Translations under genes and position numbers: made by a program
Notes under the pieces: generated by a model
What the model was told of the DNA's origin: nothing
The model's database searches: none
Seen by the model: only the letters and a program-made list of their open reading frames with translations
DNA from: Escherichia coli
GTDB lineage: Bacteria; Pseudomonadota; Gammaproteobacteria; Enterobacterales; Enterobacteriaceae
DNA: 64,000 bases
Direction: 5' to 3' (one strand)
Assembly: GCF_045037415.1 (NCBI RefSeq)
Contig: NZ_CP173438.1
Shown here: piece after piece, positions 1 through 64,000 of the stretch
How the letters are laid out: every line of letters starts with the position of its first letter
Position numbering within the stretch: position 1 is the stretch's first letter

Positions 1-866
1 TCCTGCAATGTGTTATAGGCATCCACCCACGCTTTAACCGCATTTTCAGCTTTGGATGTGTCTTTACTGATGGTCAGTGTCTGATTACCGGTGGTGACGT
101 CATTCAGGTTGAGGGTGATATCTTCCAGTGAGTCGCTGATAGTGTTACTGCTGTTTTCAATCTCAACGTTATTGACTGTCAGTTTGGCGTTTTGCGCGGT
201 GACGCTTTCAATCATGCCATTGCTGCTATCACCCGGCGTTCCGTTGTAACCCATAAAACTTTCCAGGGCGCTGTCGCCGCTGACGCTAAGTTTCATAGCG
301 TTATTGCTGCCCGTATCGTTAGCGGTGATGGACAGACGATATTCGCCGTTTCCCACATTGATGATACTGGCGCTGACACCAGCTTTGGCGTTGTTAATGG
401 CATCGCGAATGCCGGAAAGTGACGAGTTACCCGCGCTGATATCAATCGTGACCGGATCTTTACCGCCGCCTTGTTGGATGGTCAGTACGCTATCGCTGGT
501 GGCGATGGCGGCTTTACTGTCTTTTTGACTATTTTTTGTTGTCAGCGTCTGTGCCTGCGCCAGTTGGCTAACGCTAATGGTGTATTTCCCAGCAATCGCG
601 CTGCCCGTGGTGGTGGCGCTGAAAGCCGATGAACTGCTGGTGGTTGAGGTGGCGGTAAATAAATCGGCTTTATTCAGTGCTGTGTTGGCTGTCTGGAAAC
701 TCTCTAGTGCACTTTTCAGCGTCCCGTAGGCGCTCAGTTTCGCGGTGTAAGAGCTTTGCTGTTTTGATATCGGCGTCAGGGTAGATTTTTCTGCCGCCTC
801 CAGACTGTCAAGGATGCTGCTTAAGTCCAGCCCCGACCCAACCCCAAGCGTTGAAATACTAGCCAT
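1..866 (-). CDS. fliD: flagellar filament capping protein FliD, N-terminal part (3' end lies beyond the left edge)
   Basis: Minus-strand ATG at 866 reads MASISTLGV... and stays open to position 1. Divergent from fliC as in E. coli. Absent from the ORF track because truncated. Confidence 0.85.
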   Translation of the reverse strand, partial: MASISTLGVGSGLDLSSILDSLEAAEKSTLTPISKQQSSYTAKLSAYGTLKSALESFQTANTALNKADLFTATSTTSSSSAFSATTTGSAIAGKYTISVSQLAQAQTLTTKNSQKDSKAAIATSDSVLTIQQGGGKDPVTIDISAGNSSLSGIRDAINNAKAGVSASIINVGNGEYRLSITANDTGSNNAMKLSVSGDSALESFMGYNGTPGDSSNGMIESVTAQNAKLTVNNVEIENSSNTISDSLEDITLNLNDVTTGNQTLTISKDTSKAENAVKAWVDAYNTLQ

Positions 867-910
867 ATAGTTTCCTTAATCATGCGACGTGTATAGAACG
901 AATACCGGGG

Positions 911-937
911 TTATCGGCGTAAGCGGGGTAAAGTTTA
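911..937 (-). promoter_or_regulatory. sigma-28 (FliA) promoter candidate for fliD
   Basis: Minus strand reads TAAACTTT-N11-GCCGATAA, close to the FliA consensus TAAAGTTT-N11-GCCGATAA. Confidence 0.6.
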
Positions 938-1010
938 CGATTTATTTTTTGCCTTAATGGCACGAACAGCAACGAGGAAGGGGAGTATTTCGACCGCTAG
1001 AAAAAAATTC

Positions 1011-1037
1011 TAAAGGTTGTGAGTGACCAGACGATAA
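1011..1037 (+). promoter_or_regulatory. sigma-28 (FliA) promoter candidate for fliC
   Basis: TAAAGGTT-N11-GACGATAA about 75 nt upstream of the fliC ATG. Confidence 0.65.
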
Positions 1038-1113
1038 CAGGGTTGACGGCGACGAAGCCGAAGGGTGGAAGCCCAATACTTAAACCGTAGACTTGAAAAC
1101 AGGAAAATGAATT

Positions 1114-2163
1114 ATGGCACAAGTCATTAATACCAACAGCCTCTCGCTGATCACTCAGAACAACATCAACAAAAACCAGTCTGCGCTGTCGACTTCTATC
1201 GAGCGCCTCTCTTCTGGTCTGCGTATTAACAGCGCTAAAGATGACGCCGCGGGCCAGGCGATTGCTAACCGCTTTACTTCTAACATCAAAGGTCTGACTC
1301 AGGCCGCACGTAACGCCAACGACGGTATTTCTCTGGCGCAGACGGCTGAAGGCGCGCTGTCAGAGATTAACAACAACTTGCAGCGTATTCGTGAACTGAC
1401 CGTTCAGGCCTCTACCGGCACGAACTCTGATTCCGACCTGTCTTCTATTCAGGACGAAATCAAATCCCGTCTTGATGAAATTGACCGTGTATCTGGTCAG
1501 ACCCAGTTCAACGGTGTGAACGTGCTGTCGAAAAACGATTCGATGAAGATTCAGATTGGTGCCAATGATAACCAGACGATCAGCATTGGCTTGCAACAAA
1601 TCGACAGTACCACTTTGAATCTGAAAGGATTTACCGTGTCCGGCATGGCGGATTTCAGCGCGGCGAAACTGACGGCTGCTGATGGTACAGCAATTGCTGC
1701 TGCGGATGTCAAGGATGCTGGGGGTAAACAAGTCAATTTACTGTCTTACACTGACACCGCGTCTAACAGTACTAAATATGCGGTCGTTGATTCTGCAACC
1801 GGTAAATACATGGAAGCCACTGTAGTCATTACCGGTACGGCGGCGGCGGTAACTGTTGGTGCAGCGGAAGTGGCGGGAGCCGCTACAGCCGATCCGTTAA
1901 AAGCACTGGATGCCGCAATCGCTAAAGTCGACAAATTCCGCTCCTCCCTCGGTGCCGTTCAAAACCGTCTGGATTCTGCGGTCACCAACCTGAACAACAC
2001 CACCACCAACCTGTCTGAAGCGCAGTCCCGTATTCAGGACGCCGACTATGCGACCGAAGTGTCCAACATGTCGAAAGCGCAGATTATCCAGCAGGCGGGC
2101 AACTCCGTGCTGTCTAAAGCCAACCAGGTACCGCAGCAAGTTCTGTCTCTGTTACAAGGCTAA
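1114..2163 (+). CDS. fliC: flagellin (short central variable region, 349 aa)
   Basis: Conserved flagellin N-terminus MAQVINTNSLSLITQNNINKNQSALSTSIERLSSGLRINSAKDDAAGQAIANRF and C-terminus ...QVPQQVLSLLQG. Confidence 0.97.
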   Translation: MAQVINTNSLSLITQNNINKNQSALSTSIERLSSGLRINSAKDDAAGQAIANRFTSNIKGLTQAARNANDGISLAQTAEGALSEINNNLQRIRELTVQASTGTNSDSDLSSIQDEIKSRLDEIDRVSGQTQFNGVNVLSKNDSMKIQIGANDNQTISIGLQQIDSTTLNLKGFTVSGMADFSAAKLTAADGTAIAAADVKDAGGKQVNLLSYTDTASNSTKYAVVDSATGKYMEATVVITGTAAAVTVGAAEVAGAATADPLKALDAAIAKVDKFRSSLGAVQNRLDSAVTNLNNTTTNLSEAQSRIQDADYATEVSNMSKAQIIQQAGNSVLSKANQVPQQVLSLLQG

Positions 2164-2181
2164 TGGCCTTAACCTGCCTGA

Positions 2182-2204
2182 CCCCGCCAACGGCGGGGTT
2201 TTTT
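2182..2204 (+). terminator. rho-independent terminator after fliC
   Basis: CCCCGCC-aac-GGCGGGG hairpin followed by TTTTTT. Confidence 0.7.
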
Positions 2205-2326
2205 CTGCCCGCAATTTACCGGTAACCCCCAAATAACCCCTCATTTCACCCACTAATCGTCCGATTAAAAACCCTGCAGAAACGGATAATCATGCCGATA
2301 ACTCATATAACGCAGGGCTGTTTATC

Positions 2327-3046
2327 GTGAATTCACTCTATACCGCTGAAGGTGTAATGGATAAACACTCGCTGTGGCAGCGTTATGTCCCGCTGGTGCG
2401 TCACGAAGCATTGCGCCTGCAGGTTCGACTGCCCGCGAGCGTGGAACTTGACGATCTGCTACAGGCGGGCGGCATTGGGTTACTTAATGCCGTCGAACGC
2501 TATGACGCCCTACAAGGAACGGCATTTACAACTTACGCAGTGCAGCGTATCCGTGGCGCTATGCTGGATGAACTTCGCAGCCGTGACTGGGTGCCGCGCA
2601 GCGTGCGACGCAACGCGCGTGAAGTGGCACAGGCAATAGGGCAACTGGAGCAGGAACTTGGCCGCAACGCCACGGAAACTGAGGTAGCGGAACGTTTAGG
2701 GATCGATATTGCCGATTATCGCCAAATGTTGCTCGACACCAATAACAGCCAGCTCTTCTCCTACGATGAGTGGCGCGAAGAGCACGGCGATAGCATCGAA
2801 CTGGTTACTGATGATCATCAGCGAGAAAACCCGCTACAACAACTGCTGGACAATAATCTGCGCCAGCGGGTGATGGAAGCCATCGAAACGTTGCCGGAGC
2901 GCGAAAAACTGGTATTAACCCTCTATTATCAGGAAGAGCTGAATCTCAAAGAGATTGGTGCGGTGCTGGAGGTCGGGGAATCGCGGGTCAGTCAGTTACA
3001 CAGCCAGGCTATTAAACGGTTACGCACTAAACTGGGTAAGTTATAA
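2327..3046 (+). CDS. fliA: flagellar sigma factor sigma-28
   Basis: 239-aa ORF with GTG start. Sigma-70-family regions 2-4. Sequence and position match FliA as I recall it. Confidence 0.97.
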   Translation: MNSLYTAEGVMDKHSLWQRYVPLVRHEALRLQVRLPASVELDDLLQAGGIGLLNAVERYDALQGTAFTTYAVQRIRGAMLDELRSRDWVPRSVRRNAREVAQAIGQLEQELGRNATETEVAERLGIDIADYRQMLLDTNNSQLFSYDEWREEHGDSIELVTDDHQRENPLQQLLDNNLRQRVMEAIETLPEREKLVLTLYYQEELNLKEIGAVLEVGESRVSQLHSQAIKRLRTKLGKL

Positions 3047-3091
3047 CGTCAGTAAATGCCGCACTTTAATTTTGACTACCAGGAGTTCTTA

Positions 3092-3643
3092 ATGATGGTG
3101 CAGCACCTGAAAAGACGGCCATTAAGCCGCTATCTTAAAGACTTTAAACACAGCCAGACCCATTGCGCGCATTGCCGTAAATTACTCGATCGCATTACCC
3201 TCGTTCGCGACGGCAAAATAGTGAATAAAATCGAGATTTCCCGCCTGGACACGCTGCTTGATGAAAATGGCTGGCAAGTGGAACAACAATCATGGGCGGC
3301 ATTGTGCCGATTTTGCGGTGATTTACATTGCAAAACGCAGAGTGATTTTTTCGATATTATCGGCTTTAAGCAATTTCTTTTTGAGCAAACTGAAATGAGC
3401 CCTGGTACGGTGCGTGAATATGTCGTTCGTCTGCGCCGTTTGGGGAATCATCTACACGAGCAAAATATTTCCCTCGATCAGCTGCAGGACGGTTTCCTCG
3501 ATGAAATCCTCGCCCCGTGGCTGCCCTCCACCAGCACCAACAATTACCGCATCGCGTTACGGAAGTATCAACACTATCAGCGTCAAACGTGTACCGGACT
3601 TGTGCAGAAATCCTCCAGCCTGCCTGCTTCTGATATATATTAA
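3092..3643 (+). CDS. fliZ: flagellar regulator FliZ
   Basis: Internal start MMVQHLKRRPLSRYLKDF gives the 183-aa K-12 length. The track ORF starts 36 nt earlier. Confidence 0.9.
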   Translation: MMVQHLKRRPLSRYLKDFKHSQTHCAHCRKLLDRITLVRDGKIVNKIEISRLDTLLDENGWQVEQQSWAALCRFCGDLHCKTQSDFFDIIGFKQFLFEQTEMSPGTVREYVVRLRRLGNHLHEQNISLDQLQDGFLDEILAPWLPSTSTNNYRIALRKYQHYQRQTCTGLVQKSSSLPASDIY

Positions 3644-3730
3644 ATAAGAATAAGATGTAGCGGAGTTGTTTTTGTGTTTACAAACAATGGCTCTACACTG
3701 CAAACAGACATAACAACATTCGGGGTGAAT

Positions 3731-5622
<1,892 letters not shown>

Positions 5623-5636
5623 CTCCGGGAACGCTC

Positions 5637-6305
5637 ATGCAAGAAAGTATACAACTGGTTATTGATTCCTTGCCGTTCCTGCTGAAAGGGGCTGGGTATA
5701 CGCTGCAACTCAGTATCGGAGGCATGTTTTTTGGCTTACTGCTCGGGTTTATTCTCGCGCTGATGCGCCTGTCGCCAATCTGGCCCGTGCGCTGGCTGGC
5801 GCGTTTTTATATCTCTATTTTTCGTGGTACGCCGCTCATCGCACAACTGTTTATGATCTATTACGGACTGCCACAGTTTGGTATCGAATTAGATCCCATT
5901 CCGTCAGCAATGATTGGTCTGTCGCTGAACACTGCCGCCTATGCTGCTGAAACGCTGCGCGCCGCCATTTCTTCTATTGATAAAGGTCAGTGGGAAGCTG
6001 CAGCCAGTATTGGTATGACGCCATGGCAGACCATGCGTCGCGCGATTTTGCCACAGGCGGCGCGGGTGGCGTTGCCGCCGCTGTCGAACAGCTTTATCAG
6101 CCTGGTAAAAGATACGTCGCTGGCCGCGACAATCCAGGTGCCGGAGCTGTTCCGTCAGGCGCAGTTGATTACCTCGCGCACGCTGGAGGTGTTCACCATG
6201 TACCTGGCGGCTTCGCTCATCTACTGGATCATGGCGACTGTGTTATCGACGTTGCAGAACCATTTTGAGAATCAACTTAATCGCCAGGAGAGAGAACCCA
6301 AATGA
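5637..6305 (+). CDS. tcyL: cystine ABC transporter permease
   Basis: 222-aa polytopic permease of the polar amino-acid ABC type. Overlaps the next gene by 4 nt. Confidence 0.93.
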   Translation: MQESIQLVIDSLPFLLKGAGYTLQLSIGGMFFGLLLGFILALMRLSPIWPVRWLARFYISIFRGTPLIAQLFMIYYGLPQFGIELDPIPSAMIGLSLNTAAYAAETLRAAISSIDKGQWEAAASIGMTPWQTMRRAILPQAARVALPPLSNSFISLVKDTSLAATIQVPELFRQAQLITSRTLEVFTMYLAASLIYWIMATVLSTLQNHFENQLNRQEREPK

Positions 6306-7054
6306 GTGCCATTGAAGTTAAGAACCTGGTGAAAAAATTCCACGGTCAGACGGTGCTGCATGGTATCGACCTTGAGGTGAAGCCAGGCGAAGTAGTGGCA
6401 ATTATCGGTCCGAGTGGTTCCGGCAAAACCACGTTGCTACGCAGCATAAATCTGCTGGAACAACCGGAAGCGGGAACCATCACCGTTGGCGATATCACTA
6501 TTGATACTGCACGTTCATTAAGTCAGCAAAAATCGCTGATTCGCCAGTTGCGTCAGCACGTCGGGTTTGTCTTCCAGAACTTTAATCTGTTTCCGCATCG
6601 TACGGTGCTGGAAAACATTATTGAAGGGCCGGTGATCGTCAAAGGCGAACCGAAAGAAGAGGCCACGGCGCGCGCTCGCGAGCTGCTGGCGAAAGTTGGG
6701 CTGGCCGGTAAAGAAACCAGTTATCCACGTCGTTTGTCTGGCGGTCAACAGCAGCGCGTTGCGATTGCGCGTGCTCTGGCAATGCGTCCTGAAGTGATTT
6801 TGTTTGACGAGCCAACGTCGGCGCTGGATCCAGAGCTGGTGGGCGAAGTCCTGAACACCATTCGTCAGCTGGCGCAGGAAAAGCGCACGATGGTGATTGT
6901 GACGCACGAAATGAGCTTTGCCCGGGATGTTGCGGACCGGGCGATTTTTATGGACCAGGGGCGGATAGTCGAGCAGGGGGTAGCAAAAGCGTTATTTGCT
7001 GATCCTCAGCAGCCTCGCACCCGCCAGTTCCTGGAGAAGTTTCTGCTGCAATAA
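6302..7054 (+). CDS. tcyN: cystine ABC transporter ATPase
   Basis: Walker A GPSGSGKTT, signature LSGGQQQR and Walker B ILFDEPTSALD. 250 aa. Confidence 0.95.
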   Translation: MSAIEVKNLVKKFHGQTVLHGIDLEVKPGEVVAIIGPSGSGKTTLLRSINLLEQPEAGTITVGDITIDTARSLSQQKSLIRQLRQHVGFVFQNFNLFPHRTVLENIIEGPVIVKGEPKEEATARARELLAKVGLAGKETSYPRRLSGGQQQRVAIARALAMRPEVILFDEPTSALDPELVGEVLNTIRQLAQEKRTMVIVTHEMSFARDVADRAIFMDQGRIVEQGVAKALFADPQQPRTRQFLEKFLLQ

Positions 7055-7283
7055 TAAGAAAAAATCAGCCCCGACGATTCACCAGTCGGGGCGGGACGCC
7101 ATTTCAAACGTGATAAAACTGCTTAACAAATCAGCATAACTCATTAATAACATAAGAGAATGCGATGGCTTGCAAAAGTAATTCATTGCCTGAATAATAT
7201 AAATTATATATAAATCTTATTTATGTGATAGTTTGAATTATCATTATAAATGATACTCACTCTCAGGGGCGTTGCGGTTTACT

Positions 7284-8006
7284 ATGCAGGATACGGATTT
7301 TTTCAGCTGGCTTCGCACGATGCTGTTGCGTTTTCAGAGGATGGAGGCCGCAGAAGAGGTCTACCATGAAATAGAGCTTCAGGCTCAGCAGCTGGAGTAC
7401 GATTACTATTCGTTATGTGTTCGCCACCCGGTACCATTCACGCGACCTAAAGTGGCTTTCTACACCAATTACCCTGAGTCGTGGGTTAGTTATTATCAGG
7501 CAAAAAATTTTCTCGCAATTGATCCGGTGCTGAACCCTGAAAACTTTAGTCAGGGCCATTTAATGTGGAATGATGACTTATTCAGCGAAGCACAGCCGTT
7601 ATGGGAAGCTGCGCGCGCACATGGTTTACGCCGCGGTGTCACTCAGTATTTAATGCTGCCAAATCGGGCGTTGGGCTTTTTGTCCTTTTCCCGTTGCAGC
7701 ACGCGCGAAATACCCATTCTTAGTGATGAACTGCAATTAAAAATGCAGCTACTGGTGCGCGAAAGTCTGATGGCTCTGATGCGTTTAAATGATGAAATAG
7801 TGATGACGCCAGAGATGAATTTCAGCAAGCGCGAAAAAGAAATTCTGAAATGGACGGCGGAAGGTAAGACATCAGCAGAGATAGCGATGATTTTGTCAAT
7901 CTCTGAGAATACGGTCAATTTCCATCAGAAAAACATGCAGAAAAAAATCAATGCACCGAATAAGACGCAGGTTGCCTGTTACGCGGCCGCTACTGGCTTA
8001 ATTTGA
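7284..8006 (+). CDS. sdiA: LuxR-family quorum-sensing regulator SdiA
   Basis: Start MQDTDFFSW gives 240 aa. C-terminal LuxR HTH (EKEILKWTAEGKTSAEIAMILSISENTVNFH). Confidence 0.93.
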   Translation: MQDTDFFSWLRTMLLRFQRMEAAEEVYHEIELQAQQLEYDYYSLCVRHPVPFTRPKVAFYTNYPESWVSYYQAKNFLAIDPVLNPENFSQGHLMWNDDLFSEAQPLWEAARAHGLRRGVTQYLMLPNRALGFLSFSRCSTREIPILSDELQLKMQLLVRESLMALMRLNDEIVMTPEMNFSKREKEILKWTAEGKTSAEIAMILSISENTVNFHQKNMQKKINAPNKTQVACYAAATGLI

Positions 8007-8039
8007 TCTCTTTTCTGTTCTGCGTGCCAGATGCAAAAA

Positions 8040-8070
8040 CCGGCTGAAAGGCACGCTCTCAGCCGGTTTT
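8040..8070. terminator. hairpin terminator between convergent sdiA and yecF
   Basis: CCGGCTGA ... TCAGCCGG inverted repeat followed by TTTT, with an A-run on the other side. Confidence 0.6.
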
Positions 8071-8073
8071 ATA

Positions 8074-8298
8074 TTACTGACGGTAGGCTTGTTTAATTTG
8101 CTTAACCGTTTTGGAAAATACTGCAGCCTGGGTTTCGTCTTCGATCAGCGCAAGCTGTTTTTCCATCTTTAACATCACGCGGCCCGCGTCAGCTTGTCCC
8201 ATCGCCTGCAGCATCAGCGTCAGCATCGCTTTCAGGCAGGAGACTTCATTTGCCAGTTCTTGATTATTCTCGGCAGTAGAAAAATCAGGCGTACTCAT
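8074..8298 (-). CDS. yecF: small conserved protein YecF
   Basis: 74-aa ORF at the K-12 yecF position between sdiA and uvrY. Confidence 0.85.
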
Positions 8299-8756
8299 TT
8301 ATTTTCCTCGTCATGTTGCAATGAAAATTTGCGGTGAAAAATGTTAAGGCGGCGGAGTATACCATAAGCTTTGCTAAAAATAGCAGTGGTTGTTTTTTGA
8401 GCGTGATATCAACAGTACTATAAAATACGTTAATATAATGACCAATAAATATTTTTATCATGAATGTTTTTTGCCCGTATTGTTCGGGTTAATTAATGTT
8501 ACATATTCAGCGGGCTGATTTTCATTTTTGCTGAATAAAGTCAATTTTTGTCACATTTCATCGCCGGGCTTACTGTGAAACGATCCCGGAAGCCGTTGGT
8601 GACGGGCGTGACCATAACTGTGGACAATCGAATTGACAAAAACGAGAGAAAAATCGAATACCCACCATTTTTAACGTTTCAAAGTTGCAATAAAAACCGC
8701 TAATATACGAATGACTAACTATCAGTAGCGTTATCCCTATTTCTGGAGATATTCCT

Positions 8757-9413
8757 TTGATCAACGTTCTACTTGTTGATGACCACGAACTGGTGCGCGC
8801 AGGGATACGACGCATTCTGGAAGATATAAAGGGTATAAAAGTCGTCGGTGAGGCATCGTGCGGTGAAGACGCCGTTAAATGGTGCCGGGCAAATGCCGTT
8901 GACGTGGTGCTAATGGACATGAGTATGCCGGGCATTGGCGGTCTTGAGGCGACGCGTAAAATCGCGCGTTCCACAGCTGATGTCAAAATCATCATGCTTA
9001 CCGTCCATACAGAAAACCCTTTACCAGCGAAAGTCATGCAGGCCGGAGCTGCGGGCTACCTCAGCAAAGGCGCGGCTCCGCAGGAAGTCGTGAGTGCGAT
9101 TCGTTCTGTCTATTCAGGGCAGCGTTACATTGCTTCTGATATCGCTCAACAAATGGCGTTAAGCCAGATCGAACCAGAAAAAACAGAAAGCCCATTTGCC
9201 AGTTTGTCTGAACGTGAATTGCAGATTATGCTGATGATCACCAAGGGCCAGAAGGTCAATGAGATCTCAGAACAGCTCAATCTCAGTCCGAAAACGGTGA
9301 ACAGCTACCGCTATCGTATGTTCAGTAAACTAAACATTCATGGCGATGTTGAGCTGACTCACCTGGCAATTCGCCATGGTCTGTGTAATGCGGAGACATT
9401 ATCAAGTCAGTGA
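8757..9413 (+). CDS. uvrY: response regulator UvrY (BarA partner)
   Basis: 218 aa. Receiver domain ([12 protein letters not shown] ... [11 protein letters not shown]) plus LuxR-type HTH. Confidence 0.95.
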
Positions 9414-11242
9414 GTGATCAGTTTGACGCAAAAGCGTTTTTAAAAACCGTAACCAGCCAGCCAGGCGTTTATCGCATGTATGATGCTGGTGGTACGGTTA
9501 TCTATGTCGGCAAAGCGAAAGACCTGAAAAAACGGCTTTCCAGCTATTTCCGTAGCAACCTCGCTTCGCGCAAAACCGAAGCGCTGGTCGCCCAGATCCA
9601 GCAAATTGATGTAACGGTTACTCATACAGAAACCGAAGCGCTGTTACTGGAACACAACTACATCAAACTTTATCAGCCGCGTTACAACGTTTTGCTACGC
9701 GATGATAAATCATATCCTTTTATCTTCCTGAGTGGCGATACCCACCCGCGTCTGGCGATGCATCGTGGAGCGAAGCATGCCAAAGGTGAATATTTCGGCC
9801 CGTTCCCGAATGGCTATGCCGTACGTGAAACACTGGCGCTACTGCAAAAGATTTTCCCCATTCGCCAGTGCGAAAACAGTGTTTATCGCAACCGCTCGCG
9901 TCCGTGTCTGCAATATCAGATAGGGCGCTGTCTGGGGCCGTGCGTTGAAGGACTGGTGAGTGAAGAAGAATACGCTCAGCAGGTCGAGTATGTGCGCCTG
10001 TTTTTGTCTGGCAAAGATGATCAGGTGCTTACGCAACTCATTAGTCGTATGGAAACTGCCAGCCAGAATCTGGAGTTTGAAGAAGCGGCGCGGATTCGCG
10101 ACCAAATTCAGGCGGTGCGACGTGTCACCGAAAAACAGTTTGTTTCCAATACCGGCGACGACCTTGACGTTATTGGAGTGGCGTTCGATGCGGGTATGGC
10201 TTGTGTCCACGTATTGTTCATTCGTCAGGGCAAAGTGCTCGGCAGCCGCAGCTATTTCCCGAAAGTGCCTGGCGGTACGGAACTGAGCGAGGTGGTGGAA
10301 ACCTTCGTAGGTCAGTTCTATTTACAAGGCAGCCAGATGCGCACCTTACCGGGTGAGATCCTGCTCGATTTTAATCTTAGCGATAAAACGCTGCTCGCCG
10401 ATTCCCTTTCAGAACTGGCGGGACGCAAGATTAATGTTCAAACCAAACCTCGTGGCGATAGAGCGCGTTATCTGAAACTCGCGCGTACCAATGCGGCGAC
10501 GGCCTTAACCAGCAAACTTTCGCAGCAATCTACCGTTCACCAGCGGCTGACCGCGCTTGCCAGCGTGTTGAAATTGCCGGAAGTGAAGCGGATGGAGTGC
10601 TTTGACATCAGCCATACCATGGGTGAACAAACCGTCGCTTCCTGTGTGGTGTTTGATGCCAACGGCCCGCTGCGTGCGGAGTATCGGCGCTATAACATTA
10701 CTGGCATCACGCCGGGCGATGATTACGCGGCGATGAATCAGGTGCTGCGTCGGCGTTATGGTAAAGCTATCGACGACAGTAAGATCCCGGATGTGATCCT
10801 TATTGACGGCGGCAAAGGCCAGCTTGCGCAGGCGAAAAATGTTTTCGCCGAACTGGATGTCTCATGGGATAAAAATCATCCGCTGCTACTTGGCGTTGCC
10901 AAAGGAGCAGATCGTAAGGCTGGGCTGGAAACGCTGTTCTTTGAGCCGGAAGGTGAGGGATTTAGTTTGCCGCCAGATTCTCCCGCGCTGCATGTTATCC
11001 AGCATATTCGCGATGAATCACACGATCACGCGATTGGCGGGCACCGTAAAAAACGGGCGAAGGTCAAAAATACCAGTTCCCTGGAAACCATTGAAGGCGT
11101 CGGGCCAAAACGTCGGCAAATGTTGTTGAAATATATGGGCGGTTTGCAAGGTTTACGTAACGCCAGCGTCGAGGAAATTGCAAAAGTGCCGGGTATTTCG
11201 CAAGGTCTGGCAGAAAAGATCTTCTGGTCGTTGAAACATTGA
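9410..11242 (+). CDS. uvrC: excinuclease ABC subunit C
   Basis: 610 aa. GIY-YIG N-terminus ([24 protein letters not shown]). Overlaps the uvrY stop. Confidence 0.97.
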
Positions 11243-11298
11243 TGTCTCTGTAGCAACATAGGGGTAATCTTACTGACAACAGATAGTTACCCGTCATT

Positions 11299-11847
11299 AT
11301 GCAATTTAATATCCCTACGTTGCTTACACTGTTCCGTGTCATCCTTATCCCATTCTTTGTATTGGTCTTTTATTTGCCTGTCACCTGGTCGCCGTTTGCC
11401 GCCGCGCTCATTTTCTGCGTCGCGGCGGTGACTGACTGGTTCGATGGTTTTCTGGCACGCCGCTGGAATCAGAGTACCCGGTTTGGTGCTTTCCTTGACC
11501 CTGTCGCAGATAAAGTTCTCGTGGCTATCGCCATGGTGCTGGTAACCGAGCATTACCACAGCTGGTGGGTGACCTTACCGGCAGCAACGATGATCGCCCG
11601 TGAAATTATTATTTCTGCGCTACGCGAATGGATGGCGGAGTTGGGTAAACGCAGTAGCGTGGCTGTCTCCTGGATTGGAAAAGTGAAAACCACTGCCCAG
11701 ATGGTGGCGTTGGCATGGCTGCTGTGGCGTCCGAATATTTGGGTTGAGTACGCCGGTATTGCACTTTTCTTTGTGGCTGCGGTACTGACTCTGTGGTCAA
11801 TGTTGCAATATTTGAGCGCTGCGCGTGCAGATTTGCTTGATCAGTGA
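11299..11847 (+). CDS. pgsA: phosphatidylglycerophosphate synthase
   Basis: 182 aa. CDP-alcohol phosphotransferase motif [27 protein letters not shown]. Confidence 0.95.
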
Positions 11848-11897
11848 TCGTTTCGGCGCAATTTTCAGCAAACGATCAAAAGTGGTGAAAAATATCG

Positions 11898-11925
11898 TTG
11901 ACTCATCGCGCCAGGTAAGTAGAAT
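11898..11925 (+). promoter_or_regulatory. sigma-70 promoter candidate of the glyW-cysT-leuZ tRNA operon
   Basis: TTGACT-N16-TAGAAT followed by a GC-rich discriminator, ~75 nt upstream of glyW. Confidence 0.55.
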
Positions 11926-11998
11926 GCAACGCATCGAACGGCGGCACTGATTGCCAGACGATAATAAAATCAAGTGATTAACTGATTGCTTGATGAAT

Positions 11999-12074
<76 letters not shown>

Positions 12075-12127
12075 GTTTAAAAGGCATCGGCGTCAGCGGA
12101 TGTCTGGCTGAAAGGCCTGAAGAATTT

Positions 12128-12201
12128 GGCGCGTTAACAAAGCGGTTATGTAGCGGATTGCAAATCCGTCTAGTCCGGTTCGACTCCGGAACGCGCCTCC
12201 A
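12128..12201 (+). tRNA. cysT: tRNA-Cys (anticodon GCA)
   Basis: 74 nt GGCGCGTTAACAAAGCGG...GGTTCGACTCCGGAACGCGCCTCCA. Confidence 0.95.
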
Positions 12202-12213
12202 CTTTTTTCCCGA

Positions 12214-12300
12214 GCCCGGATGGTGGAATCGGTAGACACAAGGGATTTAAAATCCCTCGGCGTTCGCGCTGTGCGGGTTCAAGTCCCGCTCCGGGTACCA
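12214..12300 (+). tRNA. leuZ: tRNA-Leu (anticodon UAA), intact copy at prophage attL
   Basis: 87 nt GCCCGGATGGTGGAATCGGTAGACACAAGGGATTTAAAATCCC...GGTTCAAGTCCCGCTCCGGGTACCA. Long variable arm. Confidence 0.95.
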
Positions 12301-12369
12301 TGGGAAAGATAAGAATAAAATCAAAGCAATAAGCAGTGTCGTGAAACCACCTTCGGGTGGTTTTTTTGT
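12245..12369 (+). repeat. attL: left copy of the 125-bp direct repeat
   Basis: Identical base for base to 54857..54981. Covers the last 56 nt of leuZ plus the downstream terminator. Confidence 0.93.
12345..12367 (+). terminator. tRNA operon terminator (inside the att repeat)
   Basis: CCACC-ttcg-GGTGG followed by T7. Second copy at 54957..54979. Confidence 0.75.
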
Positions 12370-12430
12370 ATCTTCTTTCTCATTTCCGAAGATGCGTCCG
12401 AAGATGATTTTTCTCTGGACGCATCATCAT

Positions 12431-13477
12431 TCATTTTCTCTGGCCACCAACTACGGGCACTACTTTAACTTTCCGGTCATATGCTGCTGTCTGTCGCGGG
12501 TTCTTATGCCCGGAAATTGCTTGCTTCTCTTCCAGGCTGCCTTCCAGATCAGAGATACCTTTTGCTTTCAGATCATGAAATGTGAAGTCTATTTGCAGAT
12601 GAGGATATTTTTCCTGTGCTGCCGCTTTGACATCACGCCAACGAGAGTTAAAACCATCACGGGTATACTTGCCACCGGTAGTTTGATGAATCACAAACAG
12701 GCTACTGATTCCCGTTTTTAATGGCAGAGAACGAGCCAGAGCTATCGCTTTCTGCAGACGAGGCGACCAGGCTTTGATTTGCTTAACGCCGGTTTTTCCC
12801 TGACGAATGTAGATCCCGGAATCGAACAGCTGGTCTTTCTGCAATGAAAGTACATCACTCTGTCTGGCCACGCATAAGTAGGCAATCTCCATTGCTACGC
12901 GAACAACATCAGGAGACACTTCATAAACGGCCTGATATTCTTCATCCGTAATATAACGTTCGCGAGCTTTCTCTTTAAACTGTTTAACTCCCTGACAAGG
13001 ATTCCTCTGAACATAACCTCGTTCATAACCCCAACGGAATACCCGGGACATAAAGCTTTTTTCCCTGTTTGCCTGAGTTCGGCTTGATAAACCGCGTTGA
13101 TCCATATAGCGCCGAATATGTTCAGGTTTGATTTTATCCGGGTCGATCTTCCCGAAGACAGGCAGAACTTTTCCGGAATATTTTGTGTAGTCTTTCCGGG
13201 TTTCGACTGCCAAATCCATAAAATCAGGGGAGGTCATGAATTGTTCCGTGAGCGCCTGAAAAGTATTTCTTTCTTTTTCGTCACCGACCGCTTTTTCATA
13301 TGCCAGCCATACGGCTGATCGTGGTGCATCCAATGCGCACAGGCGTATCGCTTTGTTATCTTTATTCCTGAATTCGTAGGCCGCTTTGCCCTGGTAAACA
13401 CGAGGCGGCATCCAGTTATCTGCTGGGTTCTTTCTCTTTCCGGCCATTAAATATTGCTCCAAAATCAGGTTCATCAT
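12431..13477 (-). CDS. int: tyrosine-recombinase phage integrase
   Basis: 348-aa ORF adjacent to attL. C-terminal catalytic-domain hallmarks (ARQSDVLSL, FHDLKAKG, SGHKNPRQTAAYDRK). Start may be the internal Met at 13447. Confidence 0.92.
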   Translation of the reverse strand: MMNLILEQYLMAGKRKNPADNWMPPRVYQGKAAYEFRNKDNKAIRLCALDAPRSAVWLAYEKAVGDEKERNTFQALTEQFMTSPDFMDLAVETRKDYTKYSGKVLPVFGKIDPDKIKPEHIRRYMDQRGLSSRTQANREKSFMSRVFRWGYERGYVQRNPCQGVKQFKEKARERYITDEEYQAVYEVSPDVVRVAMEIAYLCVARQSDVLSLQKDQLFDSGIYIRQGKTGVKQIKAWSPRLQKAIALARSLPLKTGISSLFVIHQTTGGKYTRDGFNSRWRDVKAAAQEKYPHLQIDFTFHDLKAKGISDLEGSLEEKQAISGHKNPRQTAAYDRKVKVVPVVGGQRK

Positions 13478-13679
13478 CTTTTCGCGTCGTCACCTCCTGT
13501 AAATTGCGAAATTTTATTGGGTTCATGAAATGGCCCCAGGTTGTTTTTGGGTGTCCGTCAGCCCTTTCCATGAAGAAAATTCCAGCCCGGCGAAGAGCCT
13601 CACATTGCTTTGATTTAAGTGGGCTTCCCGTCAGCTCGACCATTTCTTCTCTGGTGATTATGTCGTGATCGCTTTTCAT
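13416..13679 (-). CDS. excisionase-like small DNA-binding protein (DUF4224-like)
   Basis: 87 aa directly upstream of int and overlapping it. ITREEMVELTGSPLKSKQCEALRRAGIFFMERADGHPKTTW resembles DUF4224. Preceded by the GAGGAAAGACC-ATG motif. Confidence 0.6.
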   Translation of the reverse strand: MKSDHDIITREEMVELTGSPLKSKQCEALRRAGIFFMERADGHPKTTWGHFMNPIKFRNLQEVTTRKDDEPDFGAIFNGRKEKEPSR

Positions 13680-13839
13680 GGTCTTTCCTCATTATGTAGC
13701 TTATTGCGTCATCTGCCTTCTGGCAGGCACGGGCAATATCAGACTCGGTCAAAGTCTGTTTCCTGACGCTGGCCGACAGTCGACCAATTTTGATATCAAA
13801 TGCGGAGAGCAGAGTTGCTCCCGGTTGCCATCGCAGCAT
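13615..13839 (-). CDS. hypothetical protein (weak call)
   Basis: ATG at 13839 with a GGAGG 7 nt upstream, but 65 nt overlap with the next gene. The track start at 13869 is a TTG. Confidence 0.3.
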   Translation of the reverse strand: MLRWQPGATLLSAFDIKIGRLSASVRKQTLTESDIARACQKADDAISYIMRKDHEKRSRHNHQRRNGRADGKPT

Positions 13840-13888
13840 TGTGATCCTCCGGTGTCTGGTGAATCGCAATGCTAGCGATGGTGAGTTT

Positions 13889-14071
13889 TTATTTCTGATT
13901 AGGCGTAATCAGTTCTTGTGGGGTGAATGCCGATTTCTCCCGAGTGACCTTAATGTTTTCTGGCAGGTGTAGCCCAAGTTCGCAGCGGCTCCGTGCTTCA
14001 ATAATGCCATTGGTACCATCGGCAAGTACCAGGTGAACCGCGTCACCACGCTTTAATGTGAGTTTAAGCAT
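13889..14071 (-). CDS. CsrA-like small RNA-binding protein candidate
   Basis: 60 aa. Ungapped alignment with E. coli CsrA (61 aa) conserves M1 L2 L4 T5 G9 E/D10 G33 P37 V42 R44 E45. TAATG coupling to the upstream gene. Confidence 0.5.
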   Translation of the reverse strand: MLKLTLKRGDAVHLVLADGTNGIIEARSRCELGLHLPENIKVTREKSAFTPQELITPNQK

Positions 14072-14640
14072 TAGCGTATCCTCAGTGACCGTTCGCCGCG
14101 TTCCAGATGTGCGCCTGGTACCGGGTTTAATAACTCGGCTGGTGGTGTTTCTCCACGCGCCAGTATTTCGGCGGCAACCGCCTCCGCAGATTCAATCACT
14201 TCTTTAATGGCTCGCTTGTTTGGTGTAATAACCGTTTCTACATCAACAAGTGACACGCCCTCATACTCATCCGGGATCTTATCTTTGCTATCGATAATTA
14301 CCCGGATAGTCCCCTGTGCATCAGTAAATGTGTTTTTTGCGGTTTTCAGTTTATCCAGGCCAGCAGCTTGCAGGCAGGTGAGCATATGCTTTCGAATTGC
14401 TTTTTCCTTGCCTTCAAAGGACGTCTTACGGGTTGCCAGGCGAGACATTTCTTCAGCGCAGGTATTGGCATTGCCCTGTAAATTACGGCAGATGACCATC
14501 ATGGCGTCCAGTTTGTCTCCCAGTTCTCCTTCCATGCCTTCAAGCGTGTCGGCGATCATCTCTGGCGTCAGTTCATCGGCGGTTTCTAACAGGTCAATCA
14601 GACTGGCATATTCTTTTGCAATAGCGATAGCAGTGCTCAT
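14071..14640 (-). CDS. Siphovirus Gp157-like early protein
   Basis: 189 aa acidic helical protein. The N-terminal pattern resembles the Gp157 family as I recall it. Lies in the recombination module. Confidence 0.5.
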   Translation of the reverse strand: MSTAIAIAKEYASLIDLLETADELTPEMIADTLEGMEGELGDKLDAMMVICRNLQGNANTCAEEMSRLATRKTSFEGKEKAIRKHMLTCLQAAGLDKLKTAKNTFTDAQGTIRVIIDSKDKIPDEYEGVSLVDVETVITPNKRAIKEVIESAEAVAAEILARGETPPAELLNPVPGAHLERGERSLRIR

Positions 14641-16853
14641 GCTGTTTGCTCCTGTGCAGCGGTAAGGGCGGCGAGGCGTTCAGTTTTAATGTCGGTGATA
14701 CGGCGCAGACGTGATCCCAGATACGATGAATATTCTTTATCGCCTTTGGTTTCCGCTGCTTTCCTGTGTACATCCACTTCGCGGGCGATGAGGCCAAATA
14801 CCTTGTTTACTTCGTTGGCGGTTACCGCGGCGGCCAGCGTATTGGCAACGTTGATAAGCTTCTCATCCAGTTCCTTACGCAGACGGGTAGCATCTTCCGC
14901 ATTCTCGCTGGCATTCTTGATATCAAACTCAGCTTTATTCCTCTGGCGGTATTCCGGATTGTCGTACAGGCCCATGAAAATATCGGCGCTGAATCCGAGA
15001 GGGGATAGCGCTTTCTTAACAGCATCCGTCCAGGATTTCTTCGGTGCTTCGCCGTCGCTTGTTGGTCCGTATTTAGTGTCGTAGATATAAGGTGTGCATC
15101 CGTAAGCCTCGGACTCACCGCGTACCCCATTCAATATGTACCAGACTCTCACTTTCATGGTGTGGTGCATTTCACATAGGTACCCGCCAACACCGTCTTG
15201 AATCAGATCCCATTCTATTTTTTCACCAACCTGTTTTTTGCGAACTATTGGTGCGCCTTTATCAAAGCGCTCCTCCAGCACCTCTACCCCCCAGCCAATA
15301 CCAAATGGCCCAAATTCGCGAGTCGCTTTCATCGCTATATAAGTGCCGTTGATGGATGTGCCGCCGCCATTCTGAGAGAAAGCACTGGTGAAGCGCTCAT
15401 CGGTTTTGAATACGTTCTTCCACAATGCCAGGTTATCCGTGTCATCTGAGTCCTTTAACTCCGTTTCGATAGCTGAGATTGCATTCTGCCGCTTGTGCTC
15501 TTCGGCATGGATCCGCTCAACCAGCGCGTCAACGTTCTGCACCAGATCCTTTACCTGCTCGCTAAGTTGTTCTTGTGGAGGAGTCTCTTCTGCCAGGGTA
15601 ATAGCTGCAGGTTCCCTCTGTGATACGGCGTTATTTTCAGGTACGTCATACACATGGCGAGGCGTGACAAACTGCTCACGCAACTGCTGCAAACTACGTT
15701 CTCCAGCATTTGCAGCTTCGCTTTTTTCGCCCTGATTTGAGGGTGTTTCTGACATCATCCCATCAATTGAGAATCGTCCGCCGCCGTGGTTGGTGACTTT
15801 TACATCATCCTTGGGTGCTGCTTCCTTTGGCTTCTCTTCAACAGCATTTGCATCACGCTGCCCGTTAGCTTGCAGCCAGTTGTCGATGTGACTGCGCAGG
15901 GATTGTGGGAAGTGGTACGTGTCTTTTGCGGGGGCGCTCTGAATAACACCGAATACTGATGCGCGGTCATAGGCAAGGATCTGATCCGTTGTGCGCAAGG
16001 CCATTGACCAGCGTTTAAAATCTTCCCTGTCCTGACTGATTATTTCGTCTGCCGCTTTCAGGATGCTGGGGGTGATTTTTTCCGGGGCAACAGGTAACAG
16101 GGCGCAGGCAATTTCACGATCCAGAGTGGCGTGAGTCTGTTTGTAAGGACGTGCGGATGCTGTTTCTGGTTTTACCTCCGGCAGCATTTCATCTCGTTTA
16201 CCGGGATTCTCTACCCATTTTTTTATAAATTTGGAGATAGTCCAACTGGTCGGGTTTTGTTCCTGGGTATCGCAACTTGCCAAAATTGCATGTACCAGAT
16301 TATTCAATCCAGCAATATGCATGTACTCGATGGGCTTACACGCCACCATGGCATCAAGAACGATGCGGTTAAACGCGTCAACCTCATCCTCACTGTCAGT
16401 ATCACTGTTATCGAGCATCTCCAGGTATTCACGCGTCTGCACAAGCAATTCACTGTCGACTTCGTTGGCGTCGTGGCTGAACAGCAGAACGGCGGCGAAT
16501 CGTTCACGAGCCGGCAGTTTCATCAGGTCGCTAACCTGTGAGATATCTGCTGAACTGCAATCTGAATCAACAGGAGTGTTAACTACCCATTTTTCGCCAT
16601 CAAAACTGTGTTCTGTGGCAAACGTCTCATCAAACTCACCGACGCCTGGGCGCGGTTGGCCCGGGGCATCTTCCCAGATTTTAGGTTTGAAATAGTTGTC
16701 GCCGTGGTCAGGGTAGGCTTCCCACAATTTGCCGATGATGATGTTCTCGGCAACTTTTTTGTTAGGGGCGGCGATGGCGATGGCCAGCGCCGGGATCGCG
16801 CCGTTTTTGAGCGCGCCTTTTTTCGCTTCTAACAAGCCGTTAAAAATGGTCAT
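14637..16853 (-). CDS. 738-aa protein with a C-terminal Rad52/Sak-like single-strand annealing domain
   Basis: Region ...NGGGTSINGTYIAMKATREFGPFGIGWGVEV...AYGCTPY...KKALSPLGF resembles Rad52/22-family annealases. The ~480-aa N-terminal extension is unassigned. Confidence 0.65.
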   Translation of the reverse strand: MTIFNGLLEAKKGALKNGAIPALAIAIAAPNKKVAENIIIGKLWEAYPDHGDNYFKPKIWEDAPGQPRPGVGEFDETFATEHSFDGEKWVVNTPVDSDCSSADISQVSDLMKLPARERFAAVLLFSHDANEVDSELLVQTREYLEMLDNSDTDSEDEVDAFNRIVLDAMVACKPIEYMHIAGLNNLVHAILASCDTQEQNPTSWTISKFIKKWVENPGKRDEMLPEVKPETASARPYKQTHATLDREIACALLPVAPEKITPSILKAADEIISQDREDFKRWSMALRTTDQILAYDRASVFGVIQSAPAKDTYHFPQSLRSHIDNWLQANGQRDANAVEEKPKEAAPKDDVKVTNHGGGRFSIDGMMSETPSNQGEKSEAANAGERSLQQLREQFVTPRHVYDVPENNAVSQREPAAITLAEETPPQEQLSEQVKDLVQNVDALVERIHAEEHKRQNAISAIETELKDSDDTDNLALWKNVFKTDERFTSAFSQNGGGTSINGTYIAMKATREFGPFGIGWGVEVLEERFDKGAPIVRKKQVGEKIEWDLIQDGVGGYLCEMHHTMKVRVWYILNGVRGESEAYGCTPYIYDTKYGPTSDGEAPKKSWTDAVKKALSPLGFSADIFMGLYDNPEYRQRNKAEFDIKNASENAEDATRLRKELDEKLINVANTLAAAVTANEVNKVFGLIAREVDVHRKAAETKGDKEYSSYLGSRLRRITDIKTERLAALTAAQEQTA

Positions 16854-16883
16854 TGGTCTTTCCTCATTACAGGTCAGTGGTTT

Positions 16884-17204
16884 TTAGTAGGGGAGCTCAT
16901 CGGTATCTGGCGTGTATTCGATGCAAAGTAACTGCTGGATTTTGTCATCGATAGCAGCAATACGCTGTTGGGCGTCGGCGACTGTTTTCTGTTTTTGTTC
17001 ACGCAGTTGCTCGACCTGTAAACCGATGATGTCGATTGGCTCGGGCTGGTTAACGGTAATTTCAATTTCGCGGCTTTCCAGAAGGATGTACCTGTCTGGA
17101 AAATTTTTTGACATATCAACAGTCGCAACAAGCAGCTTTTCGTGGCTGAAAGTTGAAGTTGCATAATGAATAAAGAGTGTTACTGGGATGGTGCGCGCTT
17201 CCAT
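16884..17204 (-). CDS. hypothetical early protein
   Basis: 106-aa ORF with a strong AAGGAG RBS. First clear ORF of the leftward operon. Confidence 0.6.
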   Translation of the reverse strand: MEARTIPVTLFIHYATSTFSHEKLLVATVDMSKNFPDRYILLESREIEITVNQPEPIDIIGLQVEQLREQKQKTVADAQQRIAAIDDKIQQLLCIEYTPDTDELPY

Positions 17205-18060
17205 AGCGACTCCTTGGTAATGTATACTCAGAGCCGATCAGCGAATATTGATCAGCTTCCATAGCGTCAGTGTCGTTGGTCTTTCCTCATCACAAGTTTG
17301 GTCACTTGTGATAAATCCGAATGGTTTGGTCGCCGTTCGGGGTAACTGGCCCGCCTTGTGCGGGTCTTTTGCTATCTAAAGGGTGCCGGTTACGTTTCCG
17401 GCGTCGTTATGTTTCCATTACGACCGTACAGGGCTGGTCAGGCCCGGGCTGGTCTTTCCTGTTTTGAGCTGGTCAGGCTCATGGTCAACGCTGGTCAGGC
17501 GTGGTACTTCCTCCGGTCTTTCCCTGGTGTCACGCTGCGGGTTTGGCCTCTCCTGTTGGGGACTCAGGCACAGCGATAAAACCTGGCTGTGTGAAAAAAT
17601 GGCCCATCGTGCGGACTGGGCAAAGACTAAACACAGCAAATTGATGATGGGCGCCCGGAATCGAACCGGGTAACGGGCAGGGAGTTCCCGTTAAACACCT
17701 GTTCACCACAACCGGGAGCGCACTCCGCCATTTCAAAATTTAACGACAAAGCTCAAAGTTGAGTCGATGAAGTGCGCTCTCGTGTTGTAGCCAGGACTCT
17801 TCCCTGGTGGTCACACCGTATCGCCTTGATGGTGAATCAATCGCTCATACCTGGCTGTGGCTTGCACATTCCGGCTACCTGCTATGGAGACAACGCGTTA
17901 AGGCTCCGCTTCCATCCAGACCGCTTCGACACATGTGCCATATGCCGGTGAAGTCTTTCCCTCTGTCACCGTGTTGGCGCCGACGCGCAAAATTTGGTGC
18001 CGTCTTTCCGGCTGTCAGAACGTGTTTCTGAACAACTGCCGCTGGGTAAGCGTTGTTGAT
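17205..18060 (-). other. ORF-free, GC-rich transcribed leader of the leftward early operon (candidate structured RNA)
   Basis: No protein-like ORF on either strand. Many hairpins, five GGAAAGAC copies and three GCCTGACCAGC copies. Lies between the putative pL and the first ORF. Confidence 0.4.
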
Positions 18061-18067
18061 GAAAGTG

Positions 18068-18096
18068 ACTTTACAATTTGTATTTGTAATGGTCAA
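18068..18096 (-). promoter_or_regulatory. candidate pL promoter with overlapping operator
   Basis: Minus strand reads TTGACC-N17-TAAAGT. The palindrome TACAAtTTGTA (18072..18082) overlaps the -10 and spacer. Confidence 0.45.
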
Positions 18097-18214
18097 TGTG
18101 TTTTTAAAAAATAATTTGTAGTTAGGGGCAAAAAAATATTCACTGTGTAAAGGTGTTTTTGTGTTAGGGGAAAGTTGCATGCCAGCAGCGGCTGGCCTGG
18201 AAATTTGAACTGAA

Positions 18215-18608
18215 CTATTTTGTCTGGTTTTTGGCTTCAAGTAGTTCTTTTAGCAGTAGATCGAAGTGCTCTCTTTTTTCTTTTAGCTCATTGATTAATT
18301 TATTTTTTTCGCTCTCAGGCAGTCCTCTGAATAGTTGCAGTAGAGCCTGTTCTTGCGGGGTTAGTTCTTGATTGTAATTACCCGGGTGTAGTGTGGATTC
18401 ATCCAAATATTCCCCTTCATTCATGAAGAAAAAATGAACAGGGTATCCGGTCACTTTTGCTAGCTTGTCTAATTTATCTTTTCTTGGAGTTACCCCATTA
18501 CACCATGCCTGAACTGATTGAGCCGTAACCCCAATATGGCGAGCTAACTCAGATTGAGAACCAGCCTAAGTCTTTTAGAATCCGTTGTAGTCGGCTAGCA
18601 AAAGCCAT
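18215..18608 (-). pseudogene. CI-type HTH (XRE) repressor interrupted by a 1-nt frameshift
   Basis: ATG at 18608 gives MAFASRLQRILKDLGW and then a TGA. The next frame continues SQSELARHIGVTAQSVQAWCNGVTPRKDKLDKLAKVTGYPVHFFF... into ORF 18215..18454. The span is 394 nt, i.e. 131 codons plus 1. Confidence 0.75.
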
Positions 18609-18727
18609 GTTTTTCGTTTTTGTGTTCATACCGTAAGGATACAAGGTTTAATTGTAGGGAGCATTGCAAATATAATTTGTAATTACAGTTATTGTTTGTA
18701 ATGATGACGCGGACACAAGGAGTCCAT
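18609..18727. promoter_or_regulatory. divergent immunity control region (PR/PRM-like) with operator candidates
   Basis: TATAAT at 18671..18676. Perfect palindrome TGTAATTACA at 18678..18687. TTTGTAAT-type half sites recur here and at 18072-18125. Confidence 0.5.
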
Positions 18728-18958
18728 ATGGATAAACAACTGCAAGACAAAATTCTTTCCGTAATGAGTCAATCCGAGTTAGGGCGGCGATTAGGGAAAA
18801 AACCACAAACGGTAAGCCTCTGGTTCAAAGGACGGGTTCCCGGTGAAGAGGTTTTGCGCACATCTGAAGCTCTTGAATGGCGCGTGACCCCTCATGATCT
18901 TAGACCGGATCTTTACCCAAACCCAGATGACAGCTTGCCTAAAACGGAAGCAGCTTAA
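18728..18958 (+). CDS. Cro/YdaS-like HTH protein
   Basis: 76 aa from the ATG with an AAGGAG RBS. HTH in SQSELGRRLGKKPQTVSLWFKG. Divergent from the repressor. Confidence 0.7.
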   Translation: MDKQLQDKILSVMSQSELGRRLGKKPQTVSLWFKGRVPGEEVLRTSEALEWRVTPHDLRPDLYPNPDDSLPKTEAA

Positions 18959-19016
18959 CTGTTGGTGAGCCCCAAATCTGATTAAGCGTAATCAATTTTT
19001 AGCGACAGGAGACGCT

Positions 19017-19493
19017 ATGGAAAACCAAGAGGAATTACAAAAAGAGATTTTGACCTGGGCGGCAAGGGCAGGGCAGGAACTCGTCACGATTGAAATCTGC
19101 CGGGCCTGGTTCAGTCAGGGACGCAATGATGAGTTGAGACTACATGAATTTGAGGACGCGGACGGCAACGTGGACTGGAGAGCCATCAACAACAATCGGC
19201 AGAAAATCTTTCGCTGGTTACGTGGCGAGACAACGGCGGCGCGCCGAAAAACTCAGGTGCTGGCCAGTGTGATGAAAGCCGTGCTACCCGCAGAACGGCG
19301 GGCACGTCTGGAGTCGCCGGGCGATCCCGTTTTGCTGGCAACGCTGGCGGCAAAAGAAGGGGTGGAAGCGATTAACGCTGTACATCTCCACTTCGCGCCA
19401 GAGTTAACTATTCAGGAAATTGACGAAGCAATAGCGGCGCTGGTAGCGACGCGAGGAGCAGTGATACGCACTGCGCAAGACCACCATGCATGA
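19017..19493 (+). CDS. CII/YdaT-like early regulator candidate
   Basis: 158-aa ORF immediately after the cro-like gene, with a good RBS. Function assigned by position only. Confidence 0.45.
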   Translation: MENQEELQKEILTWAARAGQELVTIEICRAWFSQGRNDELRLHEFEDADGNVDWRAINNNRQKIFRWLRGETTAARRKTQVLASVMKAVLPAERRARLESPGDPVLLATLAAKEGVEAINAVHLHFAPELTIQEIDEAIAALVATRGAVIRTAQDHHA

Positions 19494-19532
19494 GCGCCTG
19501 ACCAGCGTTTAACTTATACCGAGGAAAGACCG

Positions 19533-19757
19533 ATGTTAAGACATATTGACCGCATTACCTGGCGTAACGGCTGGCACCTGAATGGACGCCCGGCACATGT
19601 TGCAGAGATCCGCCCCATATTCGATGGCCGCGTCGCAGCTGCACGTTCTGTATGGGAAAAGTACGAAGAAGAAAAAGCGAAACTGCGTGAGCAAAATCTC
19701 TCTGGCGCTGCCTATGAGGCTGGCTGTCGCGTTCTCTCAGAGGCTTTGGGCATATGA
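19533..19757 (+). CDS. hypothetical protein
   Basis: 74 aa. Preceded by GCCTGACCAGCG ... GAGGAAAGACC-G-ATG. Confidence 0.55.
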   Translation: MLRHIDRITWRNGWHLNGRPAHVAEIRPIFDGRVAAARSVWEKYEEEKAKLREQNLSGAAYEAGCRVLSEALGI

Positions 19758-20509
19758 ACATCCTCCCGTTACTTGATAGACCCATAGCCTTCCAGAGAAG
19801 TTTTATCCGTCTTGAAATGGGCGTGACTGCCGCATTGTTTCTGTCGCAGTTGACGTACTGGACAAACAGAACAACTGACGACGGCTGGGTATATAAAACC
19901 CAGGATGAGTGGGAAGAGGAAACAGGGCTTTCACGATACGAGCAGGAGGGCGCGCGCAAAAAACTACGTGGTCTCGGCGTCTTGCTGGAACGTAAACAGG
20001 GCTTGCCTGCCAGGCTGTACTACAAAATCGATAATGATGTGTTGTGCCAGCTACTTACGTCCGCATACAAGGATGCGGAAAAACCACATACAGGTGAGGG
20101 GAAAACCACCAGGCCTGTACGTGGAAAACCAACAAACATTCTTACAGAGAATACTACAGAGATTATTACTGATGGTGAATCGGCTGACGCCGACACCCAA
20201 CAACCTGCCGACCAGAGAATAAATTATCAGGTGATACTCGATACCTATCACGAGATTTTGCCAGAGATGCCACCAGTGAAAATCCTCACTGACGGCAGAA
20301 AAAAACACCTTCGCACTTTCTGGAAAAAATTCAATTTCAATGAGTCCCGTTGGCGGGCCTATCTGGAATTTATCGGTGGCAATTGTCGCTGGATGCTGGA
20401 GGACAGGCCAAATGGCAGGGGAGGATTCTGGCGGCGTAAAAATCTTGATTATCTGATTACCGAACGCTGCTATGTTTCGGTCAAGGAAGAACGCGCAAAT
20501 GATAAATAA
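19754..20509 (+). CDS. replication initiator (O-like, winged-helix N-terminus)
   Basis: 251 aa. N-terminal region typical of phage replication initiators. Immediately upstream of, and overlapping, the helicase gene. Confidence 0.6.
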   Translation: MNILPLLDRPIAFQRSFIRLEMGVTAALFLSQLTYWTNRTTDDGWVYKTQDEWEEETGLSRYEQEGARKKLRGLGVLLERKQGLPARLYYKIDNDVLCQLLTSAYKDAEKPHTGEGKTTRPVRGKPTNILTENTTEIITDGESADADTQQPADQRINYQVILDTYHEILPEMPPVKILTDGRKKHLRTFWKKFNFNESRWRAYLEFIGGNCRWMLEDRPNGRGGFWRRKNLDYLITERCYVSVKEERANDK

Positions 20510-21914
20510 CGCGATTGCACTGTACAGCGTTGACGCAGAACAGGCTGTTCTGGGCTGTCTGATGCTGAATACCGACCACGACAGAACCAATGCGGTATTT
20601 GCGTTACTGAAACCGGAAACGTTTTATATCAATGCGCATCAGGTTATCTACCGGGAGATCAAAGGATTATTTCAAGCTGATAAACCAACTGACCTGATAA
20701 CACTGACCGAACTGATGGAATCGAAGGGGCTGTATGAGCGCGTGGGGGGATTCGCATACCTGGCTGAAATGAGTAAGGCGGCGATTCCGGCCTCAATGGT
20801 CAACTACGCGAAAATTGTACGTGAAAAAGCCATTCTTCGTTATGCCGTGGAAAAGTTGAATTCTTGTCTGGAGATTATGATCCAGCCTGCAGATATGACT
20901 GCTACTGACAGGATCACCGCCGTTCAGCAAGTGATTGGGCAGGTGGCCGAACATTCCCGTACCGGGCATAAGGGCGGTTTGCGTCCGGCAAGTGAAGTCG
21001 TCGATGACTGGATAGATGACCTTGAGCGCCGTTTCAATGATCCAGCACATGCAGCCGGACTAACGCTCGGAATCGAAAGCCTTGATCGCTTAATGGCACC
21101 AAAGCAGGCGTTAAGAGGTTCATTGGTCGTTATTGGTGCCCGGCCAAAAATGGGCAAGACAGCCGCGTTTAATAAAATTGCGGTGCATTTTGCTCTGAAT
21201 CATCGTTTGCCGACGCTGGTATTTAGCCTGGAAATGACTGACAGAAGTCTCATTGAACGCATGGTTGCGCAGGAAGCAAAGGTCAATTCGGAGATTTTTT
21301 ATCTTGGCCCTAACGATGAATCTGAATTGAGTCTCGCAATAGCAAAGGCGGGGGAGATTGCCGAATCCAACATGATGATTGACAGCACGGCAGGTGTAAC
21401 CCTTGCGCATATTGTCGCTGAATGTCGAAAAGTTAAACGGATGCGTGGCTCGGTTGGCCTGGTGGCAATTGACTATTTGACGCTGATGAAGACCGAATCG
21501 GCAGAGCGTAGGGATATTGCGTATGGCGATATCACAACCGGTTTGAAGAACCTGGCAAAAGAGCTGGATTGTGTTGTGGTCCTGCTGACGCAACTCAACC
21601 GAAAGCTTGAAGAACGTGCCGATAAGCGGCCTAACCCGAGCGACAGTAAAGATACCGGGCAGATCGAACAAGATTGCGATGTCTGGATTGGCCTCTATCG
21701 TGATGCTGTTTATAACGAAAATGCCGACCCAAATCTCATGGAAATGTTGCTACGTCTGAACCGCGAAGGACCATCGGGAACAGCCTATGCCCTGATGAAA
21801 AATGGCTCAGTTATTGATATCAGCGATGAGGAGGTTTATCGCCTTACCAACGACCGCTCAGAAAAAAATAAACGTTATTCCCGTAGCGATAATTCTCGCA
21901 CAAATGAATTTTAA
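20499..21914 (+). CDS. DnaB-family replicative helicase
   Basis: Start MINNAIALYSVDAEQAVLGCLML. Walker A GARPKMGKT. Conserved DnaB C-terminal motifs. Confidence 0.9.
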   Translation: MINNAIALYSVDAEQAVLGCLMLNTDHDRTNAVFALLKPETFYINAHQVIYREIKGLFQADKPTDLITLTELMESKGLYERVGGFAYLAEMSKAAIPASMVNYAKIVREKAILRYAVEKLNSCLEIMIQPADMTATDRITAVQQVIGQVAEHSRTGHKGGLRPASEVVDDWIDDLERRFNDPAHAAGLTLGIESLDRLMAPKQALRGSLVVIGARPKMGKTAAFNKIAVHFALNHRLPTLVFSLEMTDRSLIERMVAQEAKVNSEIFYLGPNDESELSLAIAKAGEIAESNMMIDSTAGVTLAHIVAECRKVKRMRGSVGLVAIDYLTLMKTESAERRDIAYGDITTGLKNLAKELDCVVVLLTQLNRKLEERADKRPNPSDSKDTGQIEQDCDVWIGLYRDAVYNENADPNLMEMLLRLNREGPSGTAYALMKNGSVIDISDEEVYRLTNDRSEKNKRYSRSDNSRTNEF

Positions 21915-21952
21915 CCACGCCTGACCAGCGTGAAATAACCGAGGAAAGACCA

Positions 21953-22363
21953 ATGACCACCACTCCAGGCAAATTAGAGTACCCGTCGGACAAAGGACAC
22001 ATAGACGACGGTAAAAACTATCTCGACGTCATTTTGTGGAATATGAACGTCGGGCCACGTGCGCGCACTCGCGCGGTTTTTGTGCCAAGACCTAAAGCAG
22101 GCAATTTTTCAACCCCTGCTAAGCCTGCCCGTCAGGCATCCGTAGCCGCAGCGCCAGCAGTGAAACGTAAGGGCAAAACGCACACCGGGATCGCGATTCG
22201 CAGAAATGGTGAGCGGCAAGTGAAACTCCACGAAACAGCGACAACCTGGTGTGCCTCACCGCATGAAACTTACGACAAGATAACCGGGCAGCGCATTGGC
22301 GCGCCTGGTCGCTGCCGCCTGCTGCTGAGTTCCATCACTCCGATAGCAAAGAAAGGGGCGTGA
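21953..22363 (+). CDS. hypothetical protein
   Basis: 136 aa. Preceded by the second GCCTGACCAGCG ... GAGGAAAGACC-A-ATG cassette. Confidence 0.6.
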   Translation: MTTTPGKLEYPSDKGHIDDGKNYLDVILWNMNVGPRARTRAVFVPRPKAGNFSTPAKPARQASVAAAPAVKRKGKTHTGIAIRRNGERQVKLHETATTWCASPHETYDKITGQRIGAPGRCRLLLSSITPIAKKGA

Positions 22364-22364
22364 T

Positions 22365-22601
22365 ATGGCCGGGCAATCAGATTACCTGCCGCCCGGCTTA
22401 CCACACAACCGCGCCAAATGGCCCCAGGAATACCAGCTTAAAGAGCACTACGACATGCGAGCGGCGGCGCTGATCCGCCAACTCTTTGAGAAACGTATTC
22501 CGAGGGGAAGCGTGATTGAGCAAATCGGAATGACGCCAGATACGTACCGGGAATTTTTCAGAGAGCGTCTGAACTACTGGAGAGGGGTGATGGAACAATG
22601 A
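22365..22601 (+). CDS. hypothetical protein
   Basis: 78 aa, tightly packed in the rightward early operon. Confidence 0.55.
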   Translation: MAGQSDYLPPGLPHNRAKWPQEYQLKEHYDMRAAALIRQLFEKRIPRGSVIEQIGMTPDTYREFFRERLNYWRGVMEQ

Positions 22602-22909
22602 AATACAAACGGTGGGTGCGTGCGGAAGTCGTAATCATCAAACAATGTGCGGGCAGCATGACAGTTGAACGTATAGGGCAGCTTATTGGCAGAACCGGTG
22701 CAGCGGTACGCACAAAAGCGCGCGAGCTGAAAATCTGTATGTATCTGCGGGGTAATTATCACCAGTCAGTGAAATACCTCCAGGAAGATATCGAGCTGGC
22801 AAGGGAATTACATCAGTCGGGTATTAATCGCCAGGATATCGCAGAAAAACTCGAAATGCCGATCGGAGCGGTGAATCAGTTTGTTTATTTTGAGCGGAGA
22901 ATTTCATGA
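22598..22909 (+). CDS. hypothetical protein with two HTH-like segments
   Basis: 103 aa. MTVERIGQLIGRTGAAVRTKAREL and INRQDIAEKLEMPIGAVNQF look like HTH motifs. 4-nt overlaps on both sides. Confidence 0.55.
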   Translation: MKYKRWVRAEVVIIKQCAGSMTVERIGQLIGRTGAAVRTKARELKICMYLRGNYHQSVKYLQEDIELARELHQSGINRQDIAEKLEMPIGAVNQFVYFERRIS

Positions 22910-23130
22910 AAGAACTTTTTCTTGCATTTGTGCCCCGGTTTATTAATGACCAGATCGCACTGACTGATAATGGTGAACAATATGAAATTGCCTGCAGCAT
23001 GGTGGATGTGAATCCTGGCGAACGGTATGACGCGATGTGTGACCTGAAAATATTTACCTGGCTGGGTTGGGCTATTCCGTGTGGAGAACCAACCAATATT
23101 CGTCCGTTTGAGAGCAGGGAGGCTGTATGA
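22906..23130 (+). CDS. hypothetical protein
   Basis: 74 aa, overlapping start and stop with its neighbours. Confidence 0.5.
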   Translation: MKELFLAFVPRFINDQIALTDNGEQYEIACSMVDVNPGERYDAMCDLKIFTWLGWAIPCGEPTNIRPFESREAV

Positions 23131-23317
23131 GTGAATTGAAAATACGTCGCAAGGCAATAGCACGCGTTAAAAATCTATTACCAGTGCCTGTCAAATATCG
23201 TTTTTGTGGTGGGAATGTACGGATTGGTACGGATGTATGGTGATTGCGGAGTGACGTAAAACGAATCGTTGTGGGTGTAATATCGTCAATATCATTGGTT
23301 TCCCGGAGGGAAAGGAC

Positions 23318-23539
23318 ATGTTTGGCGATAAACTGGAGTTACCACGGAACGGGCGGATAGTGCTCTATATTTCAGATTACAAAGTAACCCGGGCTGAGGT
23401 GTTGGAACCGGAAAAACATCTGGTCACGTTACCGGACATTATTGAGTTGTATAAGCGGGTCGGATATGTGGACTTGCATCGCGATGATGTTCCCGTTGAG
23501 TGTATGGAATGTGAACACCGGAGGTTTGAAGTTGATTGA
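23318..23539 (+). CDS. hypothetical protein
   Basis: 73 aa with a GGAGGG RBS. Confidence 0.5.
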   Translation: MFGDKLELPRNGRIVLYISDYKVTRAEVLEPEKHLVTLPDIIELYKRVGYVDLHRDDVPVECMECEHRRFEVD

Positions 23540-23540
23540 A

Positions 23541-23569
23541 TTGACTTAGAAAAAGTCCGGGGCTATAGT
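23541..23569 (+). promoter_or_regulatory. near-consensus sigma-70 promoter
   Basis: TTGACT-N17-TATAGT. Confidence 0.55.
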
Positions 23570-23575
23570 TTCCGC

Positions 23576-23650
23576 GCAGCCGCAAAATCGGTTGCCGGGA
23601 TTGGCGTCCCGGATATCTAAGTGACGCATAGCCGCGTTAGCGGTTTTTTT
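23576..23650 (+). ncRNA. candidate ~75-nt short transcript or attenuated leader upstream of the ant-like gene
   Basis: Runs from the predicted start after the promoter through hairpin CCGGGA-ttggcg-TCCCGG (23595..23612) to GCCGC-gtta-GCGGT plus T7 (23631..23650). Confidence 0.35.
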
Positions 23651-23811
23651 ATGTGTTAGGCACGGCCACATTCGCATTATGGTGGGCTGTGTGGGGGCTT
23701 CTGTGGAAGCGCCGGGTTCACTTAGCCGGTTACGCCAACCCTGCACAGCTCACCACCAGATGATTGGCGTCGCTGGTGGTGATGAAAAAAACACTAAGTG
23801 AGGCCACTGCG

Positions 23812-24600
23812 ATGACAGTCCAAATATCTGCGGAATCCCTTTCTCCGCTACATCATAACCAACTTCCCGTCATCACTACTGAATTGCTTGCCAGTTTGTA
23901 TGGCACGGAAGTAAATGGTATCCAGCAAAACTTCAAGCGCAACATCGCCAGATTTGTCGTAGGAAAGCATTTTTTTAAGCTGGAAGGTAATGAATTACGC
24001 GACTTCAAAAACAGACTGACAGATAGTCAGTCAGTTGCTAAACATACCCGATCCCTCATTCTCTGGACAGAACGCGGCGCAGCTCGCCATGCCAAAATGC
24101 TGGAAACAGAACAGGCCTGGGAAGTTTTCGAAAAGCTGGAAGATTGTTATTTTAGCCAGCGTCCAGAGAGGCGGAGTACAACTACCGATGACCGTACTCC
24201 CTTGCGTGATGCCGTTAATATACTGGTCGGCAAGAAAGGCATGATGTATCCCGATGCCTACACCATGATTCATCAACGCTTCGCCGTCTCTCACATAGAA
24301 CAACTGTCACAGACGCAAATGTTAGAGGCGATTGAATACATCCACTGCCTGCTACTCGATGAAAATCACCCAACCATTCCAGATTTTTCTTTTATCACCA
24401 CTATCAAAAATGGAAAAGTGACCGGGATGCGCCATGTTGCCAAAGGCGAACATCTGATGACCTTTGACGCTTTCAAAGAGATCGCTGAGCGGGCAGGGTA
24501 TCTGGTGATCCACAGCGACAATCTGCGAAGTATGACACTGGATAAATTGATGGTAATGGGGAAAAAGTCGGCTATATCCGTTGCTAATTCAGCATTTTGA
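23812..24600 (+). CDS. ORF6N-domain antirepressor-like (Ant/KilA-type) protein
   Basis: Start MTVQISAESL with a GAGG RBS. NQLPVITTELLASLYGTEVNGIQQNFKRNIARFVVGKHFFKLEGNELRDFK fits the ORF6N pattern. Confidence 0.65.
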   Translation: MTVQISAESLSPLHHNQLPVITTELLASLYGTEVNGIQQNFKRNIARFVVGKHFFKLEGNELRDFKNRLTDSQSVAKHTRSLILWTERGAARHAKMLETEQAWEVFEKLEDCYFSQRPERRSTTTDDRTPLRDAVNILVGKKGMMYPDAYTMIHQRFAVSHIEQLSQTQMLEAIEYIHCLLLDENHPTIPDFSFITTIKNGKVTGMRHVAKGEHLMTFDAFKEIAERAGYLVIHSDNLRSMTLDKLMVMGKKSAISVANSAF

Positions 24601-24628
24601 CAGGTTGTTTGGGGCGGAAATACTCTAT

Positions 24629-24710
24629 TTGCGCTTAAAAAGGTATTTGACCACGACCAGCACGAGACCGAATACCTCTGTCAAAGTACCGCCCATATAA
24701 AACAGTTACA
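24629..24710 (-). pseudogene. 3'-terminal remnant of a paralog of gene 28047..28652
   Basis: ~82 nt align without gaps to 28051..28132 with ~10 mismatches. Minus strand encodes ...YMGGTLTEVFGLVLVVVKYLFKRK*, versus ...YMGGTLTEVFGLVLVVTKYLFKRK* in the full gene. Confidence 0.65.
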
Positions 24711-24774
24711 TATGCACTTGATGACTAAGCTGGCACCAGGTTAACACCTGGCGCCAGCTTGAAGGAGACTTCAG

Positions 24775-25698
24775 TTATTGGTTTCTGAGGAAAGCGATTC
24801 TTGAAAGGGTCATTTGCGTCTGGCAGTCGACCATTTTCTTGACTTCAGCATCTGTTCCCTGCATTGAAACTTTACCGCACATAGCATCCTTAGTTTTGAT
24901 CCACTGACGCTGAGAAGGCAGCAAATCTTTTTTCTTCGCCGGGGTTAACTTGCTCCAGACGGTACTCAAATCAGAGTCGGCATTCGCAAATGCCATTCGG
25001 GACTGATCAAGGTTGTCAGCTTTTTGCGGCTGAAGTTGTGCCTGTCTCTCTATTTGCTTCTCCGCCTCATACTTAGCCTGTTCTTGCGCCCTGAGTTGCA
25101 CCTGTTGTTCCGCTTCAATTTGACTCTGTTGGGCATCCTTAGCCTGCTGGATTTTCTGCTGCTCAACGATCGGGGTGATAATGGAAAGCGATGTCAGTAA
25201 AGCGGCGCCCACTGATATCGGATTATCAGTAGAGGTTTTTACAAAAACGTTTTTCTGATCGTCGGTCGCCTGCACGGTGTAGGTGATACGTTTTGAAAAG
25301 GCGTTTGCGTTGTTCTCCAAAAACAGGCTTTCCATTTGCTTATCGAGATTACGATTAAAATTCTTTCTGTAAGCATCTGAAAGCTGGACGTACTCGTTCG
25401 CAGATAGAGTCATCGTCACGGTCCCTTCACAAGTTTTCATTGTGCTGCCCGTGTCACTTGATGTTGTGGAGATCTCAGAGATGGCTAGTTTGATCTTGTC
25501 CAGTGTGCTTCGTTTGGTCTGATTAGTGACATCAGGGTATTTATCGACCTGTTCAGAGAGTCCTTCATAAGCAGATTTTTTTAATAAATCCATGAGAGCT
25601 GACTGGGTTATTTCCGAAGAACAACCGATCTCATCTTTTTTGTTATCACAGCCTGTAAGGGCAATGGCGAGTAAGAGTACTGAGTATTTTAATCTCAT
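24775..25698 (-). CDS. lipoprotein with a DUF1311 (LprI-like) C-terminal domain
   Basis: Lipobox LLAIALTGC. Q-rich coiled-coil middle. C-terminal LPSQRQWIKTKDAMCG...C...R pattern typical of DUF1311. Confidence 0.75.
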   Translation of the reverse strand: MRLKYSVLLLAIALTGCDNKKDEIGCSSEITQSALMDLLKKSAYEGLSEQVDKYPDVTNQTKRSTLDKIKLAISEISTTSSDTGSTMKTCEGTVTMTLSANEYVQLSDAYRKNFNRNLDKQMESLFLENNANAFSKRITYTVQATDDQKNVFVKTSTDNPISVGAALLTSLSIITPIVEQQKIQQAKDAQQSQIEAEQQVQLRAQEQAKYEAEKQIERQAQLQPQKADNLDQSRMAFANADSDLSTVWSKLTPAKKKDLLPSQRQWIKTKDAMCGKVSMQGTDAEVKKMVDCQTQMTLSRIAFLRNQ

Positions 25699-26211
25699 GA
25701 ATTCCCTTTAGAGTAAGGATTGGTTTTTAAGACGCGGTCTGTAATCAGTCCCGAGAGCTACAGTAAACAACGCTGAGCACTGAACGCATCACAGGTAAGG
25801 TAAAAGGTGATATCGGCAAAGGCTGTGAAACCTTTAATTCAACAGATGGGAACGGTATGCGCAGGATCCTGTAACGACGCTCCCAAAACCGGAAACCTGT
25901 AAGGCATGTTTTCGCTGCTGAACTTAATATACGAACCTGCACTATCATGAACATATTTTATATCGTTATACCCCGAGTGATTGTGCCCGGCAATGGATAG
26001 TGTCCTGGAGGAACTATTTCTACTGTAAAAGGTAGATATTTAATTTCAGTTTTGAATTATTCCCTGCTGTTAATAACAATGGCTGTATATGGCACCGAGT
26101 AGGCATTTTTTCGCTTACTGAAGGGCAGCTGTGAGCGAGGAACAGACTTTCCCTACTTCGTTGAGAGTACACCTAGTACAATCAAGGCTAAATGATAAAA
26201 ATATACAAAAT

Positions 26212-26242
26212 ATCATATTTATGATATATATAATGGCATTAA
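26212..26242 (+). promoter_or_regulatory. palindrome plus MAL mini-ORF unit, copy 1
   Basis: ATCATA-tt-TATGAT followed by ATGGCATTAA. A near-identical unit occurs at 26798..26836. Confidence 0.3.
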
Positions 26243-26314
26243 TCTTATTCTTGGATTACGTTGAAAGGGTAATATTATATTTGTGTAACATAGTTTAGAT
26301 AACAATGCCGTTAT

Positions 26315-26322
26315 GGGGGGGG
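26315..26322 (+). repeat. homopolymeric G8 tract
   Basis: Eight consecutive G in a very AT-rich stretch, 3 codons after an ATG (26305). Separates two reading frames. Confidence 0.9.
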
Positions 26323-26797
26323 AAAGACATTTCAACATATTAGCTTTGTATCTAACGCTCATGTAGATCTCGATTTTGAACTTAAAGAACAATTATTTTT
26401 TAGAGAGCAAGGTATTTTTGGGGAACAAAAACATAAAGTAATGGAGAGAGGAGAATGTATCAAAAAATCATCGATTTAATTTAGATTGTCCGTATAGTTG
26501 GGGGTAAGTCGAATCGCTGGGCTACATGGAATATTGTGTCAAGTAAAAATATATTTCAATCTTGCAATAACCGATTGTTGAAAATAATGTCAAATCTTAA
26601 TGGTGAATGGGGAGAATATAATAAACATGAGTCGATATTATGCAAATGGATTTAAATATTTTATACCCGAAGACATAGGGTTTCGAGAGTTCGATGAGAC
26701 TACTTTGAATGCTTTCGAATTTGCTGGCTAAAACATATAGGTTATATCTTACATCTGTTTGTAATGGAGCGTAGATGCGACAAGCTACACCATAATA

Positions 26798-26836
26798 ATC
26801 ATATTATGATATATTGTTAAGTTGTTATGGCATTAA
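26798..26836 (+). promoter_or_regulatory. palindrome plus MAL mini-ORF unit, copy 2 (upstream of gene 26886)
   Basis: ATCATA-t-TATGAT followed 12 nt later by ATGGCATTAA. Confidence 0.3.
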
Positions 26837-26885
26837 ATAAAATTATGTCATTTTGTTAACCAAGCAAGAATCAAAGGACTTTTAG

Positions 26886-27584
26886 ATGGGTACGGCATTA
26901 ATTTCAAGCTTTATTAGTGGTGCAATAGCTATAATCTCTATTGCTATATCTACTTATAATCAGAATAGAATAAACAAGCTCAATGAATCACTGGATGTAA
27001 GGAGAAAACATCAGTACTATATTGAACCGTTAATTCGCTCAGCTTCAGACTTACAAAGCCGTATTTATAATATATTAGAATTGGGGTTCATTGAAGAGTT
27101 TTATCATAATGGGAATAAGCGCCAACAAGATTATGTTATCAACAATACTGTTTTTCTTTTTTCCCAGTTTTTTGCATGGACAGAAGCTGCCCGCATAGAC
27201 ATTCAATACCTTAGCCTAGAAAAAAATAAAAAAATGAGGGAGTTTATTAGATTACAGAACAATATTAACTCATTAATCCAAACAGACGTCTTTGGTCAGT
27301 ATTTTATGTTTTTCATAGGAGAGCAGAGAGCTATTGCAGAAAAGATGCTGATATCAACAGATACTGGATTTGATTGCATAGGTTACGGCAGTTTCACAAA
27401 GGAAAATTGCTTTATCAATGAGCCATTTTTTTTAGATTTAAACAATGAAGTGATAAATATGACAAGAGATATCGGAATTTATAAAGAAAGGCTAATCAGA
27501 ATACAGCACGCGTTAATCGATTTAATTAATTTTCTTGATCCTGGCATGATTCGATTTGACGGAAAAAAATATGGAAAAATATAA
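26886..27584 (+). CDS. membrane-anchored protein of unknown function (cargo gene)
   Basis: 232 aa with an AAGGA RBS. N-terminal TM helix ALISSFISGAIAIISIAISTY followed by a helical soluble domain. Very AT-rich. Confidence 0.65.
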   Translation: MGTALISSFISGAIAIISIAISTYNQNRINKLNESLDVRRKHQYYIEPLIRSASDLQSRIYNILELGFIEEFYHNGNKRQQDYVINNTVFLFSQFFAWTEAARIDIQYLSLEKNKKMREFIRLQNNINSLIQTDVFGQYFMFFIGEQRAIAEKMLISTDTGFDCIGYGSFTKENCFINEPFFLDLNNEVINMTRDIGIYKERLIRIQHALIDLINFLDPGMIRFDGKKYGKI

Positions 27585-27769
27585 CCCAGATGATTCGTAT
27601 CAAGGTAAGTTGCTATATGTATCAATTTAATTATGGTTGGGTGAAATTTATGTTAATAGTAGCGGAGGGTTAGTTAAAATATGCTCTCAGTGATTTTTGG
27701 ATAGTTCTTTTATTTATCATTGAAAGTAAATATGTATAGCTTCAAGATTTACAAGTGAATCTGTTTATT

Positions 27770-27801
27770 GACAGTCCGCTTATGGCACAGAGCGGACTGT
27801 C
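27770..27801. terminator. strong hairpin downstream of gene 26886
   Basis: Perfect 11-bp inverted repeat GACAGTCCGCT ... AGCGGACTGTC with a 10-nt loop and AT-rich flanks. Confidence 0.6.
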
Positions 27802-28046
27802 ATATTAAATTTGGCTCCACGCCATAGATGTGTCAGCTCATATCTTATCTAATACACACAATAACTTTCTCATTCTTGGAGAATTATTTTTTTAAGGGTA
27901 GGTGTTGACGTTAGAGCAAAAGAATGGTGATTTTTTTGATGTGTATTACGTTGGAACTGATGGGAATAACTATCTGTTTTCAACGCACTGCTAATTTATC
28001 AAGGCCCTTTGATCAGGGCCTTCGAAAGACTGTTGGACCGAGAGAG

Positions 28047-28652
28047 TTACTTGCGTTTAAAAAGGTATTTTGTCACGACCAGCACGAGGCCGAATACCTC
28101 TGTCAAAGTACCGCCCATGTACAACTGTAGTGTTAAATCCTCAAATTCCAGCTTACCTGCGCCGTCGGCAATAAATACACCATTCATTATCAGAAGTTGG
28201 AAAGCAAGGATAATCAGGAACCATTTCCCGTATCGTTTTTTTAGAGCGATTTCTGCTTCAAAATCTTTGTTGTTGAGTTGTTTGCGCTCATGCTCGGTAT
28301 CAAGTGAATTCACCTGTTTCACAGATGTGAACTCGGTCAAGATTTTACTCTCAGTACGGGTGACTTGTTGAGAGGGTGTAGCAGTTGGAATTCTTTTGCT
28401 AGACGCAGCTACAGCCATTTTGCGAGCTTCGGCAGCTCTTTTTCTGGCTATTCCGCGAATACGGACAGCCGTTTTTTTGGGGGCGTGCGAAACCTTTGGC
28501 TGAGGTGAAGCTTCGTCAGGAGACTGAACCGGAGTTTCATCGTCCTCCGGCTCAACCTCTTCTGCTAACTGACGGTGTAGGTTGAGGGAATCCTTCAGTC
28601 TGCGTGCTACTTCCTGTTTGAAACGGCTGTTAAAATCGTCATCCGATGGCAT
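28047..28652 (-). CDS. two-TM membrane protein with a charged, disordered N-terminal region (candidate effector)
   Basis: 201 aa. Hydrophobic helices WFLIILAFQLLIMNGVFIA and GGTLTEVFGLVLVVTKYLF. Starts 9 nt after the peptidase gene. Confidence 0.7.
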   Translation of the reverse strand: MPSDDDFNSRFKQEVARRLKDSLNLHRQLAEEVEPEDDETPVQSPDEASPQPKVSHAPKKTAVRIRGIARKRAAEARKMAVAASSKRIPTATPSQQVTRTESKILTEFTSVKQVNSLDTEHERKQLNNKDFEAEIALKKRYGKWFLIILAFQLLIMNGVFIADGAGKLEFEDLTLQLYMGGTLTEVFGLVLVVTKYLFKRK

Positions 28653-28661
28653 TTTAAAGCG

Positions 28662-29150
28662 TTACCCCAACCTCAAGTTCTTTAAACGATAAGTCATCGC
28701 ATCGTCAGATACGCCAAAATAATGCGCCATTATATAACTTGGTTGACCGTCAGCGTGCAGTTTTCTGACCTCATCTACCGGCATCAGAAGTTCTGCTGCG
28801 AACTTGTTTGCAAAAATTTCATCAGGATGCGTTCCGGCGCTTGCGGTTTCGCCACGTAAATCAACGTACTCATATTCATCGCTATGCGATGCTTGCCGGG
28901 CGATGTAATGCCCCAACTCATGCCCACATGAAAAACGTTGACGAACTTTGTTGTCATCACTGTTTAGAAAGATCGCTGGATCTTGATCTTTTTGTTTAAT
29001 CAGTGCGCCAGAAACTTTCCCAGGAAGATCGGTAATAAAAACATCTAATCCCATGTCGTGAGCAATTTTCGCTGGATCAACAGGGAAACCACGCCCGCAC
29101 CAGAACGTGTCCAGCACTCGCCGGGCGTGCTCTCTTGGGTTGGTAGCCAT
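28662..29150 (-). CDS. ImmA/IrrE-family (M78) zinc metallopeptidase, stand-alone
   Basis: 162 aa. HExxH in FSCGHELGHYIARQ. GGAGG RBS. No HTH domain or adjacent HTH gene. Confidence 0.8.
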   Translation of the reverse strand: MATNPREHARRVLDTFWCGRGFPVDPAKIAHDMGLDVFITDLPGKVSGALIKQKDQDPAIFLNSDDNKVRQRFSCGHELGHYIARQASHSDEYEYVDLRGETASAGTHPDEIFANKFAAELLMPVDEVRKLHADGQPSYIMAHYFGVSDDAMTYRLKNLRLG

Positions 29151-29548
29151 AGCTCCTCCAGTTACTGCATTACGATTATTGGTTGAAATATAGACAGCAT
29201 GTTCCGTACCACATTCCTGTAAAAGTGCAAATTCTGCACTTCTGGTACGATATTAACTGTTAGTAGTAAAGTCTTCCAGATAAATCACTTTAAAATCTTG
29301 TGAATTGCTTGCTTTTTACGCTGTATTGTGGATGGTTCAATGTTTCCAGTAAAAACATACATGATAATCATGAGTTTAGTGTTTTTTTAGGCGTCTATAT
29401 GTTTCTGGAAAATACAGGTCTAACCTGATCTTATCGTTGAGATTTTTTGTACTCAGTATGCGTGAACGATTCGACCAGGTGACTGTGTACGTGAAGAAGA
29501 CCGCCCTTAATATTTTAAATGTGCAACCCCTCAGAAGAGGGGCTACTC

Positions 29549-29782
29549 TCACTTCTGCAGTATCTCGCCAATACCTGCCAGATTCTCGTCCATCTTGTCA
29601 CCGTTTTCGATAAGGATGGAGTTGAGCCGATTCAGTTGCATAGCAATTTCAAGTTTGATTAAGGTATCCACCGATACACCAGTTTCTTTTGCTAACTTAG
29701 TAAGAGCCGCAGCTCGATTGGCTAAATTAAAATCATCGAACTCATAACGACTTCTGCACGGCTGGTTGCCTAACGTACCCAT
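29549..29782 (-). CDS. hypothetical protein
   Basis: 77-aa ORF with a GAGGAA RBS. Hairpin CCCCTC-agaa-GAGGGG just after the stop. Confidence 0.5.
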   Translation of the reverse strand: MGTLGNQPCRSRYEFDDFNLANRAAALTKLAKETGVSVDTLIKLEIAMQLNRLNSILIENGDKMDENLAGIGEILQK

Positions 29783-30025
29783 AGTGATTCCTCATGATAT
29801 AAAGACCCAACAATATAAATTACCAGGCACATCATAAGATAGGGTTCCAGCCCATATTTTCAAATATTTGCAAGTATCACCGTTCAGTCTAAAAAGTTGG
29901 ATGATGATTTAACGAGCCATAACAAAACCCTGCCTCGGAGGTTTTTTCTTTTTTATAGAACTCAGCGGCGTGAAAACGAATAATAAATTGTGCAAATAGT
30001 GCAGTTTTTATTATTCGAGGTAATT

Positions 30026-30667
30026 ATGAAAACCTTCTATGAGGACTGGCCTGAAACTTTCGTTAGCCGGTTAGATATGTTACGGGCGTTGGATGATCGC
30101 GGTTCGACCCGGAGGCTCTATCTTGAACGGACCGGGGCAATATTTGACGCTCTGGCAGAAGAGATACGTACAGTCGTTGCCGGGCATCCTGAAATCGACG
30201 TGAGTGAACTTGATATCGGGCCGCTGTATCGCTATTACAAACGTGGAGAAAAGGGGAATCCGCTGGCTGACTTACTTATTGAGTTGGCTCCACCAACTTG
30301 TGAACGGGTTCGTATATCTCCTGAAGTGTACATAATCCCGTATCTGTTTTTTGCACTGTTGATAGCGCAAGGCGCTGACAACGATGCCCGCGATTTTTTC
30401 AATATGATGATGCGACCGTTAATCATCGCCTACCGTTTCAAACAACTGGCGCGATACCTGGGAACAAAGGGCGGAGGACGACCACAGCACAGATTAAAAA
30501 GCGAAGCCATTGAACTGGCTGATCGTTTTTTTACTGAAAACCCGACAGCGCCATTATCGCGTGGCGTGCAATACATATCCGGTATTTTTGTGGCGAAATA
30601 CTCTGACCCACCTGCAGCGTCGACGATTAGAAAATGGTTAATTCCAATTTACAGGAGTGATAAATAA
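30026..30667 (+). CDS. hypothetical protein (cargo gene)
   Basis: 213 aa from the ATG with a GAGG RBS. No motif I recognise. Confidence 0.55.
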   Translation: MKTFYEDWPETFVSRLDMLRALDDRGSTRRLYLERTGAIFDALAEEIRTVVAGHPEIDVSELDIGPLYRYYKRGEKGNPLADLLIELAPPTCERVRISPEVYIIPYLFFALLIAQGADNDARDFFNMMMRPLIIAYRFKQLARYLGTKGGGRPQHRLKSEAIELADRFFTENPTAPLSRGVQYISGIFVAKYSDPPAASTIRKWLIPIYRSDK

Positions 30668-30760
30668 TGACCATAAACGGTTTAATCCCCTATAAAACCG
30701 TTTAATAAAATTCACGACGTGAATATAATTGTTCATTATTCCCTCATTGTATTTGGCGTT

Positions 30761-30796
30761 ATGACAAATGCCATAAAATACTGTATAAATATACAG
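30761..30796 (+). promoter_or_regulatory. sigma-70 promoter overlapped by a LexA (SOS) box
   Basis: ATGACA-N17-TATAAA. CTGTATAAATATACAG at 30781..30796 fits CTGT-N8-ACAG and the TACTGTATATATATACAGTA consensus. Confidence 0.6.
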
Positions 30797-30818
30797 GTTG
30801 TGGCATTGGGGGGAAGAC

Positions 30819-30998
30819 ATGAATATTCAAGAATCTATAGGCGAACTACCGGAAACATGCCGGGCTGTTATCAAGCGTAAGGACGGACACATCGTTGGTG
30901 TGCGTGTTCTGACCGATGATGAGCGGATTGCCAGCCTGATGGCGTTTCTCGAGTTGGCAGAAATAGCTGGATATACTATTACACCCCCTGACGCGTAA
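30819..30998 (+). CDS. small SOS-controlled protein (antirepressor candidate)
   Basis: 59 aa. ATG directly after GGGGGGAAGAC. First ORF downstream of the LexA box. Confidence 0.45.
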   Translation: MNIQESIGELPETCRAVIKRKDGHIVGVRVLTDDERIASLMAFLELAEIAGYTITPPDA

Positions 30999-31075
30999 AA
31001 CACGGTATAATATCGGTGCTGGATTGAACACCCGGCATCATTTTCTGAACACTGCCGCGCCACCTGGAGTTAACC

Positions 31076-31672
31076 ATGGCGCAGCATTCATTTATCAGGG
31101 TATCCGGCGGTTCGCTAATACCCGCGACACCAGACACGCAACGCTGGTTGACTGAACGAGTCAAACCAGGTGCTGTTGTGTATGCAGATTTCAAACAGGC
31201 GCGTAATCCCGCGTTTCATCGTAAATTTTTCTCACTTCTCAACCTGGGCTTTGATTACTGGCATCCGTCCGGAGGGGCTATTTCTCCTGCGGAGCGCGAA
31301 CTGGTTCACGGCTACGTTAAGTTACTGGCGTATTACGGTGGACACGGTGATGTCATGGCAGAGCTGGCTGATCAGTATCTTCTCGATGAGTCGGAAAAGC
31401 GCGCGGGGAGTATCAGTGCGGTGAAGTCGTTCGAGGCGTTTCGCGCATGGGCGATTATGGAAGCTGGGTTTTATGACGTTCATCAGATGCCAGACGGCAG
31501 TTTGATGCGCGTACCTCGTTCAATCTCGTTTGCAGCGATGGACGATCTTGAGTTCGGTCAACTGTATTCAGCCGTTTTAGATGTGCTGTGGAATTATATT
31601 TTGTTCCGCACATTTGCCTCTCAGGAGGCCGCTGAAAATGCCGCCGCGCAGCTGCTGGATTACACATCATGA
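31076..31672 (+). CDS. DUF1367-like nin-region protein
   Basis: 198 aa. N-terminal pattern FIRVSGGSLIPATPDTQRWL...ADFKQARNPAFHRKFFSLL resembles DUF1367 as I recall it. Confidence 0.55.
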   Translation: MAQHSFIRVSGGSLIPATPDTQRWLTERVKPGAVVYADFKQARNPAFHRKFFSLLNLGFDYWHPSGGAISPAERELVHGYVKLLAYYGGHGDVMAELADQYLLDESEKRAGSISAVKSFEAFRAWAIMEAGFYDVHQMPDGSLMRVPRSISFAAMDDLEFGQLYSAVLDVLWNYILFRTFASQEAAENAAAQLLDYTS

Positions 31673-31962
31673 AAAAAATCGACCTGAGAAAAGCTGCACG
31701 CAGTCGCGCTTGTACTGTGCGTATCCCCGGTGTGTGCAATCACAATCCTGAAACCAGCGTACTGGCTCATTATCGTCTCGCCGGAACGTGCGGCACAGCC
31801 ATCAAACCTCACGATATGCAGGGCGCTATCGCCTGCAGTGCGTGTCACGATGCCATCGACGGACGTACAAAAACGGATTACGAGCACGACTCATTGTTGT
31901 TGATGCACGCTGAGGGAGTTTTCAGAACACTGGCTATCTGGCGCGATGAGGAGTTTATCTGA
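31669..31962 (+). CDS. YbcO-like protein (DUF1364)
   Basis: 97 aa. DLRKAARSRACTVRIPGVCNHNPETSVLAHYRL...ACSACHDAIDGR closely parallels DLP12 YbcO. Confidence 0.75.
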   Translation: MKKIDLRKAARSRACTVRIPGVCNHNPETSVLAHYRLAGTCGTAIKPHDMQGAIACSACHDAIDGRTKTDYEHDSLLLMHAEGVFRTLAIWRDEEFI

Positions 31963-32633
31963 TGAGTAACGAGTATTTATTGGAATATACCCGCATAAAA
32001 CTGCGCGCTGCATTGCGGGATTTGTCTGGTGGTTCTAAGGGGCAACTGGAAGCATTGTGTGAGCACCCACCGGCAGACAAAAACGCATACCCACGCAAAC
32101 ATATTCACCGTGTGCAGCTGGAGGACCGGACCGTTGATGCTCTGGTTACGCCAGTTTACGCTCTGGAAAGTTTCAGCAGACGTCGCCCCGCGCCGCCGAT
32201 GAGTGATTTTGAATTTGCTGATTCATCCTGGCGGCGTTCTGTGAACTCGCTGGATGCAAGTCAGCAAGCGTGGTTGCGTTATTGCTACGGTGGTAACCTG
32301 GCATTCAAACACCAAACAGCTATTTGTGAGGCTGTCTGGAGTCGCTATAAAGGAAACATCCCCGCGTCAACTCAGAGAAAAGTAGTTAAGCGCCTGCTTT
32401 CGTTGGTGTGGTTGTCCGTGCAGGCGGTCGCAGCAGCAAATAAACGCGAGGATTTTAAGGAGATGGCCGGATCTACCCTAGCAGGAATGCTGTCGGTTTC
32501 TCGTTCCACCTGGTGCGAAACATACTCCCTGCACTGGGTAGGAATGAAAGAGGCGGTGAGAGCACTTGATGAAGTGGCACTTCTTGCAACTTTGCATCAT
32601 TATCAGAACCATTTAGACGACGTTTGCGTATAA
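31962..32633 (+). CDS. late-gene antiterminator Q-like protein
   Basis: 223 aa. Immediately upstream of a promoter and terminator leader and the lysis genes. QAWLRYCYGG region resembles the Phage_antitermQ family. Confidence 0.6.
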   Translation: MSNEYLLEYTRIKLRAALRDLSGGSKGQLEALCEHPPADKNAYPRKHIHRVQLEDRTVDALVTPVYALESFSRRRPAPPMSDFEFADSSWRRSVNSLDASQQAWLRYCYGGNLAFKHQTAICEAVWSRYKGNIPASTQRKVVKRLLSLVWLSVQAVAAANKREDFKEMAGSTLAGMLSVSRSTWCETYSLHWVGMKEAVRALDEVALLATLHHYQNHLDDVCV

Positions 32634-32745
32634 TGCTTGCAAAAACGAACAAAATAGGCCATATTTGACGCTAATTTGGTATGTTGCCAAATTTCTAAGA
32701 ACCTCGCCACGGCGGGGTTTTGTCGTTTCTGAATCAGGAAAAATC
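32634..32745 (+). promoter_or_regulatory. late operon leader: PR'-type promoter candidates plus tR'-like terminator
   Basis: TTGCAA-N17-CATATT (32637..32665). Hairpin CCTCGCC..GGCGGGG plus TTTT at 32702..32721, before the holin ATG. Confidence 0.45.
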
Positions 32746-33129
32746 ATGTCTGAACCTCTAACCGCTGGCGTTGCTGCTGGCTCGGCGGGGGTGACGTTTG
32801 CTGCGTTATTTCCTGAGGCAACACCTGCAGTGATGATCTGTGCGCTGGCAGGCGCAGCTCTCTATGTGTTGTCGTCCGGGCAGCATCGATTCTGGAAGCA
32901 GGTTATTTTCGCACTCATTTCGTTTGTTGGCGGTGTGTATTGCGCTGAGACAGCGTCAGCCATCATTACCGGTATTCTGAACGCGGTGCTGAGTCACCTG
33001 AACCCTCCCGTAACAGTAAAAGTCTCTCCCGCCATTGGTGCACTGGTTGCATCAGTAATCAGCGTTACATCACTGTTGCGGATCATGTCACAAGCTCGTT
33101 TATGGAAATCAGATAAGGGGATGAAATAA
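32746..33129 (+). CDS. holin candidate
   Basis: 127 aa from the ATG with several TM segments. First gene of the late operon. The track start at 32665 is a TTG inside the leader. Confidence 0.6.
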   Translation: MSEPLTAGVAAGSAGVTFAALFPEATPAVMICALAGAALYVLSSGQHRFWKQVIFALISFVGGVYCAETASAIITGILNAVLSHLNPPVTVKVSPAIGALVASVISVTSLLRIMSQARLWKSDKGMK

Positions 33130-33401
33130 TGACCCTGCACTCTGTCCTCATCAATGCCAATGCAATTATTTGTCTGATGTTGGCACTACGGTTGATGTTT
33201 TTTCAAAAAACAGGCCGCTATCGTTTTTTCATCTCACTAACTGCTTACCTCGCGATTCTGTCTGCTGCGTGGATAGCCCTACGAATTTTTTACGGGAAAT
33301 ATACGCAGGTTGATCCCGCAGAGTTCTTTCTCAACCTCACCATCTGTATTGCTGTCTGGCGGGCACGAGGGAATATTTCAAAAATAACAGGAGACAGGTA
33401 A
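33129..33401 (+). CDS. second small membrane protein (holin or antiholin candidate)
   Basis: 90 aa with three hydrophobic helices. ATGA overlap with neighbours. Confidence 0.55.
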   Translation: MTLHSVLINANAIICLMLALRLMFFQKTGRYRFFISLTAYLAILSAAWIALRIFYGKYTQVDPAEFFLNLTICIAVWRARGNISKITGDR

Positions 33402-33880
33402 TGACGGATCCTAAATGGCTAATCGAGGCTCGAAAAAACCTCGGCATTCGGGAAATGAAAGGGAAGCAACATGCTGCAGAAATTGTGCAGTACTGGAAAG
33501 ATATCAAACGCGGCGGCATTAAGGATGACGAAACACCGTGGTGCGCTGCTTTCACCGGGGCAATGCTGGAACGTGCGGGTATTCGCTCAACGCGTTTTGA
33601 GTCTGCGAATTCTTATCTCGATTGGGGTAATGAACTGAAGGAACCCGCCTATGGATGCATTGCTATTCTGTCTCGGTCTGGCGGTGGTCACGTCGGCTTT
33701 GTTGTCGGGAAAAATGCCGCCGGGGATTTAATGATTTTGGGGGGCAACCAGGCAGATGAAGTAAATATCAAAGCTTTTCCTCGTTCCCGCGTAACAGGCT
33801 ACCGCTGGCCAGCAGGTCAAACGGATGTTCCACAATCACTTCCATTGGTGAATGCTGAGAAATCTATCTCAGAAGCGTAG
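33401..33880 (+). CDS. endolysin candidate (NlpC/P60-CHAP-like, TIGR02594-type)
   Basis: 159 aa. TPWCAAFTG...GGGHVGFVVG pattern (Cys/His). Position after the holins. Confidence 0.7.
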   Translation: MTDPKWLIEARKNLGIREMKGKQHAAEIVQYWKDIKRGGIKDDETPWCAAFTGAMLERAGIRSTRFESANSYLDWGNELKEPAYGCIAILSRSGGGHVGFVVGKNAAGDLMILGGNQADEVNIKAFPRSRVTGYRWPAGQTDVPQSLPLVNAEKSISEA

Positions 33881-33887
33881 GTAAAAC

Positions 33888-34082
33888 GTGAAAAAACTTC
33901 TCTTAGCTGTCGCGTTCTTCACGCTGGCAGGCTGCACACATTCGACATACACCGAAGCGACTCGCGCTGACGGCAGCAGTATTAAACACGTGATGATCGC
34001 GCCGGGTACGAAGATTACTACTGCGAACGGTGGTTGTATTGATTCAACCGGGGCAGAGGCTTCATGCCTTGGTGGAAAATAG
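33888..34082 (+). CDS. small lipoprotein at the end of the lysis cassette
   Basis: 64 aa with GTG start. Lipobox FFTLAGC. Confidence 0.55.
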   Translation: MKKLLLAVAFFTLAGCTHSTYTEATRADGSSIKHVMIAPGTKITTANGGCIDSTGAEASCLGGK

Positions 34083-34141
34083 GGTAATTTACTTTAACGA
34101 GAGGCCGCCTTTTTGTTTTAAGGCGGCACACATTCAACAGA

Positions 34142-34402
34142 TTAAGGTAACTGATTTGACCATTTTGTTGCGCGCCAGTTGTTCTGAACCATAATCTTCT
34201 GAAGTATCTCATCTGAAGGCTCTGCTTCGCCGCTTAGCCATTCTCTTAAAGTTGAACAATTTAGATAAGAGGAGTTCGCACGATAAAAAGATACGATGGC
34301 GTCCTCTGATAACTTCTCAGGAAACTTTTTTGGGTCAGCTTCTTTTAATATTACGCTCATTAAGGCTTCAATTTTTTCTCTGTTCATTTTTTGCGTTCTC
34401 AT
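34142..34402 (-). CDS. hypothetical protein (weak call)
   Basis: 86-aa ORF on the opposite strand between the lysis and packaging genes. No clear RBS. Confidence 0.4.
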   Translation of the reverse strand: MRTQKMNREKIEALMSVILKEADPKKFPEKLSEDAIVSFYRANSSYLNCSTLREWLSGEAEPSDEILQKIMVQNNWRATKWSNQLP

Positions 34403-34755
34403 GGTTGTTGTTTTTCTGTAATGATATCAATAAGTTCAAGATATATACATATATGGAAAACTTGTTCGGTAGTCTATCGATACAGCACAAAAGGATGGCT
34501 CGCTGCCAAAGTGAAAGCTTACGCTGATAATCAGATACACAAAGCTGATGTATGCAAACAAGTACGCCGCGAGGCTACAGTTGAGTTTGATGAACCTGAT
34601 GCGAGCCCCTAATTCCTGTCCTGAAAGGGAGATAGCCCCCTGGTCGCGGGTCCTTTCCGAAATCCAAAACACCGAGGGTCGGTAGACGCGCAAAAACTCG
34701 CTCGTTTTTAGTATTTTTTCATTTTGGGTATTTCCGGTTCCGGTGAGGATTTTTA

Positions 34756-35322
34756 ATGGCAAGTCAGGCTGAGGTTGCAGCACATTTACTGCTATCTGAT
34801 CGTCGTCTGCGCGATCTCGCAAAACTTCCGGGAGCACCAGTCCCACAAGGACGTGGTGATTGGGAGCTAGACGCATGGCGCCATTTTTATATTCGTTATC
34901 TCCGGAGCAATAGACGCGACACAACTAGTAATGACGAACCGGAAGCGGGGGACAATTCTCCCGAAAAAAATCGCGAGCAGTGGCTGAAAAATGAGGAACG
35001 ACAGGAGCGAATCCTGATGGCACGAGTAAAACGCCGCATTCTCGCTAAACGCTACGCGCCAATTGAATTAATTAGCGTCGCTGTATCTCGCGTCGCCGTT
35101 GAATTACGTACCCGCGTCGAGTCGTGGCCACCACGCCTGAAAAAGGTCTGGCCGGAGATGCCGCAAGAGGCGAGCAGTGTATTACGAGAGGAGCTGGCGA
35201 TAGCCTTAAATGAGTTGTCAGACATACGAATCGACTTCAGCGATTACGATGTCAGCGATATCGAACGCGATCTCGACAGGGTTGAATCCCTTGCGCGTGA
35301 CGATACCGATGACGGGTGTTGA
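34756..35322 (+). CDS. terminase small subunit (Nu1-like)
   Basis: 188 aa. N-terminal QAEVAAHLLLSDRRLRDLAKLPGAPV (HTH) like lambda Nu1. Directly upstream of the large subunit. Confidence 0.7.
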   Translation: MASQAEVAAHLLLSDRRLRDLAKLPGAPVPQGRGDWELDAWRHFYIRYLRSNRRDTTSNDEPEAGDNSPEKNREQWLKNEERQERILMARVKRRILAKRYAPIELISVAVSRVAVELRTRVESWPPRLKKVWPEMPQEASSVLREELAIALNELSDIRIDFSDYDVSDIERDLDRVESLARDDTDDGC

Positions 35323-37171
35323 GTGGGCTGATAAATATTTTTATCTCCCTGAGGGCTCCAGCCACATCGCTGGGCACTGGACGACTCAGCCGGTCCAGGT
35401 AGTGATGCTCAATATGATGACGAACGACGCGATAAAAATCGTGTCTGTTCGCAAATCAGCTCGTCTCGGTTATACAAAAATACTCGTCGCGGCGCTGCTC
35501 TATTTCGCTGAGCACAAAAAACGTAGTGCCGTGGTCTATCAGCCTATCGATGACGAATCGGATGGATTTGTCGCCGACGAGGTTGACCCCGCTATCGCCG
35601 AAATGCCAGTGATTCAGAAAATTTTCCCCGACTGGGATAAAAGCAACGAGCGTAACAATCTCCAGCGTAAAGAAATGAGCGGCGCGATTCTTGATTTTCG
35701 CGGCGCGAGTGCACCAGGAAATTTCCGGCGACTAACGAAACAGGTTGTCGAGGGTGACGAAGTTGACGGCTGGCCGCTGGAAGTTGCCAAAAAAGGCAAA
35801 GGCGAGGGCTCGCCCATCGAACTGGCGCTCGTTCGAATTAAAGGGGCAGCGTACCCGAAGGCGATTTTTGGTTCGACGCCGACCGTTACCGGCAAAAGTC
35901 ATATCGAAATGCTCGAAGACGCTGCCGATCTGACGTTTCGTTTTTACCTGACATGTCCGCATTGTGGCGAGGAGCAGGTCCTGGTATTTGGTTTCGACGG
36001 TATCGAATACGGCCTCAAATGGGATAACAGCCTGCAGACCAATGAGGCGAAATCGTCGTCCGCGTATTACCAGTGCTGCCACTGCCCGGAACATTTTTAC
36101 TATCGCGATCTCGAAAAAATGGAGTTCGGGGGGCGCTGGATAGCCGAGGACTGCACCTGGACCCGAGACGGCATTCATTTTTTTGATCATGACGGTGGCG
36201 TCGTTCGCGCGCCGAAACACGCTGCGATCGTGATAAACGCCCTGTATTCACTAAACCTCGATGGATGGGGCGAGATTGTCAGCGAGTGGCTGAAAGCGAA
36301 AGGCGACCCGCTCAAGGAAAAGACGTTTCATAACACGACGCTCGGCGAACTCTGGAGCGACGTGGCCAGCGAGCAGCTGGAGCACGATATTCTGGTTAAT
36401 CGCCGGGAAAAATACGCCAGCCAGGTTCCTGACGGTGTTGTTTATATAACCGGCGGCATCGACTCTCAGACGTCCGGGCGCTACGAGTGTTATGTGTGGG
36501 GCTGGGGAGCCGAGGAGGAGTGCTGGCTGATTGATAAAACAATCGTCCTCGGTCGCTACGACGAGGAGGACACGCTGCAGCGCGTCGACGGAGTGATTCG
36601 CAAACAATACCGGCGCAGCGACGGGACCACAATCGGCGTCAGTCGCTGGGCGTGGGATACCGGTGGTATAGATGCGCAGGTCGTTTATAACCGCTCGCTG
36701 AAACTCGGTCCGCTGTGGGTCATTCCAATCAAGGGCGCGAGCTCATACGGCCAGCCGGTCGTAAATATGCCTCGTACCCGTAACGCGAATAAAGTGTATT
36801 TGTCGTTGATTGGGACAGATACAGCGAAAGACCTGCTCGCAATGCGCCTGCAGCTGGAACCCGACTCCAAATCGGCGACACCAGGTGCGATTCATTTTCC
36901 CAACGACGACGAAATATTCAGCACGACAGAGGCAAAACAGCTCGTCTCCGAGGTTCTGATCCCGAAACTCATTAACGGTCGCGTCGTTTATCGTTGGGAC
37001 AACCAGGGCCGGCGAAATGAGGCGCTCGACTGCTGGGTGTACGGACTGGCAGCGCTGCGTATCAGTAAAATTCGTTTCCAGCTCAATCTCGAGACGCTCG
37101 CTGAGCAACGGAAAAAATCACAAAACAAACTGTCTCTCGAGGAGATGGCCAGAATGCTCGGAGGGAGCTAA
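35210..37171 (+). CDS. terminase large subunit (lambda gpA-like)
   Basis: Collinear with lambda gpA (VEWADKYFYLP, SARLGYTK, CPHCGEEQ, IKGAS.YG, NEALDC). Start is 35210 or 35249. Confidence 0.92.
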   Translation: MSCQTYESTSAITMSAISNAISTGLNPLRVTIPMTGVEWADKYFYLPEGSSHIAGHWTTQPVQVVMLNMMTNDAIKIVSVRKSARLGYTKILVAALLYFAEHKKRSAVVYQPIDDESDGFVADEVDPAIAEMPVIQKIFPDWDKSNERNNLQRKEMSGAILDFRGASAPGNFRRLTKQVVEGDEVDGWPLEVAKKGKGEGSPIELALVRIKGAAYPKAIFGSTPTVTGKSHIEMLEDAADLTFRFYLTCPHCGEEQVLVFGFDGIEYGLKWDNSLQTNEAKSSSAYYQCCHCPEHFYYRDLEKMEFGGRWIAEDCTWTRDGIHFFDHDGGVVRAPKHAAIVINALYSLNLDGWGEIVSEWLKAKGDPLKEKTFHNTTLGELWSDVASEQLEHDILVNRREKYASQVPDGVVYITGGIDSQTSGRYECYVWGWGAEEECWLIDKTIVLGRYDEEDTLQRVDGVIRKQYRRSDGTTIGVSRWAWDTGGIDAQVVYNRSLKLGPLWVIPIKGASSYGQPVVNMPRTRNANKVYLSLIGTDTAKDLLAMRLQLEPDSKSATPGAIHFPNDDEIFSTTEAKQLVSEVLIPKLINGRVVYRWDNQGRRNEALDCWVYGLAALRISKIRFQLNLETLAEQRKKSQNKLSLEEMARMLGGS

Positions 37172-37404
37172 TGACGTCGCGCGAGGTTTTAACAGAACGA
37201 CTGCTGGAAGCGGAAATCGCTCTGCACAAATTATTAACGGGTAAATCGACCGTGTCGCTGTCTCACGGCGATTCAGCAGGAAATAACCGGAGCTATCAAT
37301 ACTCGCAGGCGAGTATTGAGCAGCTCCGAACGTACATTATCGAGCTGAAATCACAGCTCGGTCTGAGTACGGGACGCCGTCGGCCCGTGGGAGTTCGATT
37401 ATGA
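37171..37404 (+). CDS. head-tail joining protein (lambda gpW-like)
   Basis: 77 aa. Aligns with gpW (ALHKLLTGK...QLRTYIIELKSQLG...RRRP). Confidence 0.8.
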   Translation: MTSREVLTERLLEAEIALHKLLTGKSTVSLSHGDSAGNNRSYQYSQASIEQLRTYIIELKSQLGLSTGRRRPVGVRL

Positions 37405-38975
37405 CTGCTCCGCAGCAGCTGCTCGGGCCTGACGGTAAAACGCCACTACGCCGTTACGCGGGGTATAACGGCGGCGGTCCCGGTTTCGGTGGCCAGCTGA
37501 TTGACTGGAACGCACCACAGCAGAGCGCCGACGCAGCACTGTTGCCGAATTTTTATCGCGGTAACGCGCGAGCAGACGATCTCGTTCGCAATAACGGCGT
37601 CGCGTCGAACGCCGTGCAGCTGCACCAGGATCATATCGTCGGCAATCTGTTTAAGTTGAGTTATCGCCCTAACTGGCGTTACCTCGGCATATCTCGCGAG
37701 GACGCCAGGGCGCTGGCGCGTGACGTCGAGGTAGCGTGGACTGAATACGCCGAGGACCCTCACTGCACGATTGATATCGAGCGGAAACGGACGTTCACAA
37801 TGATGATCCGCGAGGGCGTGGCTACTCACGCTTTCAACGGTGAAACCTGCGTACAACCAGTCTGGGAGAGTAGTGCCGGCAGCGTTTTTCGGACGCGATT
37901 CAAAATGGTCTCACCGAAACGGATTCGAAATCCGGGTTACGCAGCTGACACTCAATTTCGCCGCGCCGGTGTTGATATCGATAAAAACGGGGCCGCGGTC
38001 GGGTACTGGATAGCCGAGGATACTTACCCTCTCGGCGGAGTCGGTAAATGCCGGCGTATCCCAGCACAGCTCAGCAGCGGCAGACACGCATTCATCCACA
38101 TATTCGAGCCGCTCGAGGACGGACAGACCCGCGGGGACAATATTTTTTACAGCGTCATGGAGCGCCTGAAAATGCTCGACACACTGCAGCAAACACAACT
38201 GCAGAGCGCCATTGTGAAGGCGATGTATGCCGCGACAATCGAATCAGAGCTCGACAGCCAGCAGGCGTTTGAATATATCGCCGGCGCGGGTACTGATATC
38301 GACTCGAACCCGCTGAATTCGTTTATTCAGAGTTACGTGACGTACTACAACGGCGCAAATATCAAGCTCGGTGGTGTGAAAGTTCCCCACCTGCATCCCG
38401 GCGACAAACTCAGTTTACAGACCGCTCAGAATGCTGATGCTGGTTTTAGTTCACTGGAAAAATCACTCCTGCGTTACGTTGCAGCTGGCGTTGGCGCGTC
38501 ATACGAAGAACTTAGCCGGGACTACAGCCAGGTCAGTTACTCCAGCGCCCGGGCCAGTGCTAACGTCAGCTGGCGATTTTTCATGGGGCGTCGACGTTTT
38601 ATCGCCGCGCGACAGGCGTCGCTGATGTTCTGCTGCTGGTTTGAAGAGGCGCTGGCACGCGGAATTATCACCCTGCCACGCTCAGCTGTCCGGTCGTTTT
38701 ATGAGGCGCGGAACTCCTGGACGAACGCGCTCTGGATCGGCGCTGGTCGCATGGCGATTGATGGGCTGAAAGAGGTTCAGGAGAGCGCCATGCGCATCAC
38801 AACTGGCCTCAGCACGTATCAGAACGAACTGGCGCTGCAGGGACAGGATTACGAGGAGGTTATGGAGCAGCAGGAATACGAAATTCAGCGCCGGCGTGAA
38901 ATGGGGCTGAGCGAACCGTCATGGTCTGTATCTCACCCCTCAAATACCAACGATAACGGCTGGGGAGGTAACTGA
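37401..38975 (+). CDS. portal protein (lambda gpB-like)
   Basis: 524 aa at the position and size of lambda gpB. Confidence 0.9.
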   Translation: MTAPQQLLGPDGKTPLRRYAGYNGGGPGFGGQLIDWNAPQQSADAALLPNFYRGNARADDLVRNNGVASNAVQLHQDHIVGNLFKLSYRPNWRYLGISREDARALARDVEVAWTEYAEDPHCTIDIERKRTFTMMIREGVATHAFNGETCVQPVWESSAGSVFRTRFKMVSPKRIRNPGYAADTQFRRAGVDIDKNGAAVGYWIAEDTYPLGGVGKCRRIPAQLSSGRHAFIHIFEPLEDGQTRGDNIFYSVMERLKMLDTLQQTQLQSAIVKAMYAATIESELDSQQAFEYIAGAGTDIDSNPLNSFIQSYVTYYNGANIKLGGVKVPHLHPGDKLSLQTAQNADAGFSSLEKSLLRYVAAGVGASYEELSRDYSQVSYSSARASANVSWRFFMGRRRFIAARQASLMFCCWFEEALARGIITLPRSAVRSFYEARNSWTNALWIGAGRMAIDGLKEVQESAMRITTGLSTYQNELALQGQDYEEVMEQQEYEIQRRREMGLSEPSWSVSHPSNTNDNGWGGN

Positions 38976-40282
38976 TGCCGTGGAACAATTTTCCGCACCT
39001 CGCCGCCAGGGCGTTCAATCAACCGCTTTTGCTGGAGCCCACCTACGCGCGGGTATTTTTTTCGGCGCTGAGCGACCGGTTCGGTACCGGGCGACTGATT
39101 GATACAGCGTCTGGAGAGGTAATGAACAGCGACGAAATGAACGCGCTCGCGATGGGGTGGGACAGCAGCGAGCGAACACGCCAGAAATCGTATCGCGTGG
39201 AGCGTGGTATAGCCGTTCTGCCGGTTACCGGGACGCTGGTTCATAAATTGGGTTATATCAACCCAGTTAGCGGGATGAGCGGTTACAACGGAATCGCAAA
39301 ACGCCTGCAGCAGGCGATTTCTGATCCCGATGTAAGAGGGGTCCTGCTTGATATTGACTCCCCTGGCGGTGAAGTCGCCGGCGCGTTTGATACTGCTGAT
39401 TTAATCGCCCGGGCGCGAGAGCAAAAACCTGTGTGGGCGCTGGCCAGCGATACGGCCTGCAGCGCTGCCTATTTGCTGGCGTCAGCGTGTTCGCGCCGGC
39501 TGATAACGCAGACAGGCACAGTTGGTTCAATCGGTGTCCTGATGGCTCACCGCTGCGTCGAAAAAGCGCTGGAGATTGCTGGCGTCGACGTGACGCTGAT
39601 TTACGCCGGCGCGCACAAAGTTGACGGGAACCCGTATTCCCAGCTGCCAGGCGACGTTCGCGACGAATTCCAGCTGAGTATTAACAGCACGCGCGAGCAG
39701 TTCGCGCAAAAAGTCTCGGATTATACCGGGCTGAAAAAATCCAGGGTGCTGGCCACGGAAGCTGCAGTATTTATCGGCGCGGACGCGATTAAATCTGGTC
39801 TCGCTGATCAACTCGTTAATTACGCGGACGCTATCGCAGTGATGGCCGACGCACTGAAACCAAAAATGGAGCGCTTTATGTCTGGTACAGAAACCACGGC
39901 GGAGACCACGACCACAGAACAAACCGCGACCACGACTACTGTCGCGCAGGTTGAGTTTAACACGGAGCAGATTCGCGCGGACGCCGCATCAAGCGAACTG
40001 GCGCGTGTGATGGCCATCATCAATTGTCCCGAAGCTGTTGGGCGCGAGGCGCAGGCAAAAGCGCTCGCTGGCGTCCCCGGGATGACGGTCGGGCAGGCGC
40101 AGGTAGTCCTCGCTGCAGCACCTAAAACGGCGCAGGCGCGGACAGAAACGGCGCTCGATACACTAATGAGCACTGAATCACCAGCGACTATTCAGGATGC
40201 TGGCAGTACTACGGCAACAGGAACAACCGCAAACGTCTCGATGCTGGTTGCTGCAGGGCGTTCAATTTTAGGGGATGAATAA
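38975..40282 (+). CDS. S49-family prohead protease/scaffold (lambda gpC-like)
   Basis: 435 aa. ClpP/SppA-type core (GVLLDIDSPGGEVAG ... SAAYLLASA). Confidence 0.85.
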   Translation: MPWNNFPHLAARAFNQPLLLEPTYARVFFSALSDRFGTGRLIDTASGEVMNSDEMNALAMGWDSSERTRQKSYRVERGIAVLPVTGTLVHKLGYINPVSGMSGYNGIAKRLQQAISDPDVRGVLLDIDSPGGEVAGAFDTADLIARAREQKPVWALASDTACSAAYLLASACSRRLITQTGTVGSIGVLMAHRCVEKALEIAGVDVTLIYAGAHKVDGNPYSQLPGDVRDEFQLSINSTREQFAQKVSDYTGLKKSRVLATEAAVFIGADAIKSGLADQLVNYADAIAVMADALKPKMERFMSGTETTAETTTTEQTATTTTVAQVEFNTEQIRADAASSELARVMAIINCPEAVGREAQAKALAGVPGMTVGQAQVVLAAAPKTAQARTETALDTLMSTESPATIQDAGSTTATGTTANVSMLVAAGRSILGDE

Positions 40283-40611
40283 TGACTACAGAAACGTATA
40301 GCCCGGACGATTTTATTCTTGGGCCTGACCTTGTTGTCACGACCGTCGGTCATTTTCAGGGCGGGATCAACGTACCCCGGCTGACACCGATTATGCTCGA
40401 CGCTACTGTCGGGACGTTTAAGGTTTGGGACGGCTCAGTCGGTAAAGCTATTGGCCTCACTGCCACCGCAGTTAATACTGGCTCCAGTTCTGCAGACTGC
40501 TCGTACTATAAATCAGGCTCGTTCCGTTACACGGCGATTAACTGGGGTACGGTTACCGACGTAGCTAAACGCAAATCAGCATTTGCGGGTACGCCGATCA
40601 GCGTCGGCTGA
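40282..40611 (+). CDS. head decoration protein (lambda gpD-like)
   Basis: 109 aa. LTPIMLDA...KVWDG...YKSGSFRY...KRKSAFAGTPISVG parallels gpD. Confidence 0.85.
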   Translation: MTTETYSPDDFILGPDLVVTTVGHFQGGINVPRLTPIMLDATVGTFKVWDGSVGKAIGLTATAVNTGSSSADCSYYKSGSFRYTAINWGTVTDVAKRKSAFAGTPISVG

Positions 40612-40669
40612 TAGCAAAAAACTCAAAACAAGCCGCCTCCGGGCGGTTTTTTTATAACAGGATATATAA

Positions 40670-41705
40670 ATGAGCGATTCGTTTACTACGTCAGAACTGA
40701 TTACCGCGACACAGCAGGTATTTAAGTTCAATCCGTTGTTTTTAAAGCTGTTTTTCCGTGAGACCTACACGTTTACGAGCGAAGAGGTTTTTCTGGATAA
40801 AATCCCGGGAAAAGTGAACATGGCCGTGTACTGCGCGCCGATGATCACCGGCAAAGTTGACCGCACTCGCGGCTATTCAACGAACCATTTCAAACCGGGT
40901 TACACGAAACCCAAGCACACGATCAATCCGAATATGAGCATCAAGCGCGCAGCCGGTGAGCAGATTGGCCAGCCGGAAACGCCGGTCGAACGTCGTGCAA
41001 AAATCATCATGCAGAACCTGCTTGATGAGGAACTGAGCATCAGCCAGCTCGAAGAGTTCCAGGCGGTACAGGCTGTTCTGTACGGTAAATACACTGTTTC
41101 CGGCAGCAATATCGAGAACCTATGAGATCGACATGAGCCGCAGCGCGACGAATAACGTCACTCAGTCCGGTTCGACAGCCTGGTCGACTCAGGACGCGGA
41201 AACGTATGACCCGAGCGACGATATTGAATCCTACGCGGACCTCGCCTCCGGTGCGGTTAACGTGATCATCATGGATGGTAAAGCCTGGAAGCAGTTGAAG
41301 CGTTTTAAAAAATTCTGGACGGCACTGGATACGCGCCGTGGCTCAAACAGCCAGCTCGAGGTCGCGCTGAAAAACCTGGGCGACGTTGTCAGCTTTAAAG
41401 GCTACTACGGCGACACTGCGCTGTTTGTCTACAAAGGGCAATACCTCGACCCGGTAACAGACACTGAAACGCGTTATATGCCGGATAACACGATGATCCT
41501 TGGCAACACAAAAAACCGCGGGCTCCGCACTTATGGCGCAATTCAGGACGAAGACGCGCTGAAAGAGGGTATTTCCGAAGCGACGCGCTATCCAAAAGTC
41601 TGGACCACTACCGGTGATCCGGCAGTGACGCAAACAATGACGCAATCCGCGCCAGCAATGGTCCTCACGGACGCCGACGCGTTCGTTGTCGTAAAAATCG
41701 CGTAA
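40670..41705 (+). pseudogene. major capsid protein (lambda gpE-like) split by a +1 frameshift
   Basis: ORFs 40670..41125 and 41133..41705 align end to end with lambda gpE (341 aa). The frames switch around 41117..41122 (gagaaCCtatgag). Confidence 0.85.
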
Positions 41706-41739
41706 GAGTCGAAAGGCTCTTTTTTGTTAAGGAATCAAC

Positions 41740-42159
41740 ATGAGCACAAAAACAGAATTGCTGGCGCGTATTGACGATCTGAGCGCTCAGCTCGGTCGCG
41801 AATTACCGCGCAGCGGGACTATTGCGGAACTGGAATCAATCGTTGCCGGCGCTGAGTCAGAGCTCGATATTCTGAACGAGCAATCCGGTGACGCGGGAGG
41901 CATCGAGATTACAGTGAATACTGCGTCCGGGACCGATAATGAACTCGCTCAATCAATCGCGAGCGCTATCGTTTCACAGTCACAAGAGCAGGAGCTCGCA
42001 CCGGCTACGCGCCGCGTCAAGTTGCGTAACACGCTGGACGTTTATCACTACGTGAACGGGCGTCGCGTTCGCGAGATTGTTGCCGCAGGCCGTGAAATTG
42101 TTGTTGATTCACCGGAGGTCGCAGACCTTATCGCAGCTGATCACGTTTACGCTCTATGA
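41740..42159 (+). CDS. hypothetical head-associated protein
   Basis: 139 aa. Position between the capsid and tail-completion genes. Confidence 0.5.
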   Translation: MSTKTELLARIDDLSAQLGRELPRSGTIAELESIVAGAESELDILNEQSGDAGGIEITVNTASGTDNELAQSIASAIVSQSQEQELAPATRRVKLRNTLDVYHYVNGRRVREIVAAGREIVVDSPEVADLIAADHVYAL

Positions 42160-42536
42160 GCTACTACGATGACCTCCGGGCCGGCGACGAGGAGATGATC
42201 CGTGAGTGGGGACGGCCCGTTAAATTACGCGGTAAAACCGACCCCATTATCGCTATTTTCAACGAGCCTTACGCGCGCGTTGACGTTCCTCACGCTGGTT
42301 TTATTACCGGTACAGTAACGAGCCTGACGGCGCTCTCGGACGACGTCGCTGGCGTTGTTGCGCGTGACGTCGTCCAGGTTCCAAAGCAGCGCAGCATCGA
42401 ACCTGACGGCTCTGTTACCTGGTCTGGCTGGACCGATTACGTGGTTAAAGAGCCTCAACCTGATGGCACAGGGCTCACGAATATTTTTTTAGAGCCTCAC
42501 ACGTCCAGCGAAAACAGCGAGTATTCAAAATACTAA
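42156..42536 (+). CDS. hypothetical head-tail connector candidate
   Basis: 126 aa with a 4-nt overlap to the previous gene. Confidence 0.5.
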   Translation: MSYYDDLRAGDEEMIREWGRPVKLRGKTDPIIAIFNEPYARVDVPHAGFITGTVTSLTALSDDVAGVVARDVVQVPKQRSIEPDGSVTWSGWTDYVVKEPQPDGTGLTNIFLEPHTSSENSEYSKY

Positions 42537-42567
42537 GTGGGACCTCGGTCCCACTTAAGGGGGAACC

Positions 42568-43247
42568 GTGGCCGATTTACGTAGTAACGCGCAGATGTTC
42601 GATATCGATGTTTCGGCGCTGGAGCAGCTCAGAGTCGAAATCAGCGCGACGCAACATCAAATGTTAATGGTATACAACAGGGCGCTGAACCGAACTGCAA
42701 AACATATGCACCGAATTTCAGCAGGAATGATTTTGACTGCACTGGCAGCTAAAAATCATAAGGCCGTAGATAAACGAATCAAGCCGTTCATTAAGCGCCG
42801 TAATTTTACAAAAGAAGGGGCAGGAGACCTGAGCAGCGCCAAGCTCTGGTACGGTCTGAATGATTTCCGGGTATCTGAGCTAAAGGGGCGATTACAAAAT
42901 CCACGGAGGCAAAAACAGCCTCGCGATCTTGAACCGGCCTGTTTTTGAAAACCAAAAAAGGCGCTAGAGGGGCAACTTTTACACCCAAAAGTGCAGGGCT
43001 GGCGATGATGAGTTGGCCCGATTCATTCGTAGCGAAACGCTACGGTGCGAAAAGTGTCTGGATTCGACTGGATCGCGGAGGAATCGAAGAGGCTCGCGTA
43101 CCTGTGCACGACGCGCTGGAGGATGCTATCGATGATTATATTTTTGAAAACATTGGCCCTGTTTTTATGGGCTTTTTTGAGAAAGATTTGCGCGGTCGCG
43201 TGAAAGGTAATGTCCACGTAGACCCAAAAACAGGTAAACGATTATGA
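42568..43247 (+). pseudogene. tail completion protein (lambda gpZ-like) split at a T5 run
   Basis: ORF 42568..42948 and ORF 42945..43247 together parallel gpZ. One extra T in T5 (42942..42946) would fuse them. The second ORF has no ATG start. Confidence 0.55.
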
Positions 43248-43780
43248 GCGGACTGGATGCATTTGACGAATATCTTGATCGCGTTAAAGGCGCGGTTTTA
43301 CAAATACCGTTCATCAAAACATTCGGAATTTATCCGGAAATTCCGGCTGGATTTGAAACGCCAGCTCTGTTCCTGGAAATCAGCAACTGGTCACAGAGTG
43401 ACGAATCGGTTCCAGGCTCAATTCAGTCAGTCGAGCTGTCGTGTAATTTGTATTTGCTGCGTGAATTTGCAGCTGATCAGTACGGACTGAAATCGCAGAA
43501 TGCAGCGCTCTATATGACGAGCTGGATCAATGGGCGAATGTTCGGTCCCGGAACTAAACCGGCAAAATTCAGCGACGCGGAACCGTGCGACTGGATTAAA
43601 AACGGGCAGTCAGTCGGTTCGCATTCAGTTCAGTGCGTGTCGTTCACGCAGGTTGTAGGCGTTGGTCCAGATATTTTCGATTATCCCTCACAGGGGACCC
43701 TGAAAAATATATACGTCGGAATAGCACCAGATATCGGCGCAGAACATGAGGGCGACTATTATGGCCCAATCGGACGATGA
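43244..43780 (+). CDS. hypothetical tail protein
   Basis: 178 aa, between the tail completion and baseplate genes. Confidence 0.5.
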   Translation: MSGLDAFDEYLDRVKGAVLQIPFIKTFGIYPEIPAGFETPALFLEISNWSQSDESVPGSIQSVELSCNLYLLREFAADQYGLKSQNAALYMTSWINGRMFGPGTKPAKFSDAEPCDWIKNGQSVGSHSVQCVSFTQVVGVGPDIFDYPSQGTLKNIYVGIAPDIGAEHEGDYYGPIGR

Positions 43781-44663
43781 ATATGCTGCAGCGGAGAACG
43801 CGCGCAGGCTGCGTGACGCAGTTAAACGCGGCACGATAGCTGCAGTTAAAATGAATCCTCCACGCTGCCGAGTCTCATTTGGTGGCGAACACCAGTCAGG
43901 CTGGCTGCAGTGGTTTACTCACGCCACCTCAGAACGCGTCGACTGGAGCGCACCATCAGTGGGCGATCCCGTTACTGTTGTTTCTGAGGGTGGGGATACG
44001 CGGAACGGTGTAGTTATGCTCGGGCTGCACATTGACGACAAAGCTCCGCCAAGCAATGACCCCCATGATCATGTCACTGCATACTGTGACGGGGCTACGA
44101 TGACGTATAACACAAAAAATCACACTCTGACATGGCAGGGCGTACCGGACGGCGTGGTAAAAATACTCGGTGAGTCTGAAATAGAAATATTTGGACGCGC
44201 AGATGTTACTATTAATAGCGAAAATGTAGTTAATATCCATGGTGGGAAATTAATTAACGCAGACGCTGATATTATTAATGTCACAGCGACAGATACAATT
44301 AACGCACATGCTGATTTAGTGAACGTTATAGCAACGAGTTCTGTTAGTGTTACTGCTGCGAACAGAATATCGCTGACAGCTCAAACAATCAGCGCGTGGG
44401 CTCCGGGTGGTATAACACTAGCTGGTCCAACGCATATTACCGAGACATTAGTAGTAGATAAATTAGCGACATTCCGTAACGATATTTCTGTCACTGGAGA
44501 TAACGGTGGAACAGGTAATATCACAACTCGCGGTAGTGTGTTAGCAGGGCAAGAGGTGCAGGACCGACAAGGCACAATAACTGAAGTCCGCACAACGTAT
44601 AACGGACACACTCATATATGTCCGGACGGGGAAACTCAACAACCGAACCAACCAATGGCGTAA
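43761..44663 (+). CDS. baseplate central spike (P2 gpV-like)
   Basis: RCRVSFGGEHQSGWLQWFTH...WSAPSVGDPV parallels P2 gpV. C-terminal HTH.CP metal-site-like motif. Confidence 0.85.
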   Translation: MAQSDDEYAAAENARRLRDAVKRGTIAAVKMNPPRCRVSFGGEHQSGWLQWFTHATSERVDWSAPSVGDPVTVVSEGGDTRNGVVMLGLHIDDKAPPSNDPHDHVTAYCDGATMTYNTKNHTLTWQGVPDGVVKILGESEIEIFGRADVTINSENVVNIHGGKLINADADIINVTATDTINAHADLVNVIATSSVSVTAANRISLTAQTISAWAPGGITLAGPTHITETLVVDKLATFRNDISVTGDNGGTGNITTRGSVLAGQEVQDRQGTITEVRTTYNGHTHICPDGETQQPNQPMA

Positions 44664-44665
44664 AG

Positions 44666-45007
44666 ATGCTTGGAATGGACCGTAACACCGGTAAACTTTT
44701 ATCGGGGACTGATCACATTCGTCAGTCTATCGTTGATATTTTAACGACCCCGCTGGGGACGCGTGTAATGCTGCCGGAATATGGCAGCAAATTATTTGAT
44801 CTTGTTGATAATCCCACAGATCCGTCGCTTGCTATGCGAATAATCATGGAAAGCGCTGGCGCAATAGCACGATGGGAACCACGCGTCAGAATTGACAGAA
44901 TAAATGTGTTAGCAGTGGATATCGGGAAAATAACAATATTAATTATCGCAACAGATATCGAAACACAACAGCGATTAGAGTTTAATAATATGGAGCTGAT
45001 ATTTTGA
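44666..45007 (+). CDS. baseplate wedge protein (P2 gpW / T4 gp25-like)
   Basis: 113 aa from MLGMDRNTG. HIRQSIVDILTTPLGTRVMLPEYGS...WEPRV matches gpW. Confidence 0.8.
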   Translation: MLGMDRNTGKLLSGTDHIRQSIVDILTTPLGTRVMLPEYGSKLFDLVDNPTDPSLAMRIIMESAGAIARWEPRVRIDRINVLAVDIGKITILIIATDIETQQRLEFNNMELIF

Positions 45008-45924
45008 TAACATCAACAGTTCAGAATTCGATAGTGAAAACTATTGATATGAGTCTGCTGCCGCCGCCAGCATTCGTTAAAACCCCGTTATTTTCAGATG
45101 TTAAATCTAATCTACTGTCAGAGCTGCAGATATTATATCCACAATTTAACGCACTCCTGGAGTCAGACCCGGCCGTTAAACTGCTGGAAATAGTTGCATA
45201 CAGAGAAATCATTATTACAGCTCGGGTAAATCAGGGGATGCTCGCTGTATTGCTCGCGTTTGCAAAGGGGAGTGACCTCGACCAGATTGGCGCTAATTTT
45301 GACTGCCTGCGGCTGTTGATAACGCCAGCTAATCCCGATGTAATTCCCCCGACTGAGGCTGTTTACGAGAGTGACGACGAGTATCGACACCGAATACAGC
45401 TATCATGGTATGCGCGGAATACTGCCGGCAGTACGAACGCCTATAACTATTTCGCGCTGTCGAGTGATCCCGACGTTCTGTCAGCTCAGGCGTACGGCCC
45501 GCCGGTGACCCAGCCTGGATACGTCGATATGTATGTCTTGTCGCGAACCGGCGACGGCACTCCGCCTCAATCACTACTGAATACAGTGAATGCGGCCCTG
45601 TCTCCTGACGATACTCGACCGCTGACTGATTTCGTGACTGTAAAACCTGCGTCGAACCTGAATTACCGGGTTGAGGCCGTTATCGTAGCCGGGCTCGGAC
45701 CCGACCAGAACGTTTTGCTTAACGGTGCTCAGAGCGATTTGGCGATATATGTGGATACGCAACATAAAATCGGAGCGACGGCAGCTCTGTCAGGAATTTA
45801 CGACGCGATACATCGTGACGGCACTGAACGTGTGATTCTGATATCGCCAACAGAGGATGTGATCGCTGGCGTCGGGCAGGCTCCGTACTGCACAGAAATC
45901 AAACTCAGCGTGCAAATGGGGTAG
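45004..45924 (+). CDS. baseplate protein (P2 gpJ-like)
   Basis: ESDPAVKLLEIVAYREIIITARVNQ...GSDLDQIGANF parallels gpJ. Start uncertain (45004 or 45049). Confidence 0.85.
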   Translation: MITSTVQNSIVKTIDMSLLPPPAFVKTPLFSDVKSNLLSELQILYPQFNALLESDPAVKLLEIVAYREIIITARVNQGMLAVLLAFAKGSDLDQIGANFDCLRLLITPANPDVIPPTEAVYESDDEYRHRIQLSWYARNTAGSTNAYNYFALSSDPDVLSAQAYGPPVTQPGYVDMYVLSRTGDGTPPQSLLNTVNAALSPDDTRPLTDFVTVKPASNLNYRVEAVIVAGLGPDQNVLLNGAQSDLAIYVDTQHKIGATAALSGIYDAIHRDGTERVILISPTEDVIAGVGQAPYCTEIKLSVQMG

Positions 45925-45926
45925 CC

Positions 45927-46553
45927 ATGACAAGTCAAAGCGTACTGCCTCCGAACGCAATAACCCCTGAGAGGGCGCTTGAGGTTGTTTTATCTCACGT
46001 CGGCGATCTGCCTGGCGATATTCGAATTATTAAAAATCCCGATTTGTGCCCTGCAAATCTGTTGCCGTGGCTGGCGTGGGAGTACGCGGTCACCTACTGG
46101 AACCCCGACTGGAGTGAGCAGCAAAAACGCGAAATTATTAAAGCAGCTGCGTGGCAGAATAAGCACCGCGGAACGCGTGGAGCTGTTGAACGAGCGTTAT
46201 TAACTGTTGGCTTTGAGAGCAAAATGAGAGAGTGGTTTGAAGCCACGCCCAGGGACGACCCGTATACATTCGCAATTAAAATATATCTGCTAAAAAGCAT
46301 GGGGTTAGATTTAGAACTATTGAATACATTTATTGCACAAATATTTGATGCAAAAAATTGTCGTTCCTTATTAAAAGAAATAAATTTCGAAACGGGTGTC
46401 GATGGTGAGTTTTTTATAGCCGGTACACCTTACGCGAAAATAGGCGTAAACGTCCCAGCAGACGGCGACGGCGGTGTAAAAATTAACGGCGGGCTATATA
46501 TATCGGGCTCACCAATTGTTAGTTTAAATGTGGAGATAGGGCCAAATGGCTGA
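45927..46553 (+). CDS. tail protein (P2 gpI-like)
   Basis: CPANLLPWLAWEYAV...KHRGTRGAVERAL matches gpI. Confidence 0.85.
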   Translation: MTSQSVLPPNAITPERALEVVLSHVGDLPGDIRIIKNPDLCPANLLPWLAWEYAVTYWNPDWSEQQKREIIKAAAWQNKHRGTRGAVERALLTVGFESKMREWFEATPRDDPYTFAIKIYLLKSMGLDLELLNTFIAQIFDAKNCRSLLKEINFETGVDGEFFIAGTPYAKIGVNVPADGDGGVKINGGLYISGSPIVSLNVEIGPNG

Positions 46554-47730
46554 AAATAAAATTTACGCAGTACTGACAGACCGTGGCGCACAACTTGAAG
46601 CCGCTGCGCTGGCATCGGGTGTACCCGTGGTGCTGAATAAATTCGTTATTGGCGACGCAAACGGAAACGACGACGTAACACCGGACCCGGCACGAACTGC
46701 ATTAATTCACGAGACGTATCGTGGGGATATTAAATCCGCAGAAAATAGCGGTAACCAGGTTATCTTTACACTTTACGTACCGCCAGACACTGGGGGCTAT
46801 ACTATCCGTGAGGTGGGGATATTAACAGATAAAGGCGAGCTGTACTCTGTGGCGCGCTCGCCGGACATTTTAAAACCTACGGACAGCAACGGTGCGCTGA
46901 TTTCAATCACGTATAAATACACACTCGCGGTGTCCAGCACATCTACGGTTAATGTTGTAGTATATGACAACTACGTAACTCCCGAGGAAGCTGACAAAAA
47001 ATATTTGCAGATAAGTAAAAACTTATCTGAAATTCCCGCAAATGGTGAAACTGCTCAGCAGGCTGCGCGGAAAAATATTGGTATAGATGGGGACGTTGCA
47101 TATAGAGATAAGGGTAATGCATTTACTCATCCAAATACTTTTAAAGATGATGTGATTTTTGAAGACGTTTTATCCTCTAAAAAACAAATAAATATAAACA
47201 AACCGGGCACTGATTTGACGTTGTTTTCATTTGCTGGTTTATCAGATGTGTCGGGCGATTATTTAGATTTTTCGACCCGTGGAGAAAACAATCAGAAGGT
47301 TTTTTATAGATTACGCGGAGTTCACTATGATGGCCTGGTGTTACTGTGCGGCGGGCAGACGTATAAATACTGGAATGAGGCTAATCTTAAACCGGTTAAA
47401 ACGATTAACGGGGAGTCGCCGGATGAAAATGGCAACATAGATATAAGTCTTTCACCGGACCCATCACCGGAAATAGGTGTTGTTGGCGCGGTTGGTACTT
47501 ATGCGCTTGTCGCTATTAATCATGCACCACAAATACTCCCGGGCTCCATATGGGCTGGAGGGGATTTATATTACGCTAGTATAAATAATACCGGTTCATA
47601 TAACACGGATATTGCCACAAAACCATTTTATGACACACCACTTATTGGCTCATGGCGAGCCATGGCGTATTCACCCGGTGGAGTCGGTGATATTGGGACT
47701 GCCTGTTTTTTAGCTATTAGGATTGCGTAA
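46546..47730 (+). CDS. tail fiber protein
   Basis: 394 aa. N-terminal tail-collar fibre region (YAVLTDRGAQLEAAALASG...KFVIGDANG) like P2 gpH. Confidence 0.8.
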   Translation: MAENKIYAVLTDRGAQLEAAALASGVPVVLNKFVIGDANGNDDVTPDPARTALIHETYRGDIKSAENSGNQVIFTLYVPPDTGGYTIREVGILTDKGELYSVARSPDILKPTDSNGALISITYKYTLAVSSTSTVNVVVYDNYVTPEEADKKYLQISKNLSEIPANGETAQQAARKNIGIDGDVAYRDKGNAFTHPNTFKDDVIFEDVLSSKKQININKPGTDLTLFSFAGLSDVSGDYLDFSTRGENNQKVFYRLRGVHYDGLVLLCGGQTYKYWNEANLKPVKTINGESPDENGNIDISLSPDPSPEIGVVGAVGTYALVAINHAPQILPGSIWAGGDLYYASINNTGSYNTDIATKPFYDTPLIGSWRAMAYSPGGVGDIGTACFLAIRIA

Positions 47731-48119
47731 TGATAAGCGTTGATTCATTTAGAAAAATAACAAACCCTGTTTTTAATGACGAGCATGGGTTATCTATAAA
47801 TATTATTTGCGATATTGACGGGATTGGAAACGACATTCCATTCACCGCAATGAAAAATGATTGCGAGGAACACGGTAGGGTTTTATATGAAAGAGCGCTG
47901 AGCGGGGATTATGGGAGCATTTCTAAATTTGTAAAAAAAGAGCAGACGCAAAAACTCCAGACTACATTACGGACTGTTGGCGATCTGTCAATTGAGGCAT
48001 TCTCAATTCAGTGTGCAGTAGATGCCGGAACCGCATCTGACGCGCAAATCGAAAATTTGGCCGAGCTTAAAGAAGCAATAGCGACGCGAATTGGTGAAAA
48101 TAGAGAAGGAATAAAATGA
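47730..48119 (+). CDS. tail fiber assembly/chaperone candidate
   Basis: 129 aa directly after the fiber gene. Assigned by position. Confidence 0.5.
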   Translation: MISVDSFRKITNPVFNDEHGLSINIICDIDGIGNDIPFTAMKNDCEEHGRVLYERALSGDYGSISKFVKKEQTQKLQTTLRTVGDLSIEAFSIQCAVDAGTASDAQIENLAELKEAIATRIGENREGIK

Positions 48120-49618
48120 GCGTAACTAATTTTTTACACGGTATTCGCACGCTCGAATACGACGACGGCACAAAAGAGATCAACACAGTAGATATTTCCG
48201 TGATTGGGATTGTTGGTACTGCTCCCGATTCCAGCTACCCAACTTGTGCATCACTATTATGGGGATCAGAGCTCGCAGACAATCTTGTTGAGTTTTCGAC
48301 TGTCATGCCAGGGGCCGACGGAAACAACTGGATTGTTGAAATTGTTGATTTGGGAATTAACGGGAATGTAGCAACTCCAGGATACAGCACACTGCCCGAC
48401 GGTTCGAGAAAATTAACAATGATCACGGACGGTGCCATGACCCCGTCAAAAATGTACGATCAGAACCAGCAGTATAAAGAAGGACTCCAGATTGGAGAAT
48501 ATATTAACGTCACATTCGGTGGTGATCACGCAGGAACGGGGACTGTATTCGCGCTCCCCCCAACAAATTTATCCGGTGGTAAAGACGAATCGTTCAAATA
48601 TAATGTTCCGACGTTAATTGCAGGCAGTCAAAAAAAAGCTGGATTGCTCGGTGGGTCTGGAACCCTTCCTCCCGCTGTATCTGAAATACTAAATCAGGAG
48701 GATGCCATTATTGTTGTTGTCCGCGTCGAAGAGGACAGCGACGAAACAAAAATGCGGCAGAACGTCGTTAACGGGATTAACGCATTGTTGACGTCTGCGC
48801 AAATAAATCAAGTAACGCCGAGAATTTTAATCGCTCCAGATTATAGTGCTAACGATTATATTGCAGAACAACTTGAAGTGGTGACAAATAAATTACGAGG
48901 CGTTGGATATATCGATTCACCGCGAGGCGCTACGCCTGCTGACGTTGTAAATCGTCGTCAGAGGTACGGCGGCAGAATGGAAATTCTGCGCCCTCGTGTT
49001 TATTCTACGAGTGATGTTAGTGGTTTATCTCGTCCGTATTCAGCTATCGCTGCTGGTTTACGAGCCAGAATTGATAACGAAAAAGGGTTTTGGTGGAGCA
49101 AATCGAATCAAAATATCTACGGAATTACAGGACTCGAACAAGTCGATGATTTTATAATCGGTGAAACGAACTGCACAGCAAATCTGCTGAACGCCAGCCA
49201 GGTCAGCACAATTATTCGCTATGATGGATTCAGACACTGGGGTAACTATCTGTGTAGCCTCAGTCCCCAATGGTCCTTTGAATGCGTTCGTCGGACAGCT
49301 GACGTAATTGAGGATTCAATAGCCCGGGCAATGATGACCGATTTTATTGATCGCCCGATAGACCTGCACCTCGGAACAGACGTTGTAGAGTCGATAAACG
49401 CGTATCTGCATAAATTAGAGGAGCAGGGCGCGATTAACGGAGGACGGGCGTGGTTAGATGAAGAGTTAAATACAAAAGAAAGTCTGGCCGCTGGTAATCT
49501 TTATATTAATGTTGACTTTGGACCGAAATCCCCGGCACAAACAATTACGTTAATGTACCGCATTAATAATGATTACACAGTTGAAGCTCTGGCCTCTCTT
49601 TTTAAAGAAACAGTCTAA
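48116..49618 (+). CDS. contractile tail sheath protein
   Basis: 500 aa, immediately upstream of the tube gene. C-terminal pattern typical of sheath proteins. Confidence 0.8.
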   Translation: MSVTNFLHGIRTLEYDDGTKEINTVDISVIGIVGTAPDSSYPTCASLLWGSELADNLVEFSTVMPGADGNNWIVEIVDLGINGNVATPGYSTLPDGSRKLTMITDGAMTPSKMYDQNQQYKEGLQIGEYINVTFGGDHAGTGTVFALPPTNLSGGKDESFKYNVPTLIAGSQKKAGLLGGSGTLPPAVSEILNQEDAIIVVVRVEEDSDETKMRQNVVNGINALLTSAQINQVTPRILIAPDYSANDYIAEQLEVVTNKLRGVGYIDSPRGATPADVVNRRQRYGGRMEILRPRVYSTSDVSGLSRPYSAIAAGLRARIDNEKGFWWSKSNQNIYGITGLEQVDDFIIGETNCTANLLNASQVSTIIRYDGFRHWGNYLCSLSPQWSFECVRRTADVIEDSIARAMMTDFIDRPIDLHLGTDVVESINAYLHKLEEQGAINGGRAWLDEELNTKESLAAGNLYINVDFGPKSPAQTITLMYRINNDYTVEALASLFKETV

Positions 49619-49635
49619 TAATCTGGAGAATTGAT

Positions 49636-50148
49636 ATGGCAGATAGTAACACCTATCGTGCATTTGCGTTGTTCGTCCAGGGAGAACGAGTTTTAAATTG
49701 CACTGAATACACTCCCGTCGATATGAAAATAATCGAAGATGATTTTAAGACGGGCGCTATGGATACAGCTATCACTCTGGACGGGGGAATGGAGAAAATG
49801 TCAGCCAGTTTTAAAGTCTCTGGCTCCGATTCTGGTGTGATGGGGTATTTGGGATTAATACCAGGTGCTAAAACAAGGTTCGAAATTCGAAGTGCATATA
49901 CTGACAATTACGGTGTCAATTTTGAACGTATTGATACATATGAGGGGCTTATTACGGCGATTACTGATGACGCGCAGGGGACTGATTCAAAATCAGCAGT
50001 TGGGCAATCAGTAACGATTGCGCCGAGCTATTATAAACGAGTTCAAAATGGAAAAATTATTTACGAGATTCATCCTGCAAAAATGAAACGAGTAATTAAT
50101 GGTGTTGACGTTCTTGCGGGCGTTGCTCGTATTCTCCATGTATATTAA
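49636..50148 (+). CDS. tail tube protein (P2 FII-like)
   Basis: 170 aa. C-terminal KRVINGVDVLAGVARIL parallels FII EKVNGVDRLEQHRRNIGL. Confidence 0.8.
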   Translation: MADSNTYRAFALFVQGERVLNCTEYTPVDMKIIEDDFKTGAMDTAITLDGGMEKMSASFKVSGSDSGVMGYLGLIPGAKTRFEIRSAYTDNYGVNFERIDTYEGLITAITDDAQGTDSKSAVGQSVTIAPSYYKRVQNGKIIYEIHPAKMKRVINGVDVLAGVARILHVY

Positions 50149-50160
50149 AAGGCAAATAAA

Positions 50161-50442
50161 ATGGAATCATTATTAGACAGTATGACTATTACGCTCTCTC
50201 GCCCGTTTATTATTAAGGGGGAGAGCCGCGATACAATTACTATTCGCGAACCAAAATTACGCGACCGCATTATGTTCAGTAACGATAAAAGTGGTCTTGA
50301 AGAGCGGACAGCGACAATGCTGGCGCGCCTGGCAAATCTGGAGCGTGAGGATTTATATGCACTGCCTGCGTGCGATTACGATCAAATGGAGGCCGCATTT
50401 AACGAACTGGTAAAGCCTCCGAAAGACCGACATCAGATATAG
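50161..50442 (+). CDS. tail assembly chaperone (P2 gpE-like)
   Basis: 93 aa between the tube and tape measure genes. Confidence 0.65.
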   Translation: MESLLDSMTITLSRPFIIKGESRDTITIREPKLRDRIMFSNDKSGLEERTATMLARLANLEREDLYALPACDYDQMEAAFNELVKPPKDRHQI

Positions 50443-50573
50443 TTATTCTGATTCCGTTTATTGCGAAAAAACTTGCCATCCCGCCCGATACGCAAATGGA
50501 CCTGCCGTACCGGGTTTTTAATTTCTATGTAAACGAGGTCATGAAAATCGATGGCTATTTCTCAAAACTTTAA
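50403..50573 (+). other. -1 frame extension of the chaperone gene (E+E' / G-T type frameshift product)
   Basis: The -1 frame is open from 50403 to the TAA at 50571..50573 and bridges the gap to the tape measure gene. A_AAG at 50412..50415 is a possible slip site. Confidence 0.45.
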
Positions 50574-52191
50574 AACGCAGGTTGTATTCGGTGGGCGAAT
50601 AGACCCGTCGTTTCGTCGCGGTACAACAGAACTCAATGATGCGATTCGGCAGACGTCGTCTACTGTCGGGAAATTAACGAAAAGTCAGGATAAATTAAAA
50701 GACAAAATCGCAGCAATGAAACTGGCAGGTAAAGACGTTTCTGATTTATCTGCTCAGTATCAAAAGCTGGACCGTCGAATAAAAGCGACAACGCAGGACC
50801 AGGAGGCGCTGAATACTCAACTTGCTAAAAAACAGCGGCTGGAGAAGTGGACGGGTCGCGCAAAAGGAGCTGCAAAATGGGGCGGACGAGCCGCCGCAGG
50901 TGCGGTGAGGGCTACGGGGCGGGGTATCAAATGGGGGACACTTGGCGCGGCAGGGCTCATTGGCGGTGCTGCAGCTGGTGCGCTGGCAATGAATGCAGAG
51001 ACGTCAGAAAAACTCGGTCTGGCGAAGTCCTACGGCGTTGGCGTCGAAAAATACGCTGCGTGGGAAAATATTGGTAAAGCCGCGGGCCTGAACGGCGAAA
51101 ATATCGGGGATTTGTCTGAAGAACTTACAAATAAAATCGGCGAAATCGGAAACGAAAAAAGCCTGAATCCCATGTTATTTCAAATTGGCCTGACGAAAAA
51201 ACGAATGGCTGGCTGGGATCGGGAAAAACAGTTTAATGAGGTTATGCGTCGCATCTCTGAAATGAAAGATGAGAAGCAAGCGGCGAGCCTCGCTGACCAG
51301 CTCATGGGGGGCGAGGCTAATAAGATCATGACGTATATGAAGGCGACGGGTAAAAGCTGGGAACAGACAATGTCTGACGCGCAAAAGTCGAATTTGTTAA
51401 CAAAAGAGGGTGCGGAAGGGGCGGCGCGTGCGCATGTATCAGTGACAAATCTGTGGGGCTCTATTACGTCGGGACTTGCAGATACACTCGGTAAAATCGG
51501 GGGGGAACTCGCGCCGACGTTTGACTCAGTACGTGAAACATTTACATCCTGGTTTAAGGATAATCAGGGTGGTTTTGTCAGCACAATTACTGAGTGGGTA
51601 AAACCAGAAAATATGAAAAAAATGTGGGATGGCATCGTCAATTTTGGAGAAGGTTGCGTCAAATTCGGGAAGATTATATGGGCTGTCGTAAAGAAACTGG
51701 AGTGGCTTATTCCGGATGAAAAATCAGATGAAGAACAGAAAACTTATAATGACGAATATAATCGGGCATATCAAGAGTTTATGGATTCGGGAGGTAAATA
51801 TTCACCGAACGCTGGATTGACTGCTGATAATATTGCGAAGGCAAAAGCCGAAGAGGCTGTCGAAAATATGCGGCATCCAGAACGGCAAGAACAGGCAAAA
51901 TCTCAGGCAGAATCAATGCTCGCGTTTGTTAATCCATTATCCGGGATGGTAAATAAAAATACCGCGCCTGCAGCACTGGATTCGTCGACGTTAAATATTG
52001 ATACGTTGAAGCAGGCAGTCTCGACACCTGCGCCGGAGCAAAACAATAAAATCGAAATCAATATTGTCGGTGCGACAGATCCGCAGTCAATACAACAATC
52101 TGCAGCGTCGGGGGTGCTCGATGGACTGAGACAGGCTGCGAGTTCGTACAATCGTGGCGCGATGTTTGATAAACCAGCTGCGGCGGGGTGA
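50551..52191 (+). CDS. tail tape measure protein
   Basis: 546 aa, helical, with a Gly/Ala-rich hydrophobic segment. Canonical position. Confidence 0.85.
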   Translation: MAISQNFKTQVVFGGRIDPSFRRGTTELNDAIRQTSSTVGKLTKSQDKLKDKIAAMKLAGKDVSDLSAQYQKLDRRIKATTQDQEALNTQLAKKQRLEKWTGRAKGAAKWGGRAAAGAVRATGRGIKWGTLGAAGLIGGAAAGALAMNAETSEKLGLAKSYGVGVEKYAAWENIGKAAGLNGENIGDLSEELTNKIGEIGNEKSLNPMLFQIGLTKKRMAGWDREKQFNEVMRRISEMKDEKQAASLADQLMGGEANKIMTYMKATGKSWEQTMSDAQKSNLLTKEGAEGAARAHVSVTNLWGSITSGLADTLGKIGGELAPTFDSVRETFTSWFKDNQGGFVSTITEWVKPENMKKMWDGIVNFGEGCVKFGKIIWAVVKKLEWLIPDEKSDEEQKTYNDEYNRAYQEFMDSGGKYSPNAGLTADNIAKAKAEEAVENMRHPERQEQAKSQAESMLAFVNPLSGMVNKNTAPAALDSSTLNIDTLKQAVSTPAPEQNNKIEINIVGATDPQSIQQSAASGVLDGLRQAASSYNRGAMFDKPAAAG

Positions 52192-52616
52192 CAATGAGTG
52201 ATGCAATAAACGGTGCTGAGGATATCATGCTCGGCCTGGGTGATTTCATTTTTGCTATATCAACAGTAGCGTACAACAAACTGCAACGTAGTGACGCCTG
52301 GCGCTGGGCTCAGCAAACACGATTCGGGAAAAACGACGCGTTGCAGATAACCGGACGACCGAACCCCACAATTACTATCGATGGAAAGATAAACGCTTTA
52401 TTTCTTGACGGGTGCGGCGTCGGCCTGTTGACAGATTTGCGAGCGCTCGGGAACACGGGAGAACCCCAGCAGCTAGTGCTGGGGACCGGGGAGGTGAAAG
52501 GGTACTGGGTGCTGCGAGAACTAACTGAAACGCAAAACAGCTTTTTGATGGGCGGAACACCTAAATCGCAGGACTTTTCACTCACGCTCGAATATTATGG
52601 AGCTTCGCTAGATTAA
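52188..52616 (+). CDS. tail protein (P2 gpU-like)
   Basis: MLGLGDFIFAISTVAYNKLQRSDAWRW...GTPKSQDFSLTLEYYG parallels gpU. Confidence 0.85.
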   Translation: MTMSDAINGAEDIMLGLGDFIFAISTVAYNKLQRSDAWRWAQQTRFGKNDALQITGRPNPTITIDGKINALFLDGCGVGLLTDLRALGNTGEPQQLVLGTGEVKGYWVLRELTETQNSFLMGGTPKSQDFSLTLEYYGASLD

Positions 52617-52623
52617 TACAAAA

Positions 52624-52758
52624 TCAAGCGCTACCAGAGCACTTAACAAGTATAAAAATAATAAAAAAAACTACGAACATAAATGTAAAACAACCTGATG
52701 GTATTTTTTTTGACGCCGAAATACTAATACCTCTCCGACTACTAAAATTAATTCTCAT
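52624..52758 (-). CDS. 44-aa hydrophobic peptide ORF antisense to the tail operon (speculative)
   Basis: ATG with an AAGGA 7 nt upstream. MRINFSSRRGISISASKKIPSGCFTFMFVVFFIIFILVKCSGSA. Lies in a 160-bp AT-rich gap and is too short for the ORF track. Confidence 0.35.
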   Translation of the reverse strand: MRINFSSRRGISISASKKIPSGCFTFMFVVFFIIFILVKCSGSA

Positions 52759-52789
52759 TATGAAATCCTTTTAATTAATGGGGCCCCAA

Positions 52790-53002
52790 ATGATTACATA
52801 CACTACACGGGACGGTGACCGTCTCGATCAGATCTGCCTTGCGGTCTACGGGAGAGCGTCAAAAACGACAGAGACTGTTTTATATCAGGTTTCGAATTAC
52901 GGCGTAACGGATATGTGTGCCGTGTTTCGTGCTGGAGAAAAAATTGTTTTACCAGATATCGAACCAGAGCCGGTTAAAAAAGAAACGCAATTATGGGATT
53001 GA
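52790..53002 (+). CDS. tail protein X (P2 gpX-like)
   Basis: GDRLDQICLAVYGR...ETVL...LPDIEP parallels gpX (LysM-like). Confidence 0.8.
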   Translation: MITYTTRDGDRLDQICLAVYGRASKTTETVLYQVSNYGVTDMCAVFRAGEKIVLPDIEPEPVKKETQLWD

Positions 53003-53005
53003 TGA

Positions 53006-54050
53006 ATGAGTGATTACGTAAATACTGGCGTGGAGGCGTGGAAACCTAATTTTTATATATCTGCTGATAATAAAAACATCACGGATAAAATAAGAAAAGG
53101 TTTGATCAATATCACGCTGACAGATTACGGCGGCTCCAGTAAACAGACAGACGAACTCCGCGTAGCAATAGTTTCTGAAACTCTGAAAATTCCGGCCCGC
53201 GGAGTAAAAATCAGTATTGGGCTCGGTTTCGGTAATCAGATAATTGATAAAGGGATATACATCGTTGACGGTGCTAGCAGTGGCGGTGAACCCCGGGTAG
53301 TTGATTTCACAGCAAAAGCGGCTCCGATGAACGCAGCAAAAGGATCTCCGACAGTTCAGAGCAAAAAGACTCGTTCCTGGAGCGACGTCACTGTCAGCGA
53401 TATCGTTGCGACAATAGCGAGCGATAATGGGCTAAAACCACGCGTATCAAAGCGGTTTGCAGACAATGTTATCACGCAACTCGATCAGGTCGGCGAGTCA
53501 GATATGCACCTGATGTCGCGGCTCGCAACGAGATTCGATGCGGTGAGTAAACCCGCGGGCGGGTACTGGATATTCCTGCCGCGCGGCGCGGGCGAATCTG
53601 TTAGCGGTGCTCCGCTCCAGCACTACACGCTAACTCGTCGTGATAACTCCAGCTGGGGCTATTCGAGAAATGGACAAAGTGGCGATAGTGGTAGCGGTGG
53701 CGAAAATCCGGAACCGACGTATCTGATTAAATATCACGACACAGCAACTGGGCAGATCAAAGAATTGCGGACAAGGTAGTGGCGGCGATCCTGTCATTGA
53801 ATGGCCGGCAGTTGAGCCGTCGCTCGACGCAGCGAAAGAAGCTGCACCAGGGCTCAAGGGCGGTGCAGCTAAAAAAGAGTTCTCTATGACGTACACGACG
53901 CCAGCGACGCTCGATTTAGTGTCGCTGACAGCAGAATGCAAAGTCACAACTCAAGGTTTCGGGACCGAGGAGGACCGGGACTGGACTATCAACACACTGA
54001 GTCTGACGCTCGCTGAAAACGGTTTTTCGGTTCGGCTGTCTCTGGAGTAA
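53006..54050 (+). pseudogene. late control/tail protein D (P2 gpD-like) with a +1 frameshift
   Basis: ORF ends at the TAG at 53777..53779. The next frame, open from 53727, continues GSGGDPVIEWPAVEPSLDAAKE...FSVRLSLE* to 54050. The span is 348 codons plus 1 nt. Confidence 0.8.
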
Positions 54051-54216
54051 ATGGGCTCGGCGAGCCGGTGGCGGTATGAATTTAGTATTAACAGATGTCG
54101 ACTGCAAACGGCACCTGCGATATTTTTAGGCGTAAGCCGGAGAACGAAGAGTCTCTGGTGCTGAACGTTGTTATCGTTAGATGCTGACATATTTTTAATA
54201 TTGGGAGTTTTCAAAC

Positions 54217-54636
54217 ATGGTCGTTAAAAATGGTCTTGCCTGTGGGATTATGCTTGCTCTTGTCGGTTGTGCTACAAAACCTGTCTCAAATGAACAAGCC
54301 ACTCCTGTTCCTGAAAAACAAATTATCAGTACCGCGTTACTCGAAAAACGAGACGGTACGGGAGAGGTGATCATCAAGCGTGACTCGGGTTTCTTTGGAA
54401 GCGCGTGTTTTTCCCGTGTTTATGTTGATGGTAAAGAGGTGGCAGATTTAGGTACAGCTCAGAAAGTCGTTGTATACCCAACGATTGGTGATCATGTCTT
54501 CAGCGCGTGGCCAAAAGGAGTATGTGGTGGTGGCATGAGCGAACAAGCGGGCAAGGTGACAACAGATCGTACTTTGATGTATCGCATAGGGTATGGATCA
54601 AACGGTGAATATGGAATTCACCCAACCGCGTTTTAA
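54217..54636 (+). CDS. lipoprotein cargo gene next to attR (DUF2846-like)
   Basis: Lipobox MLALVGC. 139 aa. Lies after the last tail gene and is followed by a hairpin. Confidence 0.7.
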   Translation: MVVKNGLACGIMLALVGCATKPVSNEQATPVPEKQIISTALLEKRDGTGEVIIKRDSGFFGSACFSRVYVDGKEVADLGTAQKVVVYPTIGDHVFSAWPKGVCGGGMSEQAGKVTTDRTLMYRIGYGSNGEYGIHPTAF

Positions 54637-54644
54637 TTTGTGTT

Positions 54645-54671
54645 GGGGTATGTGAGTTTTTCTCATACCCC
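54645..54671 (+). terminator. hairpin terminator after the lipoprotein gene
   Basis: GGGGTATG ... CATACCCC followed by TTT. Confidence 0.55.
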
Positions 54672-54856
54672 TTTACCTCGCTTTGCTCCTGACAGTTTGG
54701 TCACATAAAGGCGCAGAACATCACCATTTTTGCCAAAAACCTTCAGAAGACGATGAGTAAGACGCGTCGTAACTATATGATTATTTGATATTCATACACA
54801 CCATTATGTCCGGATAATTTGCCATAATTATTTGAATTTATTGCACAAAGCGACCA

Positions 54857-54981
54857 ATTTAAAATCCCTCGGCGTTCGCGCTGTGCGGGTTCAAGTCCCG
54901 CTCCGGGTACCATGGGAAAGATAAGAATAAAATCAAAGCAATAAGCAGTGTCGTGAAACCACCTTCGGGTGGTTTTTTTGT
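54857..54981 (+). repeat. attR: right copy of the 125-bp repeat (3' fragment of leuZ plus terminator)
   Basis: Identical to 12245..12369. Contains only the last 56 nt of the tRNA (54857..54912). Confidence 0.93.
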
Positions 54982-55107
54982 GCCTGCAACTTGTCGTTAC
55001 ACCCTCCTTAATTTTTAATCACCGGCAAAGCCACTCAAAAAGTATCTCTGATACGGACCGGCATGTAAGATAGGTGCTGGCGAGTTGAGATCCACAAGGA
55101 AAAGCGT

Positions 55108-55773
55108 ATGAAAACGGGACCGTTAAACGAAAGTGAGTTGGAATGGCTGGACGATATTCTGACCAAATACAACACTGACCACGCCATTCTTGATGTGGCG
55201 GAGCTGGACGGTTTATTGACGGCGGTGTTGAGTTCTCCGCAAGAGATTGAACCGGCACAGTGGCTGGTTGCCGTGTGGGGTGGGGCTGACTATGTGCCGC
55301 GCTGGGCGTCAGAGAAAGAGATGACGCGCTTTATGAACCTGGCTTTTCAACATATGGCCGATACCGCAGAGCGTCTGAACGAATTTCCGGAGCAGTTTGA
55401 GCCATTATTCGGCTTGCGAGAAGTCGATGGCAGCGAGCTGACGATTGTTGAGGAGTGGTGCTTTGGCTATATGCGGGGCGTGGCACTTTCTGACTGGTCA
55501 ACGTTGCCCGATTCGTTAAAACCAGCGCTGGAGGCGATTGCGCTGCACGGTACTGAGGAAAACTTCGAGCGGGTAGAGAAGATGTCGCCAGAAGCGTTTG
55601 AAGAGAGCGTAGATGCCATTCGACTGGCGGCGCTTGATCTACATGCGTACTGGATGGCGCATCCGCAGGAAAAAGCTGTTCAGCAACCGATCAAAGCAGA
55701 AGAGAAACCGGGGCGTAATGATCCTTGCCCGTGCGGTAGTGGTAAGAAATTTAAGCAGTGCTGCCTGCATTAA
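55108..55773 (+). CDS. yecA: UPF0149/SEC-C motif protein YecA
   Basis: 221 aa. C-terminal SEC-C metal-binding motif [17 protein letters not shown]. Confidence 0.93.
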
Positions 55774-55823
55774 GAGGTCAAATTGGGTGTCAGCGTTAAT
55801 TCTGGCACCCAATAAGAATCTAA

Positions 55824-57035
55824 TCACCCCACTTCTGGTAACAAGCCTGCCGCAATCAAAAATTGCACGCCAATCACAGCAATACCACAGAGAAACACCA
55901 CCACCAGCGCCGGACGACCACCTTTCACCCGGTAACCCGCCTGAGGATTGTGCTTCCTGCTTTGCCAGGTCAACAGCGAAGGGATAATCAATGCCAGTAC
56001 CGCCAGTGCCACACCGGCGTAACCCAGCGCCATCACAAATCCTCGTGGATAAAACAGTGCAAACGCCAGTGGCGGCAGAAAGGTAATTGCACCAGTTTGC
56101 AATCGTCCACCAACGGTATTTGAACGCTGAAACAAATCTGCCAGATAATCAAATAAGCCTAACGCTACGCCGAGGAAGGACGTGGCGAGGGCTAAATCAG
56201 CAAATAAATGCACTGCCAGCTCAACATGCGGAGAGGCCACCATTTCGCGTAACGCCTGTAACAGCCCGTTTAATCCGGCATGATTAGCCAGCAATCCCAT
56301 AAAGGTTGTTGAATCAATGCTGCCAAGGGTCGCCAGCTGCCAGAAAATATATGCCACCAGGGGGATCGCACTACCGATTATAAACACCCAGCGTAGCTTA
56401 CGAATGTTGCCATCCATATAGCTGACAATACTCGGCACGCTACCGTGAAAACCAAACGACGTAAAAATCACCGGGATTGCAGACAGTGCCAGTCCCTGTT
56501 GCAACGGCAGGGTTAAAAGATTCACTTTGTGAATATGCGGTAGCAGCAATACCAGCATCACCACCAGAAAAATAATTTTGGCGCTGAACAGAAAACGGTT
56601 AAATAAATCGACCAGCGAAGTTCCGACACAAACCACGCCACCGGCAACAAAAGTGAACAACAGCACGCCAGCGGTTGCCGACATTGAAATACCTGTCCAG
56701 TCGCTGATGCTGGAGGCCAACAATTCACCGGCACCGCTGATGTATGCCGCAGTCAGAGCATACATTAAGAACATCATACTGAAGCCCGTCAGCCACTGAC
56801 CGTAGCGTCCCAGATAGCGTTTTGCCAGCGTGCCCAGACCGGTATCTGCCGGGACATGCTGATACACCTCCAGCAGTAATAGCGCCGTGTAGCACATCAA
56901 CGCCCAAAGCCCAATCAACAAGATTAACGTGACGCTAAAACCAACACCTGCCGCAGCCAGCGGCATTGCCAGCATGCCTGCGCCAATTGTGGTTCCCGCC
57001 ACGATAAAAACACTTCCCAGAGTTCTGTTTTTCAC
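55824..57035 (-). CDS. tyrP: tyrosine-specific transporter
   Basis: 403-aa polytopic HAAAP-family permease at the K-12 tyrP position. Confidence 0.95.
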
Positions 57036-57225
57036 GCTTTCTTCTGTCCTGACGATCTTTATGAGTGATATCTGCGGCGCAGGTTAAGGCATAACGGCTG
57101 ATTCGTCAAATCGACGTTACATATAGTGTAAATATAAATGTACAATAAAAAGCGTTCAGTTCTGCGCTGGCGCAAAGTCTTCATAAGCAGCAATCGCTAC
57201 GCTAGGCTTTTTTTGAGGAGGAACG

Positions 57226-57465
57226 ATGGACTCTATTCACGGTCATGAAGTGTTAAATATGATGATTGAATCAGGCGAGCAATATACGCATGCCAGTCTG
57301 GAAGCAGCAATTAAAGCGCGTTTTGGTGAACAGGCACGTTTTCACACCTGCTCGGCAGAAGGGATGACTGCGGGAGAGTTGGTGGCGTTTCTGGCAGCAA
57401 AAGGCAAATTTATACCTTCAGAAGAAGGTTTTTCAACCGATCAGAGTAAGATTTGCCGTCACTGA
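57226..57465 (+). CDS. yecH: DUF2492 protein YecH
   Basis: 79 aa, MDSIHGHEVLNMMIESGEQY... as in K-12. Confidence 0.85.
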   Translation: MDSIHGHEVLNMMIESGEQYTHASLEAAIKARFGEQARFHTCSAEGMTAGELVAFLAAKGKFIPSEEGFSTDQSKICRH

Positions 57466-57502
57466 TTTGAAACGGCGGCAGAAAACCTGCCGCCGGAGAG
57501 CA

Positions 57503-58000
57503 TTAGTTTTGTGTGTCGAGGGTAGAGAGTTCTTTGTCGATAAAATACAGACCTTCGCCACTTTTGCCTGCCAGGCTTAATTTATCAATAATCGATTTGA
57601 ACAGTTTCTCTTCTTCATGCTGCTCAGAAACATACCATTGCAGGAAATTAAATGTTGGGTAGTCCTGATTGGTCATTGCAGCATGAGCCAGTTCGTTAAT
57701 TTTCTGCGTGATTAATTGTTCGTGTTTATAGGTTTCCTGGAATAATTCATCAAGTGAGGAATATTCAGCAAACGGAGATTCAACGGTATTAATACGCGGT
57801 AAGTTGCCGGTATCAGTCAGGTAATCAAACAGACGCTGCATATGCGTCATCTCTTCCTGGGCGTGACGGCGCAGGAACGCGGCAGCACCTTCGAAGGTAT
57901 GATAGCTGCACCAGGCGCTCATTTGCTGATAAAGCAGTGAAGAGTACAGTTCCAGGTTCATCTGCTCATTAAGTTTTTCAATCATTTCTGGTTTCAGCAT
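57503..58000 (-). CDS. ftnA: ferritin
   Basis: Start [19 protein letters not shown] gives 165 aa. Ferroxidase-centre residues present. Confidence 0.93.
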
Positions 58001-58171
58001 GATAGTGCTCCACAAAGGTTATATTTGTTGCTGTAGCGTCACTATAATTTGTTATTTTATTATTTGCAAAAGGTAAAATATAAACATCATTTATTAAAAA
58101 TACGAATGGGAATAAAACGCATTACCGCTATTTATTTAATCAGCGAAGATCCCCCTCGCTGATTAAAACGT

Positions 58172-58495
58172 TTAGAGAAAGACAGGGAAGGCGGAATGAT
58201 GGCACTGATATGACAAAGTGAATTCCGTATTCAAACATAAGGAACCCGCAAAGAGGCTACAGTTGCCTACTGGCTGACCAAAGGGGATAGCGTGGGTATA
58301 GCCTGCCTGCTGGCATGCGCGATCGGCGATCCCGCGACTGACATAACGATCGGTACGGGCATGCTGCAAAAAAGCCTGATCATAAACCAACCGAACAATA
58401 CCTGTTGCCGCGTCAACTTCGCTCACATGGGCCTGGCGAGTAACCGTACACCCCGTCAGCGTTATTAAGGAAAGAGTCAGAATCAGAAGTCTCAT
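58172..58495 (-). CDS. yecR: lipoprotein YecR
   Basis: 107 aa. Lipobox LITLTGC. Confidence 0.85.
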   Translation of the reverse strand: MRLLILTLSLITLTGCTVTRQAHVSEVDAATGIVRLVYDQAFLQHARTDRYVSRGIADRACQQAGYTHAIPFGQPVGNCSLFAGSLCLNTEFTLSYQCHHSAFPVFL

Positions 58496-58758
58496 GGTCC
58501 AGCCAGAAGAGTAAAAGAAAGCAGTATTTTACGCGTTACAGCGCTGCGACAATGGCCGGAAAAGACGCCTGGCAGGCGCTATTTCTTGCCATCTGTATGT
58601 GTCAGAAATTGGAGGGCTGCTTTTTTGATTATCATTTTTATAACATTAAAGGGGTATTTATGTGATTTACATCACATAAAGATTGATTTTTGTGATGGTT
58701 GTCATATTATAAACGCAAAGACAATAACACCTGTATAACAAATGGTCGGAGTACCGCG

Positions 58759-58845
58759 ATGAAACTGCGCAAGATCCTGAAAAGTATGTTCAATAACTAT
58801 TGCAAGACGTTCAAAGACGTACCGCCAGGCAATATGTTCCGATAA
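58759..58845 (+). CDS. azuC: 28-aa small protein AzuC (encoded on the AzuCR/IsrB dual-function RNA)
   Basis: MKLRKILKSMFNNYCKTFKDVPPGNMFR, followed by terminator AACCTGC-tccg-GCAGGTT plus T-run. Too short for the ORF track. Confidence 0.8.
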   Translation: MKLRKILKSMFNNYCKTFKDVPPGNMFR

Positions 58846-58959
58846 CAAAAAACCTGCTCCGGCAGGTTTTTTTGTGTTCTGATGACGGTGGATGTGACTA
58901 TCGCTGAAGATGTGAAGCCGCTACTATAACGGCTTTCAAAATGCTATCAGGAGTTTACG

Positions 58960-59211
58960 ATGTCCCAGCCGCTGAATGCCGATCAGGAACTGGTTTCTGA
59001 TGTGGTTGCTTGCCAGTTGGTTATCAAACAAATTCTGGATGTTCTCGATGTGATCGCGCCCGTTGAAGTTCGCGAAAAAATGTCCAGCCAGCTGAAGAAT
59101 ATCGACTTTACTAACCATCCCGCCGCCGCAGACCCGGTCACCATGCGGGCAATCCAAAAAGCCATCGCGTTGATTGAACTCAAGTTTACCCCACAGGGCG
59201 AATCCCATTAA
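58960..59211 (+). CDS. yecJ: DUF2766 protein YecJ
   Basis: 83 aa at the K-12 position. Confidence 0.85.
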
Positions 59212-59288
59212 AAAACCGCTGCTTCAAAAAAATGAGGCAGCGGTTTCTCAAAAACTTCATCGGCGCAATGCATTAGCGCCGATGATGA

Positions 59289-59792
59289 TCAATGTAGCTG
59301 ATGCGACACGACATTCAGAACATGTTGGTCGGTCTGCACAGGACACATACCAGCAAGTTTCGCACTGCGCACTTCATCAAGAATGGTTTGCAGTAACAGG
59401 CCATCATGCTGCTGTTCTTTTTCCAGATCGCGCAGGAAATTGACGGTTGAATCATCATTCAGTTCTTTCGCTTCATCGGCTAACTGTGCCAGCGTGCTTG
59501 AACGTTGCTCGTATTCTTCCATCGTTTTTTGGAACAGTTCTTCCAGAGAGTTCAGTTTTTCACCGGGAACATCAATGGCTTTAACGATGGGGGTAGCGCC
59601 GACACTCTTCATAAAGTTAAACATGCGCATCATTTGGGTCACATTACTCTGTGCCTGGGCGCGAAGGAAAGTGGCGGTGCCGTTCAGACTCTGTTCAGAA
59701 CACCAGTTACTCAGGTGAAGGTAGAGATTGGATGCGTAAAACTCGCGGTTCATTTGAGAGTTGAGTTTGAGAAGCATTCCAGCGGTTGCCAT
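59289..59792 (-). CDS. ftnB: ferritin-like protein FtnB
   Basis: 167 aa, ferritin fold. Synteny matches. Confidence 0.9.
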
Positions 59793-60586
59793 ACCTAATA
59801 TCCTTATATCCAGAAGTGGAGAGGTGCAAGATAAATCAAAACACCATAATTACTGTTTGCAGAATAATTCCTTTCTGCCGGTCCGAAATGTGATCGTGGA
59901 GTCAATTCTGACGATGATCTGAAATAAGAATAACGTCTGAACGGGTATAAGAAAATGCTTAAATCATCAAGTTTATATTTTTACATTTCATTGATGAAAT
60001 CAATGTAACTGTAATGAATTTTAATGATGGTGCCTTTTGTATCTTATTGATATTAATCGATGAATTTGAATTCATGATGAGGCAATGATTTTATAAAACG
60101 TTTTTTCATTTTTGCGATATGGCTCTCATTATACGTGTTCTGTTAATTAATGAGCACAGTGATAATTAATGGCGAAATGAATGACGCGCATTTTCCACAT
60201 CTTTAAGTTGCGGTTATTACACCATTGCAAAAACTCAACGCCAGGTAATGAGGCCTATTGACTGGTTAAAAAGAAGACATCCCGCATGGGTACCAAAGAC
60301 AACAAGGACTTCCAGGCTAATCTTATGGATTATTCTGCTGTGCACTCGATAATTTGTCTGACAAATTCGCTTTTCCTTATGTCTTTTCCCGCTAAATTTA
60401 TGCACGTTCTCACTGTAATTCTGCGATGTGATATTGCTCTCCTATGGAGAATTAATTTCTCGCTAAAACTATGTCAACACAGTCACTTATCTTTTAGTTA
60501 AAAGGTAATGCTTTGTTTTCCGATTAATTTAACGAATGTCATTCGTTTTTGCCCTACACAAAACGACACTAAAGCTGGAGAGAACC

Positions 60587-61576
60587 ATGCACAAATTTAC
60601 TAAAGCCCTGGCAGCCATTGGTCTGGCAGCCGTTATGTCACAATCCGCTATGGCGGAGAACCTGAAGCTCGGTTTCCTGGTGAAGCAACCGGAAGAGCCG
60701 TGGTTCCAGACCGAATGGAAGTTTGCCGATAAAGCCGGGAAGGATTTAGGGTTTGAAGTTATTAAGATTGCCGTGCCGGATGGCGAAAAAACATTGAACG
60801 CTATCGACAGCCTGGCCGCCAGTGGCGCGAAAGGTTTCGTTATTTGTACTCCGGACCCGAAACTCGGCTCTGCCATCGTGGCGAAAGCGCGTGGCTACGA
60901 TATGAAAGTCATTGCCGTGGATGACCAGTTTGTTAACGCCAAAGGTAAGCCAATGGATACCGTTCCGTTGGTGATGATGGCTGCGACCAAAATTGGCGAA
61001 CGTCAGGGCCAGGAACTGTATAAAGAGATGCAGAAACGTGGCTGGGATGTCAAAGAAAGCGCGGTGATGGCGATTACCTCCAACGAACTGGATACGGCTC
61101 GTCGCCGTACTACGGGGTCTATGGATGCGCTGAAAGCTGCAGGATTCCCGGAAAAACAAATTTATCAGGTACCGACCAAATCTAACGACATCCCGGGGGC
61201 ATTTGACGCTGCCAACTCAATGCTGGTTCAACATCCGGAAGTTAAACATTGGCTGATTGTCGGTATGAACGACAGCACCGTGCTGGGCGGCGTACGCGCG
61301 ACGGAAGGTCAGGGCTTTAAAGCGGCCGATATCATCGGTATCGGTATTAACGGTGTGGATGCGGTGAGTGAACTGTCTAAGGCGCAGGCAACCGGCTTCT
61401 ACGGTTCCCTGCTGCCAAGCCCGGACGTACATGGTTATAAGTCCAGCGAAATGCTTTACAACTGGGTTGCAAAAGGTGTTGAACCGACCAAATTCACCGA
61501 AGTTACCGACGTGGTGCTGATCACGCGTGACAACTTTAAAGAAGAACTGGAGAAAAAAGGTTTAGGCGGTAAGTAA
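60587..61576 (+). CDS. araF: L-arabinose-binding periplasmic protein
   Basis: Start MHKFTKALAAIGLAAVMSQSAMA (signal peptide) gives 329 aa. Confidence 0.95.
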   Translation: MHKFTKALAAIGLAAVMSQSAMAENLKLGFLVKQPEEPWFQTEWKFADKAGKDLGFEVIKIAVPDGEKTLNAIDSLAASGAKGFVICTPDPKLGSAIVAKARGYDMKVIAVDDQFVNAKGKPMDTVPLVMMAATKIGERQGQELYKEMQKRGWDVKESAVMAITSNELDTARRRTTGSMDALKAAGFPEKQIYQVPTKSNDIPGAFDAANSMLVQHPEVKHWLIVGMNDSTVLGGVRATEGQGFKAADIIGIGINGVDAVSELSKAQATGFYGSLLPSPDVHGYKSSEMLYNWVAKGVEPTKFTEVTDVVLITRDNFKEELEKKGLGGK

Positions 61577-61645
61577 TTTGCCGGAAAAATTCCCCTCTGC
61601 ATGATGCAGAGGGGGTGTGAACGACCAGTGATTCACGGAGACGTT

Positions 61646-63160
61646 ATGCAACAGTCTACCCCGTATCTCTCATTTCGCGGCATCGGTAAAACGTTTCCCG
61701 GCGTTAAGGCGCTGACGGATATTAGTTTTGACTGCTATGCCGGTCAGGTTCATGCGTTGATGGGTGAAAATGGCGCAGGAAAATCAACTCTCTTAAAAAT
61801 CCTCAGCGGAAACTATGCGCCAACCACGGGTTCTGTAGTGATTAATGGGCAGGAAATGTCCTTTTCCGACACGACCGCAGCACTTAACGCGGGTGTGGCG
61901 ATTATTTATCAGGAACTGCATCTCGTGCCGGAAATGACCGTCGCGGAAAATATCTATCTCGGCCAGCTGCCGCATAAAGGCGGCATTGTGAATCGTTCAT
62001 TGCTGAATTATGAGGCAGGTTTACAACTTAAACATCTTGGTATGGATATTGACCCGGACACGCCGCTGAAATATCTCTCCATTGGTCAGTGGCAGATGGT
62101 TGAAATCGCCAAAGCGCTGGCGCGTAACGCCAAAATTATCGCCTTTGATGAGCCAACCAGCTCCCTCTCTGCCCGCGAAATCGACAATCTTTTCCGCGTT
62201 ATTCGTGAATTGCGAAAAGAGGGGCGGGTGATCTTATACGTTTCTCACCGTATGGAAGAAATATTTGCCCTCAGCGATGCCATCACCGTCTTTAAAGATG
62301 GGCGTTATGTCAAAACTTTTACCAATATGCAGCAGGTTGACCACGACGCACTGGTGCAGGCGATGGTCGGGCGAGACATTGGCGATATCTACGGCTGGCA
62401 ACCGCGTAGTTATGGCGAGGAGCGGCTGCGTCTTGATGCTGTGAAAGCACCAGGCGTGCGTACGCCAATAAGTCTGGCGGTTCGCAGTGGAGAAATTGTC
62501 GGTCTGTTTGGTCTGGTCGGGGCAGGGCGTAGCGAATTAATGAAAGGCATGTTTGGCGGGACGCAAATCACCGCCGGTCAGGTTTATATCGACCAACAGC
62601 CGATCGATATTCGTAAACCGAGCCACGCCATTGCCGCAGGCATGATGCTCTGCCCGGAAGATCGCAAAGCGGAAGGCATTATTCCCGTGCACTCCGTTCG
62701 CGACAATATCAACATCAGTGCCAGACGTAAACATGTGCTTGGCGGTTGTGTAATCAACAACGGTTGGGAAGAAAACAATGCCGATCACCACATTCGTTCG
62801 CTCAACATCAAAACGCCGGGCGCTGAGCAACTGATCATGAATCTCTCAGGCGGAAATCAGCAAAAAGCCATTCTGGGCCGCTGGTTATCGGAAGAGATGA
62901 AGGTCATTTTGCTGGATGAACCTACGCGTGGCATTGATGTTGGTGCTAAGCATGAAATTTACAACGTGATTTATGCGCTGGCGGCGCAGGGTGTGGCGGT
63001 GCTGTTTGCCTCCAGCGACTTACCTGAAGTCCTCGGCGTTGCCGACCGGATTGTGGTGATGCGGGAAGGCGAAATCGCCGGTGAATTGTTACACGAGCAG
63101 GCAGATGAGCGTCAGGCACTGAGCCTTGCGATGCCTAAAGTCAGCCAGGCAGTTGCCTGA
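61646..63160 (+). CDS. araG: L-arabinose ABC transporter ATPase (duplicated ABC domains)
   Basis: Start [12 protein letters not shown] gives 504 aa. Walker [10 protein letters not shown] and a second ABC domain. Confidence 0.95.
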
Positions 63161-63171
63161 GTAAGGAGAGT

Positions 63172-64000
63172 ATGATGTCTTCTGTTTCTACATCGGGTTC
63201 TGGCGCACCTAAGTCGTCATTCAGCTTCGGGCGTATCTGGGATCAGTACGGCATGCTGGTGGTGTTTGCGGTGCTTTTTATCGCCTGTGCCATTTTTGTC
63301 CCAAATTTTGCCACCTTCATTAATATGAAAGGGTTGGGCCTGGCAATTTCCATGTCGGGGATGGTGGCTTGTGGCATGTTGTTCTGCCTTGCTTCCGGTG
63401 ACTTTGACCTTTCTGTCGCCTCCGTAATTGCCTGTGCGGGTGTCACCACGGCGGTGGTTATTAATCTGACTGAAAGCCTGTGGATTGGCGTGGCAGCGGG
63501 GTTGCTGCTGGGCATTCTCTGTGGTCTGGTCAATGGCTTTGTTATCGCCAAACTCAAAATAAATGCCCTGATCACGACACTGGCAACGATGCAGATTGTT
63601 CGAGGTCTGGCGTACATCATTTCAGACGGTAAAGCGGTCGGTATCGAAGATGAAAGCTTCTTTGCCCTTGGTTACGCCAACTGGTTCGGTCTGCCTGCGC
63701 CAATCTGGCTCACCGTCGCGTGTTTGATCATCTTTGGCTTGCTGCTGAATAAAACCACCTTTGGTCGTAATACCCTGGCGATTGGCGGGAACGAAGAGGC
63801 TGCGCGTCTGGCGGGTGTACCGGTTGTTCGCACCAAAATTATTATCTTTGTTCTCTCTGGCCTGGTATCAGCGATAGCCGGAATTATTCTGGCTTCACGT
63901 ATGACCAGTGGGCAGCCAATGACGTCGATTGGTTATGAGCTGATTGTGATCTCCGCCTGCGTTTTAGGTGGCGTTTCTCTGAAAGGCGGCATCGGAAAAA
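63172..64000 (+). CDS. araH: L-arabinose ABC transporter permease, N-terminal part (runs off the right edge)
   Basis: MMSSVSTSGSGAPKSSFSFGRIWDQYGMLVVFAV... open to the window end. Confidence 0.9.
   Translation, partial: MMSSVSTSGSGAPKSSFSFGRIWDQYGMLVVFAVLFIACAIFVPNFATFINMKGLGLAISMSGMVACGMLFCLASGDFDLSVASVIACAGVTTAVVINLTESLWIGVAAGLLLGILCGLVNGFVIAKLKINALITTLATMQIVRGLAYIISDGKAVGIEDESFFALGYANWFGLPAPIWLTVACLIIFGLLLNKTTFGRNTLAIGGNEEAARLAGVPVVRTKIIIFVLSGLVSAIAGIILASRMTSGQPMTSIGYELIVISACVLGGVSLKGGIGK

What the first reader, a model, noticed from the sequence alone, without database searches (positions are those of the whole stretch)
24601..30700. AT-rich ~6 kb cargo island inside the prophage between the ant-like gene and the SOS/Q operon
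Seen: this stretch is visibly AT-rich; for example, the 60-nt line starting at 26941 has 17 G+C by my count. Flanking phage modules look close to balanced.

Its contents are:
- six ORFs in mixed orientation: lipoprotein, TM-anchored 232-aa protein, 2-TM protein, M78 peptidase, and 77-aa and 213-aa orphans;
- long ORF-free gaps and strong hairpins (27770-27801, 28001-28022);
- a gene remnant.

None of the ORFs resembles a core phage function that I can recognise.

Inference: this is a moron or defence hotspot, and it is where a novel anti-phage or host-interaction system is most likely to sit.
Basis: partly seen in the sequence, partly recalled or inferred. Interest (0 to 1): 0.6.

Follow-up and report, generated by a model that had tools for sequence, protein, structure and literature searches.

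The report
Swappable cargo slot in ST131 prophage
This stretch of an E. coli ST131 prophage is a slot where related prophages carry different accessory genes, sometimes proven anti-phage genes; the ST131 version carries three untested gene modules, two of which look like membrane-acting phage-exclusion systems.

Summary
Window 24601-30700 has the lowest G+C of any 6.1-kb stretch in the window (0.406 against 0.482). Only 26108-27958 is strongly AT-rich (0.32).

The window is the E. coli ST131 (EC958/JJ1886) prophage next to tRNA-Leu.

Eight non-clonal sibling prophages share the flanks: the ORF6N antirepressor-like gene, and the 213-aa gene plus NinB/Q. Between 24637 and 29926 they carry six different cargo sets. 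These include the validated PD-T4-3 nuclease and the candidate PDC-M25 ATPase pair. The hotspot reading is therefore supported. The 213-aa gene belongs to the phage backbone, not the cargo.

The ST131 cargo is a mosaic:
- an LprI/DUF1311 lipoprotein, whose close homologues are chromosomal genes in Citrobacter;
- an AT-rich single-gene cassette shared with the Z-region of phage P2-EC58. Its 232-aa membrane-anchored protein belongs to a large unnamed family and is remotely homologous to the 1-TM partner of the validated "RT-nitrilase + 1TM" defence system, but has no RT;
- an M78 peptidase plus 2-TM protein cassette, found at three other prophage positions;
- a 77-aa HTH-like gene.

An ~85-nt hairpin element marks cargo boundaries here and in P2-like and lambdoid phages.

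No function of the ST131 cargo has been shown.

The parts
23764..24600 (+). Left backbone anchor: ORF6N / antirepressor-like gene. It is conserved in all sibling prophages.
   Evidence: Pfam ORF6N 1e-21; PHROG 4792 anti-repressor 1.5e-165. Homology with the ECO20 sibling ends at 24637.
24626..24706 (.). The gene remnant: an 81-nt copy of the 3' end of the 2-TM gene, forming a direct repeat with 28048-28128.
   Evidence: the repeat finder D1, 89% identity. The same remnant is present in S42, SE11 and CFSAN061769.
24775..25698 (-). Module 1: 307-aa lipoprotein. It has a lipobox (LTGC), an alpha/beta domain, a long Q-rich helix and a C-terminal DUF1311/LprI domain.
26085..26150 (.). Left junction of the AT-rich cassette. 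It holds a degenerate inverted copy of the boundary hairpin, and the cargo breakpoints fall here.
   Evidence: Sibling homology ends at 26099-26107 and P2-EC58 homology starts at 26128. See alignment A3. P2-EC58 annotates an inverted repeat at the matching place.
26128..27856 (+). Module 2: AT-rich (32% G+C) single-gene cassette shared with the Z-region of phage P2-EC58.
   Evidence: 86% nt identity to AJ512683 over the whole cassette. The CDS is 94-99% identical and the flanks 70-85%.
26886..27584 (+). 232-aa protein with an N-terminal TM anchor and a cytoplasmic helical domain. It is a solo homologue of the RT-associated 1-TM protein.
   Evidence: 91% aa identity to P2-EC58 ORF1. AF2 pLDDT 86. 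The family has 1,877 clusters and no Pfam or NCBIfam model. PADLOC RTasTM 1.8e-5. hhalign 95.6%, E 1.1e-8, to the 1TM protein of the validated RT-nitrilase+1TM system.
27769..27958 (+). Cargo-boundary element. It consists of a 13-bp hairpin (27769-27802), a conserved tail (to about 27855), and a stretch (to 27958) shared with sibling prophages.
   Evidence: Terminator-like call. Copies sit at cargo boundaries in P2-EC58, P2, SE11, CFSAN061769, ECO20, GF131, YZMc3-1, 2H10 and BH100N. Stx phages also carry a copy near the integrase end, in records without gene annotation.
28001..28022 (-). Hairpin with an 8-bp stem, 25 nt downstream of the stop of the 2-TM gene. It is a possible terminator with a weak U-tract.
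   Evidence: Read from the sequence. It was not called by the terminator scan.
28047..28652 (-). Module 3b: 201-aa protein. It has a conserved N-terminal helix, a hypervariable disordered linker and a nearly invariant C-terminal 2-TM hairpin.
   Evidence: Alignment A4. It always lies directly downstream of the M78 gene. Allelic changes cluster in the linker (48-66) and in the TM1 end plus inter-TM loop (161-171).
28662..29150 (-). Module 3a: 162-aa M78 (ImmA/IrrE-type) zinc peptidase with an intact HELGH motif.
   Evidence: Pfam Peptidase_M78 7.7e-18. PADLOC capP 2.4e-25. The closest solved chain is CapP 7t5t. The protein is identical in four sibling arrangements. The module 28025-29412 is shared with S42.
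29549..29782 (-). Module 4: 77-aa protein with a weak HTH-like stretch. It is a small variable module shared with ECO20 only.
   Evidence: PHROG 5550, function unknown. Sub-threshold MerR hit. 29516-30963 is shared with ECO20, and the stretch is replaced by other small ORFs in S42, GF131 and YZMc3-1.
29926..30667 (+). Right backbone anchor. Homology with all siblings resumes at 29926. The 213-aa gene (30026-30667) is conserved backbone of unknown function.
   Evidence: No Pfam, PADLOC, NCBIfam or PDB match. A CRISPR spacer in another E. coli strain matches it.

Best explanation
The region is a variable accessory-gene slot (a moron/defence hotspot) in a family of E. coli prophages with a lambdoid early region and a myovirus tail. 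It lies between the antirepressor-like ORF6N gene and a conserved 213-aa gene upstream of NinB/Q.

**Shown.**
- Cargo is exchanged as discrete modules. The junctions coincide with a conserved ~85-nt hairpin-containing element and with an 81-nt duplicated gene end.
- The ST131 allele is a mosaic of four modules with separate histories.

**Inferred mechanisms.**
1. *The 232-aa protein.* It is tethered to the inner membrane by its N-terminal helix, with its conserved helical domain in the cytoplasm. I infer that it acts alone as a phage-exclusion or abortive-infection effector. It would do this in the way its remote homologue is presumed to act as the membrane effector of RT-nitrilase defence systems, and in the place where P2 carries its T5-exclusion gene fun(Z).
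2. *The M78 peptidase and 2-TM protein.* These form a self-contained two-gene unit. I infer that the cytoplasmic protease cleaves the disordered cytoplasmic linker of the membrane protein. That cleavage would switch its invariant 2-TM hairpin between an inert state and a membrane-perturbing or entry-blocking state upon infection or DNA damage.
3. *The LprI/DUF1311 lipoprotein.* It is a captured bacterial envelope gene that probably inhibits a peptidoglycan hydrolase. That would make it lysogenic conversion rather than classical defence.
For: **Hotspot.**
- Six cargo arrangements occur among eight non-clonal siblings that share flanks. Breakpoints are mapped.
- A validated defence gene, PD-T4-3, is present in three siblings. 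PDC-M25A/B is present in GF131. SMEK/Aga-REase-like and methyltransferase genes are present in ECO20 and YZMc3-1.
- The region has the lowest G+C in the window.

**232-aa protein.**
- The cassette is also found in the P2-EC58 Z-region. A homologue sits in a P2-like prophage remnant in Providencia, between the gpU tail gene and the tail-fibre assembly gene.
- The CDS is better conserved than its flanks.
- The family is large, with 25 invariant, mostly polar positions.
- It is a solo gene beside SIR2+HerA, toxin-antitoxin genes and an ORC/Cdc6-like ATPase.
- In 76 loci it has no recurrent partner, and some immediate neighbours are defence genes.
- It is homologous to the RT-associated 1-TM protein. 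That protein's system was validated experimentally (Rousset 2022, PMC9122126).

**M78 + 2TM.**
- The pair is conserved with a 3-11-nt spacing at four different prophage positions, and no upstream sequence is conserved with it.
- The HELGH motif is intact.
- The peptidase is identical in four siblings. The partner varies in its linker and inter-TM loop.
- The 2-TM hairpin is nearly invariant across genera.

**Boundary element.**
Against: - No experiment or expression data were available.
- None of the ST131 cargo proteins gets a full-length, strong match to a PADLOC defence model. The capP hit covers only the peptidase core.
- Most neighbours of the 232-aa family in other phyla are ordinary metabolic genes, so the association with defence genes is modest and was not quantified against a control.
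- The promoter annotated in P2-EC58 has a degraded -10 box here. DNA of 32% G+C is a typical H-NS target (my own knowledge), so the gene may be silent.
- The LprI gene is a chromosomal gene in other genera, which argues for a non-defence role for that module.
- The cleavage step proposed for the M78/2-TM pair is pure inference.
Confidence: 0.6

Rival explanations
1. The cargo genes are host-interaction (lysogenic conversion or virulence) genes rather than anti-phage genes. The LprI-type lipoprotein would protect the envelope from lysozyme or amidase attack, and the membrane proteins would modify envelope physiology of the uropathogenic host.
For: - The DUF1311/LprI domain is confirmed by sequence and fold.
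- Its close homologues are conserved chromosomal genes in Citrobacter and Enterobacter, outside prophages.
- The island is fixed in about 400 ST131 genomes.
- Many neighbours of the 232-aa family are ordinary genes.
Against: - The same slot holds PD-T4-3 and other nuclease or ATPase defence-type genes in siblings.
- The 232-aa cassette sits in the P2 Z/fun hotspot and is homologous to a component of a defence system.
- Fixation in ST131 is explained by clonality.
Confidence: 0.2
2. The M78 peptidase and 2-TM protein serve the prophage's own life cycle. The peptidase would be an ImmA-type anti-repressor protease that cleaves the short HTH repressor to induce the prophage, and the membrane protein would be a lysis or timing factor.
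For: - M78 peptidases of the ImmA, IrrE and CapP type cleave XRE repressors (established knowledge; literature listed).
- The prophage repressor is a 130-aa HTH protein annotated without a peptidase domain.
- The pair lies near the antirepressor-like gene.
Against: - The pair is absent from siblings that carry the identical repressor protein WP_000853106.1 (ECO20 and CFSAN061769).
- The pair occurs at unrelated positions in other prophages: next to the integrase, and after Q.
- Its conserved partner is a membrane protein, not a repressor.
Confidence: 0.1
3. The island is decaying, H-NS-silenced horizontally acquired DNA with no current function, and the M78/2-TM pair is merely a selfish toxin-antitoxin addiction module.
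For: - The core is very AT-rich, there are long non-coding gaps, there is a gene remnant, and the annotated -10 box is degraded.
- IS insertions occur in some strains.
- COG2856 peptidases have been proposed as TA components (my own knowledge; the weak NCBIfam antitoxin-family hit is).
Against: - All six ORFs are intact and 100% identical in the listed ST131 genomes.
- The 232-aa CDS is far better conserved than its flanks.
- The family shows strong conservation of polar residues across phyla.
- The 2-TM hairpin is invariant across genera, while its loop varies.
Confidence: 0.1

Closest known systems
P2/P4 prophage defence hotspots (Rousset et al. 2022, PMC9122126), in particular the P2 Z/fun locus between genes G and FI
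   Same: - It is a fixed slot between conserved phage genes, with interchangeable, often AT-rich cargo that includes validated defence genes.
- The 232-aa cassette itself is present in the Z-region of P2-EC58, flanked by the same hairpin element.
- The element sits next to gene G in P2.
   Different: - The slot here is in the early/nin region of a prophage with a lambdoid early region, between an ORF6N gene and NinB/Q, not in a P2 tail operon.
- P2's own Fun(Z) protein is unrelated in sequence.
- The cargo here is a mosaic of several modules.
RT-nitrilase + 1TM system, i.e. class 1 DRT (DRT type 1 of Gao et al. 2020; UG5-nitrilase system pFR76 of Rousset et al. 2022)
   Same: - The 232-aa protein has the same size and the same architecture as the 1TM partner: an N-terminal TM helix followed by a helical domain.
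- It aligns with that partner over 119 columns and shares motifs (hhalign 95.6%, E 1.1e-8; PADLOC RTasTM 1.8e-5).
   Different: - No reverse transcriptase or nitrilase gene is present in the island.
- None appears as a recurrent neighbour in 76 other loci.
- Sequence identity is only about 22-25%.
CapP/CapH, ImmA/ImmR and IrrE/DdrO protease-repressor pairs
   Same: M78 zinc peptidase with HEXXH. The closest solved structure is CapP 7t5t. The gene lies in a defence or mobile-element context.
   Different: - The obligate neighbour is a 2-TM membrane protein with a disordered linker, not an XRE-type HTH repressor.
- The peptidase is only 162 aa and covers positions 3-151 of the 242-position capP profile.
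- No conserved operator or upstream region travels with the pair.
Prophage superinfection-exclusion membrane proteins, e.g. HK97 gp15, P22 SieA, lambda RexB, T4 Imm (from my own knowledge)
   Same: Small inner-membrane proteins encoded by morons in temperate phages. Allelic variation of the 2-TM protein concentrates in the predicted periplasmic loop.
   Different: No sequence similarity was detected to any of them. None of them is paired with a protease.
LprI / DUF1311 proteins: M. tuberculosis lysozyme inhibitor LprI, and T6SS amidase immunity proteins with this fold (my own knowledge)
   Same: C-terminal DUF1311 domain by Pfam and by fold, plus a lipoprotein signal sequence.
   Different: It has an extra N-terminal alpha/beta domain and a ~60-residue helix. 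It is prophage-borne here. Inhibitory activity is untested.

Membership tests
Prophage variable-cargo (moron/defence) hotspot | The same slot is bounded by conserved backbone genes in related phages. | tested here: met
   The ORF6N gene on the left and the 213-aa/NinB/Q genes on the right are conserved at 84-98% nt identity in S42, SE11, CFSAN061769, L26, ECO20, GF131 and YZMc3-1.
Prophage variable-cargo (moron/defence) hotspot | Gene content of the slot differs between otherwise similar relatives. | tested here: met
   There are six different arrangements. Breakpoints fall at 24637, 26099-26128, 27774-27958, 28025, 29412, 29516 and 29926.
Prophage variable-cargo (moron/defence) hotspot | The slot holds recognised defence systems in some members. 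| tested here: met
   PD-T4-3 at 5.7e-138, full length. PDC-M25A at 3.3e-157 and PDC-M25B at 5.3e-96; this pair is a candidate system only.
Prophage variable-cargo (moron/defence) hotspot | Cargo is dispensable for lytic growth and expressed from the repressed prophage. | not testable with these tools
   Dispensability is implied by the absence of each module from some siblings. Expression needs RNA-seq.
Class 1 DRT / RT-nitrilase + 1TM system | An adjacent UG/Abi-type reverse transcriptase, usually fused to a nitrilase. | tested here: not met
   No such ORF is present in 24601-30700. No RT appears among the recurrent neighbours of the family in 76 loci.
Class 1 DRT / RT-nitrilase + 1TM system | A ~230-aa partner protein with one N-terminal TM helix, homologous to RTasTM. 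| tested here: met
   PADLOC RTasTM 1.8e-5. hhalign probability 95.6%, E 1.1e-8, against the pFR76 protein 2 sequence taken from Rousset 2022 Table S2A.
CapP/CapH (ImmA/ImmR, IrrE/DdrO) regulator pair | An M78 zinc peptidase with HEXXH. | tested here: met
   Pfam PF06114 7.7e-18. PADLOC capP 2.4e-25. The HELGH motif is present in the sequence.
CapP/CapH (ImmA/ImmR, IrrE/DdrO) regulator pair | An adjacent XRE-type HTH repressor that is the protease substrate. | tested here: not met
   The conserved neighbour is a 2-TM protein with no HTH hit. No conserved upstream ORF exists in the four contexts examined.
CapP/CapH (ImmA/ImmR, IrrE/DdrO) regulator pair | Cleavage stimulated by ssDNA or DNA damage. 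| not testable with these tools
   This needs biochemistry.
P2 Fun(Z) lysogenic-conversion protein | Sequence homology to P2 Fun(Z). | tested here: not met
   BLASTP E 0.61. Only the locus and the general membrane-anchored architecture are shared.
LprI / DUF1311 family | A DUF1311 domain by sequence and by fold. | tested here: met
LprI / DUF1311 family | Inhibition of lysozyme or another peptidoglycan hydrolase. | not testable with these tools
   This needs an enzyme inhibition assay.

The most novel reading that the evidence does not exclude
Three linked claims.
1. The 232-aa membrane-anchored protein represents a very large family with no Pfam or NCBIfam model (about 1,900 clusters at 50% identity, across many phyla). 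This family would be a self-sufficient single-gene anti-phage module, and class 1 DRT systems would have recruited a diverged copy of it as their effector.
2. The M78 peptidase + 2-TM cassette would be a new protease-gated membrane effector system.
3. The ~85-nt hairpin element would be a portable boundary or recombination handle that lets cargo cassettes move between hotspots of unrelated phages, namely P2 Z/fun, lambdoid int-xis sites and this nin-region slot.
Probability: 0.3. Interest if true: 0.7.

Novelty: new member of a known kind. Interest (0 to 1): 0.5.

Why it matters
- ST131 is the dominant multidrug-resistant extraintestinal E. coli clone, and this island is fixed in about 400 complete ST131 genomes. 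If its cargo excludes phages, that bears on phage therapy against this lineage.
- The comparison defines a tractable hotspot outside the P2/P4 paradigm, with at least six alleles. Several of them consist of uncharacterised genes next to validated ones, which makes it a ready source of candidate defence systems.
- It gives two concrete untested candidates: a solo relative of an RT-associated effector, and a protease plus 2-TM pair.
- It identifies a short DNA element that may explain how cassettes move between unrelated phages.

Tried and rejected
- **Fun(Z).** P2 Fun(Z) is not homologous to the 232-aa protein.
- **Fusion partners.** Longer members of the 232-aa family gave nothing informative: sub-threshold NAL1_N hits in two proteins and a GerE domain in one.
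- **Obligate partner.** The neighbourhood census found none.
- **Remnants of sibling cargo.** None were found in the ORF-free gaps. The 43-aa ORF at 26600-26731 is not conserved in P2-EC58.
- **RNA families.** Rfam found none in 24000-31500.
- **Regulator upstream of the M78 gene.** The upstream regions of four contexts do not align.
- **Phage collection.** tblastn with the 2-TM protein found nothing. The 232-aa protein found only P2-EC58.
- **Literature.**
  - Protein accessions returned nothing.
  - "P2-EC58" returned only mentions of its Abi-P2 reverse transcriptase at another locus.
  - I found no name for this EC958 prophage in Forde 2014 with the terms I tried.
  - A hotspot preprint does not mention lambdoid phages.

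Full report
**Identity of the window**

The 6.1-kb query is 100% identical to the chromosome of E. coli ST131 strains EC958, JJ1886 and many others. It matches 579 of 5,426 complete E. coli genomes, and 402 of them over at least 80% of its length. In EC958 it lies in a prophage integrated beside the tRNA-Gly/Cys/Leu cluster downstream of pgsA. The prophage has an integrase, a short HTH repressor, Cro-like and YdaT genes, replication genes, NinB/DUF1364/Q, lysis genes, a lambda-like head module and a contractile-tail module. A 27-kb phage record, vB_EcoM-705R4, is 100% identical from 28662 to 30700.

**Check of the observation**

All stated facts hold.

- The line at 26941 has 17 G+C.
- The region has essentially the lowest G+C of any 6.1-kb stretch in the window: 0.406, against a minimum of 0.403 at 24701 and a mean of 0.482.
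- The dip is dominated by 26108-27958, at 0.324. The other parts are 0.41-0.46.
- The six ORFs, the two hairpins and the long ORF-free gaps are present.
- The gene remnant is an 81-nt copy, 89% identical, of the 3' end of the 2-TM gene. It lies just downstream of the ORF6N gene at 24626-24706.

**Is it a variable-cargo slot?**

Most matching genomes are clonal ST131, so I looked for non-clonal relatives through the flanks and read their annotation. All of them share the ORF6N gene on the left and a 210-214-aa gene, a 59-aa gene, DUF1367 (NinB-like), DUF1364 and Q on the right. Between these flanks the content is as follows.

| Strain(s) | Cargo between the ORF6N gene and the 213-aa gene |
|---|---|
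| ST131 | LprI; 232-aa gene; 2TM + M78; 77-aa gene |
| S42 | LprI; 65-aa gene, GIY-YIG nuclease, 134-aa gene; 2TM + M78; 92-aa gene |
| SE11, CFSAN061769, L26 | LprI; 186-aa gene, HNH protein, GIY-YIG protein, 459-aa, 220-aa and 259-aa genes |
| ECO20 | 231-aa gene + methyltransferase; SMEK-domain protein; 450-aa, 182-aa and 226-aa genes; 77-aa gene |
| GF131 | AAA ATPase + 252-aa gene; 2TM + M78; 79-aa gene |
| YZMc3-1 | 231-aa gene + methyltransferase; SMEK-domain protein; 450-aa gene; 2TM + M78; 92-aa gene |

Pairwise BLAST places the breakpoints at 24637, 26099-26107, 26128, 27774-27958, 28025, 29412, 29516 and 29926.

- The GIY-YIG protein of SE11, CFSAN061769 and L26 is a full-length PD-T4-3 (E 5.7e-138). 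This is a system validated by Vassallo et al. 2022 (PMC9519451).
- The GF131 pair matches the PADLOC candidate PDC-M25A/B (3.3e-157 and 5.3e-96).
- The ECO20 and YZMc3-1 cargo includes a SMEK_N/Aga-REase-like protein and a methyltransferase.

The 213-aa gene is present in every sibling, so it is backbone and the true slot is about 24637-29926.

**Module 2: the AT-rich cassette (26128-27856)**

It is 86% identical over its whole length to the Z-region insert of phage P2-EC58 (AJ512683). That record annotates ORF1 as a "putative lysogenic protein" flanked by inverted repeats. The two proteins are 91% identical. The coding part is 94-99% identical at the nucleotide level, while the flanks are 70-85% identical, which indicates selection on the protein.

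Properties of the protein:
- It has an N-terminal hydrophobic helix followed by basic residues, so the rest is predicted to be cytoplasmic.
- AlphaFold gives a confident all-helical model (pLDDT 86).
- It has no Pfam or NCBIfam model and only one PHROG of unknown function.
- The family is large: 290 clusters at 90% identity in one search, and 1,877 clusters at 50% identity with E <= 0.001 in an exhaustive profile search.
- Members occur in Enterobacterales, Acidobacteriota, Cyanobacteria, Bacteroidota, Actinomycetota and others.
- There are 25 invariant, mostly polar positions.

Genomic context of family members:
- In Providencia the gene sits in a P2-like prophage remnant, between the gpU tail gene and the tail-fibre assembly gene.
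- In a Lysobacteraceae genome it is next to SIR2+HerA.
- Elsewhere it is next to toxin-antitoxin genes or an ORC/Cdc6-like ATPase.
- A census of the nearest ORF on each side in 76 loci found no recurrent partner. Some neighbours are defence genes (mad2, mad8, DrmC, HerA, type I REase, JukB, Mko), and many are ordinary genes.

So it is a solo gene.

Similarity to known proteins:
- The fold searches gave nothing specific.
- The one informative link is a weak PADLOC hit to RTasTM (1.8e-5).
- I tested this link by taking the sequence of the 1TM partner of the validated "RT-nitrilase + 1TM" system from Rousset 2022 Table S2A.
- A profile-sequence comparison gave 95.6% probability and E 1.1e-8 over 119 columns. 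It aligned the Y-x2-NT-x-F-x3-QYF-x-W motif, the EQ-x2-IGE motif and the C-x2-Y-x2-F motif.
- The protein is therefore a remote, stand-alone relative of a presumed membrane effector of a defence system. No reverse transcriptase is nearby.
- P2's own Fun(Z) is not related.

**Module 3: M78 peptidase + 2-TM protein (28025-29412)**

The 162-aa protein is an ImmA/IrrE-type peptidase with an intact HELGH motif. It is closest to CapP (PADLOC 2.4e-25; PDB 7t5t).

Its downstream neighbour has homologues only in Enterobacterales (48 clusters). That protein has three parts:
- a conserved N-terminal helix;
- a hypervariable linker of very different lengths;
- a nearly invariant C-terminal 2-TM hairpin.

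The pair recurs at four different prophage positions, and no upstream sequence is conserved with it:
- here, in the nin-region slot;
- between attL and the integrase in Klebsiella oxytoca;
- between attL and the integrase in an E. coli prophage at mtfA;
- between Q and the lysis genes in Serratia.

Among the four sibling arrangements that carry it, the peptidase is identical, with 4 synonymous differences. The 2-TM protein has 4-16 substitutions, concentrated in the linker (48-66) and at the end of TM1 and the inter-TM loop (161-171).

This is not a CapP/CapH-type pair because there is no HTH partner. I infer a protease-gated membrane effector. The varying loop suggests contact with something outside the cytoplasm. 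This is inference only.

**Module 1: the lipoprotein (24638-26107)**

- It has a lipobox and a C-terminal DUF1311/LprI domain by sequence and by fold.
- Homologues of 83-89% identity are chromosomal genes in Citrobacter and Enterobacter.
- In Citrobacter the gene lies in a conserved non-phage neighbourhood.
- It looks like a captured bacterial envelope gene, so lysogenic conversion is the more natural reading for this module.

**Module 4 (29413-29925)**

It encodes a 77-aa protein with a weak HTH-like stretch. It is shared only with ECO20.

**Cargo boundaries**

The hairpin at 27769-27802 is the start of an ~85-nt conserved element. Copies occur at the following places:
- at the right end of the different cargos of SE11, CFSAN061769, ECO20, GF131 and YZMc3-1;
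- in P2-EC58, a full copy at the right end of the cassette and a ~37-nt inverted hairpin part at the left end;
- directly after gene G at the Z/fun locus of P2 and many P2-like phages, with a ~30-nt inverted hairpin part on the FI side;
- between an integrase-adjacent accessory gene and xis in lambdoid phage 2H10, and at the equivalent boundary (next to a DUF551 gene) in a BH100N prophage;
- near the integrase end of Stx phages.

At least a partial match is present in 1,446 of 5,426 E. coli genomes. At the left junction of the AT-rich cassette, a degenerate inverted copy coincides with the breakpoints at 26099-26128. Rfam has no family for it. It may be a moron terminator that travels with cassettes, or a homology patch used for exchange. 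I did not resolve which.

**Verdict**

This is a mosaic accessory-gene hotspot of a known type, at a locus that, as far as I could find, has not been described.

The ST131 allele carries no catalogued defence system. It does carry two plausible, untested candidates and one probable envelope-conversion gene.

The concept is established (Rousset 2022; Vassallo 2022), so I rate this as a new member of a known kind, of moderate interest.

Noticed in passing
window 27769-27855 (degenerate inverted copy near 26085-26150); also L001 214-250 and 1866-1960, L023 896-929 and 2496-2590, L004 19188-19273, L005 16192-16278, L027 8759-8844, L028 8759-8845, L022 3001-3084, L025 5001-5083, L021 2501-2581: An ~85-nt element marks the edges of accessory-gene cassettes in unrelated phages: P2 Z/fun, lambdoid int-xis sites and this slot. 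Stx phages also carry a copy. It consists of the hairpin GACAGTCCGCT..AGCGGACTGTC plus a conserved tail containing GCCATAGATGTGTCAGCTCA. It also occurs beside a transposase remnant between gltD and nanQ in many E. coli genomes. At least a partial match is present in 1,446 of 5,426 genomes. Some variants can form a second, mutually exclusive hairpin (GGCACAGAG/CTCTGTGCC). It has no Rfam family.
   Followed up: partly
window 24626-24706 and 28048-28128: An 81-nt direct repeat (89% identical). The last 27 codons of the 2-TM gene are duplicated just downstream of the ORF6N gene, bracketing the LprI and AT-rich modules. The remnant is also present in siblings that lack the 2-TM gene (SE11, CFSAN061769). 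This suggests an older arrangement in which the 2TM/M78 pair abutted the ORF6N gene.
   Followed up: yes
window 30391-30424, 31043-31075, 31184-31217: CRISPR arrays of other E. coli strains (MP1, M3, L725, strain 48) contain spacers 100% identical to the 213-aa backbone gene, to the stretch just upstream of NinB and to the NinB-like gene of this prophage.
   Followed up: no
window 28047-28652 and 28662-29150, compared with L003, L027 and L028: The M78 peptidase is identical in four sibling prophages, with 4 synonymous differences. Its 2-TM partner carries 4-16 amino-acid changes, clustered in the disordered linker (48-66) and at the end of TM1 and the inter-TM loop (161-171). This pattern is expected if the loop is under diversifying selection.
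   Followed up: partly
window 24775-25698; L109-L111 6001-6942: The prophage LprI-type lipoprotein has 83-89% identical homologues that are widespread chromosomal genes in Citrobacter and Enterobacter. In Citrobacter the gene lies between a fec-like iron ABC transporter and MFS/amn genes. The prophage copy therefore looks like a captured bacterial gene.
   Followed up: partly
window 28662-30700; phage record ON470624.1 25074-27112: The 27-kb record of "Escherichia phage vB_EcoM-705R4" is 100% identical to the window and ends exactly at the 3' end of the M78 gene (window 28662). The record therefore stops at the edge of the 2-TM gene and AT-rich part. This may be an incomplete assembly.
   Followed up: no
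window about 26000-27950, 22600-24600 and 29926-31672, in other ST131 genomes: Individual ST131 genomes carry IS insertions in or next to the island. There is an IS1 in the AT-rich cassette (WP4-S17-ESBL-03), an IS26 near the ORF6N gene (OZ039827) and an ISL3 near the 213-aa gene (AVS0247). A few genomes match the right flank only from about window 30785 onwards.
   Followed up: no
L065, L067, L070, L074, L081, L087, L092 (relatives of the 232-aa gene): In several Heliomicrobium, Blastocatellia and Acidobacteria genomes the family gene is co-oriented and tightly spaced between genes of 530-680 aa. The Pfam census shows carboxyl-transferase and biotin-carboxylase domains among neighbours. The gene may be inserted in, or belong to, a metabolic operon there. 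That would not fit a pure defence role.
   Followed up: no
window 30026-30667: The conserved 213-aa backbone gene has no match in Pfam, NCBIfam, PADLOC or PDB sequences, and only a PHROG of unknown function. Its role in this phage family is unknown.
   Followed up: no

Follow-up and report, generated by a model that had tools for sequence, protein, structure and literature searches.

A decaying 3' gene stub beside a cargo slot of an Escherichia coli ST131 prophage and the imperfect direct repeat it forms with an intact paralogous gene

We analysed a 64,000-nt stretch of Escherichia coli DNA (hereafter, the window) in which a lambdoid prophage carries the 3' end of a 2-TM gene about 3.4 kb away from an intact copy of the same gene. 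It is quite likely that this stub is old, that it has travelled between prophages together with an adjoining LprI-family lipoprotein gene beside a slot for exchangeable cargo, and that the repeat formed with the intact gene is still able to recombine, having deleted 3,422 bp in the genome GPEC172. The scar itself is ordinary, and its value lies in marking the cargo slot. The ORF6N gene is the conserved left anchor of this slot, and the ImmA/IrrE gene is its right anchor as well as the partner always present upstream of the 2-TM gene. The features are as follows.

23812..24600, plus strand: ORF6N-domain anti-repressor-like gene (Pfam ORF6N, E = 1e-21; phrog_4792 anti-repressor, E = 3e-163; PGAP annotation in EC958)
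24625..24711, minus strand: copy A, 3' stub of the 2-TM gene, stop plus 28 codons (repeat alignment, relatives)
24727..24760, no strand: hairpin AAGCTGGCACCAGGTTAACACCTGGCGCCAGCTT, 3' of the LprI gene (read in the sequence)
24775..25698, minus strand: LprI-family lipoprotein gene, 307 aa (Pfam LprI, E = 4e-7, residues 225-304; phrog_5094)
26117..27811, plus strand: AT-rich mobile cassette (~31% GC) ending in a terminator-like hairpin (GC profile, homology)
26886-27584: 232-aa gene in the AT-rich cassette, function unknown (phrog_5606; weak PADLOC RTasTM match, E = 1.8e-5)
27767..27866, plus strand: terminator-like boundary element, a stem-loop (27769-27802) plus ~55 nt (terminator scan)
27846..27994, plus strand: 3' stub of an 85-aa gene (...VLTLEQKNGDFFDVYYVGTDGNNYLFSTHC*) with two in-frame stops upstream (alignment, translations)
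28001..28022, no strand: hairpin AAGGCCCTTTGATCAGGGCCTT between the convergent 85-aa stub and 2-TM gene (read in the sequence)
28047..28652, minus strand: intact 2-TM gene, 201 aa, whose 3' end is copy B (28048-28128) (phrog_5346)
28662..29150, minus strand: ImmA/IrrE (M78) metallopeptidase gene (Pfam Peptidase_M78, E = 8e-18; PADLOC CapP-like, E = 2e-25)

The 2-TM protein has no Pfam domain. Its family comprises 48 clusters, all from Enterobacterales, in which the last ~30 residues are near-invariant, and Klebsiella, Salmonella, Enterobacter, Leclercia and Buttiauxella all retain the ImmA/2-TM pair. The two copies align without gaps over 81 nt (24626-24706 against 28048-28128) at a spacing of 3422, with 72/81 positions identical (89%) and 9 mismatches, and they constitute the single direct-repeat family found by a repeat search within 20000-33000. 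The repeat and its ungapped nature had been recognised in the initial annotation, with coordinates that were 3 nt off. As described there, copy A adjoins the convergent ant-like gene, beginning 24 nt past the stop of the ORF6N gene, and between the two copies lie the lipoprotein gene of the LprI family, the AT-rich region and the gene for the 232-aa protein.

Translated from the minus strand, copy A gives ...HM*LFYMGGTLTEVFGLVLVVVKYLFKRK*, and the C-terminal end of the intact 2-TM gene reads ...LTLQLYMGGTLTEVFGLVLVVTKYLFKRK*, with its stop codon at the same position; the frame is also the same and the 5' part is missing, as in a 3' gene remnant. The remnant, of stop plus 28 codons, is thus a true one, but the in-frame stop upstream that had been taken as its boundary is not its edge: in less decayed copies from relatives the homology continues for three further codons (T-L-Q), extending the stub to 24625-24711, and the TAA at 24706-24708 arose inside it by mutation of a single base (TTA to TAA). 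Decay has followed several paths. The stubs of TUM13936, STEC434 and E. whittamii have a common 1-nt deletion that shifts the frame, that of the ST131 subtype has the nonsense mutation, the HCP5S3 copy bears extra substitutions, and only 12 nt are left in ECO20; the stub of 22KM0354 holds every A-type base but one. The 81 nt of the intact gene, unlike the decaying stub, are identical across four lineages. A frameshift, a TAA and substitutions at otherwise invariant sites (V194) are what neutral decay of a 3' remnant would leave, and we therefore read copy A as an untranslatable, decaying stub of the 2-TM gene.

The constant companion of the stub is what we call the LprI module, namely the LprI gene and its upstream region to ~26116; its homology to five relatives stops at 26099-26134. 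The hairpin at 24727-24760, which lacks a T-tract and was not called by the terminator scan, is the first conserved feature of the module beside the stub and is kept in TUM13936, HCP5S3 and E. whittamii. The join of stub, hairpin and LprI gene is common to ST131, 22KM0354, HCP5S3, TUM13936, STEC434 and E. whittamii, and the LprI modules of the relatives sharing it are 91-98% identical to the window. Because the junction is common to at least five prophage lineages that are 2-9% divergent from the window, Escherichia whittamii among them, the truncation is old and predates the ST131 prophage, and a single origin of the junction seems probable. The same evidence speaks against the proposal that an ancestral arrangement of ant-like gene facing the peptidase and 2-TM operon was interrupted within this prophage. 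Moreover, DNA inserted into a gene cannot yield a stub together with an intact copy; the 2-TM copies derive from different alleles, probably united by recombination between phages. The hairpin found at 28001-28022 also precedes the stub in HCP5S3 and E. whittamii, so that there the stub carries its native 3' flank. HCP5S3 has two stubs, the second of which ends at about the same position. Sequence comparison leaves the neighbour of the ancestral intact 2-TM gene ambiguous, because stubs are found with both an ORF6N-type and an 85-aa-gene-type left flank, and because the relative L034 has the ORF6N gene, cargo and 2-TM gene with no stub.

The interval between the copies had been regarded as one ~3.4 kb cassette, a description that does not hold, as its interior consists of at least three modules with separate histories. 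It is a composite in which the LprI module and the 1.7-kb AT-rich cassette are accompanied by the remnant of a second gene, of 85 aa. An unrelated island, L040, carries the cassette (26117-27811) at 99.5% identity; the identity of the cassette to a Z-region ORF1 record of the P2-like phage P2-EC58 is 86%, and alignments inspected by eye suggest microhomologies of ~8-10 nt at its ends. The AT-rich cassette cut the 85-aa gene and left a second scar; an intact homologue of this stub exists in HCP5S3 (WP_033814620.1). The middle cargo of STEC434 is also that of 22KM0354, but identity to the window in the left flank is 91% for the former and 98% for the latter, which places breakpoints between the modules. 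Other prophages also have the element at 27767-27866 at the edges of their cargo: it corresponds to the "left inverted repeat" of AJ512683, it is the only part matched in ~296 further E. coli genomes, and the slot homology of L034, ECO20 and E. whittamii starts at 27775. This element, and not the 81-nt repeat, thus behaves as a generic repeat or terminator.

That the site exchanges cargo, as had been suggested, is borne out by at least 6 different gene sets at the same position of the same backbone in related prophages. A GIY-YIG set occupies the slot in STEC434, 22KM0354 and E. whittamii, PD-T4-3 (E = 6e-138) with an HNH gene in TUM13936, an NsnA-like DUF262 protein (E = 5e-41) in HCP5S3, a methyltransferase with SMEK in ECO20, and PDC-M25A/B (E = 3e-157 and 5e-96) in L034. 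The slot is thus a hotspot in the sense that alternative gene sets, with the known defence systems PD-T4-3, NsnA-like and PDC-M25 among them, share one syntenic position between conserved neighbours.

A genome in which the 2-TM gene directly abuts the ant-like gene had been predicted and does exist, in GPEC172 and in ~24 or more assemblies, but it is best read as a revertant deletion and not as the ancestor. A chimeric query found this contiguous layout in 1/5426 complete genomes. The single copy in GPEC172 is a hybrid in which the 6 differing sites on the left carry the A-type base and the 3 on the right the B-type base; exactly the interval between the copies is missing, and the flanks are otherwise those of ST131, with just 9 other substitutions relative to the window over ~50 kb that include chromosomal flank. 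The 2-TM protein of GPEC172 bears a stub-derived valine (T194V) where 57/58 family sequences have T. The hybrid protein occurs on 23 contigs, whereas the ST131 allele is present on at least 1000; the collapsed layout was seen in 24/24 contigs read for the hybrid, and another collapsed contig matches GPEC172 over 10.6 kb apart from 1 nt. Homologous recombination, RecA-dependent or of the phage Red type, acts between short diverged repeats, and the contiguous layout most likely arose by a secondary 3,422-bp deletion through recombination between the copies. Loss would be favoured over gain on account of the old shared junction and T194V, parsimony and this substitution, and not a rooted tree, being the basis for the direction.

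These observations suggest the following history. One ancient illegitimate join would have attached the LprI module to the final 28 codons of a 2-TM gene, after which stub and LprI gene would have moved together among lambdoid prophages with a YdaT/RepO/DnaB backbone. In the ST131 prophage and several relatives the stub-LprI unit lies left of the slot and an intact ImmA/2-TM operon, of a different allele, right of it, so that the slot is enclosed by an imperfect direct repeat made up of stub and intact gene. Cargo would turn over by homologous recombination in the conserved flanks and, at the edges of the slot, by joining that is illegitimate or uses short homology; the cargo of ST131 is the 1.7-kb AT-rich cassette, which cut the small 85-aa gene and gave the second stub. 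The 81-nt repeat would remain a recombination substrate: a crossover in its 29-nt identical core may have cost a rare ST131-like sublineage (GPEC172) its 3,422 bp, and a separate crossover near the left end of the repeat may have given the stub a new left neighbour in E. whittamii.

A more active role for the repeat can be envisaged, comparable to that of the boundary or linker sequences proposed for lambdoid phages. In its broadest form, which we consider unlikely, the near-invariant 2-TM 3' end and the recurring hairpin element (27767-27866) would be a preferred homology patch through which unrelated prophages (lambdoid, P2-like) and islands trade, and precisely shed, small defence cassettes, the stub being kept at the population level since it made cargo exchangeable. 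It is likewise unlikely that selection maintains the conserved 2-TM 3' end and the neighbouring hairpin element as docking sites that favour the shuffling of cassettes from one prophage to another, as opposed to both being passive scars. Two independent crossovers within 81 nt (GPEC172, E. whittamii), the two stubs of HCP5S3 and the presence of the element 27767-27866 at cargo borders in ~300 genomes, P2-EC58 and an island would agree with selection; however, the stub decays by frameshift, nonsense mutation and substitutions as expected without it, strong protein constraint on the last 30 residues explains the similarity of stub and intact gene, cargo has been swapped in L034 and ECO20 without an intact stub, and collapse is rare (1 of ~430 complete genomes holding the 2-TM/ImmA operon).

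Improbable, too, is that a single ~3.4-kb cassette interrupted the ancestral layout in this very prophage, with the GPEC172 type as the ancestral empty site. The contiguous layout does exist, and the hybrid repeat, a point that counts against deletion, fits its exact reverse, Campbell-type insertion of a circle, equally well. Against this stand the presence of the stub-LprI junction in E. whittamii and the divergent lineages, which makes it older than the ST131 prophage, the GPEC172 flanks, which are identical to ST131 and not intermediate, the near-complete A-type stub already present in 22KM0354, the occurrence of V194 in no other intact family member, and the differing distributions of the interior modules. 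We regard as very improbable that the stub is functional, for instance as a 23-aa hydrophobic peptide (MGGTLTEVFGLVLVVVKYLFKRK) or as an RNA or terminator element for the LprI or ORF6N gene: the ATG-initiated 23-codon ORF persists in ST131 and 22KM0354, but it is frameshifted in TUM13936, STEC434 and E. whittamii and altered in HCP5S3, the stub of ECO20 is down to 12 nt, and 24600-24720 contains no terminator-like structure and no Rfam match. That the similarity is due to chance or to a generic repeat or terminator shared by many unrelated loci is refuted, and has practically no probability left, as ~7.5e-22 matches of this length and quality are expected by chance in 64 kb, the repeat is in-frame coding sequence from the most conserved part of a protein family, a 2-TM/ImmA query (27980-29200) matches only 457/5426 E. 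coli genomes at ~2 places each (stub and intact gene), and nothing about the 81 nt speaks for it, the element that does behave so being the different stretch at 27767-27866 inside the bracket.

Transposon target-site duplications and integrase att sites, which also flank imported DNA with direct repeats, were considered and rejected. The present repeat is an 81-nt coding sequence with 89% identity, as opposed to the short (~2-14 bp) identical repeats expected of a transposon, and neither a transposase among the ORFs and Pfam matches of the interval nor a terminal inverted repeat was found; there is no recombinase in 24600-28050, and the att repeat of the prophage itself lies elsewhere.

Module boundaries in lambdoid phages are known for mosaic joints and gene stubs, explained in the modular theory and the work on "morons" by Hendrix, Juhala, Hatfull and colleagues as illegitimate recombination followed by homologous exchange. 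The locus is ordinary phage mosaicism of this kind, a well-documented example of a known phenomenon and no new type of element: a truncated gene end adjoins an imported gene with its own hairpin, base composition shifts (31% vs ~46% GC), short homologies lie at the joins, and related phages have common flanks and a differing interior. It is unusual in that an intact paralogous copy lies 3.4 kb away in the same phage, so that the scar is also a live direct repeat with a natural deletion product on record. That product resembles known direct-repeat deletions in the exact loss of 3,422 bp and the single hybrid repeat with its switch in the longest identical run (29 nt), but the event would be deduced here from natural variants alone, and the repeats are just 89% identical. 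The locus may also serve as a clean natural case of every step of phage mosaicism, from an illegitimate join and its propagation through homologous exchange to nested scars and loss mediated by repeats.

Defence hotspots have been described in prophages at the P2 old/tin locus and in P4 (Rousset et al. 2022, PMC9122126) and in the E. coli pangenome (Vassallo et al., bioRxiv 10.1101/2022.05.12.491691); we found no description of the present slot in either paper or among the titles from a literature search. As in those hotspots, a fixed position between conserved phage genes is filled by any of many small gene sets, systems with a known or candidate role in defence (PD-T4-3, NsnA-like, PDC-M25) occur in the cargo, and one cassette is common to the variable Z-region of a P2-like phage. 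It differs in that the slot lies in a lambdoid backbone, between the ORF6N gene and the nin/Q region and not next to cos. A PADLOC search gave no strong defence-system match for the cargo of ST131 itself. Because relatives carry validated or candidate anti-phage genes in this slot, the 232-aa gene, the LprI-like lipoprotein and the ImmA/2-TM pair are reasonable candidates for prophage-encoded defence in ST131, and the ImmA/2-TM pair and the AT-rich 232-aa gene may represent uncharacterised anti-phage systems of this pandemic lineage. The prophage with the slot occurs in ~400/5426 complete E. coli genomes, and most of the listed ones are pandemic ST131 strains, where a prophage defence, if real, would be relevant to phage therapy.

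Across 23700-29200 the sequence matches a prophage found in E. coli ST131 strains, EC958 and JJ1886 among them, at 100% identity; of 5426 complete E. coli genomes, 402 have this segment nearly whole. At about 42.7 kb, the prophage is bounded by 125-nt direct (att) repeats at about 12246-12370 and 54857-54981, which overlap or adjoin a tRNA-Leu gene, and it joins a lambda-like early, lysis and head region to P2/Mu-like contractile-tail genes. In a search of a phage collection, the region was matched by no deposited phage other than P2-EC58 and one ImmA fragment. PGAP and Pfam annotation gave the following gene content:

ORF6N-domain protein, classed as anti-repressor by PHROG
LprI-family lipoprotein
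232-aa hypothetical protein
28047-28652, minus strand, 201-aa hypothetical protein (the 2-TM gene)
ImmA/IrrE M78 peptidase

Repeat search and pairwise alignment revealed that 24626-24706 and 28048-28128, 3422 nt apart, match without gaps over 81 nt at 89% identity. This is the single strong direct-repeat family within 20000-33000, and with about 7.5e-22 such matches expected in the window by chance, the duplication claimed in the initial annotation is real. The left copy (copy A), which starts 24 nt past the stop of the convergent ORF6N gene, translates on the minus strand as HM, a stop, LFYMGGTLTEVFGLVLVVVKYLFKRK and a second stop; the 201-aa gene, which carries copy B, ends in LTLQLYMGGTLTEVFGLVLVVTKYLFKRK followed by a stop at the equivalent position. 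A generic element could be ruled out as the identity of these 81 nt. Rfam and terminator scans gave no family match and no terminator-like structure for them, and an Rfam scan of 24500-29300 at E <= 1 returned just two eukaryotic matches, at chance level. Within a mobile two-gene module they are instead the coding segment under the strongest constraint, since the last ~30 residues of the 2-TM protein hardly vary from genus to genus.

The family of the 2-TM protein is small (48 clusters), is restricted to Enterobacterales, has no Pfam domain and varies in its N-terminal half; Pfam, NCBIfam and PADLOC yielded no function for it. At every locus examined its gene comes after a 162-aa M78 peptidase gene, an order seen in Klebsiella, Salmonella, Enterobacter, Leclercia, Buttiauxella and other E. 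coli prophages, and the accessory position of the pair differs, lying past the integrase in some cases and ahead of the holin in others. With the 2-TM/ImmA region (27980-29200) as query, a sensitive search matched only 457 of 5426 genomes, at about two places per genome. The two genes (28047-29150, minus strand; also retrieved loci L009, L015, L016 and L019-L028) form a strictly conserved pair in prophages of at least six genera, in which the ImmA partner is always 162 aa long and CapP-like (PADLOC, E = 2e-25). Unlike the usual ImmR or CapH partners, the 2-TM partner of ImmA has no HTH domain.

Formation of the scar had been placed in this prophage, but its junction proved to be older. Divergent LprI modules, with 91-98% identity to the window, were found in TUM13936, HCP5S3_I2, STEC434, 22KM0354 and Escherichia whittamii, on a shared YdaT/RepO/DnaB backbone, and in all five relatives the 2-TM remnant (hereafter the stub) is joined at one identical point to the hairpin 3' of the LprI gene. 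Two subtypes can be distinguished. In TUM13936, STEC434 and E. whittamii the stub has a common 1-nt frameshifting deletion and its upstream T-L-Q-F-Y-M is still readable, so that the stub extends to 24711; in ST131, 22KM0354 and HCP5S3 the T-L-Q codons carry single-base changes, including TAA at 24706-24708. By contrast, ST131, STEC434, 22KM0354 and E. whittamii do not differ in the intact gene's 81 nt. The same junction everywhere, decayed stubs and an unchanged intact counterpart are what a single old truncation and subsequent neutral decay would leave. The HCP5S3 and E. whittamii stubs keep the native 3' flank of the 2-TM gene, the hairpin AAGGCCCT...AGGGCCTT, which confirms their 2-TM origin. 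In ECO20 just the last 12 nt of the stub remain after ORF6N. HCP5S3_I2 has two 2-TM stubs (10936-11177 of its retrieved locus, L004) and no intact gene; the second stub, which lies behind an IS3 element, has a separate copy of the 85-aa-gene end (see below) and hairpin, and its end falls at about the same codon as in the stubs linked to LprI. Stubs occur with both ORF6N-type and 85-aa-gene-type flanks, either of which may have faced the original intact gene.

The DNA between the two copies, initially taken for one cassette of ~3.4 kb, was partitioned by pairwise BLAST against relatives and junction alignments, and resolved into four parts, at least three nested modules and a second scar among them:

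24712 to about 26116, LprI module
26117-27811, AT-rich cassette (about 31% GC) with the 232-aa gene
27767-27866, terminator-like stem-loop element (terminator scan)
27846-27994, plus strand, 3' stub of an 85-aa gene (last ~50 codons, two in-frame stops)

The AT-rich cassette is 99.5% identical to part of a different island in GCA_916172495.1 (positions 6231-7926 of that locus, L040), one with IS21, dynamin-like and patatin genes; its identity to the record of Z-region ORF1 from phage P2-EC58 (AJ512683; 227-1956 of locus L001) is 86%. The 85-aa gene, intact in HCP5S3 (WP_033814620.1), was cut here by the AT-rich cassette, which thus left a scar of its own within the older bracket. This 1.7-kb unit, consisting of the 232-aa gene and a conserved leader of ~750 nt, thus occurs in three unrelated settings: the present lambdoid slot, a P2-like phage Z-region and an IS21 island. 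The only family hint for the 232-aa protein from Pfam, NCBIfam and PADLOC was a weak match to RTasTM (DRT-associated TM accessory; E = 1.8e-5), and its sole match in the phage collection was P2-EC58.

The element at 27767-27866 corresponds to the 'inverted repeat' annotated in the P2-EC58 record, where it flanks the Z-region insert. About 296 further E. coli genomes, which lack the AT-rich cassette, have the element alone (77-90% identity), one example being at the edge of the cargo in a CPS-53-like prophage; no Rfam family covers it. What recurs is its stem-loop GACAGTCCGC...GCGGACTGTC (27769-27802) with about 55 nt more, in stretches without annotation at the edges of prophage cargo, and the homology breakpoints of GCA_014748725.1, ECO20 and E. 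whittamii coincide with the left arm of the stem-loop (27775). A degenerate copy at the left border of the slot (26000-26200) was rejected, as its best local match, TATGGCACNGAG, was equalled in 97 of 300 shuffles. On this result, and with no inverted repeat linking the cassette ends, the idea that the cassette is repeat-flanked here, as annotated in P2-EC58, was rejected.

The contiguous ORF6N/2-TM arrangement that had been predicted does exist. A chimeric query, the ORF6N 3' end fused directly to the intact 2-TM gene, found it in exactly one complete genome, the chicken isolate GPEC172 (99.5% identity). The single copy in GPEC172 is a hybrid: of the diagnostic sites, the six on the left are A-type and the three on the right B-type, the changeover lying within a 29-nt identical core. 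Across about 50 kb that takes in the fliC-uvrC chromosomal flank, GPEC172 otherwise differs from the window by only nine substitutions, and is thus an ST131-type genome. Its 2-TM protein has V194, apparently inherited from the stub, at a position that is T in 57 of the 58 family sequences whose C-terminus is intact. The hybrid protein is found on 23 contigs versus at least 1000 for the ST131 allele; the layout was collapsed in all 24 hybrid-allele contigs read, and 10.6 kb of one of them show a single nucleotide difference from GPEC172. Insertion of a circle, the reverse of a deletion, may instead have produced GPEC172 and would yield the same hybrid copy. Nevertheless, the hybrid copy, ST131-type flanks, V194 and collapsed contigs, together with the age of the stub-LprI junction, point to a secondary deletion as the most likely origin, with 3,422 bp lost through homologous recombination between the repeats. 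The 'empty' genomes, which were to represent ancestors, are therefore most likely revertants. No independent, non-hybrid contiguous layout was found, the species-wide 2-TM-family scan giving only three confirmed loci; more distant family members adjoin integrases or lysis genes, not ORF6N. The E. whittamii stub, B-type at the first two sites with a left flank like that of ST131 copy B and stub-type thereafter, is recombinant too and marks a second, independent crossover inside the 81 nt.

Comparison of relatives on the common prophage backbone uncovered alternative gene sets at the slot, in agreement with the proposal that the site exchanges cargo:

STEC434, 22KM0354, CP009104 and E. whittamii: 65-aa gene, GIY-YIG gene and 134-aa gene
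TUM13936: lipoprotein-like gene, HNH gene and full-length PD-T4-3 (E = 6e-138)
HCP5S3: NsnA/PD-T4-2_A-like DUF262 gene (E = 5e-41) and IS3 element
ECO20: methyltransferase and SMEK-domain gene
GCA_014748725.1: complete candidate system PDC-M25A/B (E = 3e-157, 5e-96), without LprI or stub
GPEC172: none

STEC434 and 22KM0354 have their middle cargo in common, with left flanks respectively 91% and 98% identical to the window, which indicates recombination between modules. The initial interpretation holds for the recombination scar and for cargo exchange, and fails on the age of the scar and the single cassette and most likely on the ancestry of the empty genomes. In mechanism the locus is textbook phage mosaicism at a defence-type hotspot, a kind well known for P2, P4 and other prophages (PMC9122126; bioRxiv 10.1101/2022.05.12.491691); what it adds is this particular slot, a deletion product found in nature and candidate status for the ST131 cargo.

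Slot copies with IS insertions or IS-linked rearrangements are among NZ_CP195410.1, NZ_CP030337.1, L010, L036/L041 (OZ040941.1) and L029. One ST131-type genome has IS1 inside the stretch matched by the LprI-module query, another inside that matched by the 2-TM/ImmA query, and an IS3-family element splits the LprI gene in an ST131-type slot copy. In FXCREC145 (L010), IS1 after window position 25971 is followed directly by P2-like tail genes; L029 has an ISL3 element and a DUF1706 gene further right. Two spacers from type I-E CRISPR arrays in other E. coli strains match the region at 32/32 positions: GTATTTTGTCACGACCAGCACGAGGCCGAATA (strain 23CRST031) matches copy B at 28065-28096 next to an AAG PAM and has four mismatches to the stub, and GCGAGTAAGAGTACTGAGTATTTTAATCTCAT (DA33137) matches the LprI gene start at 25667-25698 with an ATG PAM, with an equivalent CRISPR-annotated match in roughly 120 further genomes. 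A third putative spacer match was found in strain 3CM, and 25193-25225 is the third matched stretch.

Follow-up and report, generated by a model that had tools for sequence, protein, structure and literature searches.

What do two adjoining genes of an Escherichia coli prophage, one encoding a peptidase and the other a small membrane protein, do together? The pair lies in a 64,000-nucleotide stretch of E. coli DNA, hereafter the window, where a first-pass annotation had described two co-oriented minus-strand genes 9 nt apart; the genes, their order and their spacing were all confirmed. The M78 peptidase gene (28662-29150, ORF call, 162 aa) comes first and is followed, after the 9-nt spacer (28653-28661), by the membrane-protein gene (28047-28652, 201 aa, the stop codon at 28047-28049 lying inside these coordinates), whose product is treated below as a putative RmrT(D5)-like toxin. 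These and all features of the pair given below lie on the minus strand. A GGAGG ribosome-binding site can be read before the peptidase gene at 29155-29159, and the toxin gene has a Shine-Dalgarno sequence that is weak and distant (GGGG at -16 to -13), which, together with the 9-nt spacer, would fit translational coupling. A perfect 8-bp hairpin, AAGGCCCT-gatcaa-AGGGCCTT (28001-28022), lies 25 nt past the toxin stop codon and is a possible terminator, although its U-tract is weak and it was not called by a consensus terminator scan.

Judged from its sequence, the 162-aa protein is a stand-alone M78 (ImmA/IrrE) zinc metallopeptidase without an HTH domain. It carries FSCGHELGHYIARQ, containing the HExxH signature that the first-pass annotation had pointed out, and matches PF06114 (Peptidase_M78) from end to end, aligning to profile positions 3-123 of 123 (E = 7.7e-18). 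At 64.9 bits, where the cut-off is 22, this match places the motif far beyond chance occurrence. Across 41 diverse homologues, H77, E78, H81 and E111 are invariant, the last being the predicted third zinc ligand. The absence of an HTH domain, likewise noted before, is borne out by PADLOC searches, in which the peptidase matched the CapP profile (E = 2.4e-25) at positions 3-151 of 242 only and the RmrA profiles in their peptidase segment alone (about 100 central positions, e.g., 166-266 of 363), while its score with the NCBIfam spr1629 antitoxin model was 25 bits, where the cut-off is 335. The AlphaFold2 (AF2) model shows a confident M78 fold (pLDDT 90), and the closest folds found by Foldseek are those of CapP (PDB 7t5t), with a TM-score of 0.41 normalised to the target, and IrrE/PprI. 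Taken together, the protein is probably an RmrA-like antitoxin that has no HTH.

The 201-aa protein was described at first as a charged N-terminal part followed by two C-terminal hydrophobic helices, and both hydropathy and AF2 modelling agree. Three parts can be distinguished. An N-terminal amphipathic helix follows an acidic N-terminus (residues 4-32; 28557-28643; alignment and AF2), has a pLDDT of about 75-86 and contains L19, L23 and R27, which are invariant among Enterobacterales members. A charged, disordered linker comes next (residues 33-118; 28299-28556; alignment gaps and AF2); it is modelled with low confidence (34-118, pLDDT <50), differs among family members in both length and sequence, and in most relatives is far shorter. 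The conserved core (residues 119-201; 28050-28298), delimited by hydropathy, AF2 and invariant columns, consists of the juxtamembrane helix DFEAEIALKKRYGKW and a two-TM hairpin, with hydrophobic segments at residues 142-166 (TM1) and 175-193 (TM2) and modelled helices at 119-164 and 172-198. Within the hairpin, E185 is invariant in the alignment, and Lys/Arg clusters flank both of its cytoplasmic ends in a predicted N-in/C-in topology. The toxin matches phrog_5346 (E = 5e-141), and its family comprises 685 clusters at 50% identity, with members of mostly 100-170 aa. It has no match in Pfam, NCBIfam (release 20) or PADLOC v2 (2023); a family-level sequence search of the PDB gave no meaningful match, and no significant match came from searching deposited phages directly with the toxin core (tblastn).

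The two genes travel together. Both are present in all 20 loci with enough sequence, separated by -8 to +11 nt; 17 of these loci come from the first 18 sources (the window and L002-L018), and the others are from a Mu-like phage, a Firmicute and Gordonia phage Kita. Co-occurrence had been set beforehand as the check that could overturn the proposed module, and it held in every locus examined, across several phyla. With both genes found together in 20/20 loci, the pairing is not due to chance. The sources are Enterobacterales, Pectobacterium, Pseudoalteromonas, a betaproteobacterium, the Mu-like phage, the Firmicute and also Kita, and the settings are unrelated: beside int or the attachment tRNA, behind an antiterminator gene, ahead of lysis genes, within primase/AlpA/integrase islands and beside an IS. 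All-against-all clustering of flanking ORFs from 11 contexts revealed no third conserved gene, the only recurring clusters being the two pair genes and their shadow ORFs. Among complete E. coli genomes, 456 of 5426 (about 8%) carry the pair, as prophage cargo. A scan of one genome per species found only 3 loci, owing to the narrow peptide patterns used.

The identity of the pair became clear through Kita, which was reached through the peptidase search alone. Kita gp32/gp33 form the RosmerTA system RmrA(D25)/RmrT(D5), in which the toxin is toxic in E. coli and causes rapid membrane depolarisation and permeabilisation, its C-terminus is predicted to be membrane-localised, the ImmA-type peptidase is the antitoxin with only partial neutralisation, and the pair confers on E. 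coli a defence against the phages Bas54 and Bas59 (Ernits et al. 2023 PNAS; PMC10440598). No prediction was obtained there for the toxin-antitoxin complex (PMC10440598). Kita gp32 (YP_009301393.1) is 43% identical to the window peptidase over 157 aa (BLASTP, E = 7e-41), and tblastn of the window peptidase against Kita gave 44% identity over 93% of the query (E = 5e-31). The toxins have diverged further, their cores being only about 23-33% identical, and the link was made by profile: Kita gp33 (YP_009301394.1) matches the toxin-family profile across the whole core with 43.3 bits (E = 1.5e-9 at Z=1e6), and a profile left without every member that BLAST could detect from Kita still gave 39.4 bits (E = 2.7e-8). 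A narrow profile built from Enterobacterales members only (A1-only) matched weakly, with 17.3 bits and a conditional E of 2.7e-7, which becomes 0.23 at Z=1e6. The TM2 motif and the invariant Glu are shared by the window and Kita toxins.

The two modules also agree in design. Both have the peptidase gene before the toxin gene (overlapping by 4 nt in Kita, 9 nt apart in the window), both peptidases are stand-alone proteins without an HTH and show an identical PADLOC match pattern, both toxins have a C-terminal membrane anchor (predicted in the window), and both modules are carried by temperate phage. They differ in host phylum, Kita being a phage of Actinobacteria and the window prophage enterobacterial, and in the toxin, as the window protein has a disordered insert of ~85 residues and a conserved N-terminal helix, both of which are missing from the 119-aa Kita toxin. 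Furthermore, toxicity, neutralisation and defence are experimental results for the Kita pair, whereas the window pair is known from sequence and models. By homology, then, the 201-aa protein is probably an RmrT(D5)-like membrane toxin, and on sequence grounds the pair is an unannotated relative of the tested Kita RosmerTA, not a new system. The first-pass suggestion of a TA-like or abortive-infection module related to RosmerTA thus gains support from co-occurrence and from the homology of both proteins to the Kita pair, while the described family with this exact pairing, which it could not name, does exist in Kita (PMC10440598), so that the novelty of the locus was overrated. Our literature search found no paper for the E. 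coli pair accessions and no post-2023 mechanistic work on the HTH-less Rosmer subtype.

Canonical RosmerTA (Millman et al. 2022; vmi480-type; E. coli E101 WP_001179380/WP_000481765; spr1629 family) likewise uses an M78-domain antitoxin that adjoins a small toxin without known domains, is prophage-borne and acts in phage defence. However, at 360-400 aa canonical RmrA is longer than the 162-aa window peptidase, having an XRE HTH at its N-terminus and an extension at its C-terminus, and the gene order is often toxin first, whereas the window has the peptidase first. The window toxin also matches no PADLOC RmrT model (E<=0.1), yet PADLOC equally fails to call the validated Kita RmrT, which makes this a low-power test. 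The clpP-essentiality module of E. coli E101 is a canonical Rosmer pair and differs from that of the window. CapP of CapP/CapH, which regulate CBASS and other defence operons (Lau et al. 2022; PDB 7t5t), is the best match in sequence and fold among solved structures and in PADLOC. Yet CapP has a C-terminal domain that the window peptidase lacks, and it works with the HTH partner CapH and a downstream defence operon; the window pair has neither, there are no CBASS-like genes nearby, and the partner of the peptidase is, unlike that of CapP, the putative effector itself. PanA-PanT (Kurata 2022; Ernits 2023) resembles the pair in its small toxin with depolarising C-terminal TM helices and its upstream cytoplasmic neutraliser, the difference being that the antitoxin fold is Panacea/DUF4065 instead of M78.

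In our assessment, the pair is probably a self-contained, horizontally mobile, HTH-less toxin-antitoxin or abortive-infection module of the Rosmer type, as in Kita RmrA(D25)/RmrT(D5). The 201-aa protein is predicted to use its C-terminal helical hairpin for insertion in the inner membrane, leaving both termini in the cytoplasm. Unrestrained, it would oligomerise into a pore or channel and collapse the membrane potential, as shown for the Kita homologue, and the pore would probably be lined by the invariant Glu185, which is embedded in the membrane, together with the polar face of the TM helices. The upstream peptidase, made first from the same transcript, would restrain the toxin in the antitoxin role demonstrated in Kita. 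Given the strictly conserved zinc site, neutralisation would most likely proceed by proteolysis of the cytoplasmic part of the toxin and not by binding alone; the literature reports no catalytic peptidase mutant, so the proteolytic step is conjecture, and so is the term protease-gated in the first-pass annotation in so far as it means cleavage of the effector by the peptidase. Extrapolating from the defence of Kita against Bas54 and Bas59, a particular infecting phage may upset the peptidase-toxin balance in the lysogen, whereupon the toxin would be set free to depolarise the cell and abort the infection, to the benefit of the prophage and of the lysogen population.

The same features could be read with the opposite sign. 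In a scheme like that of bacterial gasdermins, the N-terminal helix and linker would keep the full-length membrane protein auto-inhibited, and the peptidase, on sensing an infection cue (e.g., ssDNA, as for CapP and IrrE/PprI), would cut the tail off and free the pore-forming core. The strictly conserved catalytic site would suit such an activating protease, as would the nearest folds, since CapP and PprI (the latter solved with ssDNA) are proteases activated by a signal, and the disordered, length-variable linker between the conserved helix and the core would offer an accessible cleavage site. However, the Kita toxin is toxic alone and its peptidase lowers that toxicity, many toxin-family members are nearly tail-less with a total of 100-120 aa, and the sensor domain found at the C-terminus of CapP and IrrE is missing from the window peptidase; we consider activation by cleavage improbable. 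A bolder version of the antitoxin role, to which we give a rather low but not negligible chance, is that the HTH-less Rosmer subtype is a distinct, ancient and widespread family in which a minimal M78 protease acts catalytically on its own membrane toxin. The 685 clusters of this subtype are spread over Proteobacteria, Firmicutes and actinophages. Here, the protease would cut the toxin in its cytoplasmic tail or juxtamembrane helix, and the hypervariable tail might sense, or be targeted by, phage proteins. If true, the antitoxin would be an enzyme continuously destroying or licensing a pore built around a membrane-embedded glutamate.

ImmA-family peptidases classically cleave XRE/cI-type repressors, and it could be speculated that the window peptidase acts as an anti-repressor in prophage induction after the ImmA/ImmR paradigm, cleaving a short cI-like repressor, with the membrane protein as its tether or regulator. 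ImmA/ImmR (ICEBs1, phi105) and IrrE/DdrO belong to the same peptidase family with the same HExxH + Glu zinc site, and ImmA is a minimal catalytic domain similar in size to the window peptidase. Further in keeping with this idea, the prophage repressor (130 aa, strain SK1144) has no S24 domain and is too short for self-cleavage, and some phage homologues of the peptidase are annotated as antirepressor. Yet the proteases of these systems have their repressor substrate next to them, while none is conserved beside the window pair and no HTH gene recurs beside it in 11 independent contexts. The gap 29151-29548, in which the first-pass annotation had seen no HTH-like small ORF, indeed contains no credible ORF, and the next ORF upstream (29549-29782, 77 aa), with an HTH-like motif by eye, has no Pfam match and is missing from all other pair-carrying loci. 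The inverted repeat recorded earlier is real (AAGTGCA-N5-TGCACTT, 29223-29241, upstream of the peptidase gene), although an upstream alignment shows it to be absent from other loci and thus local to the window prophage. Only GGAGGAGCTATGGCTACCA, around the ribosome-binding site, is common to the four upstream regions aligned, and over ~400 nt upstream of the peptidase gene there is no conservation between loci beyond that site. With this DNA unconserved, the palindrome local and no Rfam match in 27500-30900, a hidden HTH partner or regulatory RNA upstream was rejected. SOS wiring of the peptidase was likewise rejected, as no LexA box precedes its gene; the sole perfect LexA box in the window (30781-30796) lies before a different small ORF, which could be an SOS-controlled antirepressor instead. 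Finally, the pair moves as a unit, being found in phages unrelated to one another, in satellite-like islands and at an IS-flanked chromosomal site, immunity regions differ or are missing where it occurs, and the Kita pair is a self-sufficient TA/defence unit in a heterologous host. We therefore regard a role in induction as very unlikely.

The membrane protein might otherwise be a class II holin/pinholin-like device for lysis timing, or an injection blocker in superinfection exclusion, with the peptidase tuning its level. Its hairpin topology resembles class II holins, pore formation would account for Kita toxicity too, and the pair directly precedes a lysozyme gene in L020 and, in Serratia (L005), separates an antiterminator gene from a holin gene. 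Holins, however, are not paired with peptidases, and holin and endolysin genes are already present in the window prophage, at about 32.7-33.9 kb. Here, the pair sits in a mosaic accessory island with a cassette common to the P2 Z/fun hotspot and is transcribed opposite to the phage lytic operons, including the late operon; elsewhere it is also found at a distance from lysis genes, as well as outside prophages. As the Kita pair moreover protects against unrelated coliphages, we attach only a slight probability to lysis timing or exclusion.

The Rosmer-type module reveals no new kind of system. It does offer a probable function, that of a membrane-depolarising TA defence module, for a gene pair known as 'hypothetical / ImmA-family' in about 8% of complete E. 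coli, and it exposes a gap, since PADLOC v2 (2023) has no model for the toxin family despite a validated homologue and NCBIfam release 20 has none matching the window toxin. It also connects the Kita system with a large family in which the conserved core is clear and a membrane-embedded glutamate is invariant; these are concrete targets for studying the neutralisation of a membrane toxin by an M78 peptidase.

Some strains looked like natural knock-outs and were set aside. In strains S9, R10 and others, both genes are intact, IS1 being located downstream of the toxin gene, so these strains were rejected as a test of the antitoxin. The 'truncated' peptidase P0125 and toxin P0002 were rejected as well, as several homopolymer frameshifts occur in both genes of these assemblies, probably reflecting sequencing error and hence uninformative. 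Among the phage matches, related peptidases in Che9c and in a P2-like phage adjoin unrelated membrane proteins.

The two minus-strand genes at 28662-29150 and 28047-28652, separated by 9 nt and first proposed as a module in the first-pass annotation, are an unannotated enterobacterial relative of a known, validated RosmerTA pair, RmrA/RmrT of Gordonia phage Kita. A described pairing of this kind, which the first-pass annotation could not name, does exist: the Kita pair had already been described (PMC10440598), and the system type itself is known. The first gene encodes a bona fide M78 peptidase of 162 aa, in line with the HExxH motif originally recognized. PF06114 covers the entire domain (E 7.7e-18, 64.9 bits against a Pfam cut-off of 22), phrog_87 ('metallo-protease') matches with 3.9e-30, and none of 41 aligned homologues, the most distant at 44% identity, departs from H77, E78, H81 or E111; the first three form the HExxH motif, and E111 is the predicted third zinc ligand. 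AlphaFold2 models the protein with confidence (pLDDT 90), and the closest solved folds to this model are CapP (7t5t) and IrrE/PprI, as likewise found by sequence search. The window peptidase has an M78 fold with an intact, strongly conserved zinc site. An HTH is absent from the protein, as was first noticed by inspection: the PADLOC profiles for RmrA align over the peptidase portion only, and the CapP profile is matched at positions 3-151 of 242.

The second gene encodes a 201-aa protein belonging to phrog_5346, a family of unknown function, and gave no match in Pfam, NCBIfam or PADLOC. Hydropathy and AlphaFold2 both recover the two C-terminal hydrophobic helices of the first-pass annotation, the former at residues 142-166 and 175-193, while the model consists of a helix spanning 4-32, then a linker of low confidence over 34-118 and two further helices, 119-164 and 172-198. 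Because Lys/Arg clusters lie ahead of TM1 and behind TM2 and the inter-TM loop is acidic, an N-in/C-in hairpin is predicted; this hairpin, in which polar residues are conserved, is expected to anchor the protein in the membrane. The Shine-Dalgarno sequence of this toxin gene is weak and distant, which, together with the tight bicistronic arrangement, is consistent with translational coupling.

Searching from the membrane protein returned 48 homologues, all in Enterobacterales, and a 162-aa PF06114 gene lies directly upstream of the homologue in Klebsiella oxytoca, Serratia marcescens and a Rac-like E. coli prophage, in three different elements (two beside an integrase and attachment tRNA, one after an antiterminator gene). 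From the peptidase, more distant homologues at 45-62% identity were examined in Pectobacterium, Silvimonas (Betaproteobacteria), Pseudoalteromonas and Salmonella; in every one, a 107-145-aa protein bearing the same conserved core comes next, at a spacing of -1 to 7 nt. This core consists of a juxtamembrane helix, D-x-x-A-E/D-x-x-LKK-x-Y/F, a TM1 with QLxxMNxxF and a TM2 with LYMxGTLxExFG...YLF. An exhaustive profile search brought the membrane-protein family to 685 clusters at 50% identity (183 at E<=1e-10), and among the matches listed all are small (49-236 aa) with the core C-terminal. The anticipated co-occurrence of the two genes elsewhere was confirmed by a scripted check of 18 sources (the window and compared loci L002-L018), as both genes are present in all 17 with enough sequence, at gaps of -1 to 11 nt; the two distant members checked, from a Mu-like phage and from a Firmicute locus that also holds spore-germination genes, again follow an overlapping PF06114 gene. 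Across the ~400 nt upstream of the pair, conservation is limited to a GGAGG ribosome-binding site and the start codon, two loci having their attachment-site tRNA inside this stretch, and no recurrent third gene was found among the flanking genes of the compared loci. The unit therefore comprises exactly two genes and is mobile as a cassette. The inverted repeat reported earlier is present as AAGTGCA-N5-TGCACTT at 29223-29241, and an upstream 77-aa ORF (29549-29782, minus strand; phrog_5550, no Pfam match) is specific to this prophage and outside the conserved pair. By eye, an HTH-like stretch (LAKETGVSVDTLIKLE) can be made out in this ORF, and a GC-rich hairpin follows the ORF. Seemingly truncated peptidase and toxin genes in Salmonella CP069813 (L027) and ENA contig_27 (L028), with several homopolymer frameshifts in both genes, most likely reflect long-read assembly error, and such database 'pseudogenes' should not be over-interpreted.

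When the window peptidase was compared with 50,697 phage records (tblastn), 30 matched, including 17 Gordonia phages, and Kita gene 32 aligned at 44% identity over 93% of the query (E 5e-31). Its product gp32 (178 aa) and gp33 (119 aa), whose genes overlap by 4 nt, are the pair tested by Ernits et al. 2023, listed in their supplement as YP_009301393.1 (Peptidase_M78) and YP_009301394.1 (transmembrane) (PMC10440598). Kita gp33 matched the 161-sequence family profile over the whole core (43.3 bits, E 1.5e-9 for a database size of one million), a leave-out profile lacking all 47 members BLAST-detectable from Kita (39.4 bits, E 2.7e-8) and, weakly, a narrow Enterobacterales-only profile (17.3 bits, conditional E 2.7e-7). 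Since no family member exceeds 37% identity to gp33, circularity does not explain the match. Features shared with gp33 include the TM2 motif and a glutamate, E185 of the window protein, that is the same in actinophage, Firmicute and E. coli members without exception. As gene homology, order and spacing all match Kita, the window pair corresponds to an experimentally characterised system, which supports the toxin-antitoxin-like or abortive-infection role suggested at first pass. With PADLOC, CapP was the best match for the window peptidase, RmrA matches were partial and nothing was found for the toxin; the Kita proteins gave the same pattern (CapP 6.7e-26, partial RmrA, no RmrT match). Since Kita is validated and yet missed, the negative result for the window toxin is a database gap and not evidence against membership. 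The canonical Rosmer antitoxin is, however, an HTH-peptidase fusion of 360-400 aa, and the window/Kita subtype, without an HTH, lacks that defining feature. In mycobacteriophage Che9c (L025, 1147-2812; 45% identity) and P2-like phage NC_070905 (L026, 2489-3665; 37%), the stand-alone peptidase is followed by a different membrane protein without a match to the family profile, consistent with the Rosmer pattern of one antitoxin and many toxins. Shortly downstream of the Che9c lysis genes, the pair directly adjoins a HicAB toxin-antitoxin pair, which suggests that a small defence/TA cluster is located there.

The Kita toxin has a C-terminal region predicted to be membrane-localised, and its expression rapidly depolarises and permeabilises the membrane and stops transcription, translation and replication; neutralisation by the peptidase is incomplete, the pair guards E. 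coli against phages Bas54 and Bas59, and the authors were unable to predict a toxin-peptidase complex (PMC10440598). Toxicity by depolarisation, peptidase antitoxin activity and defence have thus been demonstrated for this homologue (PMC10440598). The E. coli 201-aa protein may form a pore, the peptidase could control it by proteolysis of its cytoplasmic part, and infection by particular phages would upset this control and abort the infection. In the literature found, neither a catalytic mutant nor toxin cleavage is reported for Kita. An activating, gasdermin-like protease is an attractive alternative, given the disordered linker in the membrane protein and the signal-activated relatives of the peptidase, but it has the opposite sign to the Kita result, and almost tail-less members are numerous in the family. 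Of continuing interest are how often E. coli carries the pair, the gap in annotation, and the means by which a membrane toxin is neutralised by an M78 peptidase.

The pair resides in a prophage integrated in the E. coli chromosome beside a tRNA-Leu gene by pgsA, and a 2.4-kb segment with the pair is shared by 456 of the 5426 complete E. coli genomes, chromosomal in every case. The prophage runs from integrase, cI-like repressor, cro-like gene, YdaT and DnaB through an accessory stretch to DUF1367, DUF1364, Q antiterminator, holins, an endolysin-like gene, terminase and myovirus-type tail genes, with the pair in the accessory stretch on the strand opposite the replication and late genes. A holin-like or exclusion role of the membrane protein is improbable: although its topology is compatible and the pair adjoins lysis genes in some phages, this prophage already encodes a separate lysis cassette, and transcription of the pair runs the other way. 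There is similarly little to expect from an ImmA-type anti-repressor role of the peptidase, which the short prophage repressor might favour, as the cassette is promiscuous and has no conserved HTH neighbour, and the sole perfect LexA box in the 64-kb window (30781-30796, CTGTATAAATATACAG) directly precedes another small ORF (30819-30998, plus strand; 59 aa; RefSeq WP_001025459, hypothetical). The latter may be an SOS-controlled small antirepressor acting on a prophage repressor without a self-cleavage domain. Relative to the copy in strain SK1144, the cI-like gene (~18215-18608, minus strand; 130 aa) carries one extra nucleotide near codon 16 (window ~18560), which frameshifts its HTH region, and could be a true pseudogene, with defective immunity, or a sequencing error.

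The neighbouring cargo, an ORF6N-domain protein, an LprI-family lipoprotein and a 232-aa gene, is unrelated to the pair. The lipoprotein (24775-25698, minus strand as for the pair; 307 aa) has a Gln/Glu-rich coiled segment and a C-terminal LprI (lysozyme inhibitor) domain. The 232-aa gene (26886-27584, plus strand; phrog_5606) lies on an inverted-repeat-flanked cassette of ~1.7 kb (window ~26120-27870) with ~89% DNA and 91% protein identity to the ORF1 cassette in the P2-EC58 Z region; its product has an N-terminal TM segment and a weak PADLOC RTasTM match (1.8e-5), and may be single-gene defence or lysogenic-conversion cargo common to lambdoid and P2-like prophages. In several E. coli genomes, hits H3-H7 (S9, R10, R13, AVS0193 and AR_451), the match is in two pieces with an IS1 transposase annotated beneath; in S9, the one inspected, IS1 (L019 1965-2662, window ~27.9-28.0 kb) lies between cassette and toxin gene and leaves the two genes of the pair undisturbed. 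A poly-G tract (26315-26322) in non-coding cassette DNA upstream of the 232-aa gene is G8 in the window and G9 in SK1144, which could reflect phase variation or homopolymer error.

What the first reader, a model, noticed from the sequence alone, without database searches (positions are those of the whole stretch)
30761..30998. Consensus LexA box overlapping a promoter in front of a 59-aa ORF and the DUF1367-DUF1364-Q operon
Seen: CTGTATAAATATACAG (30781-30796, CTGT-N8-ACAG) overlaps the -10 of ATGACA-N17-TATAAA. The next ORF (ATG 30819, 59 aa) is followed in the same direction by the Q-like antiterminator operon. The prophage repressor (18215-18608) has an HTH but no S24 self-cleavage domain.

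Established: Gifsy-type prophages and coliphage 186 (Tum) are induced through LexA-controlled small antirepressors rather than by repressor cleavage.

Inference: the 59-aa protein is an SOS-induced antirepressor, and/or LexA directly gates transcription into Q and hence late genes.
Basis: partly seen in the sequence, partly recalled or inferred. Interest (0 to 1): 0.55.

Follow-up and report, generated by a model that had tools for sequence, protein, structure and literature searches.

The report
SOS-controlled prophage antirepressor gene
A small unannotated gene in a common E. coli ST131 prophage is a DNA-damage-controlled antirepressor of the kind that wakes Salmonella Gifsy prophages; this is an ordinary but previously unlabelled member of a known switch.

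Summary
TACTGTATAAATATACAGGT (30779-30798) is the only LexA-like site in the 64-kb window. It overlaps the -10 of ATGACA-N17-TATAAA and ends 20 nt before a 59-aa ORF, which is followed by DUF1367 (irsA homologue), YbcO and Q.

The 59-aa protein falls in phrog_340 together with three experimentally proven antirepressors: GfoA (Gifsy-1), FsoA (Fels-1) and Rem (Qin). Pairwise BLASTP E-values to GfoA and FsoA are 6e-10 and 3e-8, and hhalign probabilities are 93-98%. The intact repressor allele (130 aa in EC958) is a full-length homologue of the non-cleavable GtgR/GfoR/DicA repressors. Relatives at 30-45% identity in other genera keep a LexA box about 20 nt upstream, within otherwise unrelated sequence.

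Differences from Gifsy are the absence of dinI and a protein reduced to the minimal 59-aa core. In this window the repressor gene carries a 1-nt frameshift. Whether LexA also gates Q is unresolved.

I also found a covarying stem-loop (31015-39) directly after antirepressor genes across many phages. It has no Rfam match and is the most novel item here. Verdict: new member of a known kind.

The parts
30761..30766 (+). -35 hexamer ATGACA of the LexA-controlled promoter
   Evidence: Read directly. Invariant in relatives L004-L010 while the spacer varies.
30784..30789 (+). -10 hexamer TATAAA (17-nt spacer), lying inside the LexA box
   Evidence: It matches 5 of 6 consensus positions. The tool scan skipped it only because the last base is not T.
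30779..30798 (.). LexA (SOS) box TACTGTATAAATATACAGGT; core CTGT-N8-ACAG at 30781-30796
   Evidence: Matches 17 of 20 consensus positions, reached by 0 of 100 shuffles. It is the only such site in the window. It is conserved in relatives and in distant homologues.
30808..30816 (+). Shine-Dalgarno-like GGGGGGAAG
   Evidence: A G-rich run is kept in relatives.
30819..30998 (+). 59-aa antirepressor gene (GfoA/FsoA/Rem family, phrog_340)
   Evidence: phrog_340 E=1.6e-20. BLASTP to FsoA E=3e-8 and to GfoA E=6e-10. hhalign to FsoA 98.1%, to an Enterobacter GfoA-like protein 97.9%, to GfoA 95.9%, to Rem 93.5%. AF2 model pLDDT 87.
31015..31039 (+). Conserved stem-loop (8 bp here; 5-bp covarying core 31018-22/31032-36; loop ATTGAACAC), followed by TTTTCT at 31041-46
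   Evidence: MFE -11.8 kcal/mol. Across 11 sequences, 55 of 55 cells pair and 4 of 5 pairs show compensatory changes, reached by 0 of 500 shuffles. Found once per locus, directly after the antirepressor stop codon. No Rfam match.
31076..31672 (+). DUF1367 / NinB-like gene, homologue of Gifsy irsA (STM1020)
   Evidence: PF07105 E=6e-78. The irsA deletion primer pp644 matches the start of STM1020.
31669..31962 (+). YbcO/DUF1364 putative nuclease gene
   Evidence: PF07102 E=3e-40.
31962..32633 (+). Q antiterminator gene
   Evidence: PF06323 E=3e-38.
18215..18608 (-). Presumed target: prophage repressor gene (GtgR/GfoR/DicA family), frameshifted in this window
   Evidence: A 1-nt insertion relative to EC958 WP_000853106.1. 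The intact 130-aa protein is 33% identical to GtgR over 129 aa (E=5e-22) and matches DicA at E=7e-11.

Best explanation
The 59-aa ORF (30819-30998) encodes a small antirepressor of the GfoA/FsoA/Rem family. It is transcribed from a sigma-70 promoter (ATGACA-N17-TATAAA) whose -10 and start site are covered by a single strong LexA box.

Proposed mechanism:
1. In an undamaged lysogen, LexA occupies the box and keeps the gene off. The short, non-cleavable HTH repressor (GtgR/DicA family, 130 aa when intact) holds the prophage silent.
2. DNA damage activates RecA, and LexA cleaves itself.
3. The antirepressor accumulates, binds the repressor and removes it from its operators.
4. The early operons are then derepressed, followed by Q and the late genes.

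Shown here: the sequence features, their conservation, the family membership of both proteins, and the synteny with Gifsy. Inferred from experiments on homologues: LexA binding, SOS induction, and the protein-protein interaction.

The locus differs from Gifsy in having no dinI, so the antirepressor is the first gene after the box, and in a protein trimmed to the conserved core.
For: 1. LexA box. It matches 17 of 20 consensus positions, is unique in 64 kb, and was reached by 0 of 100 shuffles. It ends 20 nt from the ATG. The Gifsy boxes, which are induced 5- to 23-fold by nalidixic acid, lie 19 bp from the ATG (PMC8072944).

2. Conservation. The box is kept in close relatives while flanks vary. 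It is also kept upstream of 30-45%-identical homologues in Raoultella/Klebsiella-type prophages, phage BUCT708 and Edaphovirga, within unrelated upstream DNA.

3. Protein family. The protein hits phrog_340 at E=1.6e-20. The same PHROG is hit by GfoA (4e-20), FsoA (1e-26) and Rem (4e-21). BLASTP gives 3e-8 to FsoA and 6e-10 to GfoA. hhalign gives 93.5-98.1%. I fixed the identities of FsoA, GfoA and GftA from the primer sequences in Table S1 of PMC3121763.

4. Repressor. The intact allele is 33% identical to GtgR over its full length (E=5e-22). The four other prophages carrying a family member in this slot whose immunity region was within reach all have 128-134-aa repressors of this family.

5. 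Synteny. LexA box, (dinI), antirepressor, DUF1367/irsA and then Q occur in Gifsy-1/2, Enterobacter prophages, coliphage mEp237 and phage SPN3UB. In Qin, rem sits in the same slot.
Against: There are no experimental data for this locus. The protein does not reach any model in the local Pfam copy. The precomputed PF27490 'Rem' hits on relatives are only 'faint'.

A relative with a 98.9%-identical repressor gene has an antirepressor only 76% identical. There is therefore no sign of tight co-evolution, although the differences are confined to the N-terminal half.

Some family members in this slot lack a LexA box: L017, L019 and Qin rem.

In this particular window the repressor gene is frameshifted. 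Here the circuit either has no intact target or the extra base is a sequencing error.
Confidence: 0.78

Rival explanations
1. The main job of the LexA-controlled promoter is to drive DUF1367-YbcO-Q, so that LexA directly gates late-gene antitermination. The small ORF would be incidental, or this function would operate in addition to antirepression.
For: All four genes are on the same strand. The gap is 77 nt, and the three downstream genes have overlapping stop and start codons. Lemire et al. describe dinI-gftA-irsA as one LexA-regulated operon.
Against: A conserved hairpin lies between the small ORF and DUF1367. In this phage it is 8 bp long (-11.8 kcal/mol) with a TTTTCT tail, so it could terminate or process the transcript. 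In Gifsy-2, expressing gftA alone is enough for induction (PMC3121763). The small protein's homology to three proven antirepressors means it is not incidental.
Confidence: 0.25
2. The small protein is a partner or regulator of the DUF1367/NinB-like recombination function, forming an SOS-induced recombination module, and is not an antirepressor.
For: It lies directly upstream of DUF1367 in many lineages, including a distant phage.
Against: Family members also occur without DUF1367: L018, L019, Qin rem (followed by ydfU), and Fels-1 fsoA and the Stx-phage copies in the left operon. FsoA, GfoA and Rem have demonstrated antirepressor activity. Non-polar irsA deletions had no effect on Gifsy induction (PMC3121763).
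Confidence: 0.06
3. Induction works through the ImmA/IrrE (CapP-like) metallopeptidase at 28662-29150, which would cleave the repressor. The LexA-box gene would be accessory.
For: Peptidase_M78 E=8e-18. PADLOC capP E=2e-25. ImmA- and CapP-type proteases are known to cleave HTH repressors after DNA damage (my own knowledge).
Against: The peptidase lies on the opposite strand, in a variable cargo region. It is absent from close relatives (L008-L011), and L010 among them has a 98.9%-identical repressor gene. It is not adjacent to the repressor.
Confidence: 0.06
4. The LexA box is a chance or decayed match with no regulatory role.
For: CTGT-N8-ACAG alone is expected 0.63 times per window. One relative (L010) has lost correct spacing through a 2-nt deletion.
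Against: The 17-of-20 match was never reached in shuffles. It is positioned over the -10 and the start site. It recurs at the same distance in unrelated upstream sequences of distant homologues and in Gifsy.
Confidence: 0.03

Closest known systems
[quoted passage not shown]
   Same: Same protein family (phrog_340; BLASTP E=6e-10, hhalign 95.9%). LexA box about 20 nt before the first ORF. Gene located outside the immunity region, directly upstream of the irsA/DUF1367 gene and Q. Cognate repressor of the short non-cleavable GfoR/GtgR type.
   Different: There is no dinI gene between the LexA box and the antirepressor. The protein is 59 aa rather than 82 aa and lacks the N-terminal ~20 residues (WYD.VRR segment). 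Identity is only about 33%. The host is E. coli ST131.
FsoA of Salmonella prophage Fels-1 (PMC3121763)
   Same: One of the closest characterised homologues (41% identity over 39 aa, E=3e-8; hhalign 98.1%).
   Different: fsoA lies in the early-left operon under the phage's own cleavable repressor, not under LexA. It acts in trans on Gifsy-2 GtgR. The more distant Stx-phage and ASU11 homologues of the 59-aa protein sit in that left-operon position and have no LexA box.
Rem, antirepressor of DicA in E. coli K-12 cryptic prophage Qin (Ragunathan et al. 2023, PMC10448788); Pfam PF27490 'Rem'
   Same: Same PHROG; hhalign 93.5% over 48 columns. Same slot, upstream of the nin-type gene and Q (ydfU-ydfT). 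The target, DicA, is in the same repressor family. A related CUGAAC-loop hairpin follows the gene.
   Different: Rem is 83 aa. There is no LexA box upstream of rem, and its inducing signal is unknown according to the paper. The ST131 prophage copy has an intact SOS box.
GftA of Gifsy-2 (STM1020.1n, phrog_4847)
   Same: Same genomic slot, the same LexA-controlled operon logic, and the same downstream hairpin.
   Different: No detectable sequence relationship to the 59-aa protein (no BLASTP alignment; hhalign 9.8%; different PHROG).
Tum of coliphage 186 and AntC of N15 (LexA-controlled antirepressors)
   Same: Same logic: LexA represses a small antirepressor that inactivates a non-cleavable repressor (as summarised in PMC3121763).
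   Different: Different phage types. Tum is 146 aa with a DinI-like C-terminal half. I did not test homology to the 59-aa protein.

Membership tests
GfoA/FsoA/Rem small antirepressors (phrog_340; Pfam PF27490 'Rem') | Significant sequence similarity to experimentally characterised members | tested here: met
   phrog_340 E=1.6e-20 for the 59-aa protein; GfoA, FsoA and Rem hit the same PHROG at 4e-20, 1e-26 and 4e-21. BLASTP 3e-8 (FsoA) and 6e-10 (GfoA). hhalign 98.1%, 95.9% and 93.5%.
GfoA/FsoA/Rem small antirepressors (phrog_340; Pfam PF27490 'Rem') | Passes the curated Pfam PF27490 threshold | tested here: inconclusive
   PF27490 is not in the local Pfam copy, so there is no hit. Precomputed hits on 30-45% relatives are only 'faint' and are absent for the closest relatives.
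GfoA/FsoA/Rem small antirepressors (phrog_340; Pfam PF27490 'Rem') | Small single-domain protein (about 55-85 aa) with the conserved core LPxxGR...NG...R.L..DEhIAsL..F.ElA..AGY.I.pP | tested here: met
   Alignments A4, A5 and A7. AF2 model pLDDT 87, showing a beta-hairpin followed by a helix.
GfoA/FsoA/Rem small antirepressors (phrog_340; Pfam PF27490 'Rem') | Resident prophage has a short non-cleavable HTH repressor of the GfoR/GtgR/DicA family | tested here: met
   The EC958 allele (130 aa) matches GtgR at 33% over 129 aa, E=5e-22, and DicA at 7e-11. The L015-L018 repressors are in the same family. Caveat: the gene is frameshifted in this window.
GfoA/FsoA/Rem small antirepressors (phrog_340; Pfam PF27490 'Rem') | Binds the repressor and releases it from operator DNA | not testable with these tools
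   This needs a pull-down, EMSA or reporter assay. No multimer prediction tool was available.
LexA-controlled Gifsy induction operon (dinI-antirepressor-irsA) | Consensus-like LexA box overlapping the promoter, about 20 nt before the first ORF | tested here: met
   17 of 20 match, ending 20 nt from the ATG; the Gifsy-2 box ends 19 nt from the ATG (PMC8072944).
LexA-controlled Gifsy induction operon (dinI-antirepressor-irsA) | dinI homologue as the first gene | tested here: not met
   No ORF lies between the box and the antirepressor. dinI is present in Gifsy-1/2, Enterobacter prophages, mEp237 and SPN3UB.
LexA-controlled Gifsy induction operon (dinI-antirepressor-irsA) | irsA (DUF1367) homologue directly downstream, with Q further on | tested here: met
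   PF07105 E=6e-78 and Q PF06323. irsA is identified with STM1020 through primer pp644.
LexA-controlled Gifsy induction operon (dinI-antirepressor-irsA) | Terminator-like palindrome just upstream of the LexA promoter | tested here: inconclusive
   There is an AT-rich hairpin at 30674-30704 (-9.2 kcal/mol, z=-2.6) with no U-tract. In relatives the two arms form a direct repeat rather than an inverted one.
LexA-controlled Gifsy induction operon (dinI-antirepressor-irsA) | Induced by DNA damage in a LexA-dependent way | not testable with these tools
   This needs a reporter or RNA measurement with and without mitomycin C, and in a lexA(Ind-) strain.
GftA-type antirepressors (phrog_4847) | Sequence similarity to GftA | tested here: not met
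   No BLASTP alignment. hhalign 9.8%. Different PHROG.

The most novel reading that the evidence does not exclude
The conserved stem-loop directly after the antirepressor stop codon may be an undescribed cis-acting RNA element that travels with nin-region antirepressor genes. In this window it is at 31015-31039, with a 5-bp covarying stem and a 9-nt loop YYUGAACAV that contains a YUNR motif.

It is found after both unrelated antirepressor families (GfoA/Rem type and GftA type). It persists whether the next gene is DUF1367, ydfU, a 101-aa ORF or a Q-like gene.

It could set the 3' end or the stability of the SOS-induced antirepressor mRNA, or insulate the Q operon from the LexA promoter. Either role would provide the post-transcriptional control that transcriptomic work on Gifsy-2 called for, because gftA mRNA is detectable without induction (PMC7067206).
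Probability: 0.4. Interest if true: 0.55.

Novelty: new member of a known kind. Interest (0 to 1): 0.36.

Why it matters
The prophage is present in 444 of 5,426 complete E. coli genomes, including the pandemic ST131 strains EC958 and JJ1886. In all listed records this gene is labelled 'hypothetical protein'.

Naming it as the SOS-triggered antirepressor identifies the switch by which DNA-damaging drugs such as fluoroquinolones would induce this prophage. In Salmonella, deleting the equivalent Gifsy-2 locus removes the prophage-dependent sensitisation to ciprofloxacin (PMC13320796).

The result also links three separately studied antirepressors (GfoA, FsoA, Rem) to one PHROG that is still annotated 'unknown function'. 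It further shows that an E. coli Rem-type protein can sit under an intact LexA box, whereas the inducing signal for Qin Rem is unknown.

The downstream hairpin is a testable candidate for post-transcriptional control of induction.

Tried and rejected
- **Pfam:** scans of the 59-aa protein found nothing, even at E<=10.
- **GftA:** direct BLASTP and hhalign to GftA were negative. GftA belongs to a different family, so the Gifsy-2 protein was the wrong comparator.
- **gfoA primers:** exact-match scans of viral contigs found nothing. A degenerate C-terminal pattern on genome contigs did work.
- **FsoA against phages:** tblastn did not retrieve GfoA.
- **PDB:** the sequence-profile search gave only chance BamB-like hits. 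The Foldseek PDB search gave no match with E<=0.001. No solved relative exists.
- **Rfam:** the scan of 30500-31300 gave only sub-threshold snoRNA noise.
- **Upstream palindrome:** ATTCACGACGTGAAT (30710-30724) has no convincing second copy in the window (7 loose matches against 3.5 expected). I found no evidence that it is a phage operator.
- **Loop partner:** a search for a hairpin loop complementary to the UGAACA loop found only weak 4-bp AT stems, so no partner was identified.
- **ImmA/IrrE peptidase:** considered as the induction route and rejected as unlikely (see rival explanations).
- **Literature:** I found no paper describing this ST131 prophage's induction switch.

Full report
**1. 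The observation**

The sequence is exactly as described.
- CTGTATAAATATACAG lies at 30781-30796.
- ATGACA (30761-66), a 17-nt spacer and TATAAA (30784-89) form a promoter that matches 10 of 12 consensus positions. Its -10 lies inside the box.
- A G-rich Shine-Dalgarno sequence (30808-16) precedes ATG 30819.
- The ORF 30819-30998 encodes 59 aa.
- DUF1367 (31076-31672), YbcO/DUF1364 (31669-31962) and Q (31962-32633) follow on the same strand, with overlapping stop and start codons.

The bare CTGT-N8-ACAG pattern is not improbable (0.63 expected per window). The full 20-mer TACTGTATAAATATACAGGT, however, matches the E. coli consensus at 17 of 20 positions, which none of 100 shuffles reached. It is the only site in the whole window within 5 mismatches of the consensus.

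**2. Where the window comes from**

The region is 100% identical to a prophage of E. coli ST131 strains (EC958, JJ1886 and others). It is found in 444 of 5,426 complete E. coli genomes and in the deposited phage vB_EcoM-705R4. The 59-aa ORF is annotated 'hypothetical protein' in the listed records.

The immunity region consists of a 130-aa HTH repressor facing a Cro-like gene and a YdaT-family gene, followed by replication genes.

**3. The Gifsy comparison**

Lemire et al. (PMC3121763) showed that Gifsy prophages are induced by small antirepressors. These are encoded in a LexA-controlled operon, dinI-antirepressor-irsA, which lies outside the immunity region.

In Gifsy-2 the LexA box ends 19 nt before dinI. 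The order is dinI, STM1020.1n, then STM1020 (DUF1367), with Q further on. The irsA deletion primer pp644 matches the start of STM1020, so irsA is the DUF1367 gene. The window's ORF therefore occupies the antirepressor slot, but without dinI.

**4. Which protein is which**

I fixed the identities from the primers in Table S1 of PMC3121763.
- **GftA:** the primer encodes MAEGVLS..., which matches STM1020.1n.
- **FsoA:** the primers encode MNSQQMM... and ...EAGIRFEEISNVG, which match Fels-1 STM0898.2n.
- **GfoA:** the primers encode MSNSALQK... and ...RRLGYRVTPPSDI. A Salmonella protein (P0097, 82 aa) has exactly that N-terminus and contains RRLGYRVTPPSD.

**5. Homology**

The 59-aa protein shows nothing against GftA: no BLASTP alignment, hhalign 9.8%, and phrog_4847 rather than phrog_340.

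It does match the other three characterised antirepressors.

| Comparator | BLASTP | hhalign probability |
|---|---|---|
| FsoA | 41% identity over 39 aa, E=3e-8 | 98.1% |
| GfoA | 33% identity over 51 aa, E=6e-10 | 95.9% |
| Enterobacter GfoA-like protein | E=6e-12 | 97.9% |
| K-12 Rem | not run | 93.5% over 48 columns |

An independent library agrees. GfoA, FsoA, Rem and the 59-aa protein all hit phrog_340, with E-values of 4e-20, 1e-26, 4e-21 and 1.6e-20. Rem is a demonstrated antirepressor of DicA (PMC10448788).

Precomputed annotations name a new Pfam family, PF27490 'Rem', on distant relatives, but only as faint hits. That model is missing from the local Pfam copy.

The family core is LPxxGR...NG...R.L..DEhIAsL..F.ElA..AGY.I.pP. 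The window protein is essentially this core alone. An AlphaFold model is confident (pLDDT 87) and shows a beta-hairpin plus a helix. There is no solved relative by sequence or by fold.

**6. The repressor**

The intact allele (EC958) is 33% identical to GtgR/GfoR over 129 of 130 residues (E=5e-22) and is related to DicA (E=7e-11). It shares the C-terminal LF..LPESEK motif with them. The repressors of four other prophages that carry a family member in the same slot (L015-L018) belong to the same family. None has an S24 domain.

**7. Conservation of the arrangement**

Close relatives (73-76% protein identity) keep the box and the -35 while the spacer varies. One carries the perfect consensus. 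One, ETEC1738, has a 2-nt deletion that gives CTGT-N6-ACAG.

Distant homologues (30-45% identity) in Raoultella/Klebsiella-type prophages and in phage BUCT708 have a box ending 22 nt before the start codon. An Edaphovirga prophage has one ending 127 nt upstream. In all of these the upstream DNA is otherwise unrelated.

Enterobacter prophages, coliphage mEp237 and phage SPN3UB have the full arrangement: box, dinI, a GfoA-type protein, then DUF1367.

Members in the early-left operon (FsoA, ASU11, Stx phages) have no box, as expected for genes under the phage repressor. A Yersinia prophage, an Erwiniaceae remnant and Qin rem also lack one.

**8. Mechanism**

The best-supported reading is the Gifsy scheme. 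LexA sits over the -10 and start site. DNA damage removes LexA, the antirepressor accumulates and inactivates the non-cleavable repressor, and the early operons and Q follow. The sequence anatomy, the family memberships and the synteny are shown here. Binding, induction and the protein interaction are inferred from the homologues.

**9. Does LexA also gate Q?**

This remains unresolved. The genes are co-oriented and close together. However, a hairpin lies at 31015-31039 (8 bp, -11.8 kcal/mol, followed by TTTTCT) between the antirepressor gene and DUF1367.

**10. The hairpin**

The hairpin is the most novel thing I found.
- It occurs once per locus, directly after the antirepressor stop codon. 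It is present in all nin-slot loci I examined except mEp237, where the gene's stop codon lies inside the loop sequence and I did not check the stem. It follows both GfoA-type and GftA-type genes, and a variant follows rem.
- The loop is conserved (YYUGAACAV) and contains a YUNR motif.
- The 5-bp stem covaries. All 55 cells pair, 4 of 5 pairs show compensatory changes, no shuffle out of 500 reached the observed values, and slid controls pair at only 15-45%.
- It is absent after the left-operon copies and from phage D3, which has DUF1367 but no antirepressor.
- Rfam has no match.
- A transcriptomic study found gftA mRNA in most uninduced conditions and proposed post-transcriptional control (PMC7067206). 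This element is a candidate for that control.

**11. Caveats**

In this window the repressor gene carries an extra T at about 18560, which shifts the frame after codon 16. Among 40 sampled matching genomes, only NZ_CP146588.1 is 100% identical across the region, and the rest lack the extra base. It is therefore a private mutation or a sequencing error.

There is no evidence of tight antirepressor-repressor co-evolution. A 98.9%-identical repressor gene is paired with a 76%-identical antirepressor, and the differences lie in the N-terminal half.

**12. Verdict**

The locus is a previously unlabelled, dinI-less, minimal member of the known LexA-controlled GfoA/FsoA/Rem antirepressor switch. It is useful for annotation and for understanding SOS and antibiotic induction of an ST131 prophage, but it is not a surprise to specialists. 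The downstream hairpin deserves separate follow-up.

Noticed in passing
window 31015-31039 (core 31018-22/31032-36); also L003 11718, L023 3633(-), L004-L011 ~10200, L014 3170, L015-L019 ~10200, L025-L029, L031, L032; variant in L020 after rem: A conserved stem-loop lies directly after nin-region antirepressor genes. It has a 5-bp covarying stem and a 9-nt loop YYTGAACAV containing a YUNR motif, and it is followed by a conserved leader (..TGCGCCAC(C)GGAG..ATGGC) even when the next gene differs. All 55 cells pair and 4 of 5 pairs are compensatory. There is no Rfam match. It is absent after the left-operon homologues and in phage D3.
   Followed up: partly
window ~18559-18560 within 18215-18608 (-): The prophage repressor gene has a 1-nt insertion (an extra T on the coding strand) relative to EC958, which shifts the frame after codon 16. 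Among 40 sampled hits, only NZ_CP146588.1 (strain A1.S1.126) is 100% identical. This is either a private inactivating mutation or a sequencing error.
   Followed up: partly
L010 ~9965-9978 (E. coli ETEC1738, CP122768.1): This relative has a 2-nt (TA) deletion inside the LexA box, giving CTGT-N6-ACAG. That should abolish LexA binding and might make the antirepressor constitutive, or reflect a defective prophage. Its repressor gene is intact and 98.9% identical.
   Followed up: no
window 28662-29150 (-), with the 201-aa ORF at 28047-28652 (-): An ImmA/IrrE metallopeptidase matches PADLOC capP, the DNA-damage-sensing protease of CBASS regulation (E=2e-25). No adjacent HTH partner is present. It lies in a variable cargo region that holds GmrSD, SMEK, LprI, ORF6N or methyltransferase genes in relatives.
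   Followed up: partly
window 30702-30729 and 30710-30724: A second promoter-like site, TTAATA-16-TATAAT (10 of 12 match), lies upstream of the LexA promoter. Its spacer holds a perfect 15-bp palindrome, ATTCACGACGTGAAT. The palindrome is imperfect in relatives and has no convincing second copy in the window.
   Followed up: partly
window 30674-30704: An AT-rich hairpin, AAACGGTTT-N11-AAACCGTTT (-9.2 kcal/mol, z=-2.6), sits where Gifsy phages have a terminator, but it has no U-tract. In relatives the two 9-mers form a direct repeat about 20 bp apart, which looks more like protein-binding sites than a terminator.
   Followed up: no
PHROGs phrog_340; the RefSeq/PGAP annotation of window 30819-30998: phrog_340 is labelled 'unknown function' although GfoA, FsoA and Rem, three experimentally characterised antirepressors, all fall in it. 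PGAP calls the ST131 gene 'hypothetical protein' in the listed genomes.
   Followed up: yes
L014 2929-2948 (phage vB_SmeS_BUCT708, OM816834.1): A phage recorded as infecting Stenotrophomonas carries an E. coli-type LexA box (CACTGTTTTTATATACAGTA). Its antirepressor-hairpin-DUF1367 module is nearly the same as in Raoultella/Klebsiella-type prophages (L015, L016). From memory, Xanthomonadales use a different SOS box, so the recorded host or the regulation deserves a look.
   Followed up: no
window 31006-31011: A TATAAT hexamer lies just after the antirepressor stop codon and 4 nt before the hairpin. The surrounding CGGTATAAT is shared with relatives and with the Yersinia locus L017. There is no good -35 and the promoter scan did not report it.
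   Followed up: no
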